Shown: positions 1 through 64,000 of the stretch, one piece after another
How the letters are laid out: each line of letters opens with the position of its first letter
Position numbering within the stretch: position 1 is the first letter of the stretch
Source of the DNA: a virus
Lineage: Duplodnaviria > Heunggongvirae > Uroviricota > Caudoviricetes
Direction: 5' to 3' (one strand)
IMG/VR virus record: IMGVR_UViG_3300044259_000172
DNA length: 64,000 nt
The notes under the pieces: model-generated
Told to the model about the DNA's origin: nothing
Databases searched by the model: none
The model's input: only the letters and a program-made list of their open reading frames with translations
Program-made: the position numbers and the translations under genes

Positions 1-99
1 TCATTTATTGAATAATTTGTATAAGATCTTTCAATAGTCTTTATTTCATGGTGACCATTGACGGAAAGAATGATAGAAACAACAGCAAGAATGTTCATA

Positions 100-408
100 T
101 TATAAACTCCTAATGAAAAACTCATATTCAAGATCGGAAATAAGTTTAGGATCAGAAATTAATTCCCACCCTTCTCCTCTAAAAATTCCTTTATCCCCTT
201 CTCCATTAATCATTAAAAATTGATTCTGATAACTCACTGCTTCAATACAGCAATAGATACCTGAATGGAATTTTGATACATCTTTATAGAAGTTTCGTGG
301 GAAAGGAATATCAATAAATTTTCCTAAATCATCATCACTTTCCATTTGAAACTTCCTCAATGACCCAATTACATCCATCAGGAATTGTAATTCGACGATC
401 ATGAACAA
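100..408 (-). CDS. hypothetical protein; true start probably at an internal Met near 345-378
   Basis: ORF in minus-strand gene series; N-terminal extension overlaps upstream ORF 335..655, so a shorter start is likely. Confidence 0.35.
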   Translation of the reverse strand: MFMIVELQFLMDVIGSLRKFQMESDDDLGKFIDIPFPRNFYKDVSKFHSGIYCCIEAVSYQNQFLMINGEGDKGIFRGEGWELISDPKLISDLEYEFFIRSL

Positions 409-655
409 AGAAATTATAAAGACCTCCTCTTATAATTGCAATATTGGTTGCAACCATAATATTGAATTTGGAAGCTTCTTCGATAGCAAAAGTAAAACAA
501 GGTTCACCATTATCGTTTGGAATGGTAACATATGCCTTTGTCTTATTTGCCAATTTAAGAATTACAAAATAGTTCTTACCCACTTTAATTTCCTTTTCAA
601 TTAGAACGAGGGATCTGAATTCCGCGAGAAACACATTCCCGGAGAACTTCACCAA
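335..655 (-). CDS. hypothetical protein (106 aa)
   Basis: ORF track; co-directional tight packing with neighbours. Confidence 0.4.
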   Translation of the reverse strand: MVKFSGNVFLAEFRSLVLIEKEIKVGKNYFVILKLANKTKAYVTIPNDNGEPCFTFAIEEASKFNIMVATNIAIIRGGLYNFFVHDRRITIPDGCNWVIEEVSNGK

Positions 656-826
656 GAATCAAAAGCTTATCTGCCAAAAGTTGACGGCAACCAAGTTTTT
701 CCATGAGATTAACAATTGCGTCATCATCACCAATAAAACGCCTTGAATAGGGTTTTTCTAGATTATCAGATGAGATGATCACATCAATTAATTGCTGATC
801 GGACATAAACTTTGCAAAATGTTTCA
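597..826 (-). CDS. hypothetical protein; ATG at 826 preceded by GGAG RBS (ORF-track start 839 is a TTG extension)
   Basis: minus-sense ttGGAGattaaaATG; upstream GTTTACA promoter-like motif at 874-884. Confidence 0.45.
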
Positions 827-884
827 TTTTAATCTCCAATTTCTATAAAAGAAGACTATCATGTTTAACATTGAATGTAAACAG

Positions 885-910
885 AAAAAGAGGGATTTTA
901 TCCCTCTTTT
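885..910 (-). terminator. rho-independent terminator (aagaggga-tttta-tccctctt) overlapping stop codon of 910..2226, followed by TTTTT on minus strand
   Basis: read directly. Confidence 0.6.
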
Positions 911-2226
911 CAAACCTTTATTGTATCTCTATCAAGAGTCATAGAATCTTTAACTATTTCTACAACAATCCAAAATTTATCCTTTTGGAACATTCTTCTC
1001 AATGAGGTTATCAAATAATTTCCAGAATAAGCAAGATCGGGGGTTACAGTTCTTCCTATGTCAATATTTTCAACGTTAGGCATATCGAACTTTAATATCA
1101 TTCCCACCTTCATTTCCAATTCTCCAGGAAGAATTCCTTCTATAACAAAATTATCTAATTGGAACATTTGAGAAAGTCTAGGTGAATACCAATCTTGTAC
1201 CTGATTTCCTCCTGGAACTTCATTTGTAAAAAGTCCTTGATGTTTTACAAAAACTCTGGTATCCATTGTCATGTCATATAGATTATTGAGTTGATTTGAA
1301 GAAGAAAGAGGATATGAATCTCCCAATTTTCCTTTTAGATGTTTTGATTTATAAAAATCTTCAAAATAGTTATATTCAAAATCTTCTGATCCTTTATGAA
1401 TTATGTCAATCAATTTAATTCTATTTTTATACATCCCAAAGGACATATTCTCTAAAACATCTGAAGATTTTTTGATGCTCATCTTTTCAAATCTCATCGT
1501 ATCTTTTTCTTGACGTTGAGAATATGCATGTTTATAATCTTCTACTTTTCTCATAGGATCATACGAAACCTCAGCAAATGGCTTATTTTTAGTTTCATCA
1601 ATCAAATTTTCAAGAGCCAAGAAATTAAATCTATCTTTGTCTTCAAAGAAAAGAAAATTTCCTCCTACATATTCTTCATCTTGAGCTCTTGAGGCTATCC
1701 ATGAACAAGCGTTCAAAGGATTCCAATTAGGTATAACAAAGCATTGCTTCAATTTTGTAGTTGAGGCTAATAATTCCTTCGAAGATTTTAAGTAATTTTC
1801 TTTGATATCCTTAATAGCATCCTGATAAAATACTGAATCATATGCTTTTGAAACTTTAGTGAATGCATTTAAATACATTTCAGCAGAACAAAAATTCAAA
1901 GTATATTTTAAAACACCAAAATTGATTTGTTCTCTATCAGAGATTTTGTAAATCATGAATGTTCCCTTTAAGGTACTATATCCATCAAATACTTCAATTT
2001 CTAAAGTTTCCTCTCCTATTATAGGAATATTTTTGATCATATTTTTCGTGTCAACTATGACCAATGAACCAGTCATTGTAGGAGATAAAAGATCCTCAAA
2101 AATATTAAGTTCAACAGCATTAGGAATGACATCAATATTGTTGATTTTTAATTTTCTATATTCATAATATCCTGGATACTGAGCAATATTTTTCGAATAT
2201 TCTTTTGAATTAAAAATTACACTCAT
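910..2226 (-). CDS. putative virion structural protein (baseplate/tail module, 438 aa)
   Basis: large ORF in block adjacent to tail fiber genes; terminator hairpin overlaps stop; product assignment is contextual only. Confidence 0.5.
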   Translation of the reverse strand: MSVIFNSKEYSKNIAQYPGYYEYRKLKINNIDVIPNAVELNIFEDLLSPTMTGSLVIVDTKNMIKNIPIIGEETLEIEVFDGYSTLKGTFMIYKISDREQINFGVLKYTLNFCSAEMYLNAFTKVSKAYDSVFYQDAIKDIKENYLKSSKELLASTTKLKQCFVIPNWNPLNACSWIASRAQDEEYVGGNFLFFEDKDRFNFLALENLIDETKNKPFAEVSYDPMRKVEDYKHAYSQRQEKDTMRFEKMSIKKSSDVLENMSFGMYKNRIKLIDIIHKGSEDFEYNYFEDFYKSKHLKGKLGDSYPLSSSNQLNNLYDMTMDTRVFVKHQGLFTNEVPGGNQVQDWYSPRLSQMFQLDNFVIEGILPGELEMKVGMILKFDMPNVENIDIGRTVTPDLAYSGNYLITSLRRMFQKDKFWIVVEIVKDSMTLDRDTIKV

Positions 2227-2774
2227 CTTAAAAGACTCTTCGCAAGATCAGTTATTTCAGGAAGATATCTCTTATCCAATATTTTGATATTTTTCTTTTT
2301 ATCATTTTCAATAACAAGAGAATCATATGTCGAAATAGGTTTTCCTAATCCATATACAATATTATTTTTAATTGCTCCAAGCCCATCCCCATTAAAATAA
2401 TAGCTTTGGGTATTTCCATCTTGATCTATAAATGATGCAGGAAATTTTTCTGAAACTATTATTCCAGATGAGTCTTCATATCTTTCAATAGTTTTAGGAG
2501 TGTCTCCATATTTCCAATCCATAAATTTTGACATGACTTTGTCAGATTTAGGCCAATCTTTTAAAGTCATTTTATTTGTGATAAGAATAACCCAATGATA
2601 GTATGGAACATTATAAAATTTATTTGAAACGGAATCAGGTCTTTCACCATCTTGGACATAATATTCATCATACATATATTTTGGATCATCAAGATCAATA
2701 GAAGTCAATGCTTTTGAAAGATCTGTGATGTATTGATCATCATATAAAATCGTATTAAAAAATGAAAAAAACAA
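2223..2774 (-). CDS. hypothetical protein, structural-module context (183 aa)
   Basis: ORF with 4-bp start/stop overlap to downstream gene (operon packing). Confidence 0.5.
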   Translation of the reverse strand: MFFSFFNTILYDDQYITDLSKALTSIDLDDPKYMYDEYYVQDGERPDSVSNKFYNVPYYHWVILITNKMTLKDWPKSDKVMSKFMDWKYGDTPKTIERYEDSSGIIVSEKFPASFIDQDGNTQSYYFNGDGLGAIKNNIVYGLGKPISTYDSLVIENDKKKNIKILDKRYLPEITDLAKSLLR

Positions 2775-2779
2775 TTTGA

Positions 2780-3658
2780 TTAACTTCCATACGTAAATAA
2801 GTCTGCAATAATACCTGATCTTGATTTTCTGATATCTTCTTTCGTAAGAGGATACAATTCCAGAAAGGTCAAATCTAAATTAGTAAATGCCATATTTTGA
2901 TCTTTAAGAATTTTAGGACCATATGGAGCATAATCAACATTCATATTAGTCAAAACTAATGTTTGTAATTTAGGAATTCTAGTTCCTACAAATTGTAATT
3001 CAAAAGAATCAGGAATAAAATATGATGAAAGATCTCCTCCTGACAATTCAGGATGAGATGATAATTCTAGATAATAAATTAGATTTTCTAAGGTTTTCGA
3101 TTCGGTAGAATTTCTAGGGGCAAATTCCCAAGAAAATGTAAATGTTCTAAACGACACCCCATTATAGTAAATTTCTTTGAATGGATTAGAAACTGCTCCA
3201 ACATTTTTTTGCATAAGTTTTCTTAAACCTAAGGTAGGAGCAATATCAATCAATTTATTCTTTGCAGCATCTCCAAAACTTCTACCGGCATCCGCTACTG
3301 AAGAAATATCTCCATTATTAACTCTTGCTATAGCTTGTTCAAGGAATCCTGTTTCTTGTTGAGACCAATCATTTGACCAAGAAAACGGAATATTTCTAGG
3401 AAGAGGTAAAGCAATCGAGGATGTAAGTCTACTAACAGCAGAAAATTTATTGCCTCCTGATGTATCTTCAACTGGAACGGTAGTTCCAGCAGAAGTTATA
3501 GTTGAAGATTTTGTATCATTATGCCTAGTGTTTTTAACAGTTATCTGAGTATAAGTTATATTATCAGGAACTTTTGTCCCTGATATTGTAGATGAGTTTG
3601 AATTATTTTCATCATCAGATGTTATTGTCGAACTAAGATCAAATACTTGAAGTGCCAT
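2780..3658 (-). CDS. putative virion structural protein (292 aa; S/T-rich N-terminus)
   Basis: ORF; context next to tail genes; product assignment contextual only. Confidence 0.5.
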   Translation of the reverse strand: MALQVFDLSSTITSDDENNSNSSTISGTKVPDNITYTQITVKNTRHNDTKSSTITSAGTTVPVEDTSGGNKFSAVSRLTSSIALPLPRNIPFSWSNDWSQQETGFLEQAIARVNNGDISSVADAGRSFGDAAKNKLIDIAPTLGLRKLMQKNVGAVSNPFKEIYYNGVSFRTFTFSWEFAPRNSTESKTLENLIYYLELSSHPELSGGDLSSYFIPDSFELQFVGTRIPKLQTLVLTNMNVDYAPYGPKILKDQNMAFTNLDLTFLELYPLTKEDIRKSRSGIIADLFTYGS

Positions 3659-3679
3659 TTACTATTTATAAGATTTATT

Positions 3680-3997
3680 TTAAATACCCTTTGAATTTAT
3701 AAGGTATTCATATTTTCCAATAATAGAAACTAGTTGATTTCTATATTTGAAAATCCTATCATTCAAGACCCATCTTTCATAAATTTCTTGTTCATAATCT
3801 TTTCCTTTTCTATTCAAAAGAAATGAGTCTTTTAAGAAGAGAGGAAAGTCATACTTATTGACTCCGCATCCAGTGATCATCTTTTTTCTGGAATTGATTT
3901 CTTCTTCAATCATAAGTGAATTAAAAAAATTAAAAGATTCCTTAAGAAAGGACAGAGCTAATTCCCTATTTCCTTTAATGATTTCAATTTTTTCCAT
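3680..3997 (-). CDS. hypothetical protein (105 aa)
   Basis: ORF track; overlaps upstream gene by 14 bp, typical operon packing. Confidence 0.45.
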   Translation of the reverse strand: MEKIEIIKGNRELALSFLKESFNFFNSLMIEEEINSRKKMITGCGVNKYDFPLFLKDSFLLNRKGKDYEQEIYERWVLNDRIFKYRNQLVSIIGKYEYLINSKGI

Positions 3998-4346
3998 CTA
4001 ACTTATCCTCAAAATGATCAGAAATAGCTCCAGATAAACCTAGATAAGGATATTGGAAACATTTTACTTCAATTGTATTATTCTTTTCAGAAAATCCATC
4101 GAAAATTTCCTTAAGTTGAAGACATGTTTCAATTCCTTTATAGGAAAGGACATCTGAAGACTTTACACCATCAATATTATAATTGATAAGAGCAATTACT
4201 TCGGGATGATAATTTTCAATTCTTTTTAGCTTTTCTAAGTAAAGAAGATAATAAAGTCCATTCCACAGAATGGCTAAAGTGACAATAACTATGATAAATC
4301 GATAGAATTTTTTGTTGCCTTCATTCATTTTAATTTTTAATCCCAT
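3984..4346 (-). CDS. hypothetical membrane protein (N-terminal TM helix FYRFIIVIVTLAILWNGLYYLLY)
   Basis: ORF; hydrophobic segment. Confidence 0.45.
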   Translation of the reverse strand: MGLKIKMNEGNKKFYRFIIVIVTLAILWNGLYYLLYLEKLKRIENYHPEVIALINYNIDGVKSSDVLSYKGIETCLQLKEIFDGFSEKNNTIEVKCFQYPYLGLSGAISDHFEDKLDGKN

Positions 4347-4387
4347 TTTGGTATTGATTGAAGATATCTAGTTTAGATAGGAAATAA

Positions 4388-4496
4388 TAAGAAACAAGCT
4401 TTAGCTTGATCGTGAAACGATAATCTAAAACAATTTAGATTGTTTTGTTTCATCACTTTCAGTGATCCTCAAGCTAAAGCTTGCGGTTTCTTTTAA
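4388..4496. repeat. composite palindromic element in divergent intergenic region: outer inverted repeat AAGAAACAAGCTTTAGCTTG ... CAAGCTAAAGCTTGcggTTTCTT enclosing palindromes ATCGTGAAACGAT, ATCTAAAACAATTTAGAT and ATCACTTTCAGTGAT
   Basis: read directly; first ~35 bp recur at 63560. Confidence 0.6.
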
Positions 4497-4724
4497 TATA
4501 GATTTTAAGATTTCCTTTAAAATATTATACACCGGTCCTAGAATGTTGTACACAAAATAATGACAATTATTTCATAATTTCATTCAATTTGTCTCTCAAT
4601 GTATCAATAATATCTTTCGATTCACCTTTTATAATTGCATCAAGTTTTTCATATCGAACTCTTTGACTTTGCTAAAATTATTATACAAAATAAATCTCCT
4701 AAAGTAAACACTAATAAATAAAGA

Positions 4725-5168
4725 ATGAGTGGAAGACGGACATATCAAGGACAATATTATCCAATAAATGAATCGAAATATATTGGAGATCCTACAAAAA
4801 TAGTTTATAGATCATCATGGGAACTTCTCTTTTCAAAGTTTTTGGATTTTAATTCAAATGTAAAATTTTGGTCTTCAGAAGAAATTGTAATTCCTTATTA
4901 TTTTCCTTTAGACGGAAAAATGCATAGATATTTTCCAGATTATTGGGTAGAATTTCATAATGGGAAAAAGGTCATTATTGAGATAAAGCCTTATAATGAA
5001 ACTATAGAACCTGTCCTTAAAAAGGGAGGAAACAAAAGAGTTTTTGCGGATAGAATGGCAACATATTTAAAAAATAAAGCAAAATGGGAAGCTGCGAAAG
5101 AATTCTGTAAAGACCGAGGATGGGAATTTCATGTTTTTGATGAGCATTATTTAAAAAGATTGAAATAA
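4725..5168 (+). CDS. hypothetical protein with PD-(D/E)xK-like motif (FPDYW...VIIEIKP)
   Basis: plus-strand ORF after strand switch; D...E-x-K spacing consistent with restriction-endonuclease-like fold (weak). Confidence 0.45.
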   Translation: MSGRRTYQGQYYPINESKYIGDPTKIVYRSSWELLFSKFLDFNSNVKFWSSEEIVIPYYFPLDGKMHRYFPDYWVEFHNGKKVIIEIKPYNETIEPVLKKGGNKRVFADRMATYLKNKAKWEAAKEFCKDRGWEFHVFDEHYLKRLK

Positions 5169-5195
5169 ATATCAAATAAGAATAAGGAATAGAAA

Positions 5196-8100
5196 TTGGC
5201 TTTGGATATTAAAAAGGTCTCAATTGGAGAAATATTTCCATTTGAAAATAAAGATGAAGGATTTTCAGGAGATTCTGTTAGAGAAGCATTTGACAAATAT
5301 AATCAAAATTTTGATGCAATAAGTTCTCAAATTGGTGGAGGTTCAGGAACTGGTACAAATATTTCTGATTCCTATATTGATGCAAATACGGATTATACAC
5401 AATTCTTTAATGGAGAATCTCTTCTAGATTGGTCAGTTTCTAATGGAACTTTGACCATTGATAATTCTACATCAGAAGCTATCTGGACAGCAAATTCAAA
5501 TTCATATATTTACAGAAAATCAACAGCAATTAATGGGAAAAGATTCACTCATTTTGTTATAGAAATTGTAAGGGTTTCAGGAGGAGCGGTTCCTAATCAA
5601 AGAGTAACTACATTTTCTCCTAATCACGATTTTAATTTTTCTGTAAATTATGCTCAACCTATTGGAAATCCAGTTTCAATTCTGGTAGGTGACACAACTA
5701 TTTTAGTCTTTCCTCTTTCTGATATTCAAGATTGGACTGCAGGAACTACAACAGGTTTAGCTTGTAAATTATCAAATTCAGCAGGATCATATAGAATTAA
5801 ATCTATTAGATTAGTAGGACCTGATTCTTCATTCGTTCAACAAGCTTCTATAGCAGCCGGCAATGCTGCTACTCAGGCAGAATTAGCACAGACTTTAGCT
5901 GAAGCATCTGCTCAACTTTCAGATATTAGAGCTACTGCTGCTAATGATGCTAAAAATTTAGCTGAACAATTTAAAGATCAATCCAATGATTTTGCAAATC
6001 AAGCCCAAGGTTTTGCAATTGATGCCTCAACATATTCTGAAAAATCAAATTTTTCAGAATTAATGTCTACAGCAGCATCAAGATTTGCTCTTTATCAGCA
6101 AATAAATCCTAATGCCAATTGGGATTTTTCTGATGGAGGAATTCATGGATGGACAGGAGTTAATGCGACTTTAACAAATTCAGGATCAACTCTTAAAGTA
6201 ACTCATACTGATCTTGATGGGCAGATTTTTTCCCCTGTTTCTCTTTCATCTTCTGGGGTGATTTATACAAAAGTTGTAATCAAAGTTCATGTGGAAACCG
6301 GAGTTGTTCCGGATTTTACCCAATGTAGATTATTTTATACAACCACATCAAGACAAGCATTTAATGCTGATTATTACATTTCTCCTATAGGGTTTGAAAA
6401 ATTAACTCTTAATGAGAATAATAATGTATATTTAATGTTTGATGCTGACACACCAGGAAGCCCTCAAAGTGATTGGGAAACGTCAACAATAAGGCAATTG
6501 AGATTTGATTTAGCGAATCAAAATCCATTAGTCTATGATATTGATTACATTTATCTTCTTGGAACAGATTCTGCATTTCCTTATAAACAAGCTCAAGCTG
6601 CTGCAACATCAGCCCAAAATGCTGGAACGTCTGAAACTGCTGCTCAGCAATTTGCTCAAGCTTCTCAGACATTTGCTACAGCGGCTCAAACTTCAGAATC
6701 AAATGCTTTGACTTCAGCAAATCAAGCTTCTGTATCTGAAACAAATGCTCAAGGAGCAGCTACAACTGCCACAACTGCTTCATTGGCAGCAGCTCAGTCT
6801 GAATCAAATGCCTCAAATTCATCAGGACAGGCACAATCATATGCAACCCAAGCAGCCTCTTCTGCTTCTTCTGCGGAAGGTTCTTCAGTTGCAGCTTCAC
6901 AATCAGCAACAGTTGCAGCTAGAGTTTCTCAAGGAATTCCGGTTTCTCTAAATCCTGTATTCAATAATTGGCCAACATCAGGACTTCCATACGGTGGGCA
7001 ACTTCTTCCTGGAACTAATTTAGTCAATATTGTCAAAAATACTGCCAATGCAATTTATTCGCCATATGCTTTGCAATTTAATATTCCTTCATCTTCAGAT
7101 TTTGGAGTAGAATTTAATAGTTCATCGACCCAGACTTCTGTTCAATTAGTTGATGTAGAATATTATGTAGCAGAAATTGATATGGCTTTGGTAGCAGGTG
7201 ATGGGGCAGCAACTGGAATTGAAATTGCTAAAATATTTTCTGACACTACTTCTGTTGTGACTACTATTCCATTTTCAAGTTTCACTAAATTCTCTTCAAA
7301 TCGCTATCAATATTCAGGATTAGTTCCGCTATCAACCCCTACTGGCAAAACTATTTCTACGATTAGAATTAGAATTTATGGAAATAATGCAACAATAGGA
7401 ACAGGAATAGCAAAAACTATAATTTGGCATAAAGTAAATATTAGAAGTGCTTCTTCATCAGAAATAGTTGCTAATAAAGTAAATGGAGAAGTTTATGCTT
7501 TAGTTCAACAAGAAGCTGATGCTAGAATTGCTGCGGATGGAAGTATCTCATCTAAGTATACTGTAAAAATTGATAATAATGGTTATATCTCTGGATATGG
7601 ACTGATTGCGACAGAAAATAATGGTGTTCCAACTTCAGAAATGAGTTTTCTAGTTGATAAGTTCAAGGTTGTTTCTCCTGGAGCAGGTGGAACAGCTGGA
7701 ACTCCTACTCAAATGTTCTCAGTGGGTTCTGTGAATGGAATTACTTCGATGGTTCTTAATGGAAACCTAATAGCTGATGGAGCTATTTCTTCTAGATCTC
7801 TTTTAGTTGGAATAGGCGGAAATTTAATTGATAATGCAGATTTCTCAGCAAGTCTGAATTATTATTCAATGTATCAACAAGGAACATCTCATACCCTTAC
7901 TCTCGACAATTCATCAGTGTATTCAATTCCTCAAGGATCTTTAAGACTTTATGGAAACACCGCTTCTACGACTGATTTTGCAAATTGCCTTATGATGGAT
8001 TCTTCTGGAAATTTTAAGTCATATTCGATTACTCCAGGAAAAAGATATGAATTTTCTGTTTATCTTTTTGGTTTGAGATGTAAAGGTGGCCCACGTATCC

Positions 8101-8633
8101 AATGGTTTGATTCTACAGGAACTTTGATTTCAGAGGCTACTTCGAATGATTATACTTTTGGATCTCCAGCCTCTCCTGCTAGATTAATTTCGGCTTATCA
8201 AAGAGTTGGAATTTTTGCCACAGCACCTGCAAATGCCACATCTGCAAAGATTTTTATCCAAAAAGGACCAACATTATCAGGAACGGATTCATATCTTTGG
8301 ATTGCAAGACCTCTATTTTCCGAAGCTTTGGCAAATCAGACAGAATTTTCAACATGGCAACCTGGAGGAGCAACATCTATTCAAGGTGGATCCATTGTCA
8401 CAGGATCAATTGCTGCTGATAGATTAAATGTAACTAATTTGTCTGCAATTTCAGCAAATTTGGGATCGATCACTGCTGGATCTATTAATGTAAATAATAA
8501 ATTCATAATGGGAACAGATGGATCTATCGTAATAAGATCATCGACAACTGGACAAAGATTAGAAATAACCTCATCACTCATTAGAGTTTTTGATGGAAAC
8601 AATGTAGAACGAGTAAGATTAGGGATTTGGTAA
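5196..8633 (+). CDS. tail fiber protein (1145 aa)
   Basis: very large ORF; long A/S/T/Q-rich low-complexity tract (aa ~450-590) and repetitive Gly/Ser/Thr/Asn-rich C-terminal region typical of phage fibers. Confidence 0.7.
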   Translation: MALDIKKVSIGEIFPFENKDEGFSGDSVREAFDKYNQNFDAISSQIGGGSGTGTNISDSYIDANTDYTQFFNGESLLDWSVSNGTLTIDNSTSEAIWTANSNSYIYRKSTAINGKRFTHFVIEIVRVSGGAVPNQRVTTFSPNHDFNFSVNYAQPIGNPVSILVGDTTILVFPLSDIQDWTAGTTTGLACKLSNSAGSYRIKSIRLVGPDSSFVQQASIAAGNAATQAELAQTLAEASAQLSDIRATAANDAKNLAEQFKDQSNDFANQAQGFAIDASTYSEKSNFSELMSTAASRFALYQQINPNANWDFSDGGIHGWTGVNATLTNSGSTLKVTHTDLDGQIFSPVSLSSSGVIYTKVVIKVHVETGVVPDFTQCRLFYTTTSRQAFNADYYISPIGFEKLTLNENNNVYLMFDADTPGSPQSDWETSTIRQLRFDLANQNPLVYDIDYIYLLGTDSAFPYKQAQAAATSAQNAGTSETAAQQFAQASQTFATAAQTSESNALTSANQASVSETNAQGAATTATTASLAAAQSESNASNSSGQAQSYATQAASSASSAEGSSVAASQSATVAARVSQGIPVSLNPVFNNWPTSGLPYGGQLLPGTNLVNIVKNTANAIYSPYALQFNIPSSSDFGVEFNSSSTQTSVQLVDVEYYVAEIDMALVAGDGAATGIEIAKIFSDTTSVVTTIPFSSFTKFSSNRYQYSGLVPLSTPTGKTISTIRIRIYGNNATIGTGIAKTIIWHKVNIRSASSSEIVANKVNGEVYALVQQEADARIAADGSISSKYTVKIDNNGYISGYGLIATENNGVPTSEMSFLVDKFKVVSPGAGGTAGTPTQMFSVGSVNGITSMVLNGNLIADGAISSRSLLVGIGGNLIDNADFSASLNYYSMYQQGTSHTLTLDNSSVYSIPQGSLRLYGNTASTTDFANCLMMDSSGNFKSYSITPGKRYEFSVYLFGLRCKGGPRIQWFDSTGTLISEATSNDYTFGSPASPARLISAYQRVGIFATAPANATSAKIFIQKGPTLSGTDSYLWIARPLFSEALANQTEFSTWQPGGATSIQGGSIVTGSIAADRLNVTNLSAISANLGSITAGSINVNNKFIMGTDGSIVIRSSTTGQRLEITSSLIRVFDGNNVERVRLGIW

Positions 8634-8636
8634 AAT

Positions 8637-8930
8637 ATGGCTCAAGGATTACAAATTAGGGATGGATCAGGAAATATCACATTCGATTTTACTGATAGAA
8701 CTACACTTATTTTGGGAGAATTATATAAACCTTCAGGAAGTGGAATGGTAGAAGTTTATGATGATAGACTTTATTTAGGAAATTCTTTCTATATTATATT
8801 TAATGCAAATTCTATTACATTTGATTTAATTCATATATCTGGAAATAGAGTTTGGGTTGATATTTATGATCCTTCAGGAGCGGGTCCATTTACAAATTTT
8901 TCCTGTAATATAATGTATGGAATTTATTAA
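8637..8930 (+). CDS. tail-fiber-associated small protein (97 aa)
   Basis: immediately downstream of fiber gene; N-terminus MAQGLQIRDGSGNITF paralogous to next gene. Confidence 0.5.
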   Translation: MAQGLQIRDGSGNITFDFTDRTTLILGELYKPSGSGMVEVYDDRLYLGNSFYIIFNANSITFDLIHISGNRVWVDIYDPSGAGPFTNFSCNIMYGIY

Positions 8931-9526
8931 TGACAGCTGGAATACAAATTATAAATAATTCCGGTCAATATCAAGTTATTCAAGATGGATTAAATTATTG
9001 TTTTAAATATAAAACTTCATTCATAGCAACTCCGACTACTACCTCTGGTAGCGATTTTAGAAATGCTAATGATGTAACAATAAGAATCTCTGGAAGCCAG
9101 AGATCAATTTTATCATATAAAACTAATGGAGTTTATATAGTAGGAAATTTTGATCCAACTTCTTATTCAGGAGGATCTATGAATTTAAATATTTCTTATA
9201 TAAATCTAACAGGAGGAAACCAAACTGTAGAAATTTTCATATTTGATAGAATTTTTGATAGAACAAATTTCGGAATGGAAATTTATGATTCTTCTGGAAA
9301 TGTGACAATGACTACCGCTTCTAGACCTTTAAGAATTGCAGGATATGCAAAACCGGGGTATTCGTTCATTGTAAATAATTTCGGAAGTTATCTTTATGAT
9401 ACTATGAACCCATTCTTTTTAAGAAATGGAGGTTCCGATGTTGAATTATCAAAACAATGGGTTTTTGATAATGTCCAGAGATTTGCTCCTACTCTTTATC
9501 TTTTTGTAGATAATGATGGAATATAA
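8930..9526 (+). CDS. tail-fiber-associated protein (198 aa), paralogous N-terminus
   Basis: start overlaps previous stop (ATGA); N-terminus MTAGIQIINNSGQYQ and internal MEIYDSSGNVTM repeat of same motif; bidirectional terminator follows. Confidence 0.5.
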   Translation: MTAGIQIINNSGQYQVIQDGLNYCFKYKTSFIATPTTTSGSDFRNANDVTIRISGSQRSILSYKTNGVYIVGNFDPTSYSGGSMNLNISYINLTGGNQTVEIFIFDRIFDRTNFGMEIYDSSGNVTMTTASRPLRIAGYAKPGYSFIVNNFGSYLYDTMNPFFLRNGGSDVELSKQWVFDNVQRFAPTLYLFVDNDGI

Positions 9527-9553
9527 AAAGGGAGGATTTTAATCCTCCCTTTT
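9527..9553. terminator. bidirectional rho-independent terminator hairpin (ggaggatt-tt-aatcctcc) flanked by T/A runs
   Basis: perfect 8-bp stem between convergent genes 8930..9526(+) and 9571..9831(-). Confidence 0.6.
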
Positions 9554-9570
9554 GACTTATTTAAAATTTA

Positions 9571-9831
9571 TTAGTGGAAAGACCCTGTACCACCAGACTG
9601 GACGGTAATAGTTTCGAAAGTTTTACCACCTCCGATACCAACATATGGAACATCACACTTAGTATCGAACTTTCCAATAGGACTCAGACGCTGACAATCC
9701 TTGACTGTTCGATATGGATGACCTGCAATTTGATATTCAGACGACTTCATAGAAGTAGTATATGTTCCAACAGTAGAACAACCTGATACCAAAACAATTA
9801 CAGCTACACTTGCAATAAGACTCTTGATCAT
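9571..9831 (-). CDS. small lipoprotein (86 aa; signal peptide plus lipobox LVSGC)
   Basis: N-terminus MIKSLIASVAVIVLVSGCST; convergent with tail fiber genes. Confidence 0.6.
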   Translation of the reverse strand: MIKSLIASVAVIVLVSGCSTVGTYTTSMKSSEYQIAGHPYRTVKDCQRLSPIGKFDTKCDVPYVGIGGGKTFETITVQSGGTGSFH

Positions 9832-9870
9832 TTTATATTCCTTTTTATCAGAGATTATTCTCTATGGATT

Positions 9871-9901
9871 ATTTATAGATCAATTCATAGAGAATGTAAA
9901 T
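9871..9901 (-). promoter_or_regulatory. T4-early-like sigma70 promoter (minus-sense TTTACA-17-TATAAA)
   Basis: read directly: tgtctaTTTACAttctctatgaattgatcTATAAAT about 40 bp upstream of ATG 9831. Confidence 0.5.
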
Positions 9902-9915
9902 AGACAAAATGAAAA

Positions 9916-11058
9916 TTATTCCATTCTTTTTCCAAAATGGAATTTCTTGATCACCCCAAATCTCAAAGCATCCGCAGACGTATATCCCTGAAATTTTACA
10001 GTGGCTTCTGTATTAATAATTTCATCTCTAGATTCAAAAATCTTTTTCAAGAAATCTTTTGTTCCTTTAATTCCAGATTTTGAAATAGTTCCTTTAGGGG
10101 TTCTAACTTTTGCAGATTTCGCAATTCCTTCCCAATTTCCTTTTCCTTCATTGATTTCCAAAATTTTCATTTCAGCATCAATAAAGGTTTTATGCTTTAG
10201 AAGATTATCAGATCTTCCGAAGGTATAAGGAGCAAAAGGATTTCTGAACATCATTCCTTCATAACCGGCTTCAAGATATCTCTCATGAATAATCTCTGGA
10301 TCTTCAATATCGATAGAGATAGTTTCTGATTTTACCAATCTTACGGTCTTCATTGGAATATTGTATTTAGTAAATACCTCAATGAGATATGATTCTCTTT
10401 CATCGAAAGACATATCTGGATGATCATGAACAATTACGTCATAAATATGGAACTGAACTTTTTCGCGAATTTCTTCAAGTGTAGGCTCAGGAATAGAACT
10501 AATTTTCTGCTTTTTAATAAAAGAAGAAAGTTGCTCAAAATCATCCTTAAATTCATGATTGTAGAGTTCCCCATCAAGAGTGATGTTTTCTTTTTCCGTA
10601 AGATCTCTGATTTCTTCAATAATATGGTCCGCTGTATAGAAGGGTTTACCTGCCCTGGATAAAGCTGAATTATGGTCAATAACTGATCTAATTCCGTCAA
10701 GCTTAGGTTGAGTTTTCCAGAAGAACATTTTTCGTTTAATAAATTTAGCTTTATCAAACTTATTAGCCAATTGGGGTTCTTGAAAATTACGTCTTCCAGC
10801 TGATTCTGGAGTTTCTGAGTATTTTTGCTCAAGTTTTTGTCGATATATGGATTTAATTTCCCGATCGGCTTGCTCTTCAGCAGTAGTGGAATTCGACTTA
10901 CCTTCGTTCTTGGCATAAGATGTTTTCCAATCAGATTGTACAATTGCCCCACCTAGGACACCTGAGTTTGCCCGAGTCTTGAAACCTTCACGTTCCATCC
11001 ACCAAACTCTTGTATTCCCATTCGAATCAATATTATAAAGCTTCTTATAAACTTCCAA
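9916..11058 (-). CDS. gp30: ATP-dependent DNA ligase (T4 gp30-type)
   Basis: KxDGxR motif (KLDGIR) and adenylation-domain pattern. Confidence 0.85.
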   Translation of the reverse strand: MEVYKKLYNIDSNGNTRVWWMEREGFKTRANSGVLGGAIVQSDWKTSYAKNEGKSNSTTAEEQADREIKSIYRQKLEQKYSETPESAGRRNFQEPQLANKFDKAKFIKRKMFFWKTQPKLDGIRSVIDHNSALSRAGKPFYTADHIIEEIRDLTEKENITLDGELYNHEFKDDFEQLSSFIKKQKISSIPEPTLEEIREKVQFHIYDVIVHDHPDMSFDERESYLIEVFTKYNIPMKTVRLVKSETISIDIEDPEIIHERYLEAGYEGMMFRNPFAPYTFGRSDNLLKHKTFIDAEMKILEINEGKGNWEGIAKSAKVRTPKGTISKSGIKGTKDFLKKIFESRDEIINTEATVKFQGYTSADALRFGVIKKFHFGKRME

Positions 11059-11083
11059 TTAATTTTATCCTTTTATTTCTATT

Positions 11084-11269
11084 TTAATTTTTTATATTGA
11101 ATTCTTCATTATAAAATTTTACAAGTTCAGATAAACATTGTAAAGCGGAAATATTATCAATTTGATTTGATGATCCACCATCTTCACTGAATTTAATAAT
11201 TTCATCCAAATCCCAACCATAATCAGAGAGAATTTTGTTCATCATTTCATAAAAATTTTCATTCATCAT
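11084..11269 (-). CDS. hypothetical acidic protein (61 aa)
   Basis: ORF; promoter-like motif TTTACA-17-TATAAG just upstream (11276-11304). Confidence 0.4.
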   Translation of the reverse strand: MMNENFYEMMNKILSDYGWDLDEIIKFSEDGGSSNQIDNISALQCLSELVKFYNEEFNIKN

Positions 11270-11275
11270 TATTTC

Positions 11276-11304
11276 CTTATATCATATCAATTTTAGAATG
11301 TAAA
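11276..11304 (-). promoter_or_regulatory. T4-early-like promoter (TTTACA-17-TATAAG)
   Basis: minus-sense aatTTACAttctaaaattgatatgaTATAAGgaaataATG. Confidence 0.45.
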
Positions 11305-11759
11305 TTACCATATTTTAAATTTGCTCTTAATTTTGTCAAAATTGAACAAAATTCTCTTTCGGTTAGAACTGTTTCAGATTCTTTTGAACTTCCTATGGAA
11401 TGAGTTAAAACTGAATCTTCTGAAGCTAATAGTGCTTTCTTGAACCCAGGATTGTCGCTGAGTGCAACATAAGCTCCGATCAATAGTTCTCTATATGCAG
11501 GAGAAGAACGTTTCATAGGAACCCCTTTCCACCAAAGAGTCTGAATCTTTTTCCAGGCTTTGTTTCTCTTTTTGCCTTTAAATTTTGCGGCTTTCCCTAC
11601 AAGTTTACAAACTTCAATTTGAATATGTTCTTTGTCATATTTGAGCGATTGTAAAAATCCTTCCATAGAAGCACATTCTACCCCATCAAACACAAAGGAG
11701 TGTGGGGCAAAATTTGACAAAGCATTTGAAGGATAAGAATTACCTGAACCTATATTCAT
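11277..11759 (-). CDS. NADAR/YbiA-family protein (DUF1768; ADP-ribose-processing N-glycosidase family)
   Basis: motifs LSNFAPHSFVFDGVECASMEGFLQSLKY and ALLASEDSVLTHS align to YbiA FSNFA...DG...SEHYFQAQKF ... ALLLAT...LVEH. Confidence 0.65.
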   Translation of the reverse strand: MNIGSGNSYPSNALSNFAPHSFVFDGVECASMEGFLQSLKYDKEHIQIEVCKLVGKAAKFKGKKRNKAWKKIQTLWWKGVPMKRSSPAYRELLIGAYVALSDNPGFKKALLASEDSVLTHSIGSSKESETVLTEREFCSILTKLRANLKYGNLHSKIDMI

Positions 11760-11768
11760 TTGAGGGAA

Positions 11769-12257
11769 TTATCTCCGCTTAAGATTTTCGATCAATTCAG
11801 AAGTAGTCTGATCCCAATCTTTAAATAGAATTCCAATACCACCAGCTTCTCTCCATGGATTGATATTTTTAATGAAATCGTCAATCAAAATATCAAAAGG
11901 ATTTTGCATAAAATTTTTCTTACACTTCCCACTATTCATAGGAAGAACAAGATAATCCTTTTCAGAAAATTCTCTACGAATTGCCTTAATTTTTTGCTTT
12001 GCGATATAATCATAATTTTGGATTGGACAAGCGGTCAAGAAGATTGGTTCAAACCCAGAATTTTCAATAAATTGAATTCCTTCAATGGCACCTTTAATCA
12101 AAGGAAGATCATAGAAAAATTCATTCTCATGAGAATGAATATAATTCCAAAGTTCAGAATCTGTCACTTTTGTAGGATGAGATCCAAAACATTCTTCGAA
12201 ATGTTTATCGAAATCAAACATTACTCCATCAAGATCTACAAAAATTCTTTTCGCCAT
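11769..12257 (-). CDS. HAD-superfamily 5'(3')-deoxyribonucleotidase
   Basis: N-terminal VDLDGVMFDF (DxDGV) motif and size typical of NT5C-like deoxynucleotidases. Confidence 0.65.
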   Translation of the reverse strand: MAKRIFVDLDGVMFDFDKHFEECFGSHPTKVTDSELWNYIHSHENEFFYDLPLIKGAIEGIQFIENSGFEPIFLTACPIQNYDYIAKQKIKAIRREFSEKDYLVLPMNSGKCKKNFMQNPFDILIDDFIKNINPWREAGGIGILFKDWDQTTSELIENLKRR

Positions 12258-12700
12258 TATTCAATATATCCTTTGATCTTTTCTATAAATTTTTGAGCCT
12301 GATCAGAACTAACTGAAAATTCTTCTTTAATAATATTCATTATTTCAGAAATATTGTCATTGTATTTTCCTTCAATCCTGATAGATTTAGATGACTTAAC
12401 TGTAACGATCAAATCCCCATCATCATTTCCAATTTCTACAGAAATATCATCTTGATCAAAAATATCATCATCAATAATTCTAATAAGAGTTTGCCATCCA
12501 TCCACGGAATCGAAAAATACTTTTATCCTAAGACAATCATTAATTCTAAATGTCTCATTTGTATAAAATTCATCTTCAAACAAATATGCTGATGATGAAT
12601 TTTTAACTTCCTTCAGGCGTGTTTCAATAATATCATCAGATCTTGTGCGAATATTTAAAACATATGTTGTCATTTTTCTTCTTTCTAATTTATAAACCAT
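12257..12700 (-). CDS. hypothetical protein (147 aa)
   Basis: ORF track, operon packing. Confidence 0.45.
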   Translation of the reverse strand: MVYKLERRKMTTYVLNIRTRSDDIIETRLKEVKNSSSAYLFEDEFYTNETFRINDCLRIKVFFDSVDGWQTLIRIIDDDIFDQDDISVEIGNDDGDLIVTVKSSKSIRIEGKYNDNISEIMNIIKEEFSVSSDQAQKFIEKIKGYIE

Positions 12701-12957
12701 TCGAAAAAACTAATAAATTGTTCATCAATCTTTTCGAATAAAGTAAGTTCAATAAAATCAAAATATGAACTATTTCCTTTTAAACAAAATCCTTCTAAAG
12801 TAAATACCCCATTTTCAAGAAATTCAATTTCAAAACTAAATCTCATTGAGGAAAAATGGACAACAAAAGAATTTTCACTTTCCTGTATTTTATGAAATGG
12901 AATTAAGAATGGAAATAATCTTAGTATTTCATTTAATTCCTGATTTTTTTGATTCAT
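12685..12957 (-). CDS. hypothetical protein (90 aa)
   Basis: ORF track. Confidence 0.4.
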   Translation of the reverse strand: MNQKNQELNEILRLFPFLIPFHKIQESENSFVVHFSSMRFSFEIEFLENGVFTLEGFCLKGNSSYFDFIELTLFEKIDEQFISFFEWFIN

Positions 12958-13195
12958 TATTTGAATTGATGATTGAGGTTACATTAATTTTTAGAGAACA
13001 ATTGCAACAATAAATTGAGGCAATTGTATCAGGATCTTGGATTGACGTTTCATTATAAATTACATCGGCATGAGTAAATTCAAGCCCTGCTGAACATCTA
13101 GAACATTCCACAAAATAGTTAGTAGGAGGAGATATAATTTTCATTTTAATTAAAATCCTTTTTATTTTTAGAATACTTTGATGCAATTGGATCAC
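12929..13195 (-). CDS. hypothetical protein with CxxC...CCxC zinc-ribbon-like cysteines
   Basis: ECSRCSAGLEF ... CCNCSLK. Confidence 0.4.
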   Translation of the reverse strand: MIQLHQSILKIKRILIKMKIISPPTNYFVECSRCSAGLEFTHADVIYNETSIQDPDTIASIYCCNCSLKINVTSIINSNNESKKSGIK

Positions 13196-13355
13196 CTACA
13201 GTATTGAGATCAAATTCTGGCCATTCTTTTGCCAAAACTTCCCATTCTCCATGTGTCCAACATCTAAGAAAGGTAGAAGCTTCAACTCCTTGAGAAATGG
13301 CAAATTCAATCGCAGAATTAAAAGCTGTCCGCATCGATTCAATATTTTTATTCAT
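13146..13355 (-). CDS. hypothetical protein (69 aa)
   Basis: ORF track. Confidence 0.4.
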   Translation of the reverse strand: MNKNIESMRTAFNSAIEFAISQGVEASTFLRCWTHGEWEVLAKEWPEFDLNTVGDPIASKYSKNKKDFN

Positions 13356-13369
13356 TGAAACCTCTTATT

Positions 13370-13573
13370 TTAAGAAATTGAAGAAGAGATCTGGATAACT
13401 TTTTCAGGAGGATTTTTAAAAACCAACATCGATTCAACATAAAGATTATATTGAATACCTGCTTCTGACATATGTTTCATATATCCATGAATATCTCCAA
13501 TGGCAATAGCTAGCTCTGCCAAAGAGCAATAATACATATATTTTTCCCAAAGAGTTTCTGATTCTTTATTCAT
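13370..13573 (-). CDS. hypothetical protein (67 aa)
   Basis: ORF track. Confidence 0.4.
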   Translation of the reverse strand: MNKESETLWEKYMYYCSLAELAIAIGDIHGYMKHMSEAGIQYNLYVESMLVFKNPPEKVIQISSSIS

Positions 13574-13881
13574 CCTACAATAATCTCCTTGATAATTTCC
13601 TTGAAATATTTAGAAACTTTTTTAGGATTTGTTTCAGAAAAAATTACTTCACGAAATCCATCAACTGTAAAAATTTTAATAGTAATAATAGAGAGCGTAA
13701 TATCCCAAAGCTCTTCTGCCAATTTTTTAGAAAATGAATTCAATTCCTTAATTTCAAATTCATCAATATCCCTAATAGATGTTTCTCCATCTTCATATTT
13801 TTCAATAATAACAAGACGAAGATAATTTGGATCATCCATTACTTTTTCAAAAAGAATTTCGATATTAACCTTAGTGACCAT
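13570..13881 (-). CDS. hypothetical protein (103 aa)
   Basis: ORF track; 4-bp overlap with downstream gene. Confidence 0.45.
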   Translation of the reverse strand: MVTKVNIEILFEKVMDDPNYLRLVIIEKYEDGETSIRDIDEFEIKELNSFSKKLAEELWDITLSIITIKIFTVDGFREVIFSETNPKKVSKYFKEIIKEIIVG

Positions 13882-14032
13882 GGCGATAATCTTTCCTTTT
13901 ATAAGACCCTTTCCCCTTTTTAGGGGAAATGATTTTATTTTTGAAAATCTTCATATTAAGAGCTTTAGCATGAAGATTATGATTTTGTTTATGTTTTACT
14001 TTTAACACAATCTTCATTTGATGTACACCCTT

Positions 14033-14392
14033 TTATTTGAATCTATCTAAAATAATATTCTTCGTATTTGATTTACCCGTTTTAATAAAAACTTCATATT
14101 TTTCGTCAATAAATTTTTGAAGTTTTTTCCAATATTTTCCTTTGAAGAAAATAAAATTTCTATCAGGTCTAATTTCAATAGATTCATATCCACTCAGGTC
14201 ATAGCAATAAAATGAAGAAATTTTAAACTTTTTCATTATAGCCCAATTAGTAAAAATTGAAATCTTTGAATTTTTAATTTCTGCTTGTAAACAATTTCGA
14301 TATTCACAGAAATCTTTATATGAACAAGTTATTTTAAAATCCGAAATTATATTTTCATAAATCTTTTTATCTATGATAACCGATCTTGACAT
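14033..14392 (-). CDS. hypothetical protein (119 aa)
   Basis: ORF track. Confidence 0.45.
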   Translation of the reverse strand: MSRSVIIDKKIYENIISDFKITCSYKDFCEYRNCLQAEIKNSKISIFTNWAIMKKFKISSFYCYDLSGYESIEIRPDRNFIFFKGKYWKKLQKFIDEKYEVFIKTGKSNTKNIILDRFK

Positions 14393-14398
14393 AAAATA

Positions 14399-14788
14399 TC
14401 ATTCCTTCTTCAAATTTTCTACGATGAATTTGTCGATGATTTCAGGGGATTCTTTTACTTTAAGAATATTTGAAATATTTTTCTTCAATTCCTTTTCAAT
14501 TCTCATAAAATTGAAAGATTTGAAACCTCGATAAAATGGAATAATCTTAAAAGAAATTCTTTCCATTTTATCATAAATTTTAATTTCTTTCAATTTATTC
14601 TTTTTCCAACAATAATATAATCTTAGAAAGAATCGATTTGTATCGGGCAAATCGATTGAAATATCATTACTTCTTGAATGTACATCGTAATCTCTCAATT
14701 TATCCATATAAGAAATAATGGTCGAAGTTAGATCATTAGAAGGAAAGGGAATATCCCTATTTGGATATCTTGAAATCTTAAAAGTCAT
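14399..14788 (-). CDS. hypothetical protein (start revised to ATG at 14788; ORF-track 14950 start overlaps neighbour by 172 bp)
   Basis: internal Met gives 11-nt overlap with upstream stop, consistent with packing. Confidence 0.4.
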   Translation of the reverse strand: MTFKISRYPNRDIPFPSNDLTSTIISYMDKLRDYDVHSRSNDISIDLPDTNRFFLRLYYCWKKNKLKEIKIYDKMERISFKIIPFYRGFKSFNFMRIEKELKKNISNILKVKESPEIIDKFIVENLKKE

Positions 14789-15026
14789 TATTGCTAAATT
14801 CCTTATAAAGTTTCTGAATGGCCTGATCCTTTGTAGTGGCTCGGCCTCGCTTACTATTTTTAAAATGTCTATATCGAGTTTCATATCCCCATTTATTTTT
14901 GGAAATTTGCCAAATTTTTCCAATATCATCAGGATTTTTATAACTTCCATATCTCAAAAATTTATAAGGATAATAAATGAGAGTTTCAAACTTGCGATCG
15001 AATTTCACTCTGAATGTATTATTCAT
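14778..15026 (-). CDS. hypothetical basic protein (start revised to ATG at 15026, MNNTFRVKF)
   Basis: 8-bp overlap with stop of 15019..15492. Confidence 0.4.
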   Translation of the reverse strand: MNNTFRVKFDRKFETLIYYPYKFLRYGSYKNPDDIGKIWQISKNKWGYETRYRHFKNSKRGRATTKDQAIQKLYKEFSNNDF

Positions 15027-15492
15027 ATTCAATTTCCTCTGAATCAAAATCCCCATCTGCATCATCAAATGAGTCATCTTCATTAATGAAAGTATTACAG
15101 ATTATAGCTCCATCCCAATTTCCATCTTTAATATAAACTGGAACTTTAGAATAAACTTCAAATGAAGATCCTTCGATACCAAAATCAAACATTTCAACCA
15201 ATTCAAAAGGAATAATTGAAAGAGTCCCAGAATCGACATCTACATTTTTATATTTTCCGTCAATAGAAATTGATAGATATGAACCATCTCCAAAAGCCGT
15301 ACTTGAATAGATTAAAGGATATTCTTTTCCGGAGAAAGCTAAAACAATTTTTCCTGATGTCTCAAGGGCTGAACATAAAATATCCCAATTATCGCCAGAG
15401 AAAATATAACAAGGATCTACAAATATATACTTTCCTGGTTCAATAAAAAATTCATTACCATTATCATTACTTACGATTACAATTTCCGACAT
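15019..15492 (-). CDS. hypothetical acidic protein (157 aa)
   Basis: ORF; promoter-like motif upstream. Confidence 0.45.
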   Translation of the reverse strand: MSEIVIVSNDNGNEFFIEPGKYIFVDPCYIFSGDNWDILCSALETSGKIVLAFSGKEYPLIYSSTAFGDGSYLSISIDGKYKNVDVDSGTLSIIPFELVEMFDFGIEGSSFEVYSKVPVYIKDGNWDGAIICNTFINEDDSFDDADGDFDSEEIEYE

Positions 15493-15518
15493 TTCAATTC
15501 TCCACTATTCTAGAATAT

Positions 15519-15547
15519 TTTATACATTAAAATTATTAGAATGTAAA
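15519..15547 (-). promoter_or_regulatory. T4-early-like promoter (ATTTACA-17-TATAAA)
   Basis: minus-sense gaATTTACAttctaataattttaatgTATAAAatattctagaatagtggagaattgaaATG. Confidence 0.45.
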
Positions 15548-15886
15548 TTCATATTCAGAACAAAAATGTTTTCCCTTTGAACCAATATGTTGATTTAATT
15601 CATCTATAAATTGTTTCATAAACTTTTTGGCTTGAGCATCTGAATTGAATTCAAATTTGTCCCAATCCCGATCATACCAAATATAAACTCGAGCAAGATA
15701 ATACCCATATTCACGCTTTGGCTTCAATGTAGGCTTTCCGAGAAGTTTCCTGAAAAAATTTCTAATAGGATATTTCAGAATTCCTTTTCCTCGGCTTCCA
15801 GGTTTCCAATTAATAGATCGAATTTTGGAAATATTTACAAACTCATTTGAATTTGCAATTCTACAAAAAGGATTATAATCAGTCAT
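15536..15886 (-). CDS. hypothetical protein (116 aa)
   Basis: ORF track; start overlaps stop of small upstream ORF (ATGACTGA). Confidence 0.45.
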   Translation of the reverse strand: MTDYNPFCRIANSNEFVNISKIRSINWKPGSRGKGILKYPIRNFFRKLLGKPTLKPKREYGYYLARVYIWYDRDWDKFEFNSDAQAKKFMKQFIDELNQHIGSKGKHFCSEYEFTF

Positions 15887-16040
15887 CTTCTACTTCACCT
15901 AACAATTCTCTGGCAAAATCGATACCTTCCCAATTATCAACTCCTGCATTTTCAAGAGCATCCAACCAATCAAGTTGTTCCTTGATATCATCCCACTCTT
16001 CTTTTGTTAGAGTTCTTGATTTATCTTCATGTATAATCAT
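15883..16040 (-). CDS. small hypothetical protein (52 aa, MIIHEDKSRTLTKEEWDDIKEQLDWLDALENAGVDNWEGIDFARELLGEVEDD), missed by ORF track
   Basis: hand translation; stop overlaps next start in ATGA fashion. Confidence 0.45.
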
Positions 16041-16068
16041 TTCAAAATCCTCTTAATTGATAAAATAT

Positions 16069-16100
16069 TAGGGGTGATTCAATTTAAAGAATCACCCCTA
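16069..16100 (-). terminator. rho-independent terminator (12-bp stem taggggtgattc/gaatcaccccta)
   Basis: perfect inverted repeat directly after stop of RNA ligase gene, followed by T-rich run on minus strand. Confidence 0.6.
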
Positions 16101-16106
16101 AATGAG

Positions 16107-17162
16107 TTATATGCTCAATTCCAAAACTTCAGTCTGAATTCTCTTTTGAAAATAAGAGACTGCAATATTGTTTACATATTTTGCAATAGTTTTCCAATCC
16201 TTGCCATTATCTTCCATTTCAGCCAAACATTCTTTTTGGACATCTCCTGCTACCCATTTCAAGAAGCTAGAAACTTCCTTCATGGTAAGAGGAATAGTTC
16301 CATTTTCAGAAACTACATCATATCCTTGGGACAACCTGGCATCAGTAACAAGACTCTGAGCAAATTCAGCATTTTCGGACATCTTTTCAGTATTCACATT
16401 AACTGCCTTGGCAGATTTTGTCGTACGATGAGCTTCACACTTTGCCTTAAAAATATAATGCTCTGAATAGGAAAGTCGATCATAAAATACCAGACCTTCG
16501 CCAGGACCTTCAATACCAAATTTATCCTTGATATAAGGATCAACATCTCCAATTTCTTCAATCAAAGGATTAACTAGATTGAGGAAATCTTCAACATTCT
16601 TTATATTGAACAAATCAATATCGAAATCATTTTCAAAGAACCATGGAAGAATGTGAATTCGATTCTTTGAACGTTCATCGATATATTTGAACAATTCTTC
16701 CAAATTGTCACTGATTTCATTTGGTTCAATAATATAAGATCGCGTATAAGAATCTGGATACAAACTATCCTCAATAGAGAAGATAAAGAAAGACTTTTGC
16801 TCAATCATTGAACACCCAGCATTCTTTTGAATTCCAGGACCTGCCCATTCTCCATGAACAACATGACCTTCGAGGAAATGTTTTGCGTATGGGTTCAACA
16901 TTTCCCATGCAGGCTTAATTACAACTTCTACCCATTGAGCAAATCCAAAATTATCAGATTCGACACTCAAAAGTCGAGTTCGTCCCTGGGCAACAGGCCC
17001 ATTAGATGTAAAGAGAATTCCAGCATTAGTTCCATGCAATTTGATTTTTGCATTATAACTCACATTATGAGTATGAGTCTCAGGCTTAAAGATATCAAAA
17101 TGCTTCTTTACGGAACGATACATGTTCGTAAAATTGTCGATGTCCATCCATTTTTTATGCAT
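16107..17162 (-). CDS. rnl2: RNA ligase, T4 Rnl2 family
   Basis: motif I KLHGTN (KxHGxN) and HGEWAGPGIQKN matching T4 Rnl2 FGEFAGPGIQKN. Confidence 0.8.
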   Translation of the reverse strand: MHKKWMDIDNFTNMYRSVKKHFDIFKPETHTHNVSYNAKIKLHGTNAGILFTSNGPVAQGRTRLLSVESDNFGFAQWVEVVIKPAWEMLNPYAKHFLEGHVVHGEWAGPGIQKNAGCSMIEQKSFFIFSIEDSLYPDSYTRSYIIEPNEISDNLEELFKYIDERSKNRIHILPWFFENDFDIDLFNIKNVEDFLNLVNPLIEEIGDVDPYIKDKFGIEGPGEGLVFYDRLSYSEHYIFKAKCEAHRTTKSAKAVNVNTEKMSENAEFAQSLVTDARLSQGYDVVSENGTIPLTMKEVSSFLKWVAGDVQKECLAEMEDNGKDWKTIAKYVNNIAVSYFQKRIQTEVLELSI

Positions 17163-17184
17163 AAATTTTTCCTATATGTTAGAG

Positions 17185-17370
17185 TTAAATCAGCTTCTTA
17201 ATTTCAAAATTGAGATTTTCATTCAGACGAGACTTCTGATCTGAAGCTTCAAGAGCTTCATCAAAATATCCTTTATTCACCAAAAATTCACGAGAATCAT
17301 CAAGTTGAATGATGATGTCCTTTACTTTAAGAATTTCTTCCTGAAAAACAATTTCTGTATTTGCGAACAT
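17185..17370 (-). CDS. hypothetical protein (61 aa)
   Basis: ORF track. Confidence 0.4.
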   Translation of the reverse strand: MFANTEIVFQEEILKVKDIIIQLDDSREFLVNKGYFDEALEASDQKSRLNENLNFEIKKLI

Positions 17371-17423
17371 TTTAGAGACTTTCTATTTTCTCGTTGTTGA
17401 TGTATTTTTTATAAACTAGAATA

Positions 17424-18566
17424 TCAATGATGTACATACGTAGGATTTAAAAATTCAAAATAATTCTTTATATCCTCATAATTTAATTCATAATCAAATT
17501 TACACCACAATTGTTCCATTGCTTTAATCACTTCCCCTAATTCCTTTGAAGGTTTCAGATTGAAATCTTCCATAACCCTCTCAGCCTTCACAGGAGACGG
17601 ATTTTTAGGAAGATGAAAGTAACCAAACATCCTAAAATCGATAGTCCTGGCAATGTCATACATGATAGGACCATATTTAAATAAGATATAATTTGGATGC
17701 TCAGTTGTAGTTTCCAAAATATCAATCAATTCCAAAGTTTTATTTTCTACTTTAGACAATTTGAGATTTCGAATTTGATTCTTCGAAAGCCCCATAGAAT
17801 AAAGAGTCAGAACTGGATGATCTGGAAAATGAATCATTTTTTCATAATTCAACTCTTTCCCAAAAATTTCTTTAGAAACTCCTGTATAATTCATATGATG
17901 AAAAATCAATTTGTTTAATTTATTCAATTTCATCGAATTCATTTTCCAAATTTCTGAATGGATTCTTTCTTTGGAAATCATAGACAAAGATTTTGAATGT
18001 TTTGAAATGATATCCAAAACATCTTGGTCGATTTTAAAATCTTGATATTTCACACAAAATCTGAAAAATCTAAGAATGCGAAGATAATCTTCCTGGATAC
18101 GGTCTTCTGGATTTCCAATAAAGACTACCTTTTTATTCTGAAGATCTTGAATTCCTCCAAAATAATCATAGATATTTCCTTCAGAATCCATAGAAAGAGC
18201 ATTAAATGTAAAATCTCTACGAGAAGCATCAACCTCCCAATCTTCAACAAATCTCACTTCTGCGTGGCGGCCATCTGTTTCAACATCCGCTCGAAGAGTA
18301 GTGATTTCAAATGATTCATCATTAAAGGTAACAGTAACTGTTCCATGTTGAAGCCCTGTAGGAGCAAAGGACAATCCCACTGCTTCCGCAATATCCTTAA
18401 TATTGTCAGGAAAGGCTGTCGTGGCAATATCAATATCATTTACAATTGTTCCGGAAATTGCATCCCTTACACAACCTCCTACCAATCTGGCTTGATAACC
18501 AAAATGATTAATCAATTTTAAAATTGAGATCGCATTTTTGAAATTTTCAGGAATTTCGATTTTCAT
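17424..18566 (-). CDS. cca: tRNA nucleotidyltransferase (CCA-adding enzyme / poly(A) polymerase head-domain family); start revised to ATG 18566
   Basis: LVGGCVRDAISG...DIDIATTA motif (GGxVRD...DxD); RBS AGGA before ATG 18566; a hairpin lies inside the ORF-track N-terminal extension. Confidence 0.75.
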   Translation of the reverse strand: MKIEIPENFKNAISILKLINHFGYQARLVGGCVRDAISGTIVNDIDIATTAFPDNIKDIAEAVGLSFAPTGLQHGTVTVTFNDESFEITTLRADVETDGRHAEVRFVEDWEVDASRRDFTFNALSMDSEGNIYDYFGGIQDLQNKKVVFIGNPEDRIQEDYLRILRFFRFCVKYQDFKIDQDVLDIISKHSKSLSMISKERIHSEIWKMNSMKLNKLNKLIFHHMNYTGVSKEIFGKELNYEKMIHFPDHPVLTLYSMGLSKNQIRNLKLSKVENKTLELIDILETTTEHPNYILFKYGPIMYDIARTIDFRMFGYFHLPKNPSPVKAERVMEDFNLKPSKELGEVIKAMEQLWCKFDYELNYEDIKNYFEFLNPTYVHH

Positions 18567-18634
18567 GGGATATTTTCCTATTTTAGAAATGATTATGGGT
18601 TCAGTATATACTGAACCCATTTCTCTGTACATAT

Positions 18635-18853
18635 TTAAATCAAAAAATTTATGAAAGCTAATGATGTAATATATGATTGGATAATACACATTATAAAGAT
18701 TAATACGTAAATTACTTGCACTATTAGATTTTTTTCATCTAATTCAATTTGTTTCGAAACGTATTTTGACACAACATTTGCAATAGCACAGGAATAACAA
18801 ATTATATAGACGACTAAAAGGATACTTATTATATAATGAGCCGCTGTGATCAT
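18635..18853 (-). CDS. possible small hydrophobic membrane protein (72 aa)
   Basis: ORF track; two hydrophobic stretches; could be artefact. Confidence 0.3.
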   Translation of the reverse strand: MITAAHYIISILLVVYIICYSCAIANVVSKYVSKQIELDEKNLIVQVIYVLIFIMCIIQSYITSLAFINFLI

Positions 18854-18871
18854 AATTTAGTTTCCAATCTA

Positions 18872-19384
18872 TTAATAGACGTTGATCAGAGGAGTTTCGT
18901 AAGACTTGAAAAAATTCCGGATTGTAATATCCTCAATCTTTTCGAGAGTGATATATTGACCATCAAACTCTGTCATTTCATAACGAGAATTACGTTCGAA
19001 TTTAACTTCAGAATTTTTCTTCGGAATTGGAAGAAAAACTGTTCCCTTTGAATCTCGTCCAATTTTCTGATCCTTAACAGAAGTATCCAAAATGATCTTT
19101 CCATCAATTGTTTCATATTTCAAAAACTTGATTTCATCAAAATATGGGTGAGCAGCAATATTTGCATGAATGAAGAAGGATTTTTTAGAAGATTGATCCT
19201 CTTTGTTTGCGGGATCCATCAATTCGAAAAACTGATGAAGCTTTTTCATATTCGAGGCATTATGATCCATCTTAATGAATTCATCTTCACCTTGAATTGT
19301 GATAGAACCACCATCAAAAATCTTTACTTCATAACCATGAGACTCATAAACCCGAAGTTTGCCATTTTCGCGAACCAAATTCAT
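18872..19384 (-). CDS. hypothetical protein (170 aa)
   Basis: ORF; good promoter upstream. Confidence 0.5.
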   Translation of the reverse strand: MNLVRENGKLRVYESHGYEVKIFDGGSITIQGEDEFIKMDHNASNMKKLHQFFELMDPANKEDQSSKKSFFIHANIAAHPYFDEIKFLKYETIDGKIILDTSVKDQKIGRDSKGTVFLPIPKKNSEVKFERNSRYEMTEFDGQYITLEKIEDITIRNFFKSYETPLINVY

Positions 19385-19430
19385 TTTATATTCTCCTAAT
19401 TTAGAGATGTTTGATTTGTTTTGATAAATT

Positions 19431-19460
19431 CAATATAATCAAATCTACGAGAATGTAAAC
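19431..19460 (-). promoter_or_regulatory. T4-early-like promoter (GTTTACA-17-TATATT)
   Basis: minus-sense gatGTTTACAttctcgtagatttgatTATATTgaatttatc ... aggagaatataaaATG. Confidence 0.5.
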
Positions 19461-19467
19461 ATCAAAA

Positions 19468-19929
19468 TTAGATTATTTCCCAATTTCCTGTAGATTCATT
19501 TTTAGAAATTTTCTGAGTATAAATGTCGCTAAAACAAAATTGTTCGAAAATTTTTGGGTATTGAGAATCGAATGGATTTGTTTTTATATTTTCAATTTCG
19601 ATTTCAATTTGCTTTTTGGAATGTAAAAGATTTTTCAATTGAGTTTTTCTAGATGAAATATTAACTCCAATTAAATTCAATTGGTCTTTATCCATTTGGG
19701 ATAAGATATTAATAATATCCTCAGTCTGAGAAATTTCTTTAGAAGTAGAATTTAATCTTTCAATTAAATTCGCAATAGTATTATCAATGAATTTTTGATT
19801 TTCTTGATTTACGAATGCTTCAACTTCTTCAATAGAAGCATTCGTAAAAACTGTGGAATAATCATTATCAATGTCCCAACAAGGATATCTTAAAGATTCA
19901 TTCCAGTATTCTTTCCAAATTTGATACAT
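19468..19929 (-). CDS. hypothetical protein (153 aa)
   Basis: ORF track. Confidence 0.5.
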   Translation of the reverse strand: MYQIWKEYWNESLRYPCWDIDNDYSTVFTNASIEEVEAFVNQENQKFIDNTIANLIERLNSTSKEISQTEDIINILSQMDKDQLNLIGVNISSRKTQLKNLLHSKKQIEIEIENIKTNPFDSQYPKIFEQFCFSDIYTQKISKNESTGNWEII

Positions 19930-19931
19930 TA

Positions 19932-20330
19932 TTAAAATGTCTCAAATTTTACAGGAGGTAATTCAATTGAGGCCGTCCCAATAGCTCCAAAAATCTGGAA
20001 TTTCTTTGTAGGAGACTTTGAAAGATTTTCCTTAAGAAAAGTATCCATTTCATCCTTGTGCATAACTTTCAAAAATTTTCCATCAAGAAAAATTGCTACA
20101 CTATCCTTAAAACTTGGCTGAGGCCCTGCTGATTCTACTACCACGAAGTTTTCTCCTTTAACTTTTACCTTAAACCCTACTGAATAAAATCTAGACGGAT
20201 TTGAGACGACCTTCAAATCCAAAATTCTTCCGTCCAAAGAAACATTCTCAATCTCAAGAATTGTATCTCTATTGATTGAACTATAAGAACTGAAATTCTT
20301 TTGGAGTTTTACCCTATCACCAACATACAT
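19932..20330 (-). CDS. hypothetical protein (132 aa)
   Basis: ORF track. Confidence 0.5.
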   Translation of the reverse strand: MYVGDRVKLQKNFSSYSSINRDTILEIENVSLDGRILDLKVVSNPSRFYSVGFKVKVKGENFVVVESAGPQPSFKDSVAIFLDGKFLKVMHKDEMDTFLKENLSKSPTKKFQIFGAIGTASIELPPVKFETF

Positions 20331-20334
20331 TTTT

Positions 20335-20592
20335 CTAAACCTTTATCTTTTCATATATTTCTATGAGTTCATTTTTGCCAATTCTATCTGAAATTTCACT
20401 ATATTCAAGATAAGAAGCAATTTGAATTTTAATATCTCTCAAAAGATTATTTGCTTCAATTAATTGATCTTCTAAATCTCTAGCCTGAACTGACTTTCCA
20501 TCCCTATTAATATACAGATAATTATTTCGAAATTTTAATTTTTCAATTTCATTTTTATAATATTCTATATCATTAGGATTCAAATTTGACAT
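20335..20592 (-). CDS. hypothetical coiled-coil protein (85 aa)
   Basis: ORF track. Confidence 0.45.
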   Translation of the reverse strand: MSNLNPNDIEYYKNEIEKLKFRNNYLYINRDGKSVQARDLEDQLIEANNLLRDIKIQIASYLEYSEISDRIGKNELIEIYEKIKV

Positions 20593-20620
20593 TTAAAAAT
20601 CTTTCAAAAATGGAGCCTTA

Positions 20621-20926
20621 TTAGGCTCCTTGCTTTTGACCTCGATTATTCGAGAAATTGTAACCTTCTCGACCATTGGATACAAAAAATCCATTTGCCC
20701 AACGAGCATTTGAATTATACTGTAGATGATCGACAAACTTCATAAAGTCGATCCAATCCAATTGGTTGTCATCTTCATCATAGATGACAAGCTTATTATC
20801 CTGAATAAACTTCTTCCATGTTTCCACCTCATAAATCTTTCCATGGGTATAGAATACAAAGCGATAATTCTTTGCATAAAAACCGATGTAGATCTTTGTT
20901 TCATTGAAGTTAACGTGAAAACGCAT
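20621..20926 (-). CDS. hypothetical protein (101 aa)
   Basis: ORF track. Confidence 0.45.
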   Translation of the reverse strand: MRFHVNFNETKIYIGFYAKNYRFVFYTHGKIYEVETWKKFIQDNKLVIYDEDDNQLDWIDFMKFVDHLQYNSNARWANGFFVSNGREGYNFSNNRGQKQGA

Positions 20927-20974
20927 ATTTTTAATCCTTATATTTATGTGAAAAACTATTTTAGGGGGTAAATT

Positions 20975-21250
20975 TTACTTAGAAAGCTTACGATTTTCTG
21001 CGGTATTAATAGCCCGCTTATAAGCATCCTTGATTGTTTCTTTTTCTTCAATTTCTGATTCAGGTTTAGCTCGGTCCTTGATAATCTGGCGAATAATTCC
21101 AGTATCATATCCCTTATTCTTAATTTCCTGATAAACTTCCTTGATATCATCAGAAAAGGTCTTCATCTCTTCAGTAAGAGATTCAATCCTTTGTACAAAT
21201 CCAAAAAGATCTGAATCATCAATAGAGGTTACTGTAACATTAGAGTTCAT
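20975..21250 (-). CDS. gapR: GapR-like DUF2312/UPF0335 nucleoid-associated DNA-binding protein
   Basis: LFGFVQRIESLTEEMKTFSDDIKEVYQEIKNKGYDTGIIRQIIKDRAK closely matches DUF2312 consensus (IERIERLeEEkk..sdDIKeVYaEAKgnGfD.k.lR.ii..RK). Confidence 0.65.
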   Translation of the reverse strand: MNSNVTVTSIDDSDLFGFVQRIESLTEEMKTFSDDIKEVYQEIKNKGYDTGIIRQIIKDRAKPESEIEEKETIKDAYKRAINTAENRKLSK

Positions 21251-21767
21251 GTACTTTATTTTCCTTTTTTACAAGATTTGAAATGTATCCAGAAACTTCT
21301 GGAATTTGGTTATACATTTTTTGGATTACATCGAATGGAATAGGAGGACCCATTCCGGCTTTAAATCTTTCCTCTACCCTACGATTAAGTTCATCAATAG
21401 GAGTATTAAAGAAAGTTTTGACAAAAATATCCAAATTTTTATTTTGGAGAAATTTATCAATTTGAGATTTCAAAATCTTAAGATTAAGATTTGTATCAGA
21501 AATGACCAAAATATGGTCATAATCATTTTTAATGAAATCATCAATGGCTTCGTCACAAATTTTTGTGACGACTTTTTCTTTATCAAACTTATAAAATCCT
21601 GCATTATATTGATTGTTTGTCAAAAGATTTCGAACATCATCTCGGTTCACATTAATAAGAAGTGAACCTTTTGAGCAAAGTTTATTGACCCAGGTCGTCT
21701 TACCAGAAGCAGGAGGGCCAATAGTAAAAATAATGCTCTTTTTCATTTTCTTAACCTTTTTAATCAT
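21240..21767 (-). CDS. pnk: polynucleotide 5'-kinase, T4 Pnk kinase domain only (no phosphatase domain)
   Basis: SIIFTIGPPASGKTTW...INVNRDDVR...VISDTNLN aligns with T4 Pnk ILTIGCPGSGKSTW...NINRDDYR...VIISDTNLN; 175 aa only. Confidence 0.75.
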   Translation of the reverse strand: MIKKVKKMKKSIIFTIGPPASGKTTWVNKLCSKGSLLINVNRDDVRNLLTNNQYNAGFYKFDKEKVVTKICDEAIDDFIKNDYDHILVISDTNLNLKILKSQIDKFLQNKNLDIFVKTFFNTPIDELNRRVEERFKAGMGPPIPFDVIQKMYNQIPEVSGYISNLVKKENKVHEL

Positions 21768-22020
21768 TATCTACCATATGATTGAACACCATAATTGCTG
21801 CCTTCAAATTAGGAGCGGTCGAAATAGTAATAATAGGTTCGAATGAACCAGGAGATTTCTTATAATCAAAATGTTTGATAAAATATTCAATTTTAGAAGT
21901 TTGAAAAATTGCCTTCGAATAAAGACGAATTGCATTATGCTTATTTGTCACTGATTCTGCAATATTTGTAATTTCAACCTTATCAGCAAAGTCATCGAAA
22001 TAAATCTTAGACATTTTCAA
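21760..22020 (-). CDS. hypothetical protein (86 aa)
   Basis: ORF track. Confidence 0.45.
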   Translation of the reverse strand: MKMSKIYFDDFADKVEITNIAESVTNKHNAIRLYSKAIFQTSKIEYFIKHFDYKKSPGSFEPIITISTAPNLKAAIMVFNHMVDND

Positions 22021-22051
22021 ATTTCCTTCAGTTAGGTTGTTTATTAAATAT

Positions 22052-22081
22052 TTTATATCCTATTCTGAAGGAAATGTAAAC
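22052..22081 (-). promoter_or_regulatory. T4-early-like promoter (GTTTACA-17-TATAAA)
   Basis: minus-sense aatGTTTACAtttccttcagaataggaTATAAAatatt. Confidence 0.5.
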
Positions 22082-22082
22082 A

Positions 22083-23123
22083 TTAATTTTTCAAAAATTC
22101 TTTCATTTTGAGATCTGCTGATAATCCTGAAGAAACAAAGGAATATCTATTATCGATTAAATTTTTAAAATATTCTGGAGAATTTCCTCTAATTTCATTC
22201 AAATCTTTTCCAAATTCTTTAGAATTCTTCGGCCAAAAGAAAACTCTATACCCCATAGAAATTCCTTTTTTCATAGATTTCATAACGTCAGAATTTCTAT
22301 TTTCATTATCAAAAACAAGAATAAATTTTTCTTTGGGAAGTTTCGTTTTTTCAGAAACGGAATAAAGAGCCGCATCCAAATTTGCTAAATTATTGTCAAA
22401 CATTTTAGCATCAAAAATACCTTCAGTGACCCAAATATCTTTATTGATATCTACCTCATGAAGTCCATAAACTTTTGCAAATCTACGATCAATCATAATA
22501 GTCAAATATCTAAAATCTCCTTCAAGAAATCTTAATTGAACCCCATAAACATGTTTCTCAATTGTCATCAAAGGAAAAACAATAGCAGCTTTATCCTTAA
22601 AGAGTTCAAGCTTCTTTGTCTCAGGTCTAAATTTTTCTATGATTTCTAAAGTGTTTTTGGTAAAATAGATATCATCCATTTTTTCAATGAATCTTCCTTT
22701 AAGATAATTCATTGAGGTAGAAGAAAGTGAAACAGGAAACACTTGACCAAGTCCTAAAAGATTAGGAAGATCATTTTCAATTTCTGGTTCAACTATTGGA
22801 TCAACCAGAGATTCAAATTCATCAGTTCTAATTTTTCCTTTAAATCTTTTGATTCTGTATTCTTTAGCCAAAGAATTATCTTGATCTTCTAAAAATTTCA
22901 GAAGATTAATTTTTGGCATATTACAATTGAAACAACCAATGATAAGACTATTACCATTAGGAGAAGGAAATGCTGAACCACGAGCTGCAAATTGATTTTT
23001 TCTAGAGTCACCACAATATGGACATCTAAATCCAAAATGATTTTTTCCTCTATCTTTAAACATTTTAAGCTGAGGAGATAATCTTCGCAAAAAGAATACA
23101 TCCTCAGCAATTGTATGAGTCAA
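22083..23123 (-). CDS. gp61: DNA primase (T4 gp61-type: zinc ribbon plus TOPRIM); TTG start
   Basis: CPYCGDSRKN...CFNC zinc finger; TOPRIM WVTEGIFDA; ORF begins with TTG preceded by AAGGA. Confidence 0.8.
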   Translation of the reverse strand: MTHTIAEDVFFLRRLSPQLKMFKDRGKNHFGFRCPYCGDSRKNQFAARGSAFPSPNGNSLIIGCFNCNMPKINLLKFLEDQDNSLAKEYRIKRFKGKIRTDEFESLVDPIVEPEIENDLPNLLGLGQVFPVSLSSTSMNYLKGRFIEKMDDIYFTKNTLEIIEKFRPETKKLELFKDKAAIVFPLMTIEKHVYGVQLRFLEGDFRYLTIMIDRRFAKVYGLHEVDINKDIWVTEGIFDAKMFDNNLANLDAALYSVSEKTKLPKEKFILVFDNENRNSDVMKSMKKGISMGYRVFFWPKNSKEFGKDLNEIRGNSPEYFKNLIDNRYSFVSSGLSADLKMKEFLKN

Positions 23124-23133
23124 TTATTCTTAT

Positions 23134-23320
23134 CCTTTCTTAAAGAGAAAGAAATTCTGCAAGTTCAAATGTGTACATAAAACCGAAAAATGCTAATGAA
23201 TTTTCAATTTCTTCTTCAGTCAATTCTTTGATATCCAAAATAGGTTTATTGTCCTTTAAAAGGGCTCCGGTTTTAGAATTATAAGTTACTCTGTCGAAGA
23301 TAAGAACTAAAGACATTGTA
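23134..23320 (-). CDS. small hypothetical protein (58 aa, MSLVLIFDRVTYNSKTGALLKDNKPILDIKELTEEEIENSLAFFGFMYTFELAEFLSL)
   Basis: hand translation; GAGGA RBS upstream; below ORF-track size cutoff. Confidence 0.4.
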
Positions 23321-23392
23321 TCACATTCCTCTATTGAATTTCTTTGTTAATTAGATACTAACAAATTTCAAAAGACTTGTAAACAACTAAAT

Positions 23393-23731
23393 TTAAAGCA
23401 TTGCATAAAGTTCTTTATAATATGGGCTCAAATTTTTATCATAAGAATTTGTAGCCAAACCTTCTTCAATTAGCAATTTAATATATCTCAGAATTTGAGA
23501 TTCTTCCTTAAAAAGATATTCAGCTTCTGCAAGAAGATCATATCCCTGATTTGCAAAAACTGCACCAGCAGATAGAATTAAGAAATCTTCATCTCGAATT
23601 GAGATGAATTTATAAACCTTCTCATAACCTTTTGAATTTTCTAAGGCGTATTCCCTTTTGAATTTTTCCCAAGAATCATGATGTTGGGAAAGATATTGTT
23701 CCAATGAAGTTACATTTGAAATCTTTGTCAT
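23393..23731 (-). CDS. hypothetical protein (start revised to ATG 23731, 1 nt after upstream stop)
   Basis: TGAaATG junction. Confidence 0.45.
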   Translation of the reverse strand: MTKISNVTSLEQYLSQHHDSWEKFKREYALENSKGYEKVYKFISIRDEDFLILSAGAVFANQGYDLLAEAEYLFKEESQILRYIKLLIEEGLATNSYDKNLSPYYKELYAML

Positions 23732-23732
23732 T

Positions 23733-24080
23733 TCACTTACCCAATTCTTCAAGAGCAATTTCAAGCTCTGTCTTTGTTTCCAATTTTGCTTGTTCTTCTT
23801 TGACATTCATTTTATTCAAAATGTCAAAAATGATAGTGTCAAAATTATCATGAATATAATCAATAAGAAGAGAATTAAGAACCTTCGAGCTGTGTCGATA
23901 ATTTTCACTACCTTGATGATATTGTCCCGAAATGACCAATTTAACTGAAGCATGAACAGGAGAAAGTTTAAGAACTTCTCCATTATAGCCTGAGTTTCCA
24001 ATATGAGAAACCCATTCTCGAATTTCATCATATTCAGATTTCAATTTATGATAAGATTCGTATTTTGGACCAATATTCAT
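23733..24080 (-). CDS. hypothetical protein (115 aa)
   Basis: ORF track. Confidence 0.5.
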   Translation of the reverse strand: MNIGPKYESYHKLKSEYDEIREWVSHIGNSGYNGEVLKLSPVHASVKLVISGQYHQGSENYRHSSKVLNSLLIDYIHDNFDTIIFDILNKMNVKEEQAKLETKTELEIALEELGK

Positions 24081-24263
24081 TTTCTAATCCTTTAAACCTG
24101 AGACATATGAGCAATTTTTGAGAGTCGAACTTCTTCAAAAGCCAAAGAGCCTCCGATGGCTCCAATAATAGCAATCACAAAAAGGAAACCGATAGCAAAA
24201 GCTTTCACTGACATTTTAAATTCTCCATTTGATTTTGTAATTATAGATTACATAAAGAATTCA

Positions 24264-24929
24264 TTAATGTACATAACCAAAAATGCCTTTTTTCAAGAAA
24301 GTTTTAATTTCTGCCAATGTCAAATATTTCATAGCATCTTTGACGGAAATGTAAAAATCTGGATTAAATGCATTACTATTACCTGGATCAGATGAAACGA
24401 TATCTCTATAAATTCTAAGAACCTTTTTTCTCATTTCTGATTTAGGTTTAGTATATAGATCCATAGGACACCTCATGTAAATCAAAGTGTCTAGATTGAT
24501 CTCAGGGTGCTCATAATAAAGATTGCTATTGGTTATTTCATAGAATTCTATAATCCTTCTACGAAGCCCTAGATTTCCTTCCGCTGGATCAAAGATAATC
24601 CCATCAATCATAGTGCAAACATGTTCTTCGAAGAAGATTAAAAATGTTCCTTTTTCATACTTCTTTTGGACCTTTTTAAGTGTATCCTCATTATAAAAGA
24701 GAGGAATTCTTTGATAATCCAAATTTAATTTGCTGAGGCATTTGAAAATATCAGTATCAAACATACCAATAGATTCATCAAATCCATACTTTTTTGCAAG
24801 ATTATAAATTTCAGTTTCTGTTTTATCTGGACACAAATTCCAAAATGCTACCAAAGAACATTTATTTTTTAGATTATGGAGTACATCAAAAAATTGAAAT
24901 TCTACTTTTCTCATTTGATTAGAAGACAT
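24264..24929 (-). CDS. hypothetical protein (221 aa)
   Basis: ORF track; promoter-like GTTTACA motif upstream at 24988-24994 (weak -10). Confidence 0.5.
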   Translation of the reverse strand: MSSNQMRKVEFQFFDVLHNLKNKCSLVAFWNLCPDKTETEIYNLAKKYGFDESIGMFDTDIFKCLSKLNLDYQRIPLFYNEDTLKKVQKKYEKGTFLIFFEEHVCTMIDGIIFDPAEGNLGLRRRIIEFYEITNSNLYYEHPEINLDTLIYMRCPMDLYTKPKSEMRKKVLRIYRDIVSSDPGNSNAFNPDFYISVKDAMKYLTLAEIKTFLKKGIFGYVH

Positions 24930-24984
24930 ATCTTACATTTCATCCAAATTTGATAATGAAATATTCTCTATCACAAAATTACGT

Positions 24985-25557
24985 TTATGTAAACAGTTTA
25001 TAGATTGCAATTTCATCAATTTTATCAATAAATCTTGAACCAATTCCTGTCCATTTTCCCGAAGGCATTAGAGGTTTCTCATCCATCAAATGAAATCTAT
25101 TCTGAATAGGAATCCATGTTAACCAATTTTTAGAAATGATATCAAAGAGATAAAGATCTCCATAAGGATTTCGATCCAAAAACATTTGACATGCCCAAGC
25201 CGTTCCACCTTTCACAAAACCAGTTTCTGAGTCCAAAGGAGCAACTGCATAAACAGAATTTGAATCTTTAATTTGATAAAAATTTCTTCGAAGAAGATTA
25301 TTTGTATGAATGCTAGAAGAAGGAAATTTTCTCTTGATTTTCTTATTTGCTCTTTTTACAAAAGGATCAGCTAATGTTAAAAGTTCATCACTCAATATAT
25401 TAAAGAAAAGTCTATTTGAATATTTTTCTTCAAAATGATAATGAATTACTTTATGATTTACAGATTGTGCAATTGCTCCAAATGCAAGATCAGCACCTTG
25501 GGCTCCACCAGAAAAACAAATATTTTCACCTTTATTTCCATCAGCATAGATATTCAT
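24985..25557 (-). CDS. SLOG/DprA-LOG-like Rossmann-fold protein (SGGAQGAD motif)
   Basis: N-terminal ICFSGGAQGADLAFGAIA resembles the TGGAxGxD nucleotide-binding signature of the SLOG superfamily; weak. Confidence 0.4.
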   Translation of the reverse strand: MNIYADGNKGENICFSGGAQGADLAFGAIAQSVNHKVIHYHFEEKYSNRLFFNILSDELLTLADPFVKRANKKIKRKFPSSSIHTNNLLRRNFYQIKDSNSVYAVAPLDSETGFVKGGTAWACQMFLDRNPYGDLYLFDIISKNWLTWIPIQNRFHLMDEKPLMPSGKWTGIGSRFIDKIDEIAIYKLFT

Positions 25558-25626
25558 TAGAATGATTTCCGTTTTAAATTAGTATTAAAATTCAATATGT
25601 TAAAAATGTAAATTTCATTAAAATGC

Positions 25627-25658
25627 AAAAGGTGGATAATTATACACTATCCACCTTA
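25627..25658 (-). terminator. rho-independent terminator-like hairpin (aaggtggata / tatccacctt) followed by TTTTGCATTTT on minus strand
   Basis: 10-bp perfect stem read directly. Confidence 0.5.
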
Positions 25659-25889
25659 ATTGCATTCTAAACGCATATTCCGGAAAAATTTAAAATCTCA
25701 TACAAAGTCACAAAGTCATAAAGTGACAAAGAACAAAGTCATTAATAATCTAAACCCGCTTTACAAAGTCACAAACAGGAAGTGAGTTTAAAACTCCTTC
25801 ATTTTGAACGGAACAAAGATTAATATTTTGCCAATGTTTTCCTAAAATGGAAAACGTGATATTTGATTTTAAATTAATTCCGGAACAAA
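25659..25889. repeat. iteron-like repeat region: at least 5 copies of ACAAAGTCA(C/T), several short palindromes (TTCCGGAA x2, ttttcc-taaaat-ggaaaa, gaagtgagttt/aaactccttc); no ORF
   Basis: read directly from 25690-25790; bracketed by two terminator hairpins. Confidence 0.5.
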
Positions 25890-25912
25890 GACCTTAAATA
25901 ATATTTAAGGTC
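25890..25912 (-). terminator. rho-independent terminator (11-bp perfect palindrome gaccttaaata-a-tatttaaggtc) overlapping stop codon of 25894..26559
   Basis: read directly. Confidence 0.6.
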
Positions 25913-26559
25913 TTAAGAACATCAACTATCTCTTTACTCAGATGAATAGTAGTAGTATAGTTGAGTTCATTGCGTTTTTCTTCCAAAGCTCTAATTTCCT
26001 TTTCAAGATTTCGAATAGAATCATCGTTCTTTTCTTTTGCATCAGAAGGAAAGGCGAAAAAATTTCCTGATCGATATGGAATATTTTGAACAGAAACATC
26101 CAATGGAGCAAGAGACTTCTGTTCAGCAATAGCAGAATTTTGCCTAATAATCTTCAATGCATCAGATTCAGAGAATGTCCTAATCTGATTCAAAATTTGA
26201 ATAGGTCGAATTCCAAGCTTAATTTGTTCAATTCCGGTGATAATCTCATTAAGTCCAGATCGATCATTTGCCGTAGCAATAGTTACTCGCAAACGAGAAT
26301 TAATAGAATTCAGAGTTCCAAAGATATTGAAAAGATTCTGAGTCTTTTCAATAATTTCTTCTCTCTTCATCTTAAGAGTCTCGGCCGTATCAGTTTCATC
26401 AATAATGAAAGCTTTATTAGCCGATTCTGCAATTTTCATTTCATAAATCTTCAAGTGTTCCTTGACAAGGTTACGAATCTTATTTGCCTTAGAAAGGGAA
26501 ATCAATTCACCTTCTTTTTCTTCAACTGCTGTCTGAATTTCACTGTTCTTCTTTGCCAT
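25894..26559 (-). CDS. hypothetical coiled-coil protein (221 aa)
   Basis: ORF track. Confidence 0.5.
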   Translation of the reverse strand: MAKKNSEIQTAVEEKEGELISLSKANKIRNLVKEHLKIYEMKIAESANKAFIIDETDTAETLKMKREEIIEKTQNLFNIFGTLNSINSRLRVTIATANDRSGLNEIITGIEQIKLGIRPIQILNQIRTFSESDALKIIRQNSAIAEQKSLAPLDVSVQNIPYRSGNFFAFPSDAKEKNDDSIRNLEKEIRALEEKRNELNYTTTIHLSKEIVDVLKTLNII

Positions 26560-26570
26560 ATCATTTATCC

Positions 26571-27005
26571 TTAAAAAATAGTTTCTAAAACTCTTCGTGT
26601 TTCTTGATCTATATTATCTAATCCAAATTCTAATGCATATGAAGCCATCGATTTAATGACTGCATTTTTACAATTTTCAATCATAGATTCTAGCCCACAT
26701 CCTCCTGATACAGAGGTATTTGTATGAAAATCTTGTCCATTAATTTTATATTTTATAAGAATTTTAATATCATTTTCAAAGCCAGAATATTCTTTAAATG
26801 CAAAAACCTTTGCGTCAAAAATATTATTTTTCAAAGGAAATGAACCTAAAAATCTCTGTTCAATTTTATCCTGCATCTCCTGCAAAATCTTAATAGATTC
26901 ATCAGTAGGAGCTCTGATTTCAGTAATATGACGGTCTACGTATTTTGTGGTATTCGTATGAAATGAATTAAAATGAATAGATTTATTCAACATAAAATTT
27001 TTCAA
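26571..27005 (-). CDS. hypothetical protein (144 aa)
   Basis: ORF track. Confidence 0.5.
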   Translation of the reverse strand: MKNFMLNKSIHFNSFHTNTTKYVDRHITEIRAPTDESIKILQEMQDKIEQRFLGSFPLKNNIFDAKVFAFKEYSGFENDIKILIKYKINGQDFHTNTSVSGGCGLESMIENCKNAVIKSMASYALEFGLDNIDQETRRVLETIF

Positions 27006-27219
27006 TTTCCTTATTTTTAAAATTCTTCCAATAATTACGAGCAGCTCTTGAGGAATGTCTCTTCATAAATTTATGTCCTTCCGCCCCATAATAGCCATGA
27101 TCATCATCATGTGTATTATAACCTTTTGGATGAGAACTATCCGGTCCACAACGACTATCTTTTGGACTATCATCACGACCTTTATTAAGGCCATTATCAT
27201 ACCGGGTTGTTCTAGACAT
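26983..27219 (-). CDS. hypothetical basic His/Asp/Gly-rich protein (78 aa)
   Basis: ORF track. Confidence 0.4.
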   Translation of the reverse strand: MSRTTRYDNGLNKGRDDSPKDSRCGPDSSHPKGYNTHDDDHGYYGAEGHKFMKRHSSRAARNYWKNFKNKEIEKFYVE

Positions 27220-27512
27220 TGCTTCCTCGCAATTATGTTATCTTACATAAATTATACGAAAATGGTGAGTAAAATATTCATCTACCGTATTATAGTGTTT
27301 ATCCTCTACCGTTCTCCATTTCCATTCAATCCAATCAAATGAAGTATTAAATCTAATCATAATTATTCTTTCTTATCATATTATGAAAATATTAGAAACA
27401 AAAATTATTCCAACTTAACACCTATATTTCATAGTTTCGTCTCGAGCATCCACTATGATCATTCAAGCTAAATAATTCCACGTATGGGTTTCTAATATTT
27501 TCCTAATAAGAT

Positions 27513-27607
27513 TTGGCTGAAGAGGATGGGCTTGAACCATCAATCGAGGTTAACAGCAACGACTTGTCTCTTGTATCGTATCTAGAATAATACAATTACA
27601 CTCTTCA
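27513..27607 (-). ncRNA. tRNA-like element (94 nt) with a ~20-nt insertion; perfect 7-bp acceptor stem (tgaagag/ctcttca), discriminator G, encoded CCA and canonical T-arm (gatgg-TTCAAGC-ccatc); possible tRNA pseudogene or atypical tRNA
   Basis: minus-sense TGAAGAGtgtaattgtattattctagatacgatacaagagacaagtcgttgctgttaacctcgattGATGGTTCAAGCCCATCCTCTTCAgCCA; D and anticodon arms not resolvable. Confidence 0.3.
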
Positions 27608-27613
27608 AATATT

Positions 27614-27689
27614 GGTGTGCCCTGTCAGGCTTGAACTGACGACCCTCTGCTTAAAAGGCAGATGCTCTAACCAACTGAGCTAAGGGCAC
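27614..27689 (-). tRNA. tRNA-Lys (anticodon UUU), CCA encoded
   Basis: minus-sense GTGCCCTtaGCTCAGTTGGTTAGAGCatCTGCCTTTTAAGCAGAgggtcGTCAGTTCAAGCCTGACAGGGCACaCCA: 7-bp acceptor, D-arm, anticodon loop CUUUUAA, T-arm all canonical. Confidence 0.8.
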
Positions 27690-27698
27690 AAATTTAAA

Positions 27699-27938
27699 TT
27701 AAACTTCAAAATCATACATAGTTAATGAACCGTTTTGAAACTTATTCTTTAACCGAAGAATTTCTTCTCTCATAATCTTATAACAAGTTTCTATGCCGGC
27801 ATTTTTTCCTTCTGCGTAACCAAGATTTTCAGAAGAAACCAATGTTTTGAATTCTTTATGCAATTTTCTTCTTTTTTCAGCTCGGTCGGCAGAATCTAAA
27901 AGAATATTTTCCAAATTTTCAAGAGCCAGATTTTTCAT
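27699..27938 (-). CDS. hypothetical protein (79 aa)
   Basis: ORF; promoter upstream. Confidence 0.45.
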   Translation of the reverse strand: MKNLALENLENILLDSADRAEKRRKLHKEFKTLVSSENLGYAEGKNAGIETCYKIMREEILRLKNKFQNGSLTMYDFEV

Positions 27939-27971
27939 CGATCGAATTCCTCTTAAATTTGATTATGATTT

Positions 27972-28001
27972 AATATAGTCTATTTAAGAGGAATTGTAAA
28001 C
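27972..28001 (-). promoter_or_regulatory. T4-early-like promoter (GTTTACA-17-TATATT)
   Basis: minus-sense gttGTTTACAattcctcttaaatagacTATATTaaatc. Confidence 0.5.
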
Positions 28002-28009
28002 AACAGAAT

Positions 28010-28192
28010 TCAATCTTTTTCATTATTTTCTGGAAAATGAATATCAAATGGAGAAAATTCTAATTCCATACTTTTCATCTTAGAACTCACTTTATCAGCA
28101 AATTCTTGTAATTTTGGCAAATCGGATTTCTTTGATTTGCCAAAAAGATTCATCATATGAATTCTATCTCTATAAGATAAATTATCAGACAT
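28010..28192 (-). CDS. hypothetical protein (start revised to ATG 28192, 8-bp overlap with upstream stop)
   Basis: ORF-track start 28258 overlaps HD-domain gene by 74 bp. Confidence 0.4.
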   Translation of the reverse strand: MSDNLSYRDRIHMMNLFGKSKKSDLPKLQEFADKVSSKMKSMELEFSPFDIHFPENNEKD

Positions 28193-28844
28193 TTTTAAAT
28201 CTCTCCTGGTAATATCGATTGATATTCTTAATTGCCTTTTCAGACAATTCTTTTCCATTCTTAAAAGACTTAAATGGAACTAATTCAGGACGATTAACTA
28301 ATTGACCGATAAACTTTTTTCGAACTTTGTCAATAGCTTCCTGAGAAAATTGAGTCTTCCATTCTTTTTCAATGTTTTCATTTGTACGAAGAAACTTTTC
28401 ATAAGGATCTGCGAATGATAACAAATCAAGATCTAACAAAACTTGGCATGCAAATTTTTGATCTTCATTTTCCATTTTTTCCATAATAGGATTTTCAACA
28501 AGAAAATGATATTGAGTTGCTAAAATGAGATTAGACACGAAAAATGAATCAGAGGTAAGAGCCCAAATATAATCTTCTCCATGTTTATGAAGTTCATAAA
28601 ATTGAGCAGATTTTTCTTCATTTGTTCTGTGCATATTAGGCATCACATCATAAATAATATCATGATATAAAATTGCCTCGATCAAGAGCTTTTGCTCTTT
28701 CATAAAGATATCTTTTACAAAATTTCCCGAATGTAAATTAGATTTGAAATCAGACAACATCCTTAGAATGTGATCTTTGTTATGATAAAACCTATGAGGT
28801 TCTTCATATCTTTGAAAAATTTCGGTAATATTAATTTGTGTCAT
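28185..28844 (-). CDS. HD-domain metal-dependent phosphohydrolase-like protein
   Basis: YHNKDHILRM ... LYHDIIYD (H...HD motifs of HD superfamily). Confidence 0.5.
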   Translation of the reverse strand: MTQINITEIFQRYEEPHRFYHNKDHILRMLSDFKSNLHSGNFVKDIFMKEQKLLIEAILYHDIIYDVMPNMHRTNEEKSAQFYELHKHGEDYIWALTSDSFFVSNLILATQYHFLVENPIMEKMENEDQKFACQVLLDLDLLSFADPYEKFLRTNENIEKEWKTQFSQEAIDKVRKKFIGQLVNRPELVPFKSFKNGKELSEKAIKNINRYYQERFKNV

Positions 28845-29145
28845 TTTCTTCCTTTTCCAAAAATTTAAATTGAGAATAATCTCTATACATTCTAGTTTCA
28901 GTATCAGAATTTAGAAAATATTTCCCATTCTTGGAATAAACCATACAAAGAAATAGAATATTATAAGAAGAACTCATATCTTTATGGATATCAATTGATT
29001 CAATTTTAGCTTGATATCCCGAATATTTTCCCTTTGTAATTTCTACAATTTTGTGGAGATATTTCTTATTAAGCTCATTCTGTCTATTTGACAAATAAAC
29101 CTGAAGCTTTTTCCTATAATCTAAAAATTCTTCAATTTCATTCAA
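28831..29145 (-). CDS. hypothetical protein (104 aa)
   Basis: ORF track. Confidence 0.45.
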   Translation of the reverse strand: MNEIEEFLDYRKKLQVYLSNRQNELNKKYLHKIVEITKGKYSGYQAKIESIDIHKDMSSSYNILFLCMVYSKNGKYFLNSDTETRMYRDYSQFKFLEKEENDTN

Positions 29146-29524
29146 AATCTTTATTCCTTTTCATCAACAAATATTGACTAAGATATTTTTCAATATTTTC
29201 TTTTCCTACAGGATTCTGAGAATGAACATAAAATTTAAAATCATCTGCCAAGATATTAAAATCAATATCAACATCTACCAAAGATTTTGCAATAGATAAT
29301 CCATTTTCAGAATCTTGTCCTAAATCATGATCAAAAGAAATATAAGAAATCTTTTCAAAATCTCCTATAAGATCGAAATATGATTTCCATAGTGTCTTGA
29401 TTATTGGATTTTGAGACTTAATAAATGTATTGAACAAATAAAGGGCATCAGAAGAATTTCTAATTATAACATCAAATTTATCATTTTCAGATGGATCACG
29501 TTCATCATCAATAAAAATTTTCAT
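29138..29524 (-). CDS. hypothetical protein (128 aa)
   Basis: ORF track. Confidence 0.45.
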   Translation of the reverse strand: MKIFIDDERDPSENDKFDVIIRNSSDALYLFNTFIKSQNPIIKTLWKSYFDLIGDFEKISYISFDHDLGQDSENGLSIAKSLVDVDIDFNILADDFKFYVHSQNPVGKENIEKYLSQYLLMKRNKDFE

Positions 29525-29760
29525 TACACAAATTCTCCTTTACAAATTTTCAAGATTTCTCTAGAAGAAACTACATTAACTCTAGAATCTTCAAGGATTT
29601 CCTTGAGTCTTCTTTTAGGAATATCATAATGATTATATACAGATTTATGAAACCAACATTTCTTGATTTCTAAATCTTTAGCCATTTCATGTAGATTTTC
29701 TTCCGAATATGGAATACAAACCAAATGTCTTGAAACATCAGCAAAATATCTCATACCCAT
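29524..29760 (-). CDS. DUF4031-like protein
   Basis: HLVCIPYSEENLHEMAKDLEIKKCWFHKSVYNHYDIPKRRLKEI matches the CHL..D...ELH.FA..LG....WF......HYD...KR pattern of DUF4031. Confidence 0.5.
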   Translation of the reverse strand: MGMRYFADVSRHLVCIPYSEENLHEMAKDLEIKKCWFHKSVYNHYDIPKRRLKEILEDSRVNVVSSREILKICKGEFV

Positions 29761-29936
29761 TCTCCAATCTCTACAAGAGTATCAGAATTATGTTGAAAAT
29801 TTACTTTTGTTCTAGGGAGTTTTTTCCCATCAGAAAGAGTAATAGATTTTGTATTCTCAGAAACCACTTCTAAATGGGTTTCATTGAGCATCCAAACTTT
29901 TTTACCTAAGAGTGAACTTCCGTGAATCTTTTTCAT
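29751..29936 (-). CDS. hypothetical protein (61 aa)
   Basis: ORF track. Confidence 0.4.
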   Translation of the reverse strand: MKKIHGSSLLGKKVWMLNETHLEVVSENTKSITLSDGKKLPRTKVNFQHNSDTLVEIGEWV

Positions 29937-29975
29937 ATAATTTTTATATCAAAATAATTCGCGGAAGTAAATAGA

Positions 29976-30129
29976 TTAAATCTTAATTTTGTAAATTATT
30001 TCATAATATGGAGAGTTTTCAAAATTATAACGATTGACTGCAATAATTACGGCCCCAGAATCTTCAAGTTCTTCTAGATAGCTCAACATATCCTTCAATT
30101 TCAATTGACCAATTCGATCATATTTCATA
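29976..30129 (-). CDS. small hypothetical protein (50 aa, MKYDRIGQLKLKDMLSYLEELEDSGAVIIAVNRYNFENSPYYEIIYKIKI)
   Basis: hand translation; fills gap between neighbouring genes. Confidence 0.35.
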
Positions 30130-30140
30130 GATTTAAATCC

Positions 30141-30662
30141 TTAAAGGTATGAGAAATCTGATGTCAATTCTTTTGCATCGGGACCAAATGCAAACATTCC
30201 TGTTGTAACATCATAAGCCTTGAAAATCAAGGATCCATCCTTTAGATGGTATTCAGGATCAATGACTTCTTTTGCGATACAAGCCAATTGATCAGAAAGA
30301 GCTATCGCTTCTTTAATCTTTGCATAAGATGCCTTTTTGACATAAACTGTACCGAAACCTTGAGGAGTTTCTTTTTTCCACTTGAGATATTCGGAAGAAA
30401 GAAATTGATTAATCCCCGAAGAAATGAATTTTTCAAATGTTTCATGAAAAACAGAAGTTGCGTGTGAAGCCTGGGCAGCTGCCCTGCCTTTAGTCATAGA
30501 CAAAGGCAAATCGTCTCGAACAACAATGTATAGACGACTCAATTTTTCATCTGAAGATACCAACATTTCATTTAATTGAAACTTTTCAGATGATTTTTGG
30601 GGAGGAATTCCTCCCCAAAAACTTTTTTCGATAAATGTATTTGCTTTCATATTCATATTCAT
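30141..30662 (-). CDS. peptidyl-tRNA hydrolase PTH2-family protein
   Basis: YIVVRDDLPLSMTKGRAAAQASHATS matches the PTH2 core (vvRtDL.M.kGKiaAQcsHAa). Confidence 0.55.
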   Translation of the reverse strand: MNMNMKANTFIEKSFWGGIPPQKSSEKFQLNEMLVSSDEKLSRLYIVVRDDLPLSMTKGRAAAQASHATSVFHETFEKFISSGINQFLSSEYLKWKKETPQGFGTVYVKKASYAKIKEAIALSDQLACIAKEVIDPEYHLKDGSLIFKAYDVTTGMFAFGPDAKELTSDFSYL

Positions 30663-30880
30663 TCAGAATCTTCTTCCACTAGGATAATTTCTTCATTGAG
30701 CGCTCCTGCAATTTTTGCAAAAGCAATTCGATAGGCTGCAACTTCATAAAAATCTTCTGCTTCTTCTGTAAGAAAGCGAGCAACCTCTTTTCCATTTACA
30801 ATGAAAAAGGTTTTATAATTTGCTGTAGAGATAATCTTAAACATTTTATATTTCCCTTTTATTTTAAAAATCCATATCAC
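30659..30880 (-). CDS. hypothetical protein (73 aa)
   Basis: ORF track. Confidence 0.45.
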   Translation of the reverse strand: MIWIFKIKGKYKMFKIISTANYKTFFIVNGKEVARFLTEEAEDFYEVAAYRIAFAKIAGALNEEIILVEEDSE

Positions 30881-30904
30881 TGAATTTTAAGATATAGATT
30901 TTTA

Positions 30905-31165
30905 AAATGTCGGTGAGAGGAACACCTCCCTAACGCTGCCGACCCAACATCATTGTTTTATATCTAGTTGTATATCTTATCTAGCTGTATATGTCTTAAA
31001 ATTTCAAGAACTTAGAGCATGATAAAATCTCCTTTTGATAGAGTTTGTTCATGTATATTAAATTTTATTCGTCGTATATCATCTATGTAAAATAATTAGA
31101 AAAAGAAATTAGAGCATGATAAAATCTCCTTTTAATTTATTTAAGCTTTTACTCTCTATCAGAGC
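30905..31165 (-). ncRNA. candidate non-coding or leader RNA: from T4-early-like promoter (~31166-31200) to GC-rich terminator hairpin (30908-30946); contains two copies of a 25-nt SD+AUG-CUC-UAA minigene
   Basis: promoter-like GTTTACA-18-TATATT on minus strand; hairpin gucgg...ggagg-uguu-ccucuc-a-ccgac followed by UUUU; no ORF longer than 2 codons behind the SD. Confidence 0.3.
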
Positions 31166-31217
31166 TTGTTTACATTTTGAATATACGCTATTCAACACAA
31201 AATGTAAACAACAAAAT

Positions 31218-31487
31218 TCACTTTTTTGAAATTTTTTTCAGATTGAATTTTGAAGGAATTCCAATCACTTGATTTGGATAATTGTTGGCTTTCAAAAATG
31301 TCTTTAATTTAATCAAAATTTGTTCAGGATTTTTTTCTGTATCTGGATATTCTAAAACTAAAATGGTATCAGGATTAAGATCTAAAAATAATATCTTAAA
31401 CGGATGAGGTTCATTCTCAGGTGCAATCGTTTCCCTTTTAATAGGGGTATTGATGAATTTAAAAAATGCTCCTATAAATTCTTTCAT
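31218..31487 (-). CDS. hypothetical protein (89 aa)
   Basis: ORF track. Confidence 0.45.
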   Translation of the reverse strand: MKEFIGAFFKFINTPIKRETIAPENEPHPFKILFLDLNPDTILVLEYPDTEKNPEQILIKLKTFLKANNYPNQVIGIPSKFNLKKISKK

Positions 31488-31552
31488 GATATAATCTCCA
31501 AATACAAAGAAGGGCCAATGGCCCTTCTAATTTATATGAAGCTATATATTAT

Positions 31553-32443
31553 TTACTTCTTTAGAGAATCATTTTCTTTCAAAAGATCATCAGAATTTAG
31601 AAGCATTCCATTGCTTGTTCCTTGAACTTTTGGCATCTTACCATCCCAACGTTCAATTGCCTTATATTTTACAAGCTCAGGGGTAATAGATTCTGACAAA
31701 ATCTTATTTGCCTTTGCTTGGGCTTCTGCTTCAAGAAGAACAGATTCAGCTCGACCTCGCGCATCTTCAATTGCCTTTTGAGCATCAGCCTTTGCAGATT
31801 CTACTTCTTGAGTCTTTTGCAAAGTTTTCTGGGATGCATTGATCTTTGCATTAATCATATTAACAACTTCATCAGGAAGTCTAAATGCTCCTGTCCAATA
31901 AAGTCGTTCTACCTTGATGCCAATAGGATCAAATTGAGACCTAACTCGAGCTTCTACATTCTTAATGAGTTGTTCCTTGCCAGGACCATAAATTTCATCT
32001 ACTCTCATTTTAGAAGCTTCAGAAACGAGAGCATCCCGAACTGCATTTCGAATTACAATCTGATTGAGTTCTTCCGTTCCCTTACGATATCGCTGGAAGA
32101 TATTGGAAATCTTTGAAGGATCAAAAGAATATGCAATACCAATATCAGAATTTACCTTCAGTCCATCTCGGTCTTGGAACGTAATAGACTCATCTTCTGG
32201 ACTCGAAGAATCCTTGATATTATCCCAGGTATAATTTTGGGTGAATGTAGGAAATAGGAACAAATCTTCATTCCACCCGATAAAATATCGACCTGGACCT
32301 AGAATTTGATTATCAACCCCCTTAGAATCTCCTAGCAAATATACTTTTACCCCAACTTGACCAGCTGGAACCTTTGAGCAAGAAGCCATAGATAGGCAAC
32401 CAAGAAGCAGAGCTCCAATAGTAATAATTTTCTTAATACTCAT
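31553..32443 (-). CDS. SPFH/band-7 (prohibitin/HflKC-like) domain lipoprotein
   Basis: signal peptide and lipobox MSIKKIITIGALLLGCLSMASC; band-7 core with C-terminal EAQAKA-type coiled coil. Confidence 0.75.
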   Translation of the reverse strand: MSIKKIITIGALLLGCLSMASCSKVPAGQVGVKVYLLGDSKGVDNQILGPGRYFIGWNEDLFLFPTFTQNYTWDNIKDSSSPEDESITFQDRDGLKVNSDIGIAYSFDPSKISNIFQRYRKGTEELNQIVIRNAVRDALVSEASKMRVDEIYGPGKEQLIKNVEARVRSQFDPIGIKVERLYWTGAFRLPDEVVNMINAKINASQKTLQKTQEVESAKADAQKAIEDARGRAESVLLEAEAQAKANKILSESITPELVKYKAIERWDGKMPKVQGTSNGMLLNSDDLLKENDSLKK

Positions 32444-32449
32444 TTTTTA

Positions 32450-32740
32450 TTAATCCTTTTTGTTAAACATAATTTTTGCGGTTGAATTGATAGCTTTAAT
32501 TACCAATGTAAAACATACTGCAAAAGTTGCGAAAAATCCAGCAAATCCTAATAGGACAGAAATATCAGAAGATTGCGAAATTGCAAAAGGGCCAATTACC
32601 CCAAAATATGAAATTGCAATAATTACAGCCAACATCATATAACCAAGAGGTTTCCAATAGGTTATTAAAGGATTTTCAATTTCTTTGAATTCTTCAATTT
32701 TTTCGAGATTTTCGAATGCTTGTTTTTCATCGTCATTCAT
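32450..32740 (-). CDS. two-TM membrane protein (possible SPFH partner)
   Basis: hydrophobic helices LGYMMLAVIIAISYFGVIGPFAI and LLGFAGFFATFAVCFTLVI; 6-bp gap to SPFH gene. Confidence 0.5.
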   Translation of the reverse strand: MNDDEKQAFENLEKIEEFKEIENPLITYWKPLGYMMLAVIIAISYFGVIGPFAISQSSDISVLLGFAGFFATFAVCFTLVIKAINSTAKIMFNKKD

Positions 32741-32741
32741 G

Positions 32742-33005
32742 TTATTTTCTTTCGCTTTCTTCTTTCAGAATTGAAATTTCAGATTTCAATTCTGAAATTT
32801 CTTTTTCATATTTTGCTAAATTATGATTATATGACTTTTCATACATTTGCAAATTTTCTGAATTGTGCATTAATCTTCTAACTTCTGCAATAGACTGTTC
32901 ATTTCCGAGAAGATTAAAACCATTCCAAGAAATACCAGACAAAACCCCTTCTTTTGGAATGTATAATATCTTCTTAATTTCTTCCCAAATATCAGATCTA
33001 TTCAT
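32742..33005 (-). CDS. hypothetical coiled-coil protein (87 aa)
   Basis: ORF track. Confidence 0.45.
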   Translation of the reverse strand: MNRSDIWEEIKKILYIPKEGVLSGISWNGFNLLGNEQSIAEVRRLMHNSENLQMYEKSYNHNLAKYEKEISELKSEISILKEESERK

Positions 33006-33010
33006 ATATT

Positions 33011-33226
33011 TTATTCTCTATAGATCTTATAATAAGTAAAAATTTCGTCAATATCCTTAATAGATTTAGTCATCTTTGATTGATGAGAATACAGAGAATC
33101 TACCCAATTTCCTTCATGAGGATTAAACCCTTCAAGAGCAGCCTCAGAAACGATACTTCTTGATTTTAATAGGGCAATTTCAATTTTTTTAAGAATTTCT
33201 ACATCAATTTCAATCATATTAGACAT
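33011..33226 (-). CDS. hypothetical protein (71 aa)
   Basis: ORF track. Confidence 0.4.
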   Translation of the reverse strand: MSNMIEIDVEILKKIEIALLKSRSIVSEAALEGFNPHEGNWVDSLYSHQSKMTKSIKDIDEIFTYYKIYRE

Positions 33227-33641
33227 ATGGAACCCCAGGTCTAGAAATCAAAGATTCTCTCCAATGCATATTTCCAACTTTTAAAGAAGAAAAATGAGAA
33301 GCCTCTATCCACTTATCATTACCAATTACCCAATAATCATTTTCAATCTTAGGTTTTAAAGTAACGAGCAAATTGCTTCCCGTCTTTCTTCTCATCATAA
33401 ATTTGAAATCTGAATGGACATGATCCCAATTGATATAATCAGGAACTTTAAGAATCTCATAATCATATCTAAAGAAATCCCAACCTAAGTGTTCTGTGTG
33501 TCGGGACATTTTATCAAATGTCCCAAAACTTTTCGGATACTCTTTTGGAAAATATTTAATAGTTTCTCCACGCATATAGGCCTGGATAATATCCAAAATA
33601 TATTCTTCTTGAGGAAAATCAATCAATTTATTTTTCTCCAT
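33219..33641 (-). CDS. hypothetical protein (140 aa)
   Basis: ORF track. Confidence 0.5.
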   Translation of the reverse strand: MEKNKLIDFPQEEYILDIIQAYMRGETIKYFPKEYPKSFGTFDKMSRHTEHLGWDFFRYDYEILKVPDYINWDHVHSDFKFMMRRKTGSNLLVTLKPKIENDYWVIGNDKWIEASHFSSLKVGNMHWRESLISRPGVPYV

Positions 33642-33891
33642 TCCAAGGTTTATAGGTCACTACAACAAATTCTGTATAATCTAAAGGATCATAACGATCA
33701 TAAGTCAAACAATCAGTATGAATATATTCCGAGGAAATGATCACATCATTTAAATCCGCATCGGGCCATTTTTCTTTAATATCTTCCAATAGTTCAAAAA
33801 CTGAAGGTTCATTACTTTTGTAGATAGTATTTTCAGTATCATCAGGCCAAAAAGATTTTATTTGCCCATTATTTCTATAAGAATATCCCAC
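33628..33891 (-). CDS. hypothetical protein (87 aa)
   Basis: ORF track. Confidence 0.45.
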   Translation of the reverse strand: MGYSYRNNGQIKSFWPDDTENTIYKSNEPSVFELLEDIKEKWPDADLNDVIISSEYIHTDCLTYDRYDPLDYTEFVVVTYKPWNGEK

Positions 33892-33905
33892 CTTAAAAAT
33901 TCTTT

Positions 33906-34187
33906 CTAAATATAATTAGCCTTGACATTATGTCCTTCAAACCTTGAAACTAAAATGACTTCAACTCCTTGAAGTTCGGGATGATTTCGGAGAAAACGCT
34001 TGAATGCTTTTACAGATCTAATTGGCCAAAAATGATTTGATCCACCTTTAGGTAAAGGATCATGAACACTAACAAATTTCCTTTTGTCATTACACCACCA
34101 CAATGAAGCAAATGTAGTAACTGAACGATAACGCTTCATTAAACGTTCTCCAACAGGAGCTTCAAATTCAAGAACCCAATTAGCCAT
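33906..34187 (-). CDS. hypothetical protein (93 aa)
   Basis: ORF track. Confidence 0.45.
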   Translation of the reverse strand: MANWVLEFEAPVGERLMKRYRSVTTFASLWWCNDKRKFVSVHDPLPKGGSNHFWPIRSVKAFKRFLRNHPELQGVEVILVSRFEGHNVKANYI

Positions 34188-34374
34188 CCTTGTAATTTCT
34201 CCATTTATCCACGGCTGAACAAGTCGTATCTCCAGGAGTAATTAATAGAATTCGTCCATTAAATTCAAATTCAACATCGCATTGATATTTTCGAGTCAAT
34301 GCGAGAGAATTATCCAAACAATCATGAATAAAAGCTGTAGATCCAACATCAAGAATGATTTTAGAAATTTTCAT
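34180..34374 (-). CDS. hypothetical protein (64 aa)
   Basis: ORF track. Confidence 0.4.
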   Translation of the reverse strand: MKISKIILDVGSTAFIHDCLDNSLALTRKYQCDVEFEFNGRILLITPGDTTCSAVDKWRNYKDG

Positions 34375-34610
34375 TTTGAAAGCCTTTCAAATTCTTGTTT
34401 AATACGATTTTCTCGTTTGATAAGATCAGTAATAGATTCAATCCATTGATCAAGAGAAAGTTGATTGAGACTATAAACATAGATAGAAGATGTATACCAA
34501 AGTTCTACTTCAGGCCCACATACATAAAAATATCCTTCTCCCTTGACGAGTTCATATTGACCAAAACCAAGTTCTTTGAGCTTTTTATTTACTGTACGAA
34601 GTTGGATCAT
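34371..34610 (-). CDS. hypothetical protein (start revised to ATG 34610, MIQLRTV..., with GGAG RBS)
   Basis: ORF-track start is non-ATG; ctGGAGcaaattaaaATG. Confidence 0.45.
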   Translation of the reverse strand: MIQLRTVNKKLKELGFGQYELVKGEGYFYVCGPEVELWYTSSIYVYSLNQLSLDQWIESITDLIKRENRIKQEFERLSK

Positions 34611-34635
34611 TTTAATTTGCTCCAGTTGATATTTA

Positions 34636-34665
34636 GATACTATCACAAATAGAGTAAATGTAAAC
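34636..34665 (-). promoter_or_regulatory. T4-early-like promoter (GTTTACA-17-TAGTAT)
   Basis: minus-sense ttattGTTTACAtttactctatttgtgaTAGTATctaaat. Confidence 0.4.
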
Positions 34666-34670
34666 AATAA

Positions 34671-35057
34671 TTATTCTTTTATAGTCCAAAGAATTTGCTT
34701 AATTTCGAAAAATGGATCTCCATTACATTTAACCATATCAACTTTCCATACAGAAATACAATCAACGCTTAAATCAAGAAGATCTATTTCAATATGTTTG
34801 ATTTCAAAATGTTTTTCTTTTTCATCATGAATTTTAGAAATTTGGCGTAGATTGTCAGGAAATCGTTTATATTTTTTACCAGTTTTGAATTCAATCATAT
34901 TGACCATAGGTTCATTAGGCAAAATTGCCATAATATGATCAATAGTTTTTCGTTGTAAAGGTTTTACACCTTTTGAAGTTTCAAGTCCGAAATCCCCATC
35001 AAAAATATAATCAATTTCATCATTTTCTTGTTTGATGAGCAAATTAATTTTGGACAT
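34671..35057 (-). CDS. hypothetical protein (128 aa)
   Basis: ORF track. Confidence 0.5.
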   Translation of the reverse strand: MSKINLLIKQENDEIDYIFDGDFGLETSKGVKPLQRKTIDHIMAILPNEPMVNMIEFKTGKKYKRFPDNLRQISKIHDEKEKHFEIKHIEIDLLDLSVDCISVWKVDMVKCNGDPFFEIKQILWTIKE

Positions 35058-35104
35058 TTTAATTTTCCAATTTATTTTTATAAAATCAATTTATTAAAAA
35101 TAGT

Positions 35105-35258
35105 TTATTCTTCATTATAGAAGCGAGAAGTAGCAGCTGCTGCACAAAGCTTATCAATATCTCGAGCCAATTGCCCTTTCAATTTTCCACTCATAATGAG
35201 TAATTGAAGAGAATCAATAATATCTCTGATCGGGCGATCTTTTGTTTCTTTTGTCATT
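35105..35258 (-). CDS. small hypothetical protein (50 aa, MTKETKDRPIRDIIDSLQLLIMSGKLKGQLARDIDKLCAAAATSRFYNEE)
   Basis: hand translation of gap region. Confidence 0.35.
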
Positions 35259-35269
35259 TTAATTTTTCC

Positions 35270-35464
35270 TTATAAATCAAAATCTTCGGGATGAATAAAT
35301 GCTTGTCTATATCCATCAGGATGCTTAATAAGTTTTATTCTAGCACCCTTTAGTTTCTTTTCAACAACTCTTTCATTATGATAATCTTCAGTGACATCGC
35401 AAAAATTTATCCATTTAATGCCTTGAAACGTTCTATAACAAAGAGTTTGATCTTTATAAGGCAT
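35270..35464 (-). CDS. hypothetical protein (64 aa)
   Basis: ORF track. Confidence 0.4.
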   Translation of the reverse strand: MPYKDQTLCYRTFQGIKWINFCDVTEDYHNERVVEKKLKGARIKLIKHPDGYRQAFIHPEDFDL

Positions 35465-35480
35465 TATATTTCACCTCAAT

Positions 35481-35738
35481 TTATTTGTTAAAAACATTAG
35501 AAGAATAAAATGGGTTTACGCTATTTCTACGACGAATGAAACCTTCTTTAGCTGCATTAAAGGACTTATAATTATCGGAATTATCGGAATTATTAGAATA
35601 CCACATTTCTCGTCCATCTTCATCCGTACCTTCTTGTGTGAGATATGTGACCATAAATTCATTTGGATTATATTCCATCATTTCAAGACGAGAATCTTTG
35701 GAAAATCTATGGGTAAAATGAACTTTAATCTTTGCCAT
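35481..35738 (-). CDS. hypothetical protein (85 aa)
   Basis: ORF; promoter upstream. Confidence 0.45.
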   Translation of the reverse strand: MAKIKVHFTHRFSKDSRLEMMEYNPNEFMVTYLTQEGTDEDGREMWYSNNSDNSDNYKSFNAAKEGFIRRRNSVNPFYSSNVFNK

Positions 35739-35776
35739 TTTGTTATCCTATCTTTGATGATTTCTATTTGTTAAAA

Positions 35777-35806
35777 TTAATCTATCACAGTAGGAGAGAA
35801 TGTAAA
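35777..35806 (-). promoter_or_regulatory. T4-early-like promoter (GTTTACA-17-TAGATT)
   Basis: minus-sense atatGTTTACAttctctcctactgtgaTAGATTaatttt. Confidence 0.4.
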
Positions 35807-35810
35807 CATA

Positions 35811-36239
35811 TTATTTTGAAAAATTTATGAATTCTGATAAAGTTTTTCTCTTTAAAGGCTTTTTTAAAAGAGGAACTTGAGGATAAGCTACTGCTCCTCC
35901 GCCTGAGGTATTCACTGGGGCATCTTCTTCTATTTCAGCAATAAGAATATCAACCATTTCATCCGTCATTTCCTCTTCTTTAAGAAGAGCTAGAGCTGAT
36001 GACATTCTTATAAATGGGTTCAAAGAACCTGGAACTTTTGAAACAACTCTTTTTAGATTATAAGCAACTCGATCAAATGGGCCATAATATTTCTTTTGAT
36101 CTGGAGTTAAATTAGAGACAATCATGTTACCATTTTCATCTACAATACCAGCTTTAAATGCTGGAGTATATTCCCATTTTTGGGCAATTATTTTAATAAG
36201 TCTGTACGTAAAATAGGAATCTACAAAATTGCGAATCAT
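35811..36239 (-). CDS. hypothetical protein (142 aa)
   Basis: ORF track. Confidence 0.45.
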   Translation of the reverse strand: MIRNFVDSYFTYRLIKIIAQKWEYTPAFKAGIVDENGNMIVSNLTPDQKKYYGPFDRVAYNLKRVVSKVPGSLNPFIRMSSALALLKEEEMTDEMVDILIAEIEEDAPVNTSGGGAVAYPQVPLLKKPLKRKTLSEFINFSK

Positions 36240-36580
36240 TTTTGAATTTCTTTCTTGAGTTCTAATAGAAGATTTCTATCTATATTTACCATATCCAAAG
36301 ATCTATCTAATAGAACTAAAAATGTATTGATAATAAACCAATCCTCTTCCTTTGTGGATGCTTTTATAAGTCTTATGACATAAAGAGGATGGAATACATT
36401 AAATAAAATAATGAGATGATTTATTATCAATCTAAAATTGGGAGGCTTTTTCCCGTTTTTTAATTTTGAAATCAATTTCTTTAAATGGGTTATTCTGACC
36501 AGATCTTCTTCCAAATCATCTACATGGAATTCATTGTTCAGAAACATTTTTGCTGAAGAATACACTTCTTGTTTTGTCAT
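36236..36580 (-). CDS. hypothetical protein (about 103-114 aa; start probably the internal Met at 36547)
   Basis: ORF track. Confidence 0.4.
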   Translation of the reverse strand: MTKQEVYSSAKMFLNNEFHVDDLEEDLVRITHLKKLISKLKNGKKPPNFRLIINHLIILFNVFHPLYVIRLIKASTKEEDWFIINTFLVLLDRSLDMVNIDRNLLLELKKEIQK

Positions 36581-37112
36581 GCGGAGGTCTTACGTGTCCT
36601 TGTAAAGCTACTGAGACCTTGCGATAAACCTCTAATGCCTGATTAGGAGAAAATCTAGAAGAAAAATTCTTCAAAAATGATTGATAATCTCCAATTTTAC
36701 AAAAGTCTCGCATTTCAGTAGCACTGATATTATATTTATCGCGCATAGCAAAATTCAAAACTCCTAATTTGGATTTATAATCCTTTTGATATTTCTTAAA
36801 CAGTGAAGAAAATTCCTCACATCTATCACCACCTACAATAAAATTGATTTCATCATATTCATCAGAATTAAAAGAATCAATAATTCCAAAAATTCCGGTT
36901 TTTCCAAGATTTGAAAGATAATCTCCAAACCCCATCTGATAAATGATATCATATTTTTCATCAAATGAAAGAGGATCGGTTTTGTTATTTTTAGTAAAAG
37001 TAGGGCAAATGAAAAATTCACCCTCTAAATGTTTTCCAAAGTTAAATAATTTCTCATGACCGATATGAGGAGGGTTAAATCTCCCATATGCTATATTTGC
37101 TATCATTTTCAT
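36531..37112 (-). CDS. HxGH nucleotidyltransferase, NMN adenylyltransferase (NadM)-like
   Basis: GRFNPPHIGH (G.F.P.H.GH) near N-terminus and ISATEMR (ISGT.IR-like) near C-terminus. Confidence 0.5.
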   Translation of the reverse strand: MKMIANIAYGRFNPPHIGHEKLFNFGKHLEGEFFICPTFTKNNKTDPLSFDEKYDIIYQMGFGDYLSNLGKTGIFGIIDSFNSDEYDEINFIVGGDRCEEFSSLFKKYQKDYKSKLGVLNFAMRDKYNISATEMRDFCKIGDYQSFLKNFSSRFSPNQALEVYRKVSVALQGHVRPPHDKTRSVFFSKNVSEQ

Positions 37113-37909
37113 TGTGATTTAAATTCTTCATATTTTGTATAAAAGATATTTGGAATTTGGACATTCTTTCGTTCCAATCCTTTGATGGTTTCTTCCAAAA
37201 CGAATGCACAAGATTTTAAAGAAAATCTCTTATCCATATTCTTCAAAATATCAATAGAATCCATCCTATATCCATTTTCTTGAGAATATCTTTCTGGAAT
37301 AATAGAATCTCTAAAATTTTTAAATGAATGACCTAGAATAAAAGGTTCATCTAAGATTTTTACAGGATTTACCAAATATTTTCCAGTAGCTTCGGACTTA
37401 TATGTATAGGTAGATTTAATCAGTCCTTCAAATAGAGTATAACGGACCCTTTGAAAAGTATTAACCTTTGTTCGATCCATAGAAAGAATTACAGGATTAT
37501 GGACAATATTTACAAGATGAAATAATAGTTCATTTCTATAAAGTGCTTTAAATGGATCATTCGAAGAAACAGTGGTAGCTTCCTTAACCCAATCATCATA
37601 AATATTCTTTTGTGAAATGATATTAATATCAACTTGGACATCCTGGAAACACAAGAAAATTGTATTTCCATGCGTTTCGATTTTATATCCAGACTTTACA
37701 AATAGACCTAGTAGTTGAGAGATTTCATGGTCACTATAAAGAGCTACATCAATATCTCCAAATTTAGCATTAGGATTTGCCGAATTTGATGATCCTATAA
37801 ATTTAAAATCACTGCCTCTAAATCCTAGATTAAGAATAAATTGATTCACTTTCTTCTTGTCATCTTGATTTGCATCTCGAGTTAAGCCCTTAAAAATCTT
37901 ACCACCCAT
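37109..37909 (-). CDS. putative Pol-beta-superfamily nucleotidyltransferase-fold protein
   Basis: IGSSNSANPNAKFGDIDVALYSDHE fits the GS-x(9-13)-DxD nucleotidyltransferase signature. Confidence 0.45.
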   Translation of the reverse strand: MGGKIFKGLTRDANQDDKKKVNQFILNLGFRGSDFKFIGSSNSANPNAKFGDIDVALYSDHEISQLLGLFVKSGYKIETHGNTIFLCFQDVQVDINIISQKNIYDDWVKEATTVSSNDPFKALYRNELLFHLVNIVHNPVILSMDRTKVNTFQRVRYTLFEGLIKSTYTYKSEATGKYLVNPVKILDEPFILGHSFKNFRDSIIPERYSQENGYRMDSIDILKNMDKRFSLKSCAFVLEETIKGLERKNVQIPNIFYTKYEEFKSQ

Positions 37910-37910
37910 A

Positions 37911-38702
37911 TTAATTCACTTCTCCAAAAATTTTGTCATTAAGAGGAAAATCATCCTTATTAAGATCTAAACATAATTTTACTAGTTTATCATCTATTTT
38001 CATTATAATTCCTTCATAGATTTCGCCATTCCTTGGTTTAATAGATTTAAAATATTCCACAAGTTTATTCTTGATTTTGTATCTAAGTTCCCTATATTGC
38101 TTTTTGAAGGAAAAGATGTCAGGGTGAGAATCAGCCAATTCCTTTATTTCTTGCCCTAAATTTTTATCAAATTCTACCACAATTCCACCAGGAAGCTTAA
38201 AATTAACCCCTTCTACTTCAGGCCATTTTCCATACATAGAAAATTTAACATCATGAAGAATAAAAGTGTCGGCTACAAATGTATCATGAGGAAATCTAAT
38301 AGTAAAGGATCGATATTCATCAATAACCTTTGAATATTTCAATGGAAAATATTCAAAAGAAATATCTTGCCCCTTCTCAGGATATTGATTTGCAATATTA
38401 ACCCTAATAAACCTTTGAAAAGATTCAGAATCAATTAGAGTTTGTCCAATCAATCCAATATCTTTGGAGAAATCTGTTTCTTTTGCCCAGTAAACATATT
38501 GGTAATAGGAATAGCATTCAGGAGAATTTGCTGTCTGAAAATACATATCCCCTTCACTATCAATTCCAAATGAGAAGAAAATTCCATCTTCCTTTTTTGT
38601 TTCAAAGATCAAATTACCCATATGATTATGGATATAATCCCACATAGAAATTTGATCTCTAAAAGAGCAATTATAGATATGAGGAATAGATTTCCGTTTC
38701 AT
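37911..38702 (-). CDS. hypothetical protein (263 aa)
   Basis: ORF track; in same tightly packed operon as the ThyA-like gene. Confidence 0.5.
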   Translation of the reverse strand: MKRKSIPHIYNCSFRDQISMWDYIHNHMGNLIFETKKEDGIFFSFGIDSEGDMYFQTANSPECYSYYQYVYWAKETDFSKDIGLIGQTLIDSESFQRFIRVNIANQYPEKGQDISFEYFPLKYSKVIDEYRSFTIRFPHDTFVADTFILHDVKFSMYGKWPEVEGVNFKLPGGIVVEFDKNLGQEIKELADSHPDIFSFKKQYRELRYKIKNKLVEYFKSIKPRNGEIYEGIIMKIDDKLVKLCLDLNKDDFPLNDKIFGEVN

Positions 38703-39706
38703 TATTTAAGACTCCAATAATTGGTTTGAACTCTCTCACCTTTAAAAGAGAACGATCTTGTCAATTTAAAATTTTTCAATAATGAATGATCCACTGAATC
38801 TGTATTCAGAATAGATGGGCAGTGATCATTCACATTTACAAATAATATTTTGTCAAACTTATCACACTTTTTATAATAAGTAAATTCAAATAATGCTAAT
38901 TTTTCTAAAAAAATGAAATAATCAAAATGTCCATTCTGATCAATTAAAGACATATTAATCCAATCAATCTCTCCTTCATCAAGATTAATCATAGTCTTTG
39001 AAAAGACAAATTTAAGAAAATCTATAAGATCACTCCATCTATTTTCAAAGACTTCAACAAAATAAAAATTGTTTATATTAATTCCAGTAAGATTAAAAAT
39101 TTCTTTAAATTCTTTTCCTGTTCTATTTTTTATCCATTCAATGCAATCTTTCTTTATAGAAGATAAAGGAATATGACTAGATTGAGAAGCCATTTTAGCC
39201 CCATTAGCCTTCACTTCAATATCTTCTCCATTTGATAATTGCATATCTCCAGAATTTTTAGCCTTTTTCGACCCCTCAGTTAGAAGAATAAACCCGTATT
39301 CACCTTTTCCTACAGAATTCTTTGAAAATGAAGTAGGAACATAATTTAATAATTTGGTAAGATTATAATTTGTTAATTTTGGATTAATAATATCATTCAA
39401 AGAAATTTGAGTTTTATAAGAAAGATTCAAATAATCTTGATCAAGAATTTTACCGCCGGTAATATCTTTAACCAATGATAAGATTTCTGTTGATGATTTT
39501 CCAGTATCTGGATCAAATAAAACTTCATTCATAAAATAACTAAAATCAGGGGAATTAAAGGAAATTCCCCTGGTTTCAAAGAGTTCTTTAGAAGCCATTT
39601 CTATTTTATCGGAAGTCATAATATAATAGGACTTATAAAGATATTGATAATCATTACACTGATCGATCCTCTTGGACAATTCAGTTTTTAGATCAGAAAT
39701 TTCCAC
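38702..39706 (-). CDS. hypothetical protein (334 aa)
   Basis: ORF track; 1-bp overlaps with neighbours. Confidence 0.5.
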   Translation of the reverse strand: MEISDLKTELSKRIDQCNDYQYLYKSYYIMTSDKIEMASKELFETRGISFNSPDFSYFMNEVLFDPDTGKSSTEILSLVKDITGGKILDQDYLNLSYKTQISLNDIINPKLTNYNLTKLLNYVPTSFSKNSVGKGEYGFILLTEGSKKAKNSGDMQLSNGEDIEVKANGAKMASQSSHIPLSSIKKDCIEWIKNRTGKEFKEIFNLTGININNFYFVEVFENRWSDLIDFLKFVFSKTMINLDEGEIDWINMSLIDQNGHFDYFIFLEKLALFEFTYYKKCDKFDKILFVNVNDHCPSILNTDSVDHSLLKNFKLTRSFSFKGERVQTNYWSLK

Positions 39707-39708
39707 AT

Positions 39709-40503
39709 TTATGCCTTAAATTTATCTGCTGCATATTTTAGATGTTCGATGAAATAATCATATGAAGTAAGTTTGGAATGAACAGTCATATCAATAAAAT
39801 CAATGATCTCACCATCTACAAAATTATGATTTGCATTATCCAATTTAGCCCACTGAATTGCATCTTCCCAATGCTTTTCATAAATATGAGCAGAACCTTG
39901 ATTGATTGTCAAAATTCCGAGATTAACATCAATTCCTCTTTGAAGCAAAAGGATTTGAACAACTTTTGACATCATTGTGAATGTGAATGAATCATACCCA
40001 AATCCCCAAATCATATCCTGAGAACGCATATTGACAACAGTACATAGCTTATTGTTTCTAATAAAGAATTGCATAGAGGTTGTACAAGGAACATCCTTGG
40101 ATCCTCTCGGATTTTCTCTCCAAATATTAAGAAATGCTTGACGAGAATCATTGTCAGCAATCAAAGAATCTACAACATAAGAAACTTGATCAATGAATTT
40201 TGGACCATAAGCTCCATTCAAAAATACTCCATTATCGGAATAATTTACATAAGATTTCATATATTGAGTAATATCAGATACTTTATTAGATCCTGAACAA
40301 ATCCACCACGCTTCACCAAAAGCAAAGGAATAATTAAGCTTTCTATCCTTTAGTGTGATAATTGGATCAAGCATATCAAATTTAATTTGGTATCCTACAA
40401 ATTCTTTGATGAGTTGACCTCTAGGTGAGACTTCATCCCCAAATGAAATAATATCATTAATACAATTTTGCCATTTTAAATTAATATCAAACAATTTAAT
40501 CAA
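39709..40503 (-). CDS. gp42: ThyA-fold pyrimidine hydroxymethylase, most consistent with deoxycytidylate (dCMP) hydroxymethylase (T4 gp42-like)
   Basis: VPCTTSMQFFIRNNKLCTVVNMRSQDMIWGFGYDSFTF aligns to ThyA [38 protein letters not shown] with catalytic Cys conserved and the pyrimidine-recognising Asn replaced by Asp (GYDSF), as in dCMP hydroxymethylases. Confidence 0.55.
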   Translation of the reverse strand: MIKLFDINLKWQNCINDIISFGDEVSPRGQLIKEFVGYQIKFDMLDPIITLKDRKLNYSFAFGEAWWICSGSNKVSDITQYMKSYVNYSDNGVFLNGAYGPKFIDQVSYVVDSLIADNDSRQAFLNIWRENPRGSKDVPCTTSMQFFIRNNKLCTVVNMRSQDMIWGFGYDSFTFTMMSKVVQILLLQRGIDVNLGILTINQGSAHIYEKHWEDAIQWAKLDNANHNFVDGEIIDFIDMTVHSKLTSYDYFIEHLKYAADKFKA

Positions 40504-41000
40504 ACCTTTTCTTTATCAATAACAAATGAATAATAGAATGCTAAATAAGCAGCGCAATCAATAAGACTATCAGCTTTTCCTTCAAAATTTGGAGAAGATT
40601 TAGAATTAAAAAGAGATTCAATTCTTTGGATCTTTGTCATAATCATATGAATATATGAAAAATCTTCAAATGGAAAATAATTAATTCTTGGATCATCAAG
40701 TCTAAATGTTTCATCATTAGCCTTGTTAGAATTATAATCTAAAGTCTTTTTTCTTAAAATAGAAAAAGTATCTTCGGAAATATTTTTATCCGTCAAAAAA
40801 TTATAATAATCTTTTACTACTCCAAAGATATAAATGAGTTCTTCTTTTGGAATTCCTGAATGATCAATTTTTTGAGTAGAAACCCAATCATCAATAAAGT
40901 AAACTAATTCATTAACATAGGTACATTCTTCTGCATATTGAGGACCTGAAAATGGAAAATTACCTTCATAATCCTCAAATAGTCTAATACTTTCAATCAT
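40500..41000 (-). CDS. hypothetical protein (166 aa)
   Basis: ORF track. Confidence 0.5.
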   Translation of the reverse strand: MIESIRLFEDYEGNFPFSGPQYAEECTYVNELVYFIDDWVSTQKIDHSGIPKEELIYIFGVVKDYYNFLTDKNISEDTFSILRKKTLDYNSNKANDETFRLDDPRINYFPFEDFSYIHMIMTKIQRIESLFNSKSSPNFEGKADSLIDCAAYLAFYYSFVIDKEKV

Positions 41001-41042
41001 AAATAACCTTTAATTTTCTAAGTATAGTTGAATATACATCAT

Positions 41043-41261
41043 TTATTCTGGAAAATACACCGGAATAAAAATGTAATTTTCAGAATTTACTTCAAAATCT
41101 CTAGACTTAGAAGATTGCTTAAGAGCAGCTCTAGCTTTTCCCTCCGTAGCATAAATTTTAGAAGTGAGAGAAGAATATCCTCCTCCAGTCTTTACTCGAG
41201 TTCCATCCTTTTTAGCGATAACAACACCTAGAAGTTTAGCCATTTTTAACATTCTCCACAA
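41043..41261 (-). CDS. small protein, paralog A of a duplicated pair (72 aa)
   Basis: GGYSSLTSKIYATEGKARAALKQSSKSRDFEV...IPVYF, similar to 41745..41948. Confidence 0.45.
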   Translation of the reverse strand: MWRMLKMAKLLGVVIAKKDGTRVKTGGGYSSLTSKIYATEGKARAALKQSSKSRDFEVNSENYIFIPVYFPE

Positions 41262-41745
41262 TTTGATCCCAATGAATAGGATAATAATTAGTCATTTCCA
41301 ATGAAATATTCATATGGTTGTCTGAAATTTCTTTTCTCATTCTATGGACATGTCCATGAACATTTAATTTAACTCTATCTGTATTCACCAAAACTGGTCG
41401 ATGAGTGAATAAAATTTCTCTTTGAGGTTGCCAGGATTCCATAATCTTTTCGAAATATTTTAAATATTCCTTCATTGGAAATTTGTCATGATTACCAAGA
41501 ATAAGACGCTTATGGCCATTAAGCCTAGGCATAATCCTATGGAAAGATTCAATATCAAATGAAATATCACCCAAACAATACCATTTATCGGTTGGCTTGA
41601 CGAATTCATTATGCCTTTCAATGATAGTTTCATCCATATCTTTAATCGAATCAAACCCTGGCCTAACTTGATCACCTTCATAATTAATGAATTTGAGAAT
41701 ATTAGAATGTCCGAAATGGTGATCTGAACTAAACCAAACATTCAT
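41236..41745 (-). CDS. calcineurin-like metallophosphoesterase
   Basis: DHHFGH, LGDISFD, GNHD, GHVH motifs. Confidence 0.65.
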   Translation of the reverse strand: MNVWFSSDHHFGHSNILKFINYEGDQVRPGFDSIKDMDETIIERHNEFVKPTDKWYCLGDISFDIESFHRIMPRLNGHKRLILGNHDKFPMKEYLKYFEKIMESWQPQREILFTHRPVLVNTDRVKLNVHGHVHRMRKEISDNHMNISLEMTNYYPIHWDQIVENVKNG

Positions 41746-41948
41746 TATAGATATACCGGGACGATTTCAATTTCACCAGCCTCCCACTGTCTAAACTTAC
41801 TAGAACCAGCCATAGCTGTTCTAGCTGAATTTTCAGAAGCATAAGTCTTTCCAATTTCTGAATATCCTCCATTTTGAGTTTTTACGATATCTCTTGTATT
41901 CTTATAAAGAGCAATCCATGCGATAGGTAGATCAACTTCTTGAACCAT
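41745..41948 (-). CDS. small protein, paralog B of duplicated pair (67 aa)
   Basis: GGYSEIGKTYASENSARTAMAGSSKFRQWEA...VPVYL. Confidence 0.45.
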   Translation of the reverse strand: MVQEVDLPIAWIALYKNTRDIVKTQNGGYSEIGKTYASENSARTAMAGSSKFRQWEAGEIEIVPVYL

Positions 41949-41959
41949 TATTTTCTCCT

Positions 41960-42382
41960 TTAAATTTTTAAAACAACTTCTTGGATAAGCATTTTACAAA
42001 GACCATCAATTGGATAATCCTCATTTTCGTCTGTTCCATTCCATAGAAAAATCTTTTCTCCAACATCAGTCTTTTGAGGAATAAGTGATTCCCTAAGAGT
42101 AATACCTGAAAGAAGGAATACATGAAGAGTATAAGATGGATATCGAATAGTTGCTATAGGAAACCAATCAGACTCGGATGTCGTATAACCGAGTTCTTCC
42201 TTAAATTCTCGAGCATTAGCTTCATATGCCCCTTCATTTTCTTCAACTTTTCCACCTACAAAAATTGACTTTCCAGACATAGGTCCATGATCCTTTTGAA
42301 CAAAGACAAATTTTCCAGACTTAGTCATTGCAATAGAAAGAGTATAGGCTGGGCGAAATGCGAATGGAATATCTTCTGTCAT
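41960..42382 (-). CDS. NUDIX hydrolase
   Basis: Nudix box GGKVEENEGAYEANAREFKEELG. Confidence 0.7.
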   Translation of the reverse strand: MTEDIPFAFRPAYTLSIAMTKSGKFVFVQKDHGPMSGKSIFVGGKVEENEGAYEANAREFKEELGYTTSESDWFPIATIRYPSYTLHVFLLSGITLRESLIPQKTDVGEKIFLWNGTDENEDYPIDGLCKMLIQEVVLKI

Positions 42383-42567
42383 TCTGAAATCTTTTCTTCA
42401 GAATTAAATGGATTGATTACAAAATCATGATTATCTACATCATAATCAGTAAATACATTTCCCATAGTATCTGTGTCCAAAAATACGATCAATTCTTGAA
42501 CAACTTTCCTTTGAAGACCACGATTGAAAATTGTAATTCTTACTTGCTTACCTTTATATTCGTTCAT
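42379..42567 (-). CDS. hypothetical protein (62 aa)
   Basis: ORF track. Confidence 0.4.
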   Translation of the reverse strand: MNEYKGKQVRITIFNRGLQRKVVQELIVFLDTDTMGNVFTDYDVDNHDFVINPFNSEEKISE

Positions 42568-42578
42568 ATATTTTTCCT

Positions 42579-42770
42579 TTAATCTAAATCTACAGTTGGA
42601 TTAATACCAACTCTATTAAAATCCCATTTATTATAAGCTAAATACGTTCTGCCTAAAGTATCCTCATATAAATTTACTGTTTTCCCATTCACAATATCAA
42701 TAAATCTATTATCTTCTATAAGTTTCATAGGAAAACCAAAGGTTAAAAACTTTAACATAGATGTTCTCAT
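42579..42770 (-). CDS. hypothetical protein (63 aa)
   Basis: ORF track. Confidence 0.4.
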   Translation of the reverse strand: MRTSMLKFLTFGFPMKLIEDNRFIDIVNGKTVNLYEDTLGRTYLAYNKWDFNRVGINPTVDLD

Positions 42771-43246
42771 AACTCAAACACTGTCAATTCTATATTGGGG
42801 TATTTTTTTAGGTTTTCTTTGATGATTTCTTCTATCTTTGACCAATCACCTCCGCCGAGTCCTGCTCCAATTTTAGGAATTGCAATTAGAACTGGTCGAT
42901 CCAAAAGCTCATAATATGAGAAGAATTTATCAAAACATGAATTGATAGCATCGTATGAAATTCTCATTCCAGGACCATATGTTTCTTGGGTGAAGAGATT
43001 CCAGACATCAGTTCCCGAATAATTACAAGCTAATTGATTAGTTCCTACTAAATCATTTGAATATCTCGATAAGCACAATTTTCTATAAGCAGTGAAAGAT
43101 AAAGGGAACTTTGCTTTAAATTGTTTTGCAAATCCAGCACTCATAACTCCTAAACAATTCACTCCATGAGCAATAGCATCATATTCAGAAATAAATTCAA
43201 AAAGATTTCCCCTTTTATAATTAATCTTGGATTGGGACAAGTTCAT
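42767..43246 (-). CDS. macro-domain protein (ADP-ribose binding/hydrolase family)
   Basis: YKRGNLFEFISEYDAIAHGVNCLGVMSAGFAKQF and PKIGAGLGGGDW match macro-domain GDI..DAIVNAAN..GGGV and P..G.G..G motifs. Confidence 0.65.
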   Translation of the reverse strand: MNLSQSKINYKRGNLFEFISEYDAIAHGVNCLGVMSAGFAKQFKAKFPLSFTAYRKLCLSRYSNDLVGTNQLACNYSGTDVWNLFTQETYGPGMRISYDAINSCFDKFFSYYELLDRPVLIAIPKIGAGLGGGDWSKIEEIIKENLKKYPNIELTVFEL

Positions 43247-43529
43247 ATGCCTTTACAATTTTTTCAATTTGACGAACCTCAAAAATTTCTCGTTCTTTGA
43301 AATATTCGAATTCATATGGACCTTCATATTGAGATTCTGTTGAGCCTACAGCATATTCAGTTTCGTAAAATTTTCCTGTAGATTTATCTCTAAAAATTTG
43401 ATTATGAATCGTTGACCATCTAGTCTGATCTATAATTTTGTTTTCAATAGTTTCAAAATTTTCATCATCATCAAATGCAATATCAATTAATTGCTGCTTT
43501 GTAAACTTTTTCGAAATATATTTTCTCAT
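43221..43529 (-). CDS. hypothetical protein (102 aa)
   Basis: ORF track. Confidence 0.45.
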   Translation of the reverse strand: MRKYISKKFTKQQLIDIAFDDDENFETIENKIIDQTRWSTIHNQIFRDKSTGKFYETEYAVGSTESQYEGPYEFEYFKEREIFEVRQIEKIVKAYELVPIQD

Positions 43530-44014
43530 AGTTTAAATCCTCTATGTTCTACTAAATCATTAAAATATTCAAGTTCTACAGGAACCATTTCAACATTACA
43601 CAATTCGAACATTTTCTTTACAGGTTCAGAATTCCATCTAGATTCAAATTCAGGATTTTCAATGTAAACAAATTTTTTAATTCCGGCCTGAATTGTATGC
43701 TTACAACAATCGATACAAGAGAAATGAGTAGAATAAATTGTACAATCTACAACTGACCTTCCAGATCTTCCAGCAGAAAGGATTGCATTAATTTCCGCAT
43801 GTTCAGTATACAAAAGTTTCACTTCTCTAGCATTATACCAAGCTAACAAATCCGGCATCTTTCTAGGAAATCCATTATACCCCGATGAAATAATTTCTTG
43901 ATCCTTTGTTATTACTGCCCCAACTTTAGTAGAAGGATCTTTTGATAATTTTGATGTCAAAAGGGCAGTTTGAAGAAAAAATATATCCCAACGAGTATCA
44001 ATTTTACTTGTCAT
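43526..44014 (-). CDS. cd: dCMP deaminase (T4 cd-like)
   Basis: HAEINAI and SCIDCCKHTIQAGI (H-A-E and PCxxC zinc-binding motifs). Confidence 0.8.
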   Translation of the reverse strand: MTSKIDTRWDIFFLQTALLTSKLSKDPSTKVGAVITKDQEIISSGYNGFPRKMPDLLAWYNAREVKLLYTEHAEINAILSAGRSGRSVVDCTIYSTHFSCIDCCKHTIQAGIKKFVYIENPEFESRWNSEPVKKMFELCNVEMVPVELEYFNDLVEHRGFKL

Positions 44015-44168
44015 TATTTGTTATAATCTCCGTTTGTTTGATATTTTTAGGAGTTAGGAAATGAATAATTTCATTTCCTTTTAAATGCCCTATAGAAAAT
44101 CCAAGAATTACCCCACCTATATAAATTGCAGCAATCGTATTGATAAAACAAAACTTTGAAATTTTCAT
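44004..44168 (-). CDS. small membrane protein (54 aa, MKISKFCFINTIAAIYIGGVILGFSIGHLKGNE...), missed by ORF track
   Basis: hand translation; ATGA overlaps with both neighbours. Confidence 0.4.
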   Translation of the reverse strand: MKISKFCFINTIAAIYIGGVILGFSIGHLKGNEIIHFLTPKNIKQTEIITNNDK

Positions 44169-44983
44169 ATAAATCTCCTAGTAATTGGAATTTCTACTTC
44201 TTCAACATCCGGATTTCCACATTTTTCTTTCAGAAAATACAAAATTCTATTCTTTTCTTCCTCATCTTTAGGTTTGAAGAACCATCTTTTAGATTTTCCA
44301 TCCCAATAAAATCCATTTGATTTTACAATATCTTTATAATTAAATCCTACATTGGCATAAAGAACAATTTCAGGAGTATAAGCCTTTTCTAAAAGGGATT
44401 GAAATGCAGTTTTACCATCTTTGAGTGGAAATGAAAGAGCGTGCAATGTAGCTCTACAATCATTTTCAGCTCTATGATGTTCAAACCAAAATCCTAGACG
44501 AAACGCAATATAATCTAAAACTTTTGAAGAAATATTCAAAGAACCCCAATCAGGATCATTAGCTGAACATCCCCAAACAATTTTCTTTAGAGAAGGAAAT
44601 CTTTTTTCCATCTTTGATCTATCAAATTTAGCATTATGAGCAATTGCGACATCAGCTTTATTAAATAGGGAAGTAACTGAATGATCTTCAAAATGTTTGC
44701 CTTCAAGCATTTCATCATTCATCCCAGTCAAAGATTTAATCTTCTCAGATAAAGGCTTTGAAGGTTGCTCAAACCCTACATAAGGCTTATAAACTTTTGT
44801 GATTTTAAAATCATCTGTAAATGCAAATGGCAAAATACAAATTTCTGTAATTTCCGAATCATCTTCAAGCCCTGTTGTTTCTGTATCAACAACAATCCCC
44901 AAATTTGTTCCTTCTGCATCAGTTGAATAAATGTTCTGACGATCGAAGAACTTAATGATTTTGTCTTTATTTTCTAATGTCAT
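44165..44983 (-). CDS. DnaQ-like DEDDh 3'-5' exonuclease
   Basis: Exo I VVDTETTGL and Exo II IAHNAKFD motifs. Confidence 0.7.
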   Translation of the reverse strand: MTLENKDKIIKFFDRQNIYSTDAEGTNLGIVVDTETTGLEDDSEITEICILPFAFTDDFKITKVYKPYVGFEQPSKPLSEKIKSLTGMNDEMLEGKHFEDHSVTSLFNKADVAIAHNAKFDRSKMEKRFPSLKKIVWGCSANDPDWGSLNISSKVLDYIAFRLGFWFEHHRAENDCRATLHALSFPLKDGKTAFQSLLEKAYTPEIVLYANVGFNYKDIVKSNGFYWDGKSKRWFFKPKDEEEKNRILYFLKEKCGNPDVEEVEIPITRRFI

Positions 44984-45687
44984 TTAACCTGTATAAACCT
45001 ATGATTGCCAAATTTGGCCTTAGTGTCGATAATGCAACATGTCAAGGCTCCGCCAAAAACTGCTCCTGTATCGATATTAATTTGAGATGAAAGGACTGAT
45101 GGTTTATTATCAAGAGGAGTGTGACCATGTACCACAAAATACCCTCCTTCAAATTCTCCATCATAAGCATTTGATCGCCTGGACCAAATCAAAGTTTGCT
45201 CAGATTGTTCTTCAAGAGTAAGAGAAGGATCGAGACCTGCATGAACAAAAACTACATGATCAACTTGATAATAAAGTTTTGTATTCAAATAAAATTCTTC
45301 ATGTTCTTTAGAGAACAAATCTTGAAATTTGAGAGTATCCTTTGTATAGCCATAGGATTCAAGACACTGCCATCCTCCATTATATACCCAATTTTCCTGT
45401 GCAGACCTATTTCCCCGGAAAGCTTCAATCAAAAAATCCTCATGATTGCCTCGAAGAGTAGTCACTTTATTAATAGGACTATCATGATCTAGAATATTTT
45501 TCTGTAAATCAATGATATAATCTACTACACCTTTAGAATCAGGGCCTCGATCAATATAATCTCCCAGAAAAATAATTTCAGCCCCATCTTCAGGGTTCTT
45601 AATATCAGCATCTTCGAAAATCAATGGAATAATTTTCTCGAGAAGATCAAGGCGACCATGAATGTCGCCAATTGAATAAGTTAACAT
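44980..45687 (-). CDS. Ser/Thr protein phosphatase-type metallophosphatase (lambda PPase/ApaH-like)
   Basis: GDIHG, GDYIDRGP, GNHE motifs. Confidence 0.7.
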   Translation of the reverse strand: MLTYSIGDIHGRLDLLEKIIPLIFEDADIKNPEDGAEIIFLGDYIDRGPDSKGVVDYIIDLQKNILDHDSPINKVTTLRGNHEDFLIEAFRGNRSAQENWVYNGGWQCLESYGYTKDTLKFQDLFSKEHEEFYLNTKLYYQVDHVVFVHAGLDPSLTLEEQSEQTLIWSRRSNAYDGEFEGGYFVVHGHTPLDNKPSVLSSQINIDTGAVFGGALTCCIIDTKAKFGNHRFIQVK

Positions 45688-45735
45688 ATTTGTAATCCTC
45701 TATTTAATTTAGATTGATCTTAACACATAAATTGA

Positions 45736-46653
45736 TTAATGTACAATCCTTTGTTCAAGTTCTTTTCTAAATTGTACGACCCCCGATCCCAAATTTCCTC
45801 CTAAATTATCAACTTCATTATCTAGAAGACTTCTAACTTGGTGTTCAACTGGAGAAGCATGCATCGGTTTTGAAACAATTAATCTATCAAATAGCTTGAG
45901 ATCATCCTGAATAGTAGGTCTATTTCCATCATGAGTTAAATATGAAACTCTTGCACATCTAGCCGCAGAAATTCTTTTTACCATTTCAATCAAATGATAA
46001 CTATTTCTTTTCACAATTTCTAAATTATTAGAATTATTTGAATTTTCAGCTTCCCAAATACCAGTTGCCACTAGATGATCTGTTACCGCATAATAATCAT
46101 ATTCTCTAATAAAAGGTAAATGCCATTCATCGGCATATAGTTGTCTAGGTTCACTAGAAATGACGATATCATTCATTTTATATGCTAATTCTTGAAATTC
46201 AGGTTGAGCATCTGGATGGGCTCTAAGTTCAAAGAAATTATCCATATCAGTTGCTGTCATAATTACAGTAATATGAGACCAAGGTTCAATTACTCTATTG
46301 ACAATTTGCTTATGAACCCCAGTCCAATAAAGCAGATATGCTAGTCCAATTGCAGTATATCCTGAAAGTTTCCAAACTGATTGAGCCAAGAATTTCTTGA
46401 AAGGCGACAATTCAACCTTTGCTTGCATCCCAGATTGATTTGCTCCCCAATGAACAGGAGAAGCCATATCATTCATAATATTTGACACAATTTTCTTAAA
46501 TGGAATAGCTCTTGAAGAAGCAGCATTTCTAGAAAATACTCGATGAGTCATGAATTCAGAATGAATAAATCGAGGATATTTCAGTTCCCATGTAGTTATT
46601 CTCTTTCCTGTAGTAGTAACAGAATCAAGCAAAAGTTTAGCAGAAATAGTCAT
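45736..46653 (-). CDS. thyX: flavin-dependent thymidylate synthase ThyX
   Basis: MTHRVFSRNAASSRAIP fits ThyX RHRx7-8S signature (RHRIASYNELSGRY). Confidence 0.6.
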   Translation of the reverse strand: MTISAKLLLDSVTTTGKRITTWELKYPRFIHSEFMTHRVFSRNAASSRAIPFKKIVSNIMNDMASPVHWGANQSGMQAKVELSPFKKFLAQSVWKLSGYTAIGLAYLLYWTGVHKQIVNRVIEPWSHITVIMTATDMDNFFELRAHPDAQPEFQELAYKMNDIVISSEPRQLYADEWHLPFIREYDYYAVTDHLVATGIWEAENSNNSNNLEIVKRNSYHLIEMVKRISAARCARVSYLTHDGNRPTIQDDLKLFDRLIVSKPMHASPVEHQVRSLLDNEVDNLGGNLGSGVVQFRKELEQRIVH

Positions 46654-46655
46654 AT

Positions 46656-47039
46656 TTAAATTGTTACCTTATCTAAAAGTTGAATAATTATGTCAGAAAG
46701 ATCATCTACTCCTAAAGCTTCGGAATATGAAATTCCAGTTTTAGATAAAATATTCTGTAAATGTTCTTTTAAAAGATCTTCCAAAATTTCATTCTGATAA
46801 TTATCAGATTCCGAAATAACAGCAGAAGAGAAATAATTAGGTTTTGAAAGTCTACCTCCAGTTACATGATAATAAACCTTTGGAACTTCATTCATAATAA
46901 AATAAAAATCAGTTAACTCTTTCCAAATTTCATCAGGAATTTTCAAGTTTGGATAGAGTTCTTTCCAGAACTCTTCCGACGAAAGTTTTAGAGTTTCCTC
47001 ATGATTATCCTTTAAGGAGTTTTGAATTTCGTTTTTCAT
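46656..47039 (-). CDS. hypothetical protein (127 aa)
   Basis: ORF track. Confidence 0.5.
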   Translation of the reverse strand: MKNEIQNSLKDNHEETLKLSSEEFWKELYPNLKIPDEIWKELTDFYFIMNEVPKVYYHVTGGRLSKPNYFSSAVISESDNYQNEILEDLLKEHLQNILSKTGISYSEALGVDDLSDIIIQLLDKVTI

Positions 47040-47190
47040 CTAAGGTTTTTTCTAAAATTTGCAGTGTTTGATTATCATGATCCTTAGATCCATCAATCAA
47101 ATAACCCTTTTGTTTTTCAGTTTTATAAGCCATTGACATTTTTAATTCTTTGATTTTCTCTTGGAGAGAAATTACGGTTTCACAAGTCAT
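47005..47190 (-). CDS. hypothetical protein (61 aa)
   Basis: ORF track. Confidence 0.4.
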   Translation of the reverse strand: MTCETVISLQEKIKELKMSMAYKTEKQKGYLIDGSKDHDNQTLQILEKTLDEKRNSKLLKG

Positions 47191-47192
47191 TT

Positions 47193-47645
47193 TTAATCCT
47201 TAAATTCAAATGGAGTAGTTTCCAAAATTTTACGATGTCTAGGCTCAGGAGCTACCCATCCTTCAGGTTTAATAACATCCAACCCATTTGTATTCGGTCT
47301 AGAAGCCTTTGAACCTCTCACTTTTTCCATATTTGCAGATTGAACTGCATCCCAGTGGGCATCCCCATTTACCTTCATGAGATCAAGAGTTCCTACAGCA
47401 AAATAAATCAAATCGATCAAAGCATCAATAAGACCTACAGTATCTCGCTCTTCAATTGCAATAAGACCTTCATCCAATTCTTCTCGAATCATAACATCCA
47501 AACGTTGGCGAAGATTATGGACTGTAGGTTCCCAGTCTTTATTGAATTCAAATTTTTCATGAAATGCTTGAAGATCAGAAAAAAGTTTTGTTTTCATTGT
47601 ATTAATGTATTGATTATTTTGAGCATAATTTGTGGTAATATTCAT
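47193..47645 (-). CDS. MazG-like all-alpha NTP pyrophosphohydrolase (possible dCTPase/dUTPase analogue of T4 gp56)
   Basis: IREELDEGLIAIEERDTVGLIDALIDLIYFAVG matches the MazG/HisE EE.GE...A......EL.DvL motif. Confidence 0.55.
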   Translation of the reverse strand: MNITTNYAQNNQYINTMKTKLFSDLQAFHEKFEFNKDWEPTVHNLRQRLDVMIREELDEGLIAIEERDTVGLIDALIDLIYFAVGTLDLMKVNGDAHWDAVQSANMEKVRGSKASRPNTNGLDVIKPEGWVAPEPRHRKILETTPFEFKD

Positions 47646-48508
47646 AAAAATTCTTTCATATTGTATGATTTAGTAAAGTCTCCATAGAGAACATAAATGG
47701 AACTTTTAGTATTAATTCGCTTGACGTCATTTAAATTTAAAGATCTTACTCCGTCAAAAGATCTTATTTCTGATGAACCTTTATAAATTTCATCATCATT
47801 ACTAGTTTTATAATTACAGATTATACTACAAATATTCTTCCTTTTAAACAGAAATGTACAGTAATCATCTATAAATTTTAAATCTTCATGGTTAAATACT
47901 CCACCTTTTACAGAATAATCATCATAAGAAGCTGTAATATAAGGAGGATCAAAGAAATATAAATCTACTGAAGTTGAAGATTGTTCAAGAAATACTTTAT
48001 AATCTAATTCTTTAATATTTTGAAATCTAGAAGAAATAAATTTTATTGATTTCAATCTTGCATCAAATTGAGCAGATTTCGTAAAGAAATGCCAAGTTGA
48101 AGTATATTTTCCATATTTGTTAAGTCTATAAAGACCAAAGTGGGCACAATTTTGAAGATACCAAAATAGAACCGCTCTATTTAAAGTATTGATTTCGGTC
48201 TCATTGAATTCATCTCTCTTTTGATAAAAGAAATCATGACTATTCATATTTTTATCTGTTAATATAATTCTTGATAAATCTTCAAATTCTTGAGAATTAC
48301 ACCATCTATAAAGATTGATGATATCGAAATTCAGATCATTGCCAAAACAAGAACCTTCTTTTCCAAAAAATCCTGAAATTAATCCTGTCCCCATAAATGG
48401 TTCTACTATAGAAATTTTAGAAGATCCGAGGATTTCCCGGATCTTCTTTTTCTCCTTCAATTTAGAACCAGCCCATTTAAATGGGCTTAGTTTAAGTTGG
48501 TCATTCAT
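47642..48508 (-). CDS. dam: DNA N6-adenine methyltransferase (Dam); start revised to ATG 48508
   Basis: FKWAGSK near N-terminus and DPPY catalytic motif; ORF-track extension overlaps helicase gene. Confidence 0.8.
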   Translation of the reverse strand: MNDQLKLSPFKWAGSKLKEKKKIREILGSSKISIVEPFMGTGLISGFFGKEGSCFGNDLNFDIINLYRWCNSQEFEDLSRIILTDKNMNSHDFFYQKRDEFNETEINTLNRAVLFWYLQNCAHFGLYRLNKYGKYTSTWHFFTKSAQFDARLKSIKFISSRFQNIKELDYKVFLEQSSTSVDLYFFDPPYITASYDDYSVKGGVFNHEDLKFIDDYCTFLFKRKNICSIICNYKTSNDDEIYKGSSEIRSFDGVRSLNLNDVKRINTKSSIYVLYGDFTKSYNMKEFL

Positions 48509-49919
48509 TAAATTTAAATCCTCCTGATTTCGTCTTATCAAAAATAGGAGAATCATTTATTTGAGATTTCGGAGTAGCTTTTTTATTTCCTTCGTAAAGT
48601 TTATCTTCAGGATTTAAATCTGTTCCTTCAATGATATTATCATCTACCTCAAAAACTGTCATTCTTGCCTTATCTACTCCTAGCATAATTCTTCGATATT
48701 TTGATTTATCATCATATCTAGATTTCAATTGTTTAATCATAATCAAACCCTTGGATTCATATTCTTCTGTATTAATGATCCCCCAAATAAGGTCGGCAGT
48801 CATAGGAACACCATGAGATTCGGAAGTATTTTCAAGAGACAAGTCGGAGGCATCTTGTCCTGAACGATTTGTCTGCATACCTGTCCAGATTACTAGATCA
48901 TTTTCCTGAGATAATCCTCTCAATTCTTCTGCAATTGCTTTATTGTAAGAATATAGATTTGATGGATCCTTCACTCTAACAGAAGCGCAGATAGAAAGAT
49001 AATCTACAATTACAATTTTAGGTTTAAATCCCTTTTTAATCTGAAGATCTTTTAAAAGAGCTCTAAAATGATTTGCATTTGCTGAAGTCATAGGATATTC
49101 TTTGATGAATAACCTTCCTTCAGTATGAGATTTAATATCGGATATCTTTTGAAGATAATGAGGCTTTAGAATTGATCTAACTTCAGAAATTTTAAGATGA
49201 GTTAGATTTGCATCAATTCTTTCACGAATTTTAAATTCGGACATTTCCAAAGTGATATAAAGAACATCATATCCTTGATGAAGATATGAAGCTGCAAAAT
49301 CACATAAAAATCCGGTTTTAAATGTATTTGTTCCACCCATAAAAATATTCAAGGATTTTGTTGGAACTCCACCTTGAGTAATTTTATTGAAAATAGGAAG
49401 TTTAAATGGAATTAGATGTTCTTTTGAATTATAAGCATCATGGGCCTTTTCAGCATCTTCAAAATAATCATGACCTACTGTATTATCAAATGAAATTGCA
49501 AGAGCATCTTTAACGAGATCAGGAATTGCATCTCGAGGAGTATTTTTATCTCCGCCATCATAAATTTGAATGGCGGAAGAAATTGCTAAATAAAGAGCTC
49601 TATCTTGGCAAAATTTTTCTGCCAAAGATTTAATCCATTCATCTTTCATCTTATAACGATTCATAAGATGAGTTTCATTTAGATTTTTGAACTCTTCGAT
49701 ATCATGATCATTAAGATCATTTCTTTTTCTTACTTCAATATTCAATTCTTCAGGTGAAGGAATTGACCCATAGTTATTAGCATAACTCTGAATCTCTTCA
49801 TAAACAGCCTTTTCAACTTTTTCTTCAAAGTATTCAGGCTTTATATAAGGAAGTACTTCTCTTGAAAAATTATCATTATGAATTAATGCATTAAGAATTG
49901 CCTGAGATTTTGATGTCAC
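48501..49919 (-). CDS. gp41: replicative DNA helicase (T4 gp41, DnaB family)
   Basis: Walker A GGTNTFKTGF, DnaB-like H3/H4 motifs, size 472 aa, position next to uvsX. Confidence 0.85.
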   Translation of the reverse strand: MTSKSQAILNALIHNDNFSREVLPYIKPEYFEEKVEKAVYEEIQSYANNYGSIPSPEELNIEVRKRNDLNDHDIEEFKNLNETHLMNRYKMKDEWIKSLAEKFCQDRALYLAISSAIQIYDGGDKNTPRDAIPDLVKDALAISFDNTVGHDYFEDAEKAHDAYNSKEHLIPFKLPIFNKITQGGVPTKSLNIFMGGTNTFKTGFLCDFAASYLHQGYDVLYITLEMSEFKIRERIDANLTHLKISEVRSILKPHYLQKISDIKSHTEGRLFIKEYPMTSANANHFRALLKDLQIKKGFKPKIVIVDYLSICASVRVKDPSNLYSYNKAIAEELRGLSQENDLVIWTGMQTNRSGQDASDLSLENTSESHGVPMTADLIWGIINTEEYESKGLIMIKQLKSRYDDKSKYRRIMLGVDKARMTVFEVDDNIIEGTDLNPEDKLYEGNKKATPKSQINDSPIFDKTKSGGFKFNE

Positions 49920-49930
49920 TGTAAAATAAA

Positions 49931-50263
49931 TTATTTCTTTTGTAGAAGTTTTTCACATTCAAGTTTGAATATAAATGATATTACATTAAAAAGAATAGAA
50001 AGTAAATCTCTATTTTCTCTAGAAATATTCTTTGGATTTTCTATAATATCAAAAGCAAAAGATAAATTATTCGACATTTCATCAAAATAAGCACTCCCAA
50101 ATTTAATTACGGTTCCTTGAAAAGGAGGAAAAGATGAATTAAATTTAAATAGACCTCTACTATTTTCTTTATCAATAATAACATCTATTGGATAAAGAGA
50201 TTCTACATGTTCTTTGATGATTTCATCAAGATCTTCATTTATCAAAGAATTGTTTTTATTCAT
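49931..50263 (-). CDS. hypothetical protein (110 aa)
   Basis: ORF track. Confidence 0.45.
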   Translation of the reverse strand: MNKNNSLINEDLDEIIKEHVESLYPIDVIIDKENSRGLFKFNSSFPPFQGTVIKFGSAYFDEMSNNLSFAFDIIENPKNISRENRDLLSILFNVISFIFKLECEKLLQKK

Positions 50264-50312
50264 AATTTATTAACCTTTCATTATCAAAGGAAGTCTGAGA
50301 TTTAACTCAGAC

Positions 50313-51449
50313 TTATTCTACTTCATCATCAGATTCTTCAGATATAGAAGTAAGCAACTCATCATCAGATATAATATCAGATTCAGGAAGTTTATACTTT
50401 TCAATTAACTTTTCTCGGAAATTTGAATTTGCAAATAATTCATCGAACCAAGAATTTGTAATTTCCCTTTTAAACCATGACTTCGAATCTTCAATTATTT
50501 CGCCAGTAGTTTTATCAAACATAAGCCTCTTATATCTACCATTCGAAGGTTTTTCAATAACCCCAAGTTCAAGACCAATATCCAAAAGACCAGTATATTT
50601 ATTGATCCCGCCTTTAAAATTAACAGTAATAGGAATAATTGATCCCTCTTTTACATATCTAGATTTTTCAATTTTAATTTTGAATGTAAATCCAGAAAGA
50701 GCATCTTTCTTTGTATTTTCATCCTTTTCCGTTTCTTTAGATTTGGAAATAAAGAAAATATTTGTTGCTGAATAAGTTCCACCTGTTCCACCACCCATAA
50801 TAGTTTTTGGGAACATTCCGATTTCAGAATAAACGTGATTGATAGCAATACAAGGAATATCTTGAAGAGTGAAGTAAGGGGTTACCATGCGGAACAATCC
50901 TTTTAGGGCCTTCGCTCTAGACATATCAGCTACTGATTTTTCGTCAATAGCATCCTGAAGTTCTTTCTTAGAAGCCAAATTACCAATAGAGTCAATTAGA
51001 ATGCATACCTTTTCTTTAGGAAGCTTCTTTTTGATATTTTCTATATTTTGTTCTTTGATAGCTTCAAGCTTATTTACGATATCAAATTTAAATTCTTCGA
51101 CATTCGCAATGGGAACATGGATTACTCTAGACATATCAATTCCAGCTCCTCTCCAATAGGACAGGGTAGTACCAAATTCAGAATCGTAAAATATGCAATA
51201 TCCATCTGGATGTTTTTTCAAATAAGCCGAAACTGCAATCAATCCAAAAATAGTTTTGAAGTGTTTTGATGGAGCAGCAAAGAAATGAAGACCTGATCCC
51301 ATTCCACCAAATGGATCTCCTGAAAATGCAACATTAATACCAAGAACTGATATCTCAGTAAGTTCTTTTTCATTAAAAAGAACACTTTCATCAAGAGGAG
51401 CTGAAGCAGTATTTTGTTTAACTAGTTTTTTAAAAAATTCTTTAGACAA
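50313..51449 (-). CDS. uvsX: UvsX RecA-like recombinase
   Basis: extended identity to T4 UvsX: CIFYDSEFG, DSIGNLASKKE...MSRAKALKGLFRMVTPYF, IPCIAINHVY. Confidence 0.9.
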   Translation of the reverse strand: MSKEFFKKLVKQNTASAPLDESVLFNEKELTEISVLGINVAFSGDPFGGMGSGLHFFAAPSKHFKTIFGLIAVSAYLKKHPDGYCIFYDSEFGTTLSYWRGAGIDMSRVIHVPIANVEEFKFDIVNKLEAIKEQNIENIKKKLPKEKVCILIDSIGNLASKKELQDAIDEKSVADMSRAKALKGLFRMVTPYFTLQDIPCIAINHVYSEIGMFPKTIMGGGTGGTYSATNIFFISKSKETEKDENTKKDALSGFTFKIKIEKSRYVKEGSIIPITVNFKGGINKYTGLLDIGLELGVIEKPSNGRYKRLMFDKTTGEIIEDSKSWFKREITNSWFDELFANSNFREKLIEKYKLPESDIISDDELLTSISEESDDEVE

Positions 51450-51475
51450 TTTATTCTTTCAATTTACAATAAAAG

Positions 51476-51682
51476 TTATGATGATTTTAAACTAATCAGT
51501 GGAATAGAATCTACAGTCCATTCCACTGATTCTTCCATTGATAACCAATCGTGATTATCAACATATTCTTGAATTTCCATATCAGAAGGAAGATCATCAA
51601 AGGCAACGCTTAACACATCATTATCTTGGGTAATAAATTCAATCAACCAAATCATATTATACTTTACCTTTATATTGTACAT
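51476..51682 (-). CDS. hypothetical protein (68 aa)
   Basis: ORF track. Confidence 0.4.
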   Translation of the reverse strand: MYNIKVKYNMIWLIEFITQDNDVLSVAFDDLPSDMEIQEYVDNHDWLSMEESVEWTVDSIPLISLKSS

Positions 51683-51690
51683 TGGAAATT

Positions 51691-51834
51691 TTAGATTGTA
51701 TCTCGAGCTACACTCTTAATATCACATCTAATAATTCCAATGTCACTCAATTCTCTGTCAGAAAGAGATCTTAATTCCTTGACAGTTCTATTATACTTTT
51801 TACTCTGTCTAATAAAATCTAATATATTTTTCAT
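51691..51834 (-). CDS. DUF1127-family small protein (47 aa, MKNILDFIRQSKKYNRTVKELRSLSDRELSDIGIIRCDIKSVARDTI), missed by ORF track
   Basis: hand translation; RTVxELxxLSDRELxDIGIxRxDI is the DUF1127 signature; GGAG RBS 8 nt upstream. Confidence 0.55.
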   Translation of the reverse strand: MKNILDFIRQSKKYNRTVKELRSLSDRELSDIGIIRCDIKSVARDTI

Positions 51835-51891
51835 AATATAAACTCCTTTTATTTCAATCATGAGTTTATATTATATCATGAAAATAAGACT

Positions 51892-51918
51892 AGAGCTATG
51901 TTGAAATGGTATAGCTCT
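51892..51918 (-). terminator. rho-independent terminator (8-bp stem agagctat/atagctct) followed by TTATTTT
   Basis: abuts stop codon of small ORF 51919..52064. Confidence 0.5.
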
Positions 51919-52064
51919 TATACCACATCAATCATTTTACGAAGACTATAAATTTTTCGATCCAATCTCATAATTTCCTGAATATTTCCGGTAAAATATT
52001 CATGAAATGCCTTATCAAGGTAAGACATATAAAGATCTACATACAATTCAAGTTTAAATTTCAT
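51919..52064 (-). CDS. small hypothetical protein (48 aa, MKFKLELYVDLYMSYLDKAFHEYFTGNIQEIMRLDRKIYSLRKMIDVV)
   Basis: hand translation; AGGA RBS; terminator directly after stop. Confidence 0.35.
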
Positions 52065-52069
52065 GTGAT

Positions 52070-52645
52070 TTAATCCTTAATTAGTGTTTCGTATGGAAAT
52101 GGTAGACGCTGAGGTTGCCACAATGGATGATTAGGATAATATTCGTAAGGGACGTTTGATTCTTCTTTAGTAATTTTCTTAAGAATTTCGTTCCAAATCT
52201 TATCATTGGAATTTTTAGATTGTTTAAATTCTTCAGGAGGTTCTTCAGGACCTTCATCATAATCAGAAACTTTTCCATATTCATCTGAAGGAGGTTCTGC
52301 CTTTTCTACCTTTGGTTTATCAATAATATGAAGAGACATCCAAGATTCAATAGGAAGATTTTCTAGCCATTTTTCTAGAGTAGGAATAAATCCTAGATCT
52401 TCAATTACATGTTGTTCGGCAATATCTCGTACTGAGACTTGATCTCCAAAAGAATTTGTAATAGTATAACCAAAAACTTGTTCTACCACAAAAATACCGA
52501 ATGTAGAATGAAAAACTGCTCGGTGGCGAGGATCAGCTAGACCGATTTTTGATTGATCCATAAATTGATGAATTTCGATATAGTCATCAACTTCACCACC
52601 AAATTTTTTTACTGAATTTACTGCATGCACATAAGGTTTTGACAT
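52070..52645 (-). CDS. hypothetical protein (191 aa; acidic P/E-rich C-terminal half)
   Basis: ORF; good promoter and RBS (AAGGA) upstream. Confidence 0.5.
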   Translation of the reverse strand: MSKPYVHAVNSVKKFGGEVDDYIEIHQFMDQSKIGLADPRHRAVFHSTFGIFVVEQVFGYTITNSFGDQVSVRDIAEQHVIEDLGFIPTLEKWLENLPIESWMSLHIIDKPKVEKAEPPSDEYGKVSDYDEGPEEPPEEFKQSKNSNDKIWNEILKKITKEESNVPYEYYPNHPLWQPQRLPFPYETLIKD

Positions 52646-52670
52646 ATTTTTCCTTTTTAAATTATAATTG

Positions 52671-52699
52671 ATAATACATTAAAATTTATTGGTTGTACA
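52671..52699 (-). promoter_or_regulatory. sigma70-like promoter with TGTACA -35 (TGTACA-17-TATTAT); -35 sits in one arm of the hairpin that terminates the polymerase gene
   Basis: minus-sense TGTACAaccaataaattttaatgTATTATcaattataatttaaaaaggaaaaatATG. Confidence 0.45.
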
Positions 52700-52713
52700 T
52701 ATAAATTACAACC
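52691..52713 (-). terminator. hairpin (ggttgta-catataaat-tacaacc) overlapping stop codon of DNA polymerase gene
   Basis: 7-bp inverted repeat read directly; followed by A/T-rich tract. Confidence 0.45.
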
Positions 52714-55213
52714 ATGGATTTTCTTCTACATTACTTTCGGGTTTGATTCCGCAAATAGCAGCTACTTTATCCATAGGATTTTTAAAAGAATCTGCCCAAA
52801 TAAGATCATAATTCATGTCTTTTCTTAAGATTTCTTCTAATTCCAAAGGAATTTCATTTTTCCATCCAATGCAATTAGACATCGCAATATTTGGAGTTTT
52901 CAGTTTCATTAATTTAATTTTATCTCCTTCTACAATGTCTGAATATTTCTCTGTTAATTTAAGGTCTTTTATCATTTTATTATAAGCAATAGCACCTTTA
53001 GAATTGAATGGTGTTCCTTTGATAGGTCTTCCGTTTCCATCCAAATATTGAGAAATACCATTAACAGAAGAATTTGTAGCAATTTCATTAGGAGAAAATT
53101 TATAAAATAAAGATTCGAAAGAATTAATCTTTGAATAATAACCATCTCTTCCTTCAAAAAGAAGAGTTTTGAATACTTCAGTCATTTCATTTCTTAAAAC
53201 TTCAGGAGTAGAAGATTTGATAGCTTCCATTCCTGTAATTTTAATTTCTTCTCCTCTATCATAGAGGGCTCCTTCTTTATTCCGGATAGACATAATATAT
53301 CTTTTCTTGGCTACAAAAATAGCAGAGTCAGAGACTGCTTCTCTTTTCATATCAAGAGCACCTCTATCGATACAATTTAAATATTCAGCAAAATTTGCAA
53401 TTGATTTTGCAATTAATTTGTTAATATTTTCATCAGAAAATTTAGTGACAAATTCTAAAGCCTTTTCATTATCATAAATTTTTCCGAATTTCTTTTCTAC
53501 AATATCTCCAAGATCTACATAGATCGAATCTGTGTCAGAAGCAATAATTCTATCCTTTTTATCTCCCATCAATTTTTGAAGAGAAGCATTTACATCTCTA
53601 ATTACCCAACCGATCATAGATTGTCCACCCAAAGTGATTGCTTCTGCAATATCAATATCATAAAATCTAAAGAAACGAGCTCCTGTTACTCCATAAATAG
53701 AATTCAAAAGAACCTTCATAGCATTTTGATAAGTATCATATTCTTCGGAAAGTTCTTTATTATGATCTTTATCAGCTTGAACCTTCAAAGCCTTATATTT
53801 AGCTCTTTCTTTAAAAAGATATCTGATAACATCAGGCATAAATCCATCTTTATTTCTGATAAAGACTTGTCCATTTCCTGCGACAGTCCAATCATTTTCT
53901 AAGATTTCATCATTAACAAATGTCTTTCCTATAATAGAAGCAGGAGAAATTGGAAACTTCTTTTTAACCTTTGTTTCCGGAGAAATATTCATAGCTCTGA
54001 TAAGAGAAGGATATTCAGAAGTTACATCGAAAGAAACTACCCATCTATATTTTCCCGGAATTGTTTCTTTTACAGCAGCTCCTTCAAATTGAGCCATAGG
54101 AGGAGCTTCATATTTCCATTCAAAATACTTTCCTCTTTCCTTTAGAAAAGTATAAAACATCATGTCAATAATTCTCATATTCGTAAGAATATCTTCAAAA
54201 TTCGTATAAGAAATATAAGAAATTACCTGAGTGAGATAAATTAGCTTAAGTTTAGCTTCAAGTTGGACCAAAAGCCTAACGTCTTGAATATTATAAAGAA
54301 GAGCATCACTAAAATACTTTCTATAAAGCAGATGCCCCGGAATACCAGAATGATGCTTTAATTTTTCAGATTTTAATTCTACTTTAGCAATATAATCCAG
54401 AGTATATTGTTCTCTAGGTTTCTTGATAAACTTTTTATAAACTTCCTTATAATCAAGGATAGTAATACCTTTAAGAAGGATTTCTAGGGCAGGATTTCCA
54501 TAATCATCTTCCCCATCTCTAGTCTGAATGATTCCATAAGGAGAAAGTTTTTTAAATAAATCTTCATCTAAAAGTTTAAATGCTCTCTGATGAATATAGA
54601 CGATGTCGAAAAATTTAAAATTCCATCCGGTCATGATATCAGGATAATCCGAAGAATGAAATCTAATATATTTAGTCAAAAGTTCTTTTTCATCTTTACA
54701 TTTTACATAACCAACTTCATCTTCTTGTTCATCAAATTTATGAACAGGCTTATTATGCACATAAAAGCACGTATAAGATTTAGATCTAGTTGAAAATGTT
54801 GTGATAATGTTAATTTCTTCTCTTGCCCCGATAGGATCAATTTTACCGTGCTCAACGGTAGTTTCGATGTCTACATAATGAGTATGGACTAAAGAATAAT
54901 CTACCTTTTGATTTTTGAAATTTTCATAAATATAAGAATTGGCTACTTTTGAATAACCATAAACCGGAAAATTAGAAGAATCGTATTGTTCTATTAAGGC
55001 TTTTAATTCATATGGATTTTCATTTGAAGAAATCTTCACAAGAGGTTTACCAAAAATATCTTGAGCGTCAGGTTTTACCTGACTATCCCTAGATGTCATT
55101 TTAATAAAAATGTCCGGAGTATAATTCTTCACAATAGAATAAGAAACTCTATTATTTGAATCAATATATTTTACATGGATTTTGTTCTTGAAAGAAAAAT
55201 AATTTAAATACAA
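52706..55213 (-). CDS. gp43: family B DNA polymerase (T4 gp43)
   Basis: 835 aa; exonuclease and polymerase motifs including IIASDTDSIYV (DTDS) and K-x3-NSxYG-like SIYGVTG. Confidence 0.9.
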   Translation of the reverse strand: MYLNYFSFKNKIHVKYIDSNNRVSYSIVKNYTPDIFIKMTSRDSQVKPDAQDIFGKPLVKISSNENPYELKALIEQYDSSNFPVYGYSKVANSYIYENFKNQKVDYSLVHTHYVDIETTVEHGKIDPIGAREEINIITTFSTRSKSYTCFYVHNKPVHKFDEQEDEVGYVKCKDEKELLTKYIRFHSSDYPDIMTGWNFKFFDIVYIHQRAFKLLDEDLFKKLSPYGIIQTRDGEDDYGNPALEILLKGITILDYKEVYKKFIKKPREQYTLDYIAKVELKSEKLKHHSGIPGHLLYRKYFSDALLYNIQDVRLLVQLEAKLKLIYLTQVISYISYTNFEDILTNMRIIDMMFYTFLKERGKYFEWKYEAPPMAQFEGAAVKETIPGKYRWVVSFDVTSEYPSLIRAMNISPETKVKKKFPISPASIIGKTFVNDEILENDWTVAGNGQVFIRNKDGFMPDVIRYLFKERAKYKALKVQADKDHNKELSEEYDTYQNAMKVLLNSIYGVTGARFFRFYDIDIAEAITLGGQSMIGWVIRDVNASLQKLMGDKKDRIIASDTDSIYVDLGDIVEKKFGKIYDNEKALEFVTKFSDENINKLIAKSIANFAEYLNCIDRGALDMKREAVSDSAIFVAKKRYIMSIRNKEGALYDRGEEIKITGMEAIKSSTPEVLRNEMTEVFKTLLFEGRDGYYSKINSFESLFYKFSPNEIATNSSVNGISQYLDGNGRPIKGTPFNSKGAIAYNKMIKDLKLTEKYSDIVEGDKIKLMKLKTPNIAMSNCIGWKNEIPLELEEILRKDMNYDLIWADSFKNPMDKVAAICGIKPESNVEENPWL

Positions 55214-55247
55214 TTGATCTTGATTTCCTTTATTTTATAAATAGTTT

Positions 55248-56150
55248 ATGATCAATAAAATTTTTGAAGTGGAACATAATCCACATTATATCAATCGTTA
55301 CTTGAAGTTTATTAATTCTATCAAAGAATTAGGTGAAAGAACACATTTAATTACAGAAAAACATCATATATTACCAAGTAAATTATGGCCAGAATTTAAA
55401 AATCTTAGACAAAATAAATGGAATATGGTTAAACTTACTTATAGAGAACATTTTATCGCTCATCTTATTTTATTTAAGTGTTTTTGTGGAAATAGAAAAA
55501 TTAAAATGCTTCAAGCTCTAAATTTTATGATGAAGCATTCCAAAAAATCAAGTGTTTATCAAATCAAAAGAACTGAGTGGTTTCTCAAATTCGGTAAAGG
55601 AGAAAATCATCCTAATTTTGGAAATACTCATTCTCCTGAAACTCGGAATAAAATATCTGAATTTAGAAAAAATTTTACAGGTTGGAAACATTCCAAGGAA
55701 ACAAAATCTAAAATATCAAATACTAAAACTGGTAAACTTCGCTCAGAAGAAACTAAAAAGAAAATATCGGAATCACATATAGGTAAAATACTTTCAAGTG
55801 AAACAAAAGAAAAAATATCGAAAACTACAACAGGGAAAATTGTTTCTGAAGAAACAAAAGCCAAAATGTCAGAATCTCGAAAAGGAGAAAAACATCCTCT
55901 TTTCGGAAAAACTCATTCTGATGAAACCAGAAAGAAAATGTCAGAATCCCATAAAGGAGAAACCTCGCCAATGCGCGGAAAAACTCATTCTGATGAAACC
56001 AGAAAGAAAATGTCAGAAGCCCATAAAGGAGAAAAACATCCAATGTTTGGAAAGCCTCGATCTGAGGAAACAAAGGCCAAAATATCAGAATCCAAAAAAG
56101 GAAAGCTTCGCGGGCCTTATAAAAAGAAAAATCCGCGAATCCTGATTTAA
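55248..56150 (+). CDS. free-standing HNH homing endonuclease with about 8 tandem NUMOD3 DNA-binding repeats
   Basis: N-terminal HNH_3-like EKHHILPSKLW...NMVKLTYREHFIAH; repeats GKTHSDETRKKMSESHKGE...; only plus-strand gene in the replication module. Confidence 0.75.
   Translation: MINKIFEVEHNPHYINRYLKFINSIKELGERTHLITEKHHILPSKLWPEFKNLRQNKWNMVKLTYREHFIAHLILFKCFCGNRKIKMLQALNFMMKHSKKSSVYQIKRTEWFLKFGKGENHPNFGNTHSPETRNKISEFRKNFTGWKHSKETKSKISNTKTGKLRSEETKKKISESHIGKILSSETKEKISKTTTGKIVSEETKAKMSESRKGEKHPLFGKTHSDETRKKMSESHKGETSPMRGKTHSDETRKKMSEAHKGEKHPMFGKPRSEETKAKISESKKGKLRGPYKKKNPRILI
55860..56050 (+). repeat. near-perfect ~60-bp tandem nucleotide repeat inside the endonuclease gene (NUMOD3 units)
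   Basis: ggaaaaactcattctgatgaaaccagaaagaaaatgtcagaa(t/g)cccataaaggagaaa occurs twice. Confidence 0.7.
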
Positions 56151-56231
56151 TAAACCGCTGACTATAAACAAAATTATAACTAGGACCCTTAGGTTGTTCG
56201 CCAGGATGTTTCTTAAATGATCGTTAATGTT

Positions 56232-56639
56232 TTATTTTCTCTTCTTTGAATTTACAGGAATTTCAAATTCTTTGATAATTTCTTTTTTTTGATCTTCAGA
56301 AAGAAATTTAATCATTTCCAAAGATTTATCAAGAGATAATTTATGATATTTTTGAAGAGTATTTAATACTTCTTGATCATTTTTACCTGAAAGCTTTTTA
56401 GGCCATTTTGACCATCTCTTTCTTTTTGAAACTAAAGTATGAAGAAAATGATATTGGCATGATGGAGGAATAGAAGGCCTCATATTCATTTCATCAGCCA
56501 ATAAAATTGTATCCATATGGAGTGATAAACCTCTATTTACCATAAAGGCATTATATTCATTTGGATCCAATTCTCCAGTCAGAATTTGATTATCAGAAGA
56601 TTCAGAAACAGAATTTATGAAATCAAAAGGAGTGCTCAT
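56232..56639 (-). CDS. gp62: clamp loader small subunit (T4 gp62)
   Basis: FMVNRGLS and RKRWSKWPKK align to T4 gp62 FMVENALS / GKRYGKWAKL; 4-bp overlap with gp44 gene. Confidence 0.7.
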   Translation of the reverse strand: MSTPFDFINSVSESSDNQILTGELDPNEYNAFMVNRGLSLHMDTILLADEMNMRPSIPPSCQYHFLHTLVSKRKRWSKWPKKLSGKNDQEVLNTLQKYHKLSLDKSLEMIKFLSEDQKKEIIKEFEIPVNSKKRK

Positions 56640-57592
56640 TGAAATTCCGCTTCTGACATAATCTTAGTTAAAGTAGCTACCAATTTCAATTCCTTATCAA
56701 CTGCTGAAGCCATAGTAGTTTGAGCTTCATCTAGAAAAATGACAGCCTGAGGAAAAGTACTCATGACAAAATATTTATGCCCATTGTGATACAAATCAAG
56801 AATAATTTCCATTGCATCATCTACATTTTCTCCTACCCACTTTCGCATCTTATTCCACTCTTTATCCTTAAGATACTTGATAAGTTCAGTAGAATCAGAT
56901 TTTTTAATATAATCCAAAATTCCAGAATCGATAGACCCTACAGCAGAATAATGCTGAATTGCATTAATAATGCGCCGCATATCAGGAAAATACTTCACAA
57001 CAAGAGTTTTAAGGACTTCTGTGTCATATTCATTAATTCCTTCAGATTTTAGAATGAAAATTAGACGACGAATAAAATCCATAGCCAAAGGTTTCATTTC
57101 ATTCTTAGGAATTTTAAGGTCAATAACATGACACCTAGAAATCAAAGCATCGAGCAATCTACCTGGAAAATTGCATGTTAGAATAAATCCACAATTATCA
57201 GAATTTGCTTCAATAACAGATCTGAGAGCCAATTGAGCATCTCCTGTTAGATTATCAGCCTCGTCATAAATGACCATTTTTCGCTTATTACCACCATCCC
57301 AAGAAACGGATGTAGCAAATTTACCTACCTTATTTTTTACTGTATCAATTCCTCGATCTTCTCCAGATCCTTGAAGGAACAAATAATCAATTCCCAATTC
57401 ATTACAAATAGCCTTAGCAAGGGTAGTTTTACCTACTCCGGCATTTCCGGCTAAAATCAAATCAGGAATATTTCCTTTATCACGAAATGCAATAAATTGC
57501 TCTTTAATTTTAATTGGAAGAATTGCATCTTCTACAGTCTGGGGCCTGTATTTTTGGGTCCAAACAAATTCATCTACTTTAGTTTTCATCAT
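56636..57592 (-). CDS. gp44: clamp loader large subunit (T4 gp44, AAA+)
   Basis: Walker A GNAGVGKTT, Walker B VIYDEAD, SRC-like motif; T4 gene order. Confidence 0.85.
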   Translation of the reverse strand: MMKTKVDEFVWTQKYRPQTVEDAILPIKIKEQFIAFRDKGNIPDLILAGNAGVGKTTLAKAICNELGIDYLFLQGSGEDRGIDTVKNKVGKFATSVSWDGGNKRKMVIYDEADNLTGDAQLALRSVIEANSDNCGFILTCNFPGRLLDALISRCHVIDLKIPKNEMKPLAMDFIRRLIFILKSEGINEYDTEVLKTLVVKYFPDMRRIINAIQHYSAVGSIDSGILDYIKKSDSTELIKYLKDKEWNKMRKWVGENVDDAMEIILDLYHNGHKYFVMSTFPQAVIFLDEAQTTMASAVDKELKLVATLTKIMSEAEFQ

Positions 57593-57654
57593 ACTAAATA
57601 TCCTTAAATTTTAACTCTATAGAGGCAAAAGGAACCTAAAAGGTTCCTTTATTT

Positions 57655-58350
57655 TTAACTTTCAAATCTTGAGAACTTTTGAATTGAAATCCAGTAGTCG
57701 ATACGTTCATTGAAAAAGTGAATAATCTTAGCCTGATCATTGAAGAAAATTCCAACTTCATAATTATCAACAAGCATAACTAGATCTGAAGCTGCAACAA
57801 CAATATTAAAATCTTGATCTGTTTCTACATCTACATCAATTGTATAAAGATTCGCTGAAGGATCAAAATCCTTTGTTTCTTTATGAAGTTCTCCTGCAAT
57901 GACACTCAACTTTCCTCCCTTTGAATAGAATGCAATATATTCAAATCCATTCGCAGAGATGGCAGAAAGAAGTCTAGACAAAAGCTCATTTGACAGAGAA
58001 AATTGATAATTATAATCTAGGGCAGGTGGAATCTTGTCTGCCCAAGTCATAGTATTCTTATTGGAATAAGCAATCTTTTGCTTTCCATACTTATCTGAAA
58101 TAGTAAGAGAAGTATCTCCTAATTCAAGATCTGGACCACCTTCAGCCTTAAAGATTGAATAAATTGAAAGAAATTCTTGCAAAGAATAAAGAGAAATTTC
58201 TTTATTAAAGGTTTCATCTGCTCTATATCGAGCACCAATAGTTTTGCCTTCATTTCTAGTTCGAATTTCATTTCCAGGCTGAATTACAATATTCGGCTCA
58301 ATAACGGAAAAATTCTTTAGTACCTTTAGTGTCTTATCAGATAGTTTCAT
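57655..58350 (-). CDS. gp45: sliding clamp (T4 gp45)
   Basis: 231 aa; N-terminus MKLSDKTLKVLKNF matches T4 gp45 MKLSKDTTALLKNF; position. Confidence 0.8.
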   Translation of the reverse strand: MKLSDKTLKVLKNFSVIEPNIVIQPGNEIRTRNEGKTIGARYRADETFNKEISLYSLQEFLSIYSIFKAEGGPDLELGDTSLTISDKYGKQKIAYSNKNTMTWADKIPPALDYNYQFSLSNELLSRLLSAISANGFEYIAFYSKGGKLSVIAGELHKETKDFDPSANLYTIDVDVETDQDFNIVVAASDLVMLVDNYEVGIFFNDQAKIIHFFNERIDYWISIQKFSRFES

Positions 58351-58374
58351 TTTTACCTCTTTTAATATTTTGTG

Positions 58375-58403
58375 ATTTTAACATACATAATTCAATATGT
58401 ACA
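58375..58403 (-). promoter_or_regulatory. sigma70-like promoter with TGTACA -35 (TGTACA-17-TAAAAT) upstream of the gp45 gene
   Basis: minus-sense gTGTACAtattgaattatgtatgtTAAAATcacaaaatattaaaagaggtaaaaATG. Confidence 0.45.
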
Positions 58404-58407
58404 CAGA

Positions 58408-60111
58408 TTAAAGTTCTTTTAAGACTGAAAAATTTGAAACTTTTTCCGCTATAAGAGTCCTTGAAAATTTGTCTTGCATTCTAGCATTATGACTAATAAT
58501 GAAAACATTCATATTAGATTCCTTTAAAAGTTTTGTAAGGAAGTCTACCCCTTCTGCATCCATAGATGAATCGAAAATTTCATCCATACATAAGATATTC
58601 GCAGAAATAGAATTTTTGATTTTTGCAATTTCTATGAAAGCAAAAAGAATGGCAAGATTAATTCTTGATTTTTCTCCTTCAGAAAATGAAGAATATGAAA
58701 ATTTATCTCTAAATCTAGATTTAATTGTTTCATCAAAATTTTCATCTAAATAGAATGAAATATAAAAATCCATCATAGACAAATACTTATTGATTAGATT
58801 ATTAAGCATAGGAAGATAAGTCGATATAATTTTAGATTTTATACCAGAATCTGACGAAAGTTTCAAACAAATATCATAATATTTGAGTTTTGAGATACCT
58901 TTCTTATACTTTTCAATTGATTCGTTTAAAGTATTTACTAAATTATCAAGTTTTTCTTGGTATTCTTTATATGATACATCTTCAGTATTTTCCAAAGATA
59001 AAATTTTATCTTTAATCTTTATCATATAATTATTCTGACTTTGTAATTCGGAGAAAGCCTTTGATCTCTTCTCTTTCATTGAAATAGAAAATTCTAATTC
59101 ATTTTGATATTCATTAGTTCTTTCCTCTAATTCCGCTTCAAGAATAGAAATTTCTTCCTTCATTCTAACGGTTTCAGAATCAATTTCTTCGCACGAATGA
59201 GCCTTAAATTCTGAATCAATTGATTGACTACATGTAGGACAAATATCATTTGATTTAAAAAAATTTAATTCTTTTAGAGATTTATTTAAATCATTCTTTG
59301 ATTCTCGTATTTTTGATTTAATGTTTTCGATATAGGATTTTTTATTAGATAAGATTTCGTCAGATACGACTTTTGCTGAGAAGATTCCATCAATTTCTTT
59401 AATATTTTTGCTGAAACTTCTGAGTTTATCTTCGATTGATTCGAGTTCATTCTTAAATTCCTTGATTTGATTTTCTTTATTATTCTCTATATGAGAGATA
59501 AATTCTTCATTTTCGGAAATAGATCTCTTAAGTTGAGAAACCTCTGAATTAAGTTCTGTCAATTGAGATTTATGTTGGCCTATAGTTTCTTTTATAGTAT
59601 CCGCCATAATGGAAAATACAGATAAGTCTAAAAGTTCTTCTGTAATTTCTCTTCTTGCGAATGTAGGCAATTCCATAAAGGGTTGATATTTCGCAGAACC
59701 TAGAATTTCAATCTGGGTAAATGATCTATATGATTGTTTTAAGATTTGGGTTTCTAGAATTTTTTGATAATCTCTGTTTTTATTATCTTGATTTAATAAT
59801 TCTCCATTAAAATAGACCTCAAAAATAGTAGGTTTGATCCCACGTCTAACTTTATAATGTCCATTATTCGCCGTGAATTCAAGTTCGACCAGACAATCCT
59901 TTTCATTCATTGAATTGATCAATTGGTCCTTTTTAATTTTTCTAAAAGCCTTGCCATACAAAGCAAATGTAATGGCATCAAGGAAGGTAGATTTACCTTC
60001 CCCATTTTTACCTATAATAAGAGTAGATTCACTTCTAGAAAGATCTAATTCCGTAAATACATTTCCATATGAAATGAAATTTTTAAATCTTAAAGTTTTA
60101 AATGTTAGCAT
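58408..60111 (-). CDS. gp46: recombination endonuclease subunit gp46 (SbcC/Rad50-like ATPase)
   Basis: N-terminal Walker A GKNGEGKST, coiled coil, C-terminal signature/D-loop region. Confidence 0.85.
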   Translation of the reverse strand: MLTFKTLRFKNFISYGNVFTELDLSRSESTLIIGKNGEGKSTFLDAITFALYGKAFRKIKKDQLINSMNEKDCLVELEFTANNGHYKVRRGIKPTIFEVYFNGELLNQDNKNRDYQKILETQILKQSYRSFTQIEILGSAKYQPFMELPTFARREITEELLDLSVFSIMADTIKETIGQHKSQLTELNSEVSQLKRSISENEEFISHIENNKENQIKEFKNELESIEDKLRSFSKNIKEIDGIFSAKVVSDEILSNKKSYIENIKSKIRESKNDLNKSLKELNFFKSNDICPTCSQSIDSEFKAHSCEEIDSETVRMKEEISILEAELEERTNEYQNELEFSISMKEKRSKAFSELQSQNNYMIKIKDKILSLENTEDVSYKEYQEKLDNLVNTLNESIEKYKKGISKLKYYDICLKLSSDSGIKSKIISTYLPMLNNLINKYLSMMDFYISFYLDENFDETIKSRFRDKFSYSSFSEGEKSRINLAILFAFIEIAKIKNSISANILCMDEIFDSSMDAEGVDFLTKLLKESNMNVFIISHNARMQDKFSRTLIAEKVSNFSVLKEL

Positions 60112-61205
60112 TATTCAGAAAAACTTCCTTTATTTATGGCTTCCGTATAAAATTTAGACATCAATGATTTTATGATATCTTTATTGATATTTTTTTCCAT
60201 ATTCATGTCATCAATCATATCATGAATAATATGAATCGTAGATTTTGATTCAACGATTTCATCTGAAATCGTATCAGAAAACATATTTTGTATGTCTTCA
60301 ATAATCTTTATATCATAAGTCTTTATATCATTGTTCAAAATATTAATGAATTTGTCAAAAATAAATCTATCAATATCACCTGTGACGATTACCTTAATAA
60401 ATTTGTTTGTTAATCTTTCTAATTGAGTCGATAACCATTTTAGAGATTCAACTCCGGAGATTAAATTGTTTTCATAAAAAATCTTTACATACAAATCATC
60501 TCTTTTATTAGGAATAAAAGTCAAAGAAGCATTAGATGTATCAAAAATATGAAATCCCTTTTTCTGCCCATAATCTGACCAATTGAATTGGTATTGAGTT
60601 CCAAGATTATGAATATTTGCTCCAATTTGAGATTTTGTATGAATGTGACCATTTAATACAAAATCATATTTGAAAAATGTATCAAGAGAAAATCCATGTT
60701 CTAGAAAAATTCCAGGAACATTTTGGGACCCCATTATATCAGTATGTGTTATGATAGTTTTTGCTAAATTTGATTCGATCGCCTCTAGACATTCTTCTTC
60801 ATTCTCAGCACAAATCCAAGGAATAAACTGAATAGGATAATTATCAAAATTTACTATAGTAGGTTTATCATAAAACTTAATATTTTCATATTTATGAATA
60901 ACAGGGCTGATACAATTAGGATGTATTACATTTTTATAATACACATCATGATTTCCGGGTATGATGTGTATATTTTTGTTAGAAAATGGTTCTAAAAAAG
61001 AACCATGAATTAAATTTAAAGTTTTAATATTGATAGATTTTCTATCATCAAAAACATCTCCTGCTACTATAATATCAGTGATATTCTCTTCTTCTATTTT
61101 AGGGGAAAAATCATTTTCCAAAAATGATTTTAATTCATTCTCAAAAATAGAATTTCCATTTCTTACTCCAAAATGGAGATCATTCAGAATCGCCAAACGT
61201 GTCAA
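60111..61205 (-). CDS. gp47: recombination endonuclease subunit gp47 (SbcD/Mre11-like)
   Basis: IPGNHDVYYKNVIHPN...KFYDKPTIVNFD...FIPWICAENEEE aligns to T4 gp47. Confidence 0.85.
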   Translation of the reverse strand: MTRLAILNDLHFGVRNGNSIFENELKSFLENDFSPKIEEENITDIIVAGDVFDDRKSINIKTLNLIHGSFLEPFSNKNIHIIPGNHDVYYKNVIHPNCISPVIHKYENIKFYDKPTIVNFDNYPIQFIPWICAENEEECLEAIESNLAKTIITHTDIMGSQNVPGIFLEHGFSLDTFFKYDFVLNGHIHTKSQIGANIHNLGTQYQFNWSDYGQKKGFHIFDTSNASLTFIPNKRDDLYVKIFYENNLISGVESLKWLSTQLERLTNKFIKVIVTGDIDRFIFDKFINILNNDIKTYDIKIIEDIQNMFSDTISDEIVESKSTIHIIHDMIDDMNMEKNINKDIIKSLMSKFYTEAINKGSFSE

Positions 61206-61716
61206 TATTATTCTTTTCTATATGTTCTCTTAAGTTATCATCAAATTTCTTGTCTTCAAAAGCATCGCTTTCGATTTTATCTAAGACTAGATTTGAATAT
61301 CCTTCGCCATTATTTTCAGCCATAATATGGTCAAAATAATTTTCTTCTTGAGCTCTCGTTTTTGCTTTATTATTTTTTGTTTCTTTTTTAATAAAATTCA
61401 AAAAGGCATTATTTACTATAAAAGTAATATACGCAAACGGATTTTTATATTTGATAGGATCAAAATTATGAATGTATTTTATCACAGTTAGACATGCATA
61501 TCCTATCATATCTTCATGAATATGACGAAGATGTCTAAATTTATAATACCTAGTAAAATTTGTTGAAATCATATATATGGCGGTTCCCATATATTCTGTT
61601 GCAGGAGGAGGATCTCCAATTGACCCTCCTTCTTTCCATTTTAAAATTGCAGGATACCAATTCTCAAGCATATCCTTATAAAGTGCTTTGTTATCTACAT
61701 AATTCTTATTTGCCAT
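61180..61716 (-). CDS. gp55: late-transcription sigma factor gp55
   Basis: HNFDPIKYKNPFAYITFIVNNAFLNFIKKE matches T4 gp55 [30 protein letters not shown]. Confidence 0.8.
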   Translation of the reverse strand: MANKNYVDNKALYKDMLENWYPAILKWKEGGSIGDPPPATEYMGTAIYMISTNFTRYYKFRHLRHIHEDMIGYACLTVIKYIHNFDPIKYKNPFAYITFIVNNAFLNFIKKETKNNKAKTRAQEENYFDHIMAENNGEGYSNLVLDKIESDAFEDKKFDDNLREHIEKNNIDTFGDSE

Positions 61717-61752
61717 TAAGAATAATATATAACAAAATACTCTAAAAGTACA

Positions 61753-62208
61753 CTATTTTATGTTTGTAATAGGTGAAGATGATACTGAAACAGGAATTTC
61801 AAACGGGCCTATTTGCTCATCAGTCATTCTTCCGGCACATTCATATTTAAGGGCAATAAGGACTGAACTAGCCTTTGATTCTTCTTGATTGAAATTCCAA
61901 TCCCACTTTCCAAAATCTATTTTATAAATGAATGATTTTGGCTTGTTTTCTATTGAACTTTTTAAGGTAATAGGAACTTCATATACTACTTTATTCTTTA
62001 CAATATAACCTATTGCTGCTCCTTTTACAGGTTTACAAGATCTAATTTTATAACCTTCAATTTCAGCTGAAACTTTACTTTCCTCTATACTCCAATTAGA
62101 AGCTTGAGCAAATACAATCACAGGTAAAGAATATTGATATATTAGGAGTGAGATAATTCCTATAATCACCCCTAATAATAGTTGAATAATTTTTGTAATT
62201 TTTGTCAT
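61753..62208 (-). CDS. membrane protein with N-terminal signal-anchor (possible lysis accessory/spanin-like)
   Basis: MTKITKIIQLLLGVIIGIISLLIYQY; upstream of endolysin. Confidence 0.45.
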   Translation of the reverse strand: MTKITKIIQLLLGVIIGIISLLIYQYSLPVIVFAQASNWSIEESKVSAEIEGYKIRSCKPVKGAAIGYIVKNKVVYEVPITLKSSIENKPKSFIYKIDFGKWDWNFNQEESKASSVLIALKYECAGRMTDEQIGPFEIPVSVSSSPITNIK

Positions 62209-62211
62209 TTA

Positions 62212-62478
62212 TTAAATCCCTAATAATCCTTTTAATATTCCTACTCCCCAAGTTTGTAAAGCGTAATAAGCTCCAACACAAGAAGCAAACCCAACCAAAA
62301 GATTCTTAGCAAGAGTTCCAATTTTTCCAAATGCGATAAATGATTGATATACACTTATCATATTTTTGACTACTCTTATTTCTTCATTAGAAAGAACTAA
62401 TATATCATCCTTTTCCAATAAATTTTTAATATGTTCGATAATGATTTTTTCATCATCATTTAAATTATCTTCTACCAT
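62212..62478 (-). CDS. small membrane protein (C-terminal TM region), holin candidate
   Basis: hydrophobic C-terminus LLVGFASCVGAYYALQTWGVGILKGLLGI; immediately upstream of endolysin. Confidence 0.45.
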   Translation of the reverse strand: MVEDNLNDDEKIIIEHIKNLLEKDDILVLSNEEIRVVKNMISVYQSFIAFGKIGTLAKNLLVGFASCVGAYYALQTWGVGILKGLLGI

Positions 62479-62492
62479 TTTACAAATTTTCC

Positions 62493-63341
62493 TTAAGATT
62501 GAAGATACTTAGATGAGACAAATCCTATTGAATCTCCAGTTTTAATTTGTGTCCATGTAGAATCTACATCTCTAATCTTTGAAACCTTTGTTCCTTTAGA
62601 TAGTGTTTTGATGATAGAACTATTAGTGGATGGGTCAAATCTTAAATTTAAATTTGCAGTTGTAGTCAATACATTTTCCTCATTAGAATAATCATTCTGA
62701 GAAGCTTTTGTTCCATTTACATTTGAATAGAAATCATCTGGAAGACAAGGACCTGGATCACATTTTCTTAATGGAGCAATCATATCATGTCCAACTACTT
62801 CTTTAATTGGATATGCTTCTTTGAGAGCTTTAACTATTCCATAGAGAGCTTCCATTTGGGCCTTTGAAAACTCTACCCAATATTTTTTTGGACCACCATT
62901 TTTATGAGCAACAAAATTAATCTTATCATCCCTATCATTCCATTTTACTGTAGAAGAACCTGGATATTTGTAATAAGAAATTCCATCTTTTTCATATGCA
63001 AAATCAACAAATCCAGGATTTGTGACTTCTATACCAATTGAATATGAGTTTAGACCTTCAATTCCATTCCAACTAGATTTTCCTGCATGCCAAAGAATTT
63101 CTGAAAAATCTGAAATTTGAACCACCTCACCTTCTTTAGAAACAACTAGTTGGCAAGATGATTGGACATTTTGATCAGAAGATAATGTTCTAATATCAGA
63201 TTCAAATGTAATTCCTGCCGTATAGTGGATCACAATATAAGAAATTGGAAATTTTCTTTTACCGGAGGTTTTTGTTGTATTAAAGTGTTTAACCTGGTTT
63301 CCATCCCTGAAAAGAAGATTATTTTTTACTGTAAATGCCAT
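62493..63341 (-). CDS. endolysin: N-acetylmuramoyl-L-alanine amidase (Amidase_2/PGRP) with C-terminal SH3b-like binding domain
   Basis: IVIHYTAG, LWHAGKSSWNG, NSYSIGIEV, VGHDMIAPLRKCDPGP amidase_2 motifs; C-terminal ~70 aa SH3-like. Confidence 0.8.
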   Translation of the reverse strand: MAFTVKNNLLFRDGNQVKHFNTTKTSGKRKFPISYIVIHYTAGITFESDIRTLSSDQNVQSSCQLVVSKEGEVVQISDFSEILWHAGKSSWNGIEGLNSYSIGIEVTNPGFVDFAYEKDGISYYKYPGSSTVKWNDRDDKINFVAHKNGGPKKYWVEFSKAQMEALYGIVKALKEAYPIKEVVGHDMIAPLRKCDPGPCLPDDFYSNVNGTKASQNDYSNEENVLTTTANLNLRFDPSTNSSIIKTLSKGTKVSKIRDVDSTWTQIKTGDSIGFVSSKYLQS

Positions 63342-63556
63342 TTTATTATTATTTACTCCTGTAGGACTTTGTAATATTATTTATCTTTTGTGGCGAGATA
63401 AAGTATATGATATTAACAATTGTTAATTTTACAAAAATAACATACTACTGGATTAAATTTCATAATTTATTAAATTTCGTGCATTATTTTGTGTACAACA
63501 TTCTAGGACCGGTGTATAATATTTTAAAGGAAATCTTAAAATCTATATTAAAAGAA

Positions 63557-63625
63557 ACAAGCTTTAGCTTGTATCGTGAAACGATTAATCTAGATTATAT
63601 CTAGATAATAAAACTAATCATCATT
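63557..63625. repeat. second copy of the three-palindrome element (CAAGCTTTAGCTTG, ATCGTGAAACGAT, AATCTAGAT-tat-ATCTAGAT)
   Basis: about 35 bp near-identical to 4388-4425. Confidence 0.6.
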
Positions 63626-63648
63626 TCATGATGATGCTAAAGCAATCT

Positions 63649-63990
63649 TTAAGATTTAATTTTAGCTAGACCTTTAAATTTAGGTAAAGGCTTTAATTCG
63701 GAAAATGTCTTCTTAGATTTATTAACAAAAATGTCATCCAAAGATATTTTTTGTGTACAAATATCTCTGAGTATGATATTTATAGCAATAGAGTCAATAA
63801 TATCACAGGATGTTCCTTCAATTTTACATCCTAACTTCTCATGAAGGTAATAACCATATTTTGAATGAAAACTATCAGCCATTAATTCCTTATTAGCTGT
63901 TCCTTTACCAGAAAATAACTTCTTGATGGAAGTAGGAGGTAATTGGATCATTTCCTTTTTGGATAAACTCCATATCATATATTTGATCAT
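63649..63990 (-). CDS. hypothetical protein (113 aa); weak resemblance to RuvC/A22-like resolvases
   Basis: ORF track; assignment speculative. Confidence 0.3.
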   Translation of the reverse strand: MIKYMIWSLSKKEMIQLPPTSIKKLFSGKGTANKELMADSFHSKYGYYLHEKLGCKIEGTSCDIIDSIAINIILRDICTQKISLDDIFVNKSKKTFSELKPLPKFKGLAKIKS

Positions 63991-64000
63991 TTGAGTATTT

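Follow-up and report, generated by a model that had tools for sequence, protein, structure and literature searches.

A folded, repeat-bearing non-coding element that follows an uncharacterised gene in distantly related T4-like phages

The gap and its neighbouring genes

The phage considered here is a deep-branching T4-like one, and its genes are tightly packed: the window, i.e., the whole 64-kb stretch of DNA that was analysed, contains only seven gaps longer than 100 bp. One of them, the 336-bp gap at 25558–25893, houses the island described below. The genes around it all lie on the minus strand, as do all those from 9.9 to 64 kb. A sequence-only reading of this DNA had described the stretch as free of ORFs, and this proved to be real, the sole ORF within the gap being 41 aa long, with a TTG start, on the non-coding strand. 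None of the minigenes or small ORFs within the island is provided with a Shine–Dalgarno sequence.

Directly upstream of the island is the gene referred to here as gene X (25894..26559, minus strand), which encodes a helical protein of 221 aa whose phage family is uncharacterised. This family comprises 17 representatives sharing 25–32% identity and is marked by the motifs SLAKANKLRN and LEExRNxLNY. An alignment-based AF2 model of the protein reaches a pLDDT of 89.5, while single-sequence AF2 gives only 47.7. A search of the PDB with this model returned no match, and in BFVD the fold is matched by uncharacterised viral proteins only; fold matches occur in Caulobacter, Vibrio, and Erwinia phages, among them CcrColossus (K4K6G4), Vp_R1, and pEa_SNUABM_47, and in giant viruses. 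Comparison of protein X with Pfam, PHROG, and the PDB revealed no resemblance to Rep, winged-helix, RHH, ParB, or other DNA-binding proteins. Likewise, the Pfam search of 70 small ORFs of the window, together with the neighbours, revealed no Rep, ParB, RHH, or HTH proteins and no Arc, MetJ, CopG, ParG, or ParA. The gene downstream of the island (24985..25557, minus strand) encodes a DprA-like, or SLOG-type, protein of 190 aa (phrog_768 at 1.7e-15).

The base composition of the island is ordinary. Its GC content of 29.6% compares with 30.5% in the window, and the stability of the duplex, calculated by the nearest-neighbour approach, is average (50th–90th percentile), so that the A/T-rich flanks mentioned in the earlier reading are not to be found. 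At gathering scores, Rfam recognises tRNA-Lys alone in the whole window, and the matches of the Rfam 15 covariance models to the region 25400–26100, with E up to 10, all fall far below the gathering score. Megablast and distant blastn of the island and its neighbours against phages and plasmids gave chance matches only, as did metagenome scans for relatives of the island or of the neighbours; no match was obtained from IMG/VR when the DprA-like protein, the primase, and the polymerase served as queries, and a pattern scan of genome contigs gave 0 matches. A pseudogene origin of the island was rejected because megablast and distant blastn found no similarity to anything. A MITE-like mobile element was rejected as well: the island does have inverted arms of 25 nt, but its flanking sequences, GCATA and CAAAG, show no duplication, and a second copy is absent in the 64 kb.

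Repeats, helices, and transcription signals of the island

Copies of the octamer ACAAAGTC(A), four of them exact and about five degenerate, are found in the gap, on the plus strand throughout, in line with the earlier claim of at least five mostly tandem copies. Exact copies of ACAAAGTCA are located at 25702, 25710, 25733, and 25763 (+), and the degenerate octamers are ATAAAGTG (25718), ACAAAGA (25726), ACAAACAG (25771), and GGAACAAAGA (25810 and 25882); the hexamer ACAAAG occurs seven times within 190 bp, in every case on the plus strand. In the window, ACAAAGTCA is present in six copies versus 0.56 expected, a number of six or more being reached in 0 of 100 shuffles, and the motif is essentially confined to the island within the 64 kb. 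The copies abut one another with a period of 8 bp, one unit being 7 bp. When read on the minus strand, they form a tandem array of five abutting copies, GACTTTGT TCTTTGT CACTTTAT GACTTTGT GACTTTGT (25702..25741), which is predicted to be largely unpaired and folds only weakly when taken alone (z −1.4). Also listed among the repeats is an octamer pair, CTGTTTGT GACTTTGT (25763..25778, minus strand; ACAAAGTC ACAAACAG on the plus strand). Searches with the motif alone were dropped as uninformative because they matched unrelated DNA: the 17-mer ACAAAGTCACAAAGTCA was found in an unrelated gut phage family of ~56 kb (two copies, in a non-coding region) and in a giant-virus microsatellite, and the three-octamer pattern, in over 119 unrelated tandem repeats, which are for the most part coding and vary widely in period.

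Among the intergenic regions of the window, the gap 25558–25893 is the most structured one (z −5.9/−7.4). The earlier reading saw the island as bracketed by two terminators, and one of them is indeed a terminator. Hairpin A (25618..25670, minus strand; core stem 25629–25657), with the extension AUGCAA/UUGCAU and the tail UUUUGCAUUUU, has a folding energy of −27 kcal/mol (z −9.6) and, with its U-rich tail on the minus strand, represents a strong intrinsic terminator of the coding strand. The second one, hairpin B (25888..25914, minus strand; 12–13-bp stem, −12.2 kcal/mol, z −3.8), sits instead on the stop codon of gene X (25894–25896): its 5′ arm codes for the final residues of gene X, the stop codon is in its 3′ arm, and a UUUGUU tail appears only when the stem is trimmed.

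The largest helix, P1, is formed by the pairing of 25860..25887 with 25676..25702 (both on the minus strand). It corresponds to a 25-nt inverted repeat (25678–25702/25860–25885) with 25 pairs, encloses 155 nt, and closes a domain of ~210 nt. Each arm includes a copy of TTCCGGAA, at 25878–25885 in the 5′ arm and at 25678–25685 in the 3′ arm. These are the two palindromes noticed earlier; they are present, but two copies alone are not significant (three in the window versus 0.9 expected, as reached by 8 of 100 shuffles), and the long inverted repeat whose outer ends they form had been missed.

The interior of P1 is structured too. The sequence TTTTCC-TAAAAT-GGAAAA of the earlier reading proved to be a genuine hairpin, hairpin C (GUUUUCC-AUUUUA-GGAAAAC, 25838..25857, minus strand; −8.2 kcal/mol, z −5.2). 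The block TTGTTCCGTTCAAA (25803..25816, minus strand) contains UCCGUU, which pairs with AGCGGG at 25755–25760 to form helix P4, and the 3′ strand of P4 is provided by the block TGTAAAGCGGGT (25755..25766, minus strand). Dyad D, GAAGGAGUU..AACUCACUUC (25779..25800, minus strand), previously described as an imperfect GAAGTGAGTTT/AAACTCCTTC dyad, does fold (−7.4 kcal/mol), but its z-score of −2.3 is only marginal.

As to transcription, a promoter matrix was built from 18 promoters of this phage, which score within a training range of 12–25. Its best match in the gap, TTTACA-N17-TTTAAT (25584..25612, minus strand), is a candidate early-type promoter for the downstream gene; its score of 9.2 corresponds to the 99.97th percentile, yet lies below the training range. 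Inside the island, matrix scores for an early-type promoter do not exceed 4.9, and the late promoter TATAAATA is absent. Since neither type is found inside the island, transcription is expected to proceed as a 3′ extension of gene X. A middle promoter (an GACTTTGT box 9–10 bp upstream of TAGATT/TAAATT) was also considered and rejected: such an arrangement is met nine times versus 5.7 expected, three of the nine being inside the island, and is not used elsewhere.

The element beside gene X in other phages

Besides the window, five loci bearing gene X homologues were recovered (L001, L216, L217, L219, and L220). In all five, a stop-codon hairpin is located on or beside the stop of gene X, its sequence being different in each. 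A long-range helix begins 0–3 nt past this hairpin in all four loci with sufficient DNA and encloses 155 nt in the window, 152 nt in L219, 151 nt in L216, and 155 nt in L001, with unrelated arm sequences. The domains of these four loci outfold shuffles, with z from −3.3 to −5.2. The stop-codon hairpin and P1 thus recur, with unrelated sequences, in 4–6 loci; the compensatory support amounts to two pairs in two sequences. The conservation spans 26–32% protein identity and GC contents of 30% versus 41–53%.

Identity of the flanking protein is 30–32% for L216 and L219, with 32% for the latter, and the inner part of the domain can be followed best in L219. L219 and the window share an exact collinear 14-mer, TTGTTCCGTTCAAA, while any shared 14-mer was found in 0 of 3000 shuffles. 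Also common to both is the block TGTAAA(G/A)CGGGT, and TGTAAAGCGGGT of the window is aligned to TGTAAAACGGGT of L219. Hairpin C has a counterpart in L219, GUUCC-AUUUG-GGAAC, at the same relative position, and a small hairpin, GGAUC/GGUCC, occupies the position of dyad D. Helix P4 is kept in both phages with one G-U to A-U change (one-sided), and helix P3, through two compensatory UA-to-CG changes in this two-sequence alignment. A covariance model built from the window and L219 finds the right place in L001 at E = 2.3 only and does not recover L216, so the homology of the inner domain is solid only for the window and L219. RNAalifold on the four full-length sequences yielded no consensus structure because the MAFFT alignment failed.

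The repeat motif recurs as well. GACYTTGT is present in three copies in L216 and in two copies in L219, all on the sense strand and all inside the gap after gene X; given that the motif occurs at a background rate of 0.042 per kb on each strand, only about 0.01–0.02 copies would be expected per gap. In these relatives, the copies are dispersed, two to three in each, with irregular spacings of 15–47 bp. The search for the iteron in relatives, proposed as a check in the sequence-only reading, has thus given a positive answer, and the recurrence of the motif in the same context in other phages keeps a protein-binding array among the readings to be weighed.

What follows the element is more variable. 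A sense-strand intrinsic terminator is found after it in the window and in L219, and L216 and L001 are without one. In L216, a homologue of the DprA-like protein (43% identical) is encoded downstream of gene X and the element in a syntenic order, and the synteny extends further downstream, with DprA-like and 221-aa homologues. L216 is alone in this respect: in other T4-like phages, DprA-like homologues lie beside dNMP kinase, gp32/UvsX, or RNR genes, without the island. In the nearest relative, L192, the phosphohydrolase–primase interval is rearranged, and both gene X and the island are absent from the 21 kb examined.

The two strands of the element differ in folding only in L001, where the sense strand reaches −79 kcal/mol versus −52 kcal/mol for the antisense strand, with 13 versus 0 G-U pairs. 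For the window, L219, and L216, folding is as good or slightly better on the antisense strand. Such an asymmetry would favour RNA, but as it is limited to L001, the helices could equally well be read on DNA or on the opposite strand.

Structured RNA, DNA-level array, or remnant

That the stretch is non-coding, non-random, and functional is the supported part of the earlier interpretation. The element follows one uncharacterised gene, gene X, in several distantly related T4-like phages and has no match in Rfam. The conserved helices of differing sequence, together with one compensatory helix and the stop-codon hairpin, argue for a folded nucleic acid and not for a flat array of duplex sites. 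The reading we tentatively prefer is that the island may be this phage’s copy of a structured RNA of a new kind, which is transcribed together with gene X and whose motif has undergone tandem amplification. Anatomy, conservation, co-occurrence with gene X, and terminator orientation are demonstrated, whereas we infer both RNA, rather than DNA, as the active form and the identity of the binding protein.

From 5′ to 3′ along the minus strand, the module starts with the stop-codon hairpin of gene X, immediately followed by P1 with TTCCGGAA at its base and about 155 nt enclosed. Within P1, hairpin C comes before the block UUGUUCCGUUCAAA, which pairs with (A/G)CGGG (P4) inside helix P3; then the copies of (U)GACYUUGU follow, and terminator hairpin A ends the module, the next gene having its own candidate promoter. 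According to the proposed scheme, the module would be transcribed with gene X and act as a structured RNA, being either a 3′-UTR or a product processed from it. Its largely unpaired UGACUUUGU repeats might serve as a multivalent platform for protein binding, the simplest candidate for the binder being the product of gene X, which is invariably adjacent. Tandem duplication of an 8-nt unit may have amplified the motif from two to three dispersed copies, as in relatives, to seven to nine in this phage; it is this amplification that would give the island the look of an iteron array.

Alternatively, GACTTTGT/ACAAAGTC might be duplex sites for a sequence-specific protein, possibly protein X, and the island would then be an origin, an enhancer, or a site controlling transcription or recombination, resembling iterons beside plasmid rep genes or at T4 oriE. 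Such a DNA-level array appears rather unlikely, even though the motif is near-unique in the 64 kb, as expected for a single cis-acting site, and stands beside the same gene in three phages, as would a protein with its cis site; besides, a pair of perfect 8-bp palindromes is present, separated by 200 bp, and both strands fold equally well in three of four loci. The short, abutting repeats of the same orientation fit the RHH binding mode, with its contiguous 7–8-bp sites. MetJ, for instance, binds 8-bp metboxes. For the omega/ParB heptads of pSM19035, at least four contiguous repeats are needed (PMC9499535). The island has five abutting units at 25702–25741 and two at 25763–25778, some of them effectively inverted (GTCAC/GTGAC), and so shows the contiguity of RHH-type arrays (at least four abutting 7–8-bp repeats). 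However, RHH operators and centromeres have a cognate protein nearby and overlap a promoter, whereas here no RHH protein or ParA was detected in the window, the sole candidate promoter lies 90–160 bp downstream of the array and beyond the terminator, the copies in relatives are dispersed, and the array is inside a conserved fold. The likeness to T4 oriE and R6K gamma consists in direct repeats of the same orientation in a T4-type genome, syntenic in relatives, as is the direct-repeat cluster of oriE (PMC3016281). Nevertheless, the oriE repeats are 12 nt long and form an evenly spaced cluster, whose function is unproven even in T4 (PMC3016281), and iteron origins generally have repeats of about 12–22 bp with a regular phased spacing, while the 8-nt units here abut one another in this phage and are scattered at irregular intervals (15–47 bp) in relatives. 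As a possible partner of an iteron origin, the adjacent conserved gene X does exist, but it is without Pfam, PHROG, or PDB similarity to Rep, and neither a RepEB-like nor a Rep-like protein is recognised here; protein X likewise has no similarity to winged-helix, RHH, and ParB proteins, and none of these was recognised among the 70 small ORFs. Moreover, oriE needs an early promoter and lies near a polarity/skew switch, but the island has no inner promoter, and genes run in one direction for more than 50 kb, with no switch of skew or transcription polarity at the island. The GC-skew check suggested earlier revealed no turn near 25.7 kb, the cumulative skew declining monotonically over the whole interval between about 10 and 64 kb. 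Some T4 origins (oriA, oriC) likewise lack a skew or polarity switch (PMC3016281). No A/T-rich or low-stability unwinding element is found in the island, the sole soft stretch, 25574–25623, being the promoter/leader of the next gene. Hairpin A contains two words resembling DnaA boxes, TTATCCACC and TTATACACT, each with 8/9 matches, but they were discarded, as the window total of 85 such words versus 92 expected is at chance level; an R-loop origin of the T4 oriF/oriG type was discarded too, there being neither a promoter inside the island nor an unwinding element. The origin or partition-site reading is not supported: skew, helix stability, DnaA boxes, promoter, and initiator gave nothing specific for an origin or for partition. 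For a lytic T4-like phage, there is no obvious need for partition. Finally, helices with arms 150–200 bp apart, the compensatory helix, and the stop-codon hairpin would have no role in a DNA-level array.

The function might also be directed downstream, if the domain and hairpin A were an attenuator, i.e., a protein-dependent termination switch in the leader of the DprA-like gene, operated by an oligomeric RNA-binding protein on UGACUUUGU. In attenuation, TRAP reads 11 (G/U)AG repeats, and HutP reads UAG repeats; similarly, the transcribed strand of the island has short repeats whose period is small and fixed, located just before a strong intrinsic terminator, 70 nt from the next start codon. 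The promoter past hairpin A is only moderate (9.2 versus 12–25), the DprA-like gene is downstream in syntenic L216 as well, and the outer helix of L001 sequesters the AAGGAG Shine–Dalgarno sequence of the next gene. Such a switch is nonetheless quite improbable: no antiterminator was found that would pair with the arms of hairpin A, which folds alone with its own flanking extension; two of four loci, L216 and L001, miss the terminator after the element; and the downstream gene differs in L219, L001, and the window, while the conserved partner, upstream gene X, is constant. Hardly credible, and already disfavoured by conservation, is the view of the island as a functionless scar, that is, a recombination remnant in a hypervariable region made of two terminators and an 8-bp microsatellite born by slippage. 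The tandem amplification does resemble slippage, the three-octamer pattern is shared with the unrelated repeats mentioned above, and identical ACAAAGTC 8-bp tandem arrays occur in the unrelated DNA of giant-virus contig L022 and Leptolyngbya plasmid pRF1; the rearranged L192 region without gene X and the island would fit as well. Against this, the motif and the 14-mer, like the stop-codon hairpin and the helix enclosing ~155 nt, are kept beside gene X at 26–32% protein identity, and the island gap is the most structured of the few gaps in a tightly packed genome.

Gene X and the folded repeat-bearing element might together constitute a previously undescribed two-part phage system, which is possible, if doubtful, in either of two versions. 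As a ribonucleoprotein, protein X would be loaded on the UGACYUUGU repeats in the 3′ domain of its own transcript and could serve as a self-limiting regulator or as a decoy or sponge against a host factor; as an initiator, it would form with its cis site a new pair in one branch of T4-like phages. In both versions, the dose would be adjusted through the number of repeats (2 to 9). T4-like phages are much studied, yet to our knowledge very few non-coding RNAs or cis-elements have been defined in them outside T4. Here, one uncharacterised viral protein fold is linked to a specific folded non-coding element with a conserved 9-nt motif, and what began as no more than the sighting of iterons can now be put to the test, for RNA and DNA alike. 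If the active form is RNA, the element would be a candidate for a new Rfam family and possibly a protein-binding platform borne by a 3′-UTR in a lytic phage. Were DNA the active form, this branch of T4-like phages would have a cis site of a new type, which might be an origin. In either case, the pair is experimentally tractable, with one protein, one short motif, and natural variants of two to nine copies.

For the preferred reading, i.e., a structured RNA co-transcribed with gene X, two kinds of repeat-bearing RNAs deserve comparison. ToxI is the RNA array of type III toxin–antitoxin systems, with units of about 34–45 nt, and phages can amplify such repeats (pseudo-ToxI). The island resembles it in the order of tandem repeat array, terminator, and gene, but its units are 8 nt long, and what lies downstream is a DprA/SLOG-like gene, which neither encodes a ToxN-like RNase nor is conserved. 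CsrB/RsmZ and CrcZ are protein-sequestering small RNAs with repeated GGA or CA-rich motifs. Unlike them, the element has the motif UGACYUUGU, is tied to an adjacent protein gene, and has no Rfam match; since no promoter of its own was found, it would be 3′-UTR-derived. What it has in common with them is a predicted non-coding transcript of a few hundred nucleotides, an end at an intrinsic terminator, many predicted-accessible motifs, and a motif copy number that varies among relatives.

The island and its gene neighbourhood

A new non-coding module, conserved, structured, and tied to an uncharacterised phage gene family, is the best description of the island (25558-25893, minus strand; 336 bp), a repeat-bearing gap free of ORFs. 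It separates gene X (25894-26559, minus strand; 221 aa), which lies upstream, from a downstream DprA/SLOG-like gene (24985-25557, minus strand), and just seven gaps across the 64 kb, this one included, exceed 100 bp. From ~9.9 kb to 64 kb, every window gene is carried by the minus strand. The source of the window is a deep-branching T4-like phage with a GC content of ~30%. Its family-B DNA polymerase is only ~35% identical to the enzymes of cyanophages and Rhizobium T4-like phages, and UvsX, a gp41-type helicase, gp46/47, a gp61 primase, DNA and RNA ligases, polynucleotide kinase, and a CCA-adding enzyme are also encoded. An identical island is present on a Logan contig, and the same proteins are recorded both there and on a 154-kb JGI contig. 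The small ORFs include a GapR-like DNA-binding protein (20975-21250, minus strand) as well as ArfA-like and DUF1127 proteins; together with the best protein matches, which come from T4-like phages of Caulobacter, Sinorhizobium, and Rhizobium, this set suggests an alphaproteobacterial host with low GC.

RNA-repair and tRNA genes cluster around the island on the minus strand (16107-29524), namely an RNA ligase (16107-17162), the CCA-adding enzyme (17424-18689), a polynucleotide-kinase-like ATPase (21240-21767), tRNA-Lys(UUU) (27613-27689), and a cyclic-phosphate-processing receiver domain (29138-29524). Such a gene set is a classical counter-measure against anticodon nucleases. The tRNA gene is adjoined by a tRNA-like remnant of ~89 nt (27520-27605, minus strand), called by neither ARAGORN nor Rfam. 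Its stem GAAGAG../..CTCTTC is acceptor-like, its T arm GATGG-TTCAAGC-CCATC is canonical, and it carries a 3′ AGCCA, but the D/anticodon region is aberrant.

Anatomy of the island and the origin hypothesis

The octamer repeats reported in the sequence-only reading are real: exact ACAAAGTCA occurs four times inside 70 bp of the island and six times in the window versus 0.56 expected, and the hexamer ACAAAG is found in seven copies within 190 bp, without exception on the plus strand. Eight nucleotides make up the repeat unit; five copies abut one another at 25702-25741, two lie at 25763-25778, and degenerate ones (GGAACAAAGA) are found at 25810 and 25882. As to the terminators said to bracket the array, hairpin A (25629-25657; −27 kcal/mol, z −9.6) is indeed a strong intrinsic terminator, with the tail UUUUGCAUUUU, but it acts on the minus strand, whereas hairpin B (25888-25914; −12.2 kcal/mol) differs in kind and bears the gene X stop codon within its 3′ arm; the usual distance from a stop codon to the terminator hairpin in this phage is 0-25 nt. 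Two TTCCGGAA palindromes, present but not significant on their own, turned out to be the ends of an overlooked 25-nt inverted repeat (25678-25702/25860-25885) that closes a domain of ~210 nt. No other intergenic region of the window is as structured as the island gap.

The proposal that the array is an origin or partition site found no positive support. Contrary to the supposed A/T-rich flanks, the island is neither A/T-rich nor unusually easy to melt; no unwinding element was found in it, GC skew does not turn near it, and DnaA-box-like words, two of which lie within hairpin A, are as frequent in the window as chance predicts. A matrix from 18 early promoters of this phage, with the consensus (T)TG-T(T/G)TACA-N16-17-TAnnnT, scores ≤4.9 within the island versus 12-25 for the training sites, and the sole fair candidate (9.2) lies past hairpin A, ahead of the DprA-like gene. 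T4-type late promoters (TATAAATA) are present elsewhere in the window and absent from the island, and nowhere else in the window does the octamer serve as a promoter-proximal box. Pfam detected no Rep, ParA/B, RHH, or HTH proteins among the island neighbours and 70 small ORFs, the GapR-like domain being the only DNA-binding one. Ribbon-helix-helix proteins typically recognise arrays of abutting 7-8-bp sites (PMC9499535); no such protein is seen near the island. One precedent for a repeat cluster in T4 biology is oriE, with evenly spaced 12-nt repeats of unproven role; oriE, oriF, and oriG lie near polarity and skew switches (PMC3016281).

Conservation of the folded domain behind gene X

Searches by DNA or via well-conserved neighbouring genes gave no useful relatives of the island. 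The nearest primase-based relative (L192, 55% identity) retains synteny downstream of the primase and is rearranged upstream, and neither gene X nor the island was found within the 21 kb examined. Motif-only scans retrieved tandem repeats unrelated to the island. In a word-indexed search gene X is ORFan-like, while an exhaustive HMMER search revealed a family of 17 representatives (25-32% identity) that have the motifs SLAKANKLRN and LEExRNxLNY in common. A confident AF2 model based on the HMMER-derived alignment (pLDDT 89.5) shows a helical bundle that includes two short strands; nothing in the PDB corresponds to it, and its BFVD matches are limited to uncharacterised phage and giant-virus proteins. 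A weak IMG/VR relative, L001 (26% identity), has a similar non-coding gap behind the gene, which folds as a closed rod (z −5.6 sense versus −3.1 antisense).

Five further gene X loci (L001, L216, L217, L219, and L220) are readable, and in all five a hairpin, different in sequence each time, lies on or beside the gene X stop codon. Downstream DNA sufficed for comparing full-length domains in four loci, the window included. In each of them, according to independent MFE predictions, a long helix begins 0-3 nt past the stop-codon hairpin and encloses a nearly constant length (155 nt in the window, 152 in L219, 151 in L216, and 155 in L001) despite unrelated arm sequences, and all four domains fold significantly better than shuffles. 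The window and L219 differ in GC (30% versus 52%), with flanking proteins only 32% identical, and yet their common features are collinear: hairpin C (25838-25857 in the window; GUUUUCC/GGAAAAC there, GUUCC/GGAAC in L219), an exact 14-mer TTGTTCCGTTCAAA (any shared 14-mer arose in 0 of 3000 shuffles), the block TGTAAA(G/A)CGGGT, whose partner is UCCGU of the 14-mer, and ATGACTTTGT. Pairing in the enclosing helix is retained across two UA-to-CG double changes. In L219, as in the window, an intrinsic terminator closes the module, and a TGTACA-type early promoter comes next. Synteny in L216 extends further, to DprA-like and 221-aa homologues. The search for the iteron in relatives bore fruit, as GACYTTGT (background 0.042 per kb per strand) is kept after gene X in L216 (three copies) and L219 (two), always in the gap and on the sense strand. 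The window iterons are an amplification (7-9 copies, five tandem) of a motif dispersed in 2-3 copies in these loci; the folded domain that holds them in its 3′ part is conserved and has a physical link to gene X.

In the favoured interpretation, gene X and the folded domain would form one transcript, with the domain acting as a structured RNA whose exposed UGACYUUGU repeats are predicted protein-binding sites, protein X being the obvious candidate for the putative binder. The choice is made because helices conserved despite sequence change (one of them compensatory), the stop-codon hairpin, the constant orientation to transcription, the sense-strand terminator, and the lack of an internal promoter agree better with a folded transcript than with a protein-binding array in duplex DNA. 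A DNA-level role, as a binding array for protein X and conceivably an origin, stays the main rival, since there are four full examples only, L001 alone among the four domains has the strand asymmetry, driven by G-U pairs, that an RNA should show, and a covariance model built on the window and L219 did not significantly recover L001 or L216. A terminator-coupled attenuator comes as a third option after these two, and a functionless scar is unlikely.

Other repeats and non-coding elements

A hairpin-C-like AUUCCAUUUUGGAAAAA is located at 9873-9949 (minus strand), at the 3′ end of the DNA ligase gene beside a TATAAATA late promoter; its score with the same covariance model is not significant (E = 0.53). 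In the Leptolyngbya plasmid pRF1 (L196; NC_004964.1, 4.2 kb), a non-coding array of 4.5 tandem CACAAAGT copies (24-110) has the same octamer and 8-bp period as the island; a further tandem array, again of 8-bp units (TTGTTTGA/TTGCAAGA), comes after it. The likeness is probably a coincidence (E = 0.03), but the plasmid adds another naturally occurring octamer array of this type. TCACAAAGTCACAAAGTCAAAACAAG marks a conserved non-coding region beside a hairpin in L005 (4590-4720) and ~50 similar loci (L003-L064); its carriers, phage contigs of ~56 kb that form one family and come mostly from a single sample, are unrelated to the window. A further non-coding island with repeats seems to exist in this group of phages in L192 (350-770), where a perfect early promoter TTTACA-N17-TATAAT precedes ~270 non-coding nt with four copies of the palindrome/hairpin GAAAAC-TTC-GTTTTC.

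Within the window, a promoter-plus-leader of ~60 bp, TTATTTTGTGTACA-N17-TATAATATTTTAAAGGAAATCTTAAAATCTATATTAAAAGAAAC, is present in two copies that are 59 kb from each other and inverted (4552, minus strand; 63492, plus strand), and the gap 4347-4724 also contains a long palindrome CAAGCTTTAGCTTG ... CAAGCTAAAGCTTG. Finally, two copies of AAAAGGAGATTTTATC-ATG-CTC-TAA at 30881-31217 (minus strand), each behind an early-type promoter (31208 and 31091), combine a strong Shine-Dalgarno sequence with a two-codon mini-ORF (Met-Leu-stop) and resemble the lambda bar minigenes.

Follow-up and report, generated by a model that had tools for sequence, protein, structure and literature searches.

Duplicated two-codon minigenes in the putative leader of an early operon of a divergent T4-like phage

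Results and discussion

The largest true non-coding stretch in the tightly packed window of phage DNA analysed here (the whole 64-kb stretch) is a gap of 373 bp, in which the minus strand carries two nearly identical modules, each made up of a very strong Shine-Dalgarno (SD) sequence, an ATG, one leucine codon and a stop, behind a promoter of the phage's own early class. The locus is real and statistically unusual, and it is without a known family or relatives. The gap may represent the long 5' leader of an early operon, within which the two minigenes would capture ribosomes and act in cis; this is the explanation that we tentatively prefer among those weighed below. Judged from the letters of the DNA, the individual features are genuine and unusual, and the locus would best be filed as a variant of the minigene/upstream-ORF leader theme.

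Phage, gap and searches for relatives

The window derives from a T4-like myophage, an orphan that is very divergent, with its closest relatives showing at most 59% protein identity. Assignment to the T4 type rests on the proteins encoded in the window, namely a family-B DNA polymerase (PHROG 262), a gp46/SbcC-like protein and a DnaB-like helicase, along with a gp44/gp62-like clamp loader and a sigma-70 region 2 protein (gp55-like). The phage records nearest to the DNA polymerase, those of cyanophages and Rhizobium phages, share about 35% identity with it. Late promoters of the T4 type (TATAAATA) exist in the window, which also encodes a CCA-adding enzyme and a tRNA-Lys(UUU), has a GC content of about 30% and carries nearly all of its genes on the minus strand.

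Upstream of the gap lies an 89-aa gene with no assigned function (31218..31487, minus strand), which is preceded by a canonical terminator hairpin (31508-31528). The first gene after the gap encodes 61 aa (30659..30844, minus strand), belongs to no known family and has no homologue but itself. The gap is 27% GC overall and 23% GC when a GC-rich hairpin is left out, and the leader as a whole folds better than shuffled sequences (z-score -3.4). An ORF scan found no ORF of at least 40 aa in the gap, in agreement with the original prediction that it contains no real ORF. Comparison of the locus with Rfam 15 gave nothing at gathering score (the best E-value, 0.85, was to unrelated miRNA models). 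A tRNA or tmRNA identity was rejected, with ARAGORN and the Rfam tRNA model matching only the tRNA-Lys at 27613-27689, as was a T4 late promoter, there being no TATAAATA within the gap.

No DNA match to the locus was found among 50,697 phage records by megablast or blastn, exact and degenerate minigene patterns retrieved nothing from IMG/VR or GTDB genomes, and a pattern for the core of the GC-rich hairpin retrieved nothing from the genomes searched. In JGI metagenomes, which were queried with the flanking SPFH protein and a generic tandem-minigene pattern only, no related locus was detected; the paired SD-ATG-NNN-TAA pattern gave 11 metagenomic loci, which were coding repeats or satellites. 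The best non-self identities of the flanking proteins were 59% for the SPFH protein and 42% for the PTH2-like protein, with none for the 61-aa protein. The only other contigs with the locus were 100% identical to it, and none of the collections searched yielded a relative that could be aligned. Two distant relatives (L001 and L004; 41% and 55% GC, respectively) have tRNA clusters near their SPFH gene and were not alignable. In L004 a tRNA-like element lies upstream of the PTH2 gene, and no equivalent was found in the window.

The duplicated module

The 25-mer AAAAGGAGATTTTATCATGCTCTAA occurs in exactly two minus-strand copies, at 31012-31036 and 31109-31133; the original prediction had recognized the two identical copies, and its interval for the second (31108-31132) was one base off. 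No such repeat arose in 100 shuffles, no third copy exists with up to three mismatches, and neither the 25-mer nor its complement recurs in the rest of the window or in an extra 6.5 kb of sequence. The repeat extends to 34 nt with 32/34 identity (31006-31039 and 31103-31136), making it the most exact non-coding direct repeat in the 64 kb. In minus-strand orientation the copies have the sequence ATTAAAAGGAGATTTTATC ATG CTC TAA TTTCTT, apart from two differences, at -17 and +10. Module A (31103..31136) comprises the SD AAAGGAG, a 7-nt spacer, ATG (31117-31115), CTC (31114-31112) and TAA (31111-31109), and module B (31006..31039) the same SD followed by ATG (31020-31018), CTC (31017-31015) and TAA (31014-31012). 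The strong SD, 7-nt spacer, ATG, single codon and stop that had been described for this repeat are thus present in both copies. The label 'start-stop' given to them did not hold, since a start-stop has its stop directly after the start codon (10.1101/520783) whereas here CTC separates ATG from TAA; with an SD, a start, exactly one sense codon and a stop, found twice, the modules are by their sequence two-codon minigenes of the lambda bar type.

The repeated block spans -19 to +15 around AUG-CUC-UAA, approximately the span of mRNA that is contacted by an initiating ribosome. Pairing of the module SD to the 16S tail (-8.9 kcal/mol) is stronger than that of all 101 called minus-strand genes (median -3.7, best -8.8), and by sequence the modules are complete translation initiation regions of top strength. 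Local RNA structure at the two sites is weak and not common to both copies, so that the sites should be open to ribosomes; SD-masking hairpins around the minigenes were considered and rejected on the same grounds, those found being weak and different between copies. Alignment of the upstream flanks revealed no significant similarity between the copies (p = 0.14), and the module is therefore sharply bounded. It would represent either an old duplication with selection acting on the 34-mer, or a short patch that was copied or converted recently.

Several other identities for the repeat were tried and discarded. A longer ORF that had been disrupted, frameshifted or bypassed at the minigenes was rejected, as every frame closes within about 10 codons. 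A CRISPR mini-array (taken to have repeats of 28-37 nt, a spacer of about 26-50 nt and a repeat resembling known families) was rejected because, although the repeat is 34 nt long, the spacer is 63 nt and no CRISPR-DR model matched. A ToxI-like type III antitoxin was likewise set aside, the copies being 97 nt apart with unrelated sequence between them and not in head-to-tail tandem.

Promoters of the leader

Promoter P1 (31180..31211, minus strand) consists of a -35 element, (G)TTTACA, at 31209/31208-31203, a 17-nt spacer and a -10 element, TATATT, at 31185-31180, from which transcription would start near 31173. It has 10/12 matches in a generic scan for sigma-70-like promoters. A recurrent minus-strand motif, GTTTACA-N17-18-TAnnnT, often with an upstream TG, is present ahead of at least eight genes, and promoters of this class sit roughly 30-50 nt before the SD-ATG of real genes. 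A position weight matrix (PWM) was trained on eight other GTTTACA-N17-18-TAnnnT promoters, with P1 held out, and used to score both strands of the window. The held-out P1 scored 22.5 bits and ranked sixth among all positions on both strands of the 64 kb, compared with 21.5-29.2 bits for the members and 17.8 bits for the best other non-training site. P1 belongs to the phage's own early-promoter class, in line with the GTTTACA-type minus-strand promoter that had been proposed here, and it is presumably active in transcription.

A candidate second promoter, P2 (31062..31091, minus strand; TTTACA, 18-nt spacer, TAAAAT), lies between the repeat copies and was absent from the original prediction. 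It also has 10/12 matches in the generic scan, but it scored below 10 bits and fell outside the top 30 with the phage-specific PWM. P2 is an uncertain promoter, a generic consensus match only that falls outside the early class. With distances of 62 nt from P1 and 41 nt from P2, the modules downstream occupy approximately the place at which promoters of the class have a real SD-ATG.

No early-class promoter was found between 31209 and 28001, and no minus-strand terminator was called from 30844 down to 27400, which makes P1 the natural early promoter of the downstream operon. No other strong early promoter precedes the nine genes that follow, and no terminator is encountered until about 28000.

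Structured elements at the end of the leader

A GC-rich structured element followed by AUUUU is located at 30908..30946 (minus strand). It is 62% GC, and only two 39-nt stretches in the 64 kb are so GC-rich. It has two competing folds, one with two adjacent hairpins (-16.3 kcal/mol) and one in which a nested stem (GUCGG/CCGAC enclosing GGGAGG-UGUU-CCUCUC) adjoins the U's (-13.7 kcal/mol). Only four U's follow the element (AUUUUAAAAAUC), and the terminator scan did not call it: relative to a terminator defined as a stem with at least five U's, it has the GC-rich stem and four U's, and the stem that abuts them belongs to the less stable fold. The GC-rich stem-loop and trailing U's noticed earlier are real, and given the two folds and the short U tract the element would at best act as a weak terminator. 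With P1 as the sole early promoter and no later terminator, it should be leaky or regulated and not a full stop. With regard to a leader-peptide attenuator, in which translating a leader ORF would choose between terminator and antiterminator folds, the element does have alternative folds; these lie 65 nt beyond the stop of minigene B, and no pairing linking the two was found.

The earlier proposal of a delimited transcript of roughly 250 nt was borne out with regard to the promoter and the lack of an ORF; the weak terminator, and an operon with no other early promoter, point instead to read-through. A leader that is read through appears to fit the locus better than a closed 250-nt RNA.

An 18-bp AU-rich hairpin with a 12-nt loop (30861..30908, minus strand; an inverted repeat with 94% complementarity), absent from the original prediction, follows the GC-rich element. 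It has a folding energy of -19.1 kcal/mol (z-score -6.8; none of 200 shuffles folded as well) and stops 2 nt short of the SD region of the 61-aa gene.

The downstream operon and a proposed ribosome-trapping leader

The stop of the 61-aa gene overlaps (ATGA) the start of a gene for a PTH2-like peptidyl-tRNA hydrolase (30141..30662, minus strand). The protein scores 32.7 bits against Pfam PF01981 (cut-off 23), and the PTH2 motif R.D...M..GRA.AQ.SHATS is invariant in 7/7 aligned sequences. It is followed, in order, by DUF4031, a cREC_REC cyclic-phosphate-processing domain and a phosphohydrolase, and the operon looks like a tRNA/RNA-repair module. Next come the early promoter at 28001 and then the tRNA-Lys (27613-27689).

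According to the explanation that we tentatively prefer, host RNA polymerase would start at P1 and produce a leader of about 330 nt. Ribosomes loading on the two modules would produce no more than fMet-Leu before terminating immediately, and the modules would thereby serve as ribosome traps. The bound ribosomes would protect the extremely AU-rich leader and so set, in cis, the amount of RNA reaching the operon, the GC-rich element could switch between a terminator-like and a non-terminator fold, and the AU hairpin, which immediately precedes the first real ribosome-binding site, could serve for processing or stabilization. Both ribosome loading and its effect on stability or read-through are what we infer from the arrangement of these elements. 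Several observations count against a leader acting in cis. Two bound ribosomes would cover only about 70 of 330 nt, and 25 identical bases in a row are more than a generic ribosome-binding site needs; this identity could instead result from recent duplication, gene conversion or recognition by a specific factor. A cluster of ATATAC motifs (see below) and 17-nt-spaced tandem repeats are left unexplained, P2 fails the phage-specific promoter model, and other phage PTH2-like loci have no upstream minigene.

Two kinds of known leader element resemble the proposed one. In STAB-SD (Bacillus thuringiensis cryIIIA) and in the polypurine stabilizer of SP82 early RNA, an SD sequence in the leader holds a ribosome and protects the RNA downstream. 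These 5' stabilizers share with the present locus a leader SD-type sequence without a protein product, and the SP82 case concerns a phage early RNA. They differ in needing no start codon, and they have been described in hosts with the 5'-to-3' exonuclease RNase J. Bacterial start-stops and very short upstream ORFs (for example yecJ and hslR of E. coli) likewise combine a working ribosome-binding site with no useful peptide, and have been proposed to tune, by means of ribosome occupancy, how strongly a nearby ORF is expressed (10.1101/520783). Start-stops, however, lie inside genes and have the stop right after the start, while the modules have one sense codon, belong to a putative 5' leader, occur twice and possess the region's strongest SD. 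Should the modules act in cis, they would show in compact form how a T4-type phage can control a leader by means of ribosomes.

Action in trans and the peptidyl-tRNA hydrolase

The lambda bar minigenes, barI and barII, have the sequence AUG-AUA-stop. Like them, the modules are phage two-codon ORFs present in more than one copy, would be transcribed early and use a minor sense codon, and for both a link to peptidyl-tRNA hydrolase is a natural question (PMC2490762). The two systems have no sequence relationship, and they differ in the sense codon (Leu CUC here, Ile AUA in lambda), in the far stronger SD found here, in the promoter-like site that comes with each copy and in the PTH2-type hydrolase being encoded by the phage itself. 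A minigene of the bar type is further expected to be transcribed early in infection and, when expressed, to cause peptidyl-tRNA accumulation or a growth inhibition that Pth relieves; for the modules, early transcription is predicted from P1.

Bar-type minigenes could act in trans, with drop-off of fMet-Leu-tRNA(Leu) loading the host peptidyl-tRNA hydrolase and tying up tRNA-Leu while the phage PTH2-like enzyme recycles the product, in which case minigenes and hydrolase would form a module for translation takeover or timing. We consider this unlikely. It is consistent with the two copies of a two-codon ORF with a very strong SD, the early promoter, the PTH2-family gene located second downstream and the use of CUC, a minor Leu codon (5.6% of the Leu codons of the phage). 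UAA-U is an efficient stop context, and this context at the minigenes disfavours drop-off. CUU, the most used Leu codon of the phage, is normally read by the same tRNA, and starvation would hurt the phage itself; selective tRNA-Leu starvation was rejected for this reason. Among the few other phage PTH2-like loci examined, including those of the distant relatives, none had a minigene upstream, and the RNA-repair-type genes, the tRNA-Lys and the CCA-adding enzyme nearby explain a PTH2-like gene without any minigene. The proximity of minigenes and hydrolase was, moreover, noticed after the fact. Precedent for trans action comes from minigene expression, which leads to peptidyl-tRNA accumulation and inhibition that are relieved by overproduction of Pth (PMC2490762).

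A further step, which we hold to be very improbable, would join minigenes and PTH2-like enzyme into one unit, in which an early flood of fMet-Leu-tRNA, or occupancy of the minigenes as a read-out of tRNA or translation, would be followed by control of recovery or of tRNA-repair operon induction through the phage's own hydrolase. Drop-off would be used on purpose if the minigenes act with the hydrolase, and such a unit, if true, would be the first natural, adaptive viral use of programmed peptidyl-tRNA drop-off. To our knowledge, what two-codon minigenes, those of lambda bar among them, are for has been an open question for decades, because effects were seen only in Pth-defective hosts. The present locus offers a cleaner natural case: the strongest ribosome-binding sites of the region are spent on Met-Leu-stop, exist in two copies under an early promoter and precede an operon that encodes a homologue of peptidyl-tRNA hydrolase together with RNA-repair-type proteins. 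Either way, its small size makes the element accessible to direct tests.

Other explanations of the locus

It is also unlikely that the modules are a non-functional scar, that is, leftover gene starts produced by duplication or deletion in a hyperplastic early region and transcribed without a role. That duplication can create SD-ATG-Leu-TAA minigenes is illustrated by metagenomic locus L009, where a 92-nt triple duplication of a gene 5' end has left two truncated upstream copies reading ATG TTG TAA, the last copy being the real start. T4-type early regions are known for cassette shuffling, which is compatible with such an origin, and in a phage without relatives selection cannot be demonstrated. 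No intact parent gene with the initiation region of the module was found in the window or in neighbouring contigs, however, and the unlike flanks do not fit a tandem duplication that is simple and recent. For an old duplication the 32/34 identity implies selection, and the SD is the strongest of the window.

Another reading, which appears quite improbable, is that of a free early small RNA, some 150-270 nt long, that would extend from P1 or P2 to the GC-rich hairpin. Its action would be in trans, either by sponging up 30S subunits or an RNA-binding protein or by base pairing via the 25-mer. The promoter, the lack of an ORF, the GC-rich hairpin followed by U's and the folding of the leader (z-score -3.4 relative to shuffles) are those expected of such an RNA, and conservation of the 25-mer over its full length suggests sequence-specific recognition. 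On the other hand, the terminator is weak (four U's, not called by the scan), the downstream genes would be left without an early promoter, no Rfam family matched, and the window and the extra 6.5 kb hold no other copy of the 25-mer or its complement.

A similarly low probability is given to a role of the locus as a DNA element, either an origin resembling T4 oriE or an operator array, in which a phage protein binding the P1 palindrome and the ATATAC repeats would shut off P1 and P2. In its favour is the GTATAT/ATATAC motif, the 'iterons' of the original prediction, whose clustering was confirmed: five of the 30 copies in the window fall in these 340 bp, compared with a mean of 0.16 per 340 bp (about thirty-fold enrichment), and only 0.2% of 340-bp windows reach five copies. 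Four are direct ATATAC(A) motifs in minus-strand reading (30961..31079; GTATAT on the plus strand at 30970, 30987, 31053 and 31074), two of which are held by a tandem pair of the 15-mer TATCTAGYTGTATAT (30961-30975 and 30978-30992), and the fifth, an inverted copy, lies within the P1 -10 (31181-31186). A DNA element would explain this cluster, and would also suit the two motif copies flanking the P2 -10, the perfect 14-bp palindrome over the P1 -35 and +1 and the 23% GC of the gap without the hairpin. It would leave the perfect ribosome-binding site in the repeat unexplained, and the inverted repeats at two other early promoters are unrelated in sequence, against a common operator. Along the window, strand composition gave no change of bias at this position, but such a change is not required of T4-type origins. 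T4 oriE combines an early-mode promoter with short direct repeats in a non-coding stretch (PMC3016281), but its repeats are 12 nt long and evenly spaced and it contains no minigenes, whereas the motifs here have a core of 6-7 nt and irregular spacing (17, 66 and 21 nt), together with a single 15-nt tandem pair, and an oriE-like repeat array was rejected on this basis.

A plus-strand function, with the repeat as the shared start (MIKSPF...) of 23- and 37-aa ORFs (31019-31090 and 31116-31229, both beginning inside the repeat) or as an extended -10 promoter (TGaTAAAAT) for an antisense RNA (TAGAAA-17-TAAAAT with an upstream TG at 31097-31125), is hardly credible, given that neither plus-strand ATG has an SD, that the candidate -10 lies downstream of these ATGs and could not express them, that the copy B version lacks a -35, that the neighbouring genes are all on the minus strand, and that an SD, optimal spacer, ATG and stop on the minus strand would be a far less likely coincidence.

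Inverted repeats spanning early promoters

P1 lies within a perfect 14-bp inverted repeat, TTGTTTACATTTTG / CAAAATGTAAACAA (31166-31179 and 31198-31211; 31166..31211 in all), with 18 nt between the arms. A promoter palindrome had been predicted at this position as 12 bp; it is present and perfect, and longer than stated, and a perfect inverted repeat of 14 bp occurs in only 0.3% of random 110-nt windows. In minus-strand reading the left arm overlies the P1 -35 and the right arm the start of the P1 transcript. As RNA, in transcripts reading through the promoter, the repeat has a folding energy of -14.1 kcal/mol (z-score -2.7).

Perfect inverted repeats of 14, 14 and 11 bp were found at three of nine early promoters (31209, 28001 and 22081, respectively), whereas a perfect inverted repeat of at least 11 bp occurs in only 3% of random windows. 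At all three, the promoter contains one arm and the transcribed region the other, and the arm sequences are unrelated between promoters, which speaks against a shared protein operator and in favour of an RNA hairpin confined to read-through transcripts. The occurrence of promoter-spanning inverted repeats elsewhere in the phage suggests an action of the P1 palindrome at the level of RNA as well, and most simply it is an RNA hairpin present only in transcripts reading through from the upstream gene. The T4 genes e, soc, 49 and I-TevI have a promoter inside a hairpin by which the initiation region is masked in RNA that reads through. The likeness lies in a promoter inside an inverted repeat, with the hairpin formed only in RNA initiated upstream; the embedded T4 promoters are late, while those here are of the early type. 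The distal arm at 28001 and at 22081 contains the SD of the next gene, whereas that of P1 is without an SD, and the P1 hairpin may simply cap the mRNA of the upstream gene.

Genes downstream of the leader

The genes (window 28185-30844 and 17424-18689) that follow the leader, the 373-bp non-coding gap with two AUG-CUC-UAA minigenes, look like a set for tRNA/RNA repair or counter-defence: a PTH2-like hydrolase (peptidyl-tRNA hydrolase family), a DUF4031 protein, a cREC_REC cyclic-phosphate domain, a phosphohydrolase and tRNA-Lys(UUU), with a CCA-adding enzyme farther along. The PTH2-like ORF contains, within its initial 25 codons, a GC-rich perfect palindrome (window 30594-30621; core GGGGAGGAATTCCTCCCC), which scores as a terminator on the plus strand. 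The part of the ORF that bears it is an N-terminal extension missing from all six homologues, and the gene may actually start farther downstream than called.

Directly after tRNA-Lys, an unannotated tRNA-like gene was found on the minus strand (27516-27606), with an acceptor stem of 7-8 bp, an encoded GCCA end, a CUGUUAA loop, a perfect T-arm (GAUGG-UUCAAGC-CCAUC) and a long, aberrant D region; it was called neither by ARAGORN nor by the Rfam tRNA model. A tRNA-like mini-structure consisting of an acceptor stem and a T-arm is present in the distant, GC-rich relative L004 (4931-4976), downstream of a strong promoter and 24 nt 5' of that relative's own PTH2-like gene; the structure's match to mascRNA-menRNA (E = 0.027) was under the gathering score.

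Minigenes formed by tandem duplication

The generic search for tandem SD-ATG-NNN-TAA minigenes returned a metagenome locus (Ga0187770_10267405, 159-434) in which the 5' end of a gene is present as a 92-nt triple tandem duplication. Each of the two upstream ones has the sequence AAGGAGG-N7-ATG TTG TAA, and it is at the third copy that a membrane-protein-like ORF really starts, showing that Met-Leu-stop minigenes can arise naturally via tandem duplication of a gene start.

Inverted repeats and an opposite-strand gene

Perfect inverted repeats of 14 bp (28001-27940) and 11 bp (22081-22015) were found at two of the phage's early promoters (GTTTACA-N17-18-TAnnnT), both on the minus strand, with the left arm inside the spacer of the promoter and the right arm formed by the Shine-Dalgarno sequence of the next gene. 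The ribosome-binding site would be masked in read-through RNA and not in promoter-proximal RNA, the same logic as in T4 e/soc, here on early promoters.

On a larger scale, about 59 kb of minus-strand genes are enclosed by a 95-nt inverted repeat (4486-4580 and 63464-63558; arms 92% identical), both arms of which carry a promoter-like TTGTGTACAAC...TGTATAAT and are break points in independent Logan assemblies. The enclosed segment could be invertible or recombining, or the repeat could merely be an assembly hazard. Between the gp62-like and DNA polymerase genes, a gene on the opposite (plus) strand (55248-56150), with a late promoter (TATAAATA) at 55236, encodes a protein with four NUMOD3 motifs, specified by 72-nt repeats, and is probably a homing-endonuclease-type insertion.

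Follow-up and report, generated by a model that had tools for sequence, protein, structure and literature searches.

Two adjacent genes on the minus strand of a 64,000-nucleotide stretch of Caudoviricetes DNA (IMG/VR record IMGVR_UViG_3300044259_000172; hereafter the window) are, on our reading, closely coupled, lie last in their transcription unit and encode two subunits of one membrane complex. We assign this reading a probability of roughly 55%. The upstream gene encodes a small hairpin-shaped membrane protein, here called the partner, and the downstream gene encodes an SPFH-domain protein with a predicted lipoprotein signal. In many phages such genes keep company, in some cases as a fusion, and their products therefore almost certainly function as one membrane complex. 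The pair is a new member of a phage gene pair that is catalogued but uncharacterised. We read the pair as a putative two-subunit SPFH scaffold, located at the cytoplasmic membrane on its outer face, that would be analogous, and not homologous, to SPFH-NfeD.

The locus and its two predicted proteins

The window is of phage origin, as indicated by its encoded DNA polymerase, UvsX-like recombinase, SbcC-like nuclease, DnaB helicase and tail proteins. A megablast search with 12 kb around the locus revealed no nucleotide-level relatives among phage records. The first-pass annotation had the positions of both open reading frames, and the 6 nt between them, exactly right (Table 1). It also described the SPFH gene as coming first and its partner after it, an order that must be reversed: both genes lie on the minus strand, and the small protein is encoded upstream. 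An AAGGA Shine-Dalgarno-like motif ahead of the SPFH start lies within the 3' end of the partner gene. The terminator-like hairpin downstream of the SPFH gene has a 9-bp stem with six G-C pairs, followed by UUUGUAUUU; its folding energy is -23.4 kcal/mol (z -4.4), and equally stable structures were formed by 0 of 200 shuffled sequences. Promoter-like sites in the region are not in excess (25, versus 21.8 in shuffled sequence), and no promoter was called. Neighbouring genes scanned between ~28.2 and 36.2 kb of the window correspond to PHROGs of unknown function, PTH2, DUF4031, cREC_REC and a phosphohydrolase. At other loci, those neighbours that have an assigned function are mostly genes of DNA or nucleotide metabolism.

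Table 1. Features of the gene pair, with positions in the window
Feature	Position	Strand	Extent and remarks	Basis
Partner gene	32450..32740	-	96 aa; first gene of pair	open reading frame
Acidic N-terminal extension of partner	32648..32740	-	~residues 1-31; predicted helical	alignments
Partner TM1	32579..32647	-	~residues 32-54; ends in Pro51 of motif L-P-x-L-[IV]-S	
Polar turn of partner	32558..32578	-	S55-S61, SQSSDIS; predicted periplasmic; most conserved part of family	
Partner TM2	32483..32557	-	~residues 62-86; contains nearly invariant Gly65	
Basic C-terminal tail of partner	32453-32482	-	after TM2	
Spacer, partner stop codon to SPFH start	32444..32449	-	6 nt	read from sequence
SPFH/prohibitin-family lipoprotein gene (predicted)	31553..32443	-	296 aa; phrog_200; second gene of pair	
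Lipoprotein signal peptide and predicted lipidated Cys22	32378..32443	-	signal peptide, residues 1-21	sequence; C22 conservation
SPFH (Band_7) domain	31784..32374	-	residues 24-220; beta-rich and helical core, pLDDT 80-97	Pfam envelope
Long coiled-coil helix	31688..31873	-	residues 191-252 (62 residues)	AlphaFold2, pLDDT ~88-95
C-terminal motif A-I-E-[KR]-W-D-G-x-[LM]-P	31631..31660	-	residues 262-271	alignments
Intrinsic terminator-like hairpin	31508..31528	-	25 nt past SPFH stop codon	pattern scan

Profile comparisons clearly assign the SPFH protein to the Band_7/prohibitin family, in agreement with the prohibitin/HflK-like identity first proposed for it. The protein scores 85.7 bits against Pfam Band_7 (PF01145; cut-off 23.6, E 5.1e-24, residues 24-220) and matches phrog_200, annotated 'lipoprotein', with E 4.5e-81 over residues 2-285. 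Among PDB profiles, prohibitin-1/2 are matched at E ~1e-16, and erlins, HflC/K and QmcA are also matched. A single-chain AlphaFold2 model (mean pLDDT 82) gave Foldseek matches of probability 1.0 to subunits of PHB1/2, HflK/C, stomatin, erlin and QmcA over 260-320 columns, with E 5.6e-9 for the QmcA fold. Prohibitins are the best matches in both sequence and fold, and the match to mitochondrial PHB1/PHB2 (PDB 8rrh, 9o9z) covers almost the full length. PHB1/PHB2, by contrast, is a eukaryotic hetero-oligomer built from two TM-anchored SPFH paralogues, and has neither a lipoprotein signal nor a hairpin partner.

The C-terminal coiled coil that had been noticed in the sequence is modelled as one long helix, with a second helix at residues 255-264. 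Residues 191-252 align to HflC and prohibitin, and would correspond to the wall-forming helix of an SPFH assembly. In the C-terminal motif, 15 diverse phage homologues all share G268 and nearly all share W266 and P271, and W266 and G268 are both invariant among 61 close homologues. The last 30 residues of the protein were modelled with low confidence. PADLOC defence models matched neither the SPFH protein nor any of 15 homologues.

The SPFH protein is also predicted to be a lipoprotein with a lipobox signal, as had been suggested. Its N-terminus reads MSIKKIITIGALLLGCLSMAS-C22-SKVPAG, and C22 is nearly invariant in the 61-sequence alignment; a second lipobox, LLG-C16, is closer to the canonical form. 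Of 260 distinct homologues, 190 match a strict lipobox pattern; among the remainder, many still have a cysteine after a small residue. Some homologues have no cysteine and retain an uncleaved hydrophobic anchor, which favours a location at the cytoplasmic membrane. The residue at position +2 after the predicted lipidated cysteine is serine in 134 of the 190 homologues with the lipobox pattern. Under E. coli-type Lol sorting, this serine would direct the protein to the outer membrane and so separate it from the hairpin, which counts against our model.

When the partner alone was the query, only the partner itself was found by tblastn against phages, by pattern scans of IMG/VR and by a word-indexed search of 5.8 billion proteins. 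Its family became visible when open reading frames upstream of SPFH homologues were collected and a profile was built from them. A family HMM from which the partner had been left out matches it with E 2.3e-8, the sole significant match among 1175 six-frame segments (0.68 for the next-best segment of the window). The family corresponds to phrog_1130 ('membrane protein'), which is matched by the partner at E 5.9e-4 and by 18 of 22 relatives, at best with E 1.4e-26; PHROGs places it in the category 'moron, auxiliary metabolic gene and host takeover'. A search of 1.84 billion representatives detected 614 clusters of this family, of which 150 were listed, almost all of them with lengths of 47-96 aa. 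Among 176 distinct members whose length was measured (median 67 aa), the partner in the window has the greatest length, owing to an unusual acidic extension of ~30 residues. The partner itself matches no Pfam family, and none was matched reproducibly at E<=0.1 by 22 family members. A weak PADLOC match of the partner to PDC-M52B (6.6e-5) was rejected as chance, as 0 of 21 other members match it.

AlphaFold2 models the partner as a helical hairpin (mean pLDDT 81) composed of helices H3-54 and H59-94 and a turn at residues 55-58, and its two hydrophobic stretches coincide with TM1 and TM2 of Table 1. This result bears out the first-pass description of an adjacent small protein with two TM segments. 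P51 is invariant in the family, and S55 and G65 are nearly so. Across the family, positive charge concentrates in the two terminal tails, and acidic residues in the loop: per sequence, the loop averages 0.26 K+R and 1.09 D+E, and the C-terminal tail 4.04 K+R. The predicted topology thus has both ends in the cytoplasm and the turn on the periplasmic face, although the acidic N-terminal extension makes the positive-inside argument weaker for the copy in the window.

Linkage and fusion of the two genes in phages

The first-pass annotation had made its proposal depend on co-occurrence in other phages, and the two genes do co-occur. When SPFH proteins with at least 40% identity to that of the window are clustered at 70%, the partner is encoded just upstream in 33 of the 34 resulting lineages. 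Among 95 sampled phage loci, which are the best-scoring ones, are partly redundant and have SPFH starts set from the HMM, the partner is present in 89 and lies at most 30 nt from the SPFH start in 82. A 4-nt ATGA stop/start overlap is the usual junction in these relatives (65 of the 89 loci), whereas the window has a 6-nt spacer. In the reverse direction, a Band_7 gene is located downstream of partner homologues in 10 of 11 places.

Other pairs of phrog_1130 and phrog_200 genes include gp19-gp20 of coliphage N4 and gp49-gp48 of Burkholderia phage phi1026b, and they also occur at loci annotated 'SPFH domain-containing protein' in SSU5/P1-like E. coli phage-plasmids. These pairs have in common with the window both protein families, the hairpin-first order, a tight junction, the hairpin motif P-x-L-[IV]-S...V..G and the SPFH motif EKWDGxLP. 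The SPFH protein of the window is at most ~51% identical to that of any GenBank phage. No function has been demonstrated for phrog_1130 and phrog_200 pairs (PMC13239085). We found no description of the linkage in the searchable literature, and for phage SPFH proteins we found speculation and no functional studies. In existing annotations, the hairpin gene is often missed, and the SPFH gene is often called 'transposase' or 'serine protease'.

Eight sequences carry the two proteins as a fusion. Four are genome loci (L106, L108, L109 and L115) in which the partner hairpin, a basic linker, a lipobox signal and the SPFH domain form one open reading frame; the other four are called proteins of the same layout (P0065, P0075, P0099 and P0150). 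At least two of the eight are the same gene, P0150 being that of L106. For the signal after the hairpin to bring about export of the SPFH domain in these fusions, the C-terminus of the hairpin would have to be cytoplasmic. Adjacency and fusions show functional linkage, not a defined architecture.

SPFH homologues are present in 752 phage records, and DNA of the module is found in 460 of 5426 complete E. coli genomes. The module is carried by virulent and temperate phages and by phage-plasmid-like E. coli replicons. It is accessory and probably dispensable, since an internal deletion has removed most of the SPFH gene in one natural variant. The hairpin is also not universally required, because distant SPFH clades of Kayvirus, PBS1, Ccr5, Bruynoghevirus, Kuttervirus and Halorubrum viruses do not have phrog_1130. 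In most of these clades, a different small membrane protein gene is located just upstream of the SPFH gene. For example, Kayvirus MbpV-MbpS and an unannotated 72-aa ORF of Kuttervirus PhiSH19 resemble the window in that a gene for a small membrane protein abuts or overlaps the SPFH start, but the families of these small proteins are different ones. MbpV combines a single TM helix with a long charged tail, and the PhiSH19 ORF has a basic loop that implies the opposite topology. The SPFH proteins of these phages are ~25-30% identical to that of the window, or too distant to be among the phage matches listed. We also considered the annotated 'superinfection exclusion protein', whose gene adjoins the SPFH gene of PhiSH19, as a membrane partner and rejected it, since it is soluble and acidic and the true upstream neighbour of the SPFH gene is the unannotated ORF, which has two TM segments.

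A proposed two-subunit scaffold and competing explanations

In the scaffold that we propose, the partner would be a small hairpin in the cytoplasmic membrane that exposes a conserved polar turn of 4-7 residues to the periplasm. The SPFH protein would be exported and lipid-anchored via Cys22, and would oligomerise through its ~60-residue coiled-coil helix and the EKWDGxLP motif, in the manner of solved SPFH proteins, to give a ring or cage that sits on the cytoplasmic membrane at its outer face. The hairpin would provide in trans, at about 1:1, the membrane-embedded part that HflK/C possess as their own N-terminal helices, a role comparable to that of the part added by NfeD (YbbJ) in the QmcA-YbbJ cage. 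During infection, the resulting complex would enclose a patch of the host membrane. We infer the cage, the contact between partner and SPFH protein, the inner- rather than outer-membrane site and the stoichiometry.

Two E. coli assemblies provide the closest points of comparison for this model. HflK/HflC-FtsH (PDB 7vhp, 7wi3, 9cz2) has periplasmic SPFH domains on the inner membrane, as predicted here, and the same fold, including the long coiled-coil helix. In HflK/C the anchor is an N-terminal TM helix of the protein itself, whereas the SPFH protein of the window would be held by lipid and a separate hairpin. QmcA-YbbJ (PDB 8z5g) and other nfeD-SPFH operons likewise have an SPFH gene beside that of a small polytopic membrane partner. 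According to PMC13086221, which cites Tan et al. 2024, 26 SPFH-NfeD heterodimers make up the QmcA-YbbJ cage, and a similar 1:1 stoichiometry may apply to the pair in the window. The same source has the QmcA cage facing the cytoplasm, in contrast to the predicted export and lipid anchoring of the SPFH domain in the window.

The most plausible uses of the module would be to insulate the envelope from, or remodel it against, incoming genomes of phages or stress that acts on the membrane, and to sequester a host inner-membrane protein such as FtsH. A related explanation, which we consider unlikely, is superinfection exclusion or envelope immunity, in which an early inner-membrane protein and a periplasmic lipoprotein block the entry of rival genomes or lysis from without. 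T4 Imm and Sp and phage Sie lipoproteins block other phages in these ways, and phage lipoproteins are typical exclusion factors, as are small two-TM proteins. The position of the module among early/middle-type genes of DNA and nucleotide metabolism, and not among structural or lysis genes, is consistent with this role, as are its range of virulent, temperate and plasmid-like carriers, its dispensability in one natural variant and the PHROGs category of the partner family. However, 0 of 22 partner family members match a superinfection-immunity family of Pfam at E<=0.1, the so-called exclusion protein of PhiSH19 is separate from the membrane neighbour, and literature searches found no experimental report. 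As a statement about biological role, the exclusion reading can hold alongside the two-subunit scaffold.

A mimic of HflK/C seems less likely again. In this explanation, the SPFH protein alone would join or compete with host HflK/C-FtsH in the periplasm and alter FtsH proteolysis, with possible effects on the choice between lysis and lysogeny or on how stable phage proteins are, and the small gene would be incidental. The proposal has been put forward in phage genome papers (PMC8540360; PMC10269572), and the predicted compartment and the fold are those of HflK/C. Yet the protein is not an HflK equivalog, scoring 23.7 bits against TIGR01933 where the cut-off is 159.4, and its best sequence and fold matches are the prohibitins instead. 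The family is also common in strictly virulent phages such as N4, and the obligately lytic Pseudomonas phages listed as encoding it (PMC8540360) likewise count against a mimic. Finally, the near-obligate linkage and the hairpin fusions argue that the small upstream gene is not incidental.

Control of lysis timing is improbable. It is the least favoured of the functional ideas in the first-pass annotation, which are all speculative and also include microdomain reorganisation and protection from membrane-acting defence. The hairpin would act like a class II holin or antiholin whose oligomerisation, and hence the time of lysis, would be set by the SPFH lipoprotein. The predicted architecture of the partner would fit a class II holin, with two TM helices, N-in/C-in topology and a basic C-terminal tail, and 2 of 22 family members match Pfam Phage_holin_2 weakly (E 0.0028), although below any curated threshold. 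The analogous Kayvirus pair mbpV-mbpS adjoins lysK, in a region that also has holA (PMC7150955), but MbpV is a different, single-TM protein. Against this idea, neither a recognisable lysis gene nor an endolysin-adjacent, lysis-cassette position of the partner was found in the window between ~28.2 and 36.2 kb, and the function-bearing neighbours at other loci point mostly to DNA and nucleotide metabolism. Moreover, conservation in the hairpin falls on the predicted periplasmic turn and not on the helices.

The first-pass annotation likened the locus to SPFH-NfeD/YqiJ-type pairs, and what stands of this comparison is the conserved two-gene arrangement in phages, not the relationship to NfeD/YqiJ. 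An NfeD gene precedes the SPFH gene in yqiJK, yuaF-floT and yqeZ-floA, and the gene order and coupling in the window are similar. A true operon of this type with a divergent NfeD as partner, to which the 1:1 QmcA-YbbJ complex of 26 heterodimers described in the source above would lend some support, is nevertheless very improbable and, as a claim of membership, refuted: 0 of 22 family members match the NfeD (PF01957) or YqiJ Pfam models at E<=0.1, an NCBIfam match is absent, and the all-helical partner, with only ~10-20 residues after TM2, is too short for the OB-fold domain that defines NfeD.

Implications for phage SPFH proteins

Extending the two-subunit scaffold to the whole family is more tentative, and we would give the following proposal somewhat less than even odds. 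Many phages, prophages and phage-plasmids may carry a self-contained, two-component 'periplasmic prohibitin' nanocage, in which a lipid-anchored SPFH ring is pinned to the inner membrane by a ring of dedicated hairpins, a new class of partner that replaces NfeD. In some lineages, one precursor would contain both parts and could be cleaved by signal peptidase II. Such a cage might compartmentalise part of the host membrane to capture a host inner-membrane machine or block the DNA of rival phages.

[quoted passage not shown] The pair described here is among the commoner uncharacterised accessory membrane modules of phages. The phage version is small and widespread, and coliphage N4 and E. coli phage-plasmids make it accessible to genetics. 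With its minimal partner, and with natural fusions that fix the topology, it may be a handy model of how an SPFH scaffold engages membrane helices.

The SPFH lipoprotein and its hairpin partner

The larger protein of the pair matches Pfam Band_7 well over threshold and PHROG family 200 ("lipoprotein") with E 4.5e-81. A 15-sequence profile of its family matches solved-structure chains of prohibitin-1/2, erlin, HflC/HflK and QmcA. In the AlphaFold2 model (61 homologues, mean pLDDT 82) the SPFH core is followed by a helix of 62 residues (191-252), another, short helix and an ill-defined tail. Foldseek aligns nearly the whole model with subunits of the PHB1/2, HflK/C, stomatin and erlin assemblies (probability 1.0). 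The N-terminal sequence is a lipoprotein signal whose Cys22 is close to invariant among close homologues, and the prohibitin/HflK-like SPFH lipoprotein of the first-pass annotation is thus upheld. With 23.7 bits, the protein falls far below the cut-off of 159.4 for HflK and so is no HflK equivalog. A strict lipobox pattern occurs in 190 of 260 distinct homologues, and those devoid of the cysteine retain a hydrophobic N-terminal anchor. The C-terminal motif A-I-E-K/R-W-D-G-x-L/M-P is kept even in distant phage homologues.

Both ORFs lie on the minus strand, 6 nt apart, so the small partner is the upstream gene and not, as first proposed, the downstream one. As a lone query it recovers only itself from phage records, IMG/VR and a large protein set, and its library matches are weak (phrog_1130, E 5.9e-4; one sub-threshold Pfam match). 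Its family was uncovered by reading the DNA upstream of SPFH homologues: an ORF of 55-100 aa abuts the SPFH start in an IMG/VR relative, ORM_20, RpAliso, Pseudomonas phage 5400, phi1026b, N4 (gp19) and a P1-like element. Each encodes two hydrophobic helices with a common short turn, and the consensus is [VLI]-L-P-x-L-[IV]-S-[AS]-x-[DSN]-[TDS]-x-x-V-x-x-G. Among 1175 six-frame segments of the window, a profile of 43 distinct upstream ORFs, excluding the window's own, matches only the partner ORF (E 2.3e-8; next best 0.68). Within a set of 1.84 billion representative proteins, 614 clusters belong to the family at E<=0.001, and nearly all of the 150 clusters listed are 47-96 aa long.

The two hydrophobic helices and an AlphaFold2 helical hairpin with its turn at residues 55-58 bear out the proposed two-TM neighbour. 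Resemblance to NfeD/YqiJ-type pairs did not extend to membership, because the partner lacks the OB-fold domain that defines NfeD; 18 of 22 members match phrog_1130, and none reproducibly matches NfeD, YqiJ or another Pfam family. Among 176 distinct members measured, none equals the window's partner in length, owing to its acidic N-terminal extension of ~30 residues. A concentration of basic residues at the two tails, with the acidic residues concentrated at the turn, predicts an N-in/C-in topology with the conserved turn in the periplasm.

The window (roughly 30% G+C) is a stretch of a large virulent-type phage with genes for a DNA polymerase, UvsX-like recombinase, SbcC-like nuclease, DnaB helicase, primase, CCA-adding enzyme and tail proteins. 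The 12 kb around the locus have no nucleotide-level relative among 50,697 phage records by megablast, and the locus occurs in identical copy on other metagenomic contigs. A 9-bp G+C-rich hairpin with a U-run, 25 nt past the SPFH stop codon (-23.4 kcal/mol, z -4.4; 0 of 200 shuffles equally stable), indicates that the pair ends a transcription unit. Within the 3' end of the preceding ORF, the mRNA strand carries a 15-bp A/U-rich perfect hairpin (32763-32797; -17.1 kcal/mol, z -3.6) ending 22 nt ahead of the partner ATG. It may act in translation or processing, or may be a mere by-product of a repeated EIS-LK coding sequence. Between 17424 and 30662 the window also holds a tRNA-related set (CCA-adding-like ORF, tRNA-Lys(UUU) and PTH2 ORF) that may reflect a tRNA repair or anti-defence theme.

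Features of the window and of one comparison phage
Feature	Coordinates	Strand	Length	Remarks
Partner ORF	32450..32740	-	96 aa	
SPFH ORF	31553..32443	-	296 aa	
Preceding ORF	32742..33005		87 aa	stop codon 1 nt before partner ATG
CCA-adding tRNA nucleotidyltransferase-like ORF	17424-18689	-		
tRNA-Lys(UUU) gene	27613-27689	-		
cREC_REC (PF20274) ORF	29138-29524	-		Pfam on identical contig L095
DUF4031 (PF13223) ORF	29524-29760	-		Pfam on identical contig L095; adjoins cREC_REC ORF
PTH2-family peptidyl-tRNA hydrolase ORF	30141-30662	-		PTH2 call from identical contig L095
Unannotated two-TM ORF	L186 (Salmonella phage PhiSH19, JN126049) 1432-1650	-	72 aa	

Linkage and fusion of the two genes

The proposed pairing recurs widely in other phages. 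We compared 95 phage loci (the 80 best IMG/VR loci, a close IMG/VR relative, 13 GenBank loci and the window), and the partner is matched in 89. In 82 loci the partner stops no more than 30 nt from where the SPFH gene starts, and the genes overlap by 4 nt in 65; the remaining partner loci have either one or two small ORFs or a gap of at most about 360 nt between the genes. When SPFH proteins are clustered into lineages at 70% identity and binned by identity to the window protein, the partner accompanies 24/24 lineages at >=45%, 9/10 at 40-45%, 2/3 at 35-40%, 3/9 at 30-35% and 0/6 below 30%. In a bacterial sample of one genome per species, closer SPFH homologues have the partner, and remote SPFH lipoproteins of Caulobacteraceae and Bacteroides have none. 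Conversely, in 10 of 11 places the gene after a partner homologue, or after a single tiny ORF that follows it, is a Band_7 gene; the sole exception is a variant with an internal SPFH-gene deletion.

Partner and SPFH protein are fused as one ORF in four genome loci. The 120 best SPFH homologues include four called proteins that are likewise fusions, and one of these, P0150, comes from L106, which is among the four loci. The fused proteins run from the hairpin through a basic linker and the lipobox signal to the SPFH domain, an order that is topologically workable only with a cytoplasmic hairpin C-terminus, in agreement with the charge analysis.

In some lineages (L023-L026, L006, L096-L097) a second very small ORF (43-54 aa) lies between the two genes; in L023-L026 its product is hydrophobic and has two TM helices, unlike that in L006. 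In the closest IMG/VR relative (L001), ORFs resembling homing endonucleases flank the pair (3179-3781 and 5066-5620), one with a GIY-YIG-like N-terminus and one with an HNH-like C-terminus, as judged by eye from translations, and the module may be located in a region of gene flux.

The partner family is absent from more distant phage SPFH clades, most of which have another small membrane protein in its place: Kayvirus MbpV, PBS1 gp69, Ccr5 gp175, a Bruynoghevirus ORF and the unannotated PhiSH19 ORF. The last overlaps the SPFH start by 4 nt and belongs to another family than the window's partner; its strongly basic loop suggests the opposite topology. In Caulobacter phage Ccr5 (L011 1501-3801) an RtcB RNA ligase gene lies two genes downstream of the SPFH gene, and the P. 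aeruginosa PA14 SPFH gene paFlo8 sits inside an rtc RNA-repair locus (PMC13086221), so an SPFH-Rtc association may be recurrent.

The window genes are further members of an already catalogued pair of two separate PHROG families, present in well-known phages (for example, N4 gp19-gp20). A literature search found no description of the linkage or fusions. The SPFH half is annotated routinely and the hairpin often not at all. GenBank labels for the former include 'transposase', 'putative serine protease', 'protein QmcA', 'HflC membrane protease regulator' and 'lipoprotein'; the first two are frequent and look like errors carried over from record to record. Hairpin-plus-SPFH DNA (for example, NZ_CP033848.1 64163-65207) turns up in 460 of the 5426 complete E. 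coli genomes of RefSeq, at 310 chromosomal and 201 plasmid places, many of them on replicons about 97 kb long. Where a match covers both genes, the SPFH gene is the only one that PGAP names, and the 78-aa E. coli hairpin ORF is therefore apparently unannotated.

A putative membrane complex and its role

These data establish an exported prohibitin/HflK-like lipoprotein with a dedicated hairpin protein, and a near-obligate, translationally coupled and sometimes fused co-inheritance of their genes. A ring or cage of the SPFH protein could lie on the outer face of the cytoplasmic membrane, with the hairpin as its membrane-embedded subunit, a reading we hold at slightly better than even odds (about 0.55). 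The TM helices of HflK/C offer a parallel to the proposed complex, as does QmcA-YbbJ, which forms a 26:26 cage (PMC13086221). The main weakness of the ring or cage reading is lipoprotein sorting. Under E. coli sorting rules, Ser at +2 sends a lipoprotein to the outer membrane, and Ser is the residue after the lipid-modified Cys in most SPFH homologues. The anchored Cys-less homologues and the fusions speak against this and favour an inner-membrane location.

Phage papers term the role of phage SPFH proteins unclear (PMC13239085; PMC8540360), with speculation about HflK/C-like control of FtsH (PMC10269572) or help with secretion (PMC7150955). Genes scanned around the pair (about 28.2 to 36.2 kb) are of unknown function or encode PTH2, DUF4031, cREC_REC and a phosphohydrolase; at other loci, neighbours with a function belong mostly to DNA and nucleotide metabolism. 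One natural phage variant (L098 2195-2414, compared with L099 2192-3034) has an identical hairpin gene and an SPFH gene broken by a ~620-nt internal deletion, at the short repeat GAAGCG.T.AA, and a 1-nt insertion. All that persists is about 48 codons at the N-terminal end and 25 at the C-terminal end, and the SPFH gene thus appears dispensable in that phage. Together, the neighbour context and the dispensability point to an accessory role at an early or middle stage. Our first candidate is superinfection exclusion or envelope protection; FtsH modulation ranks below it, and lysis timing is the most doubtful, with confidence low for all three. PADLOC gave no supported tie to known defence systems. 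The system is a variant of the SPFH-plus-partner theme and an analogue of SPFH-NfeD.
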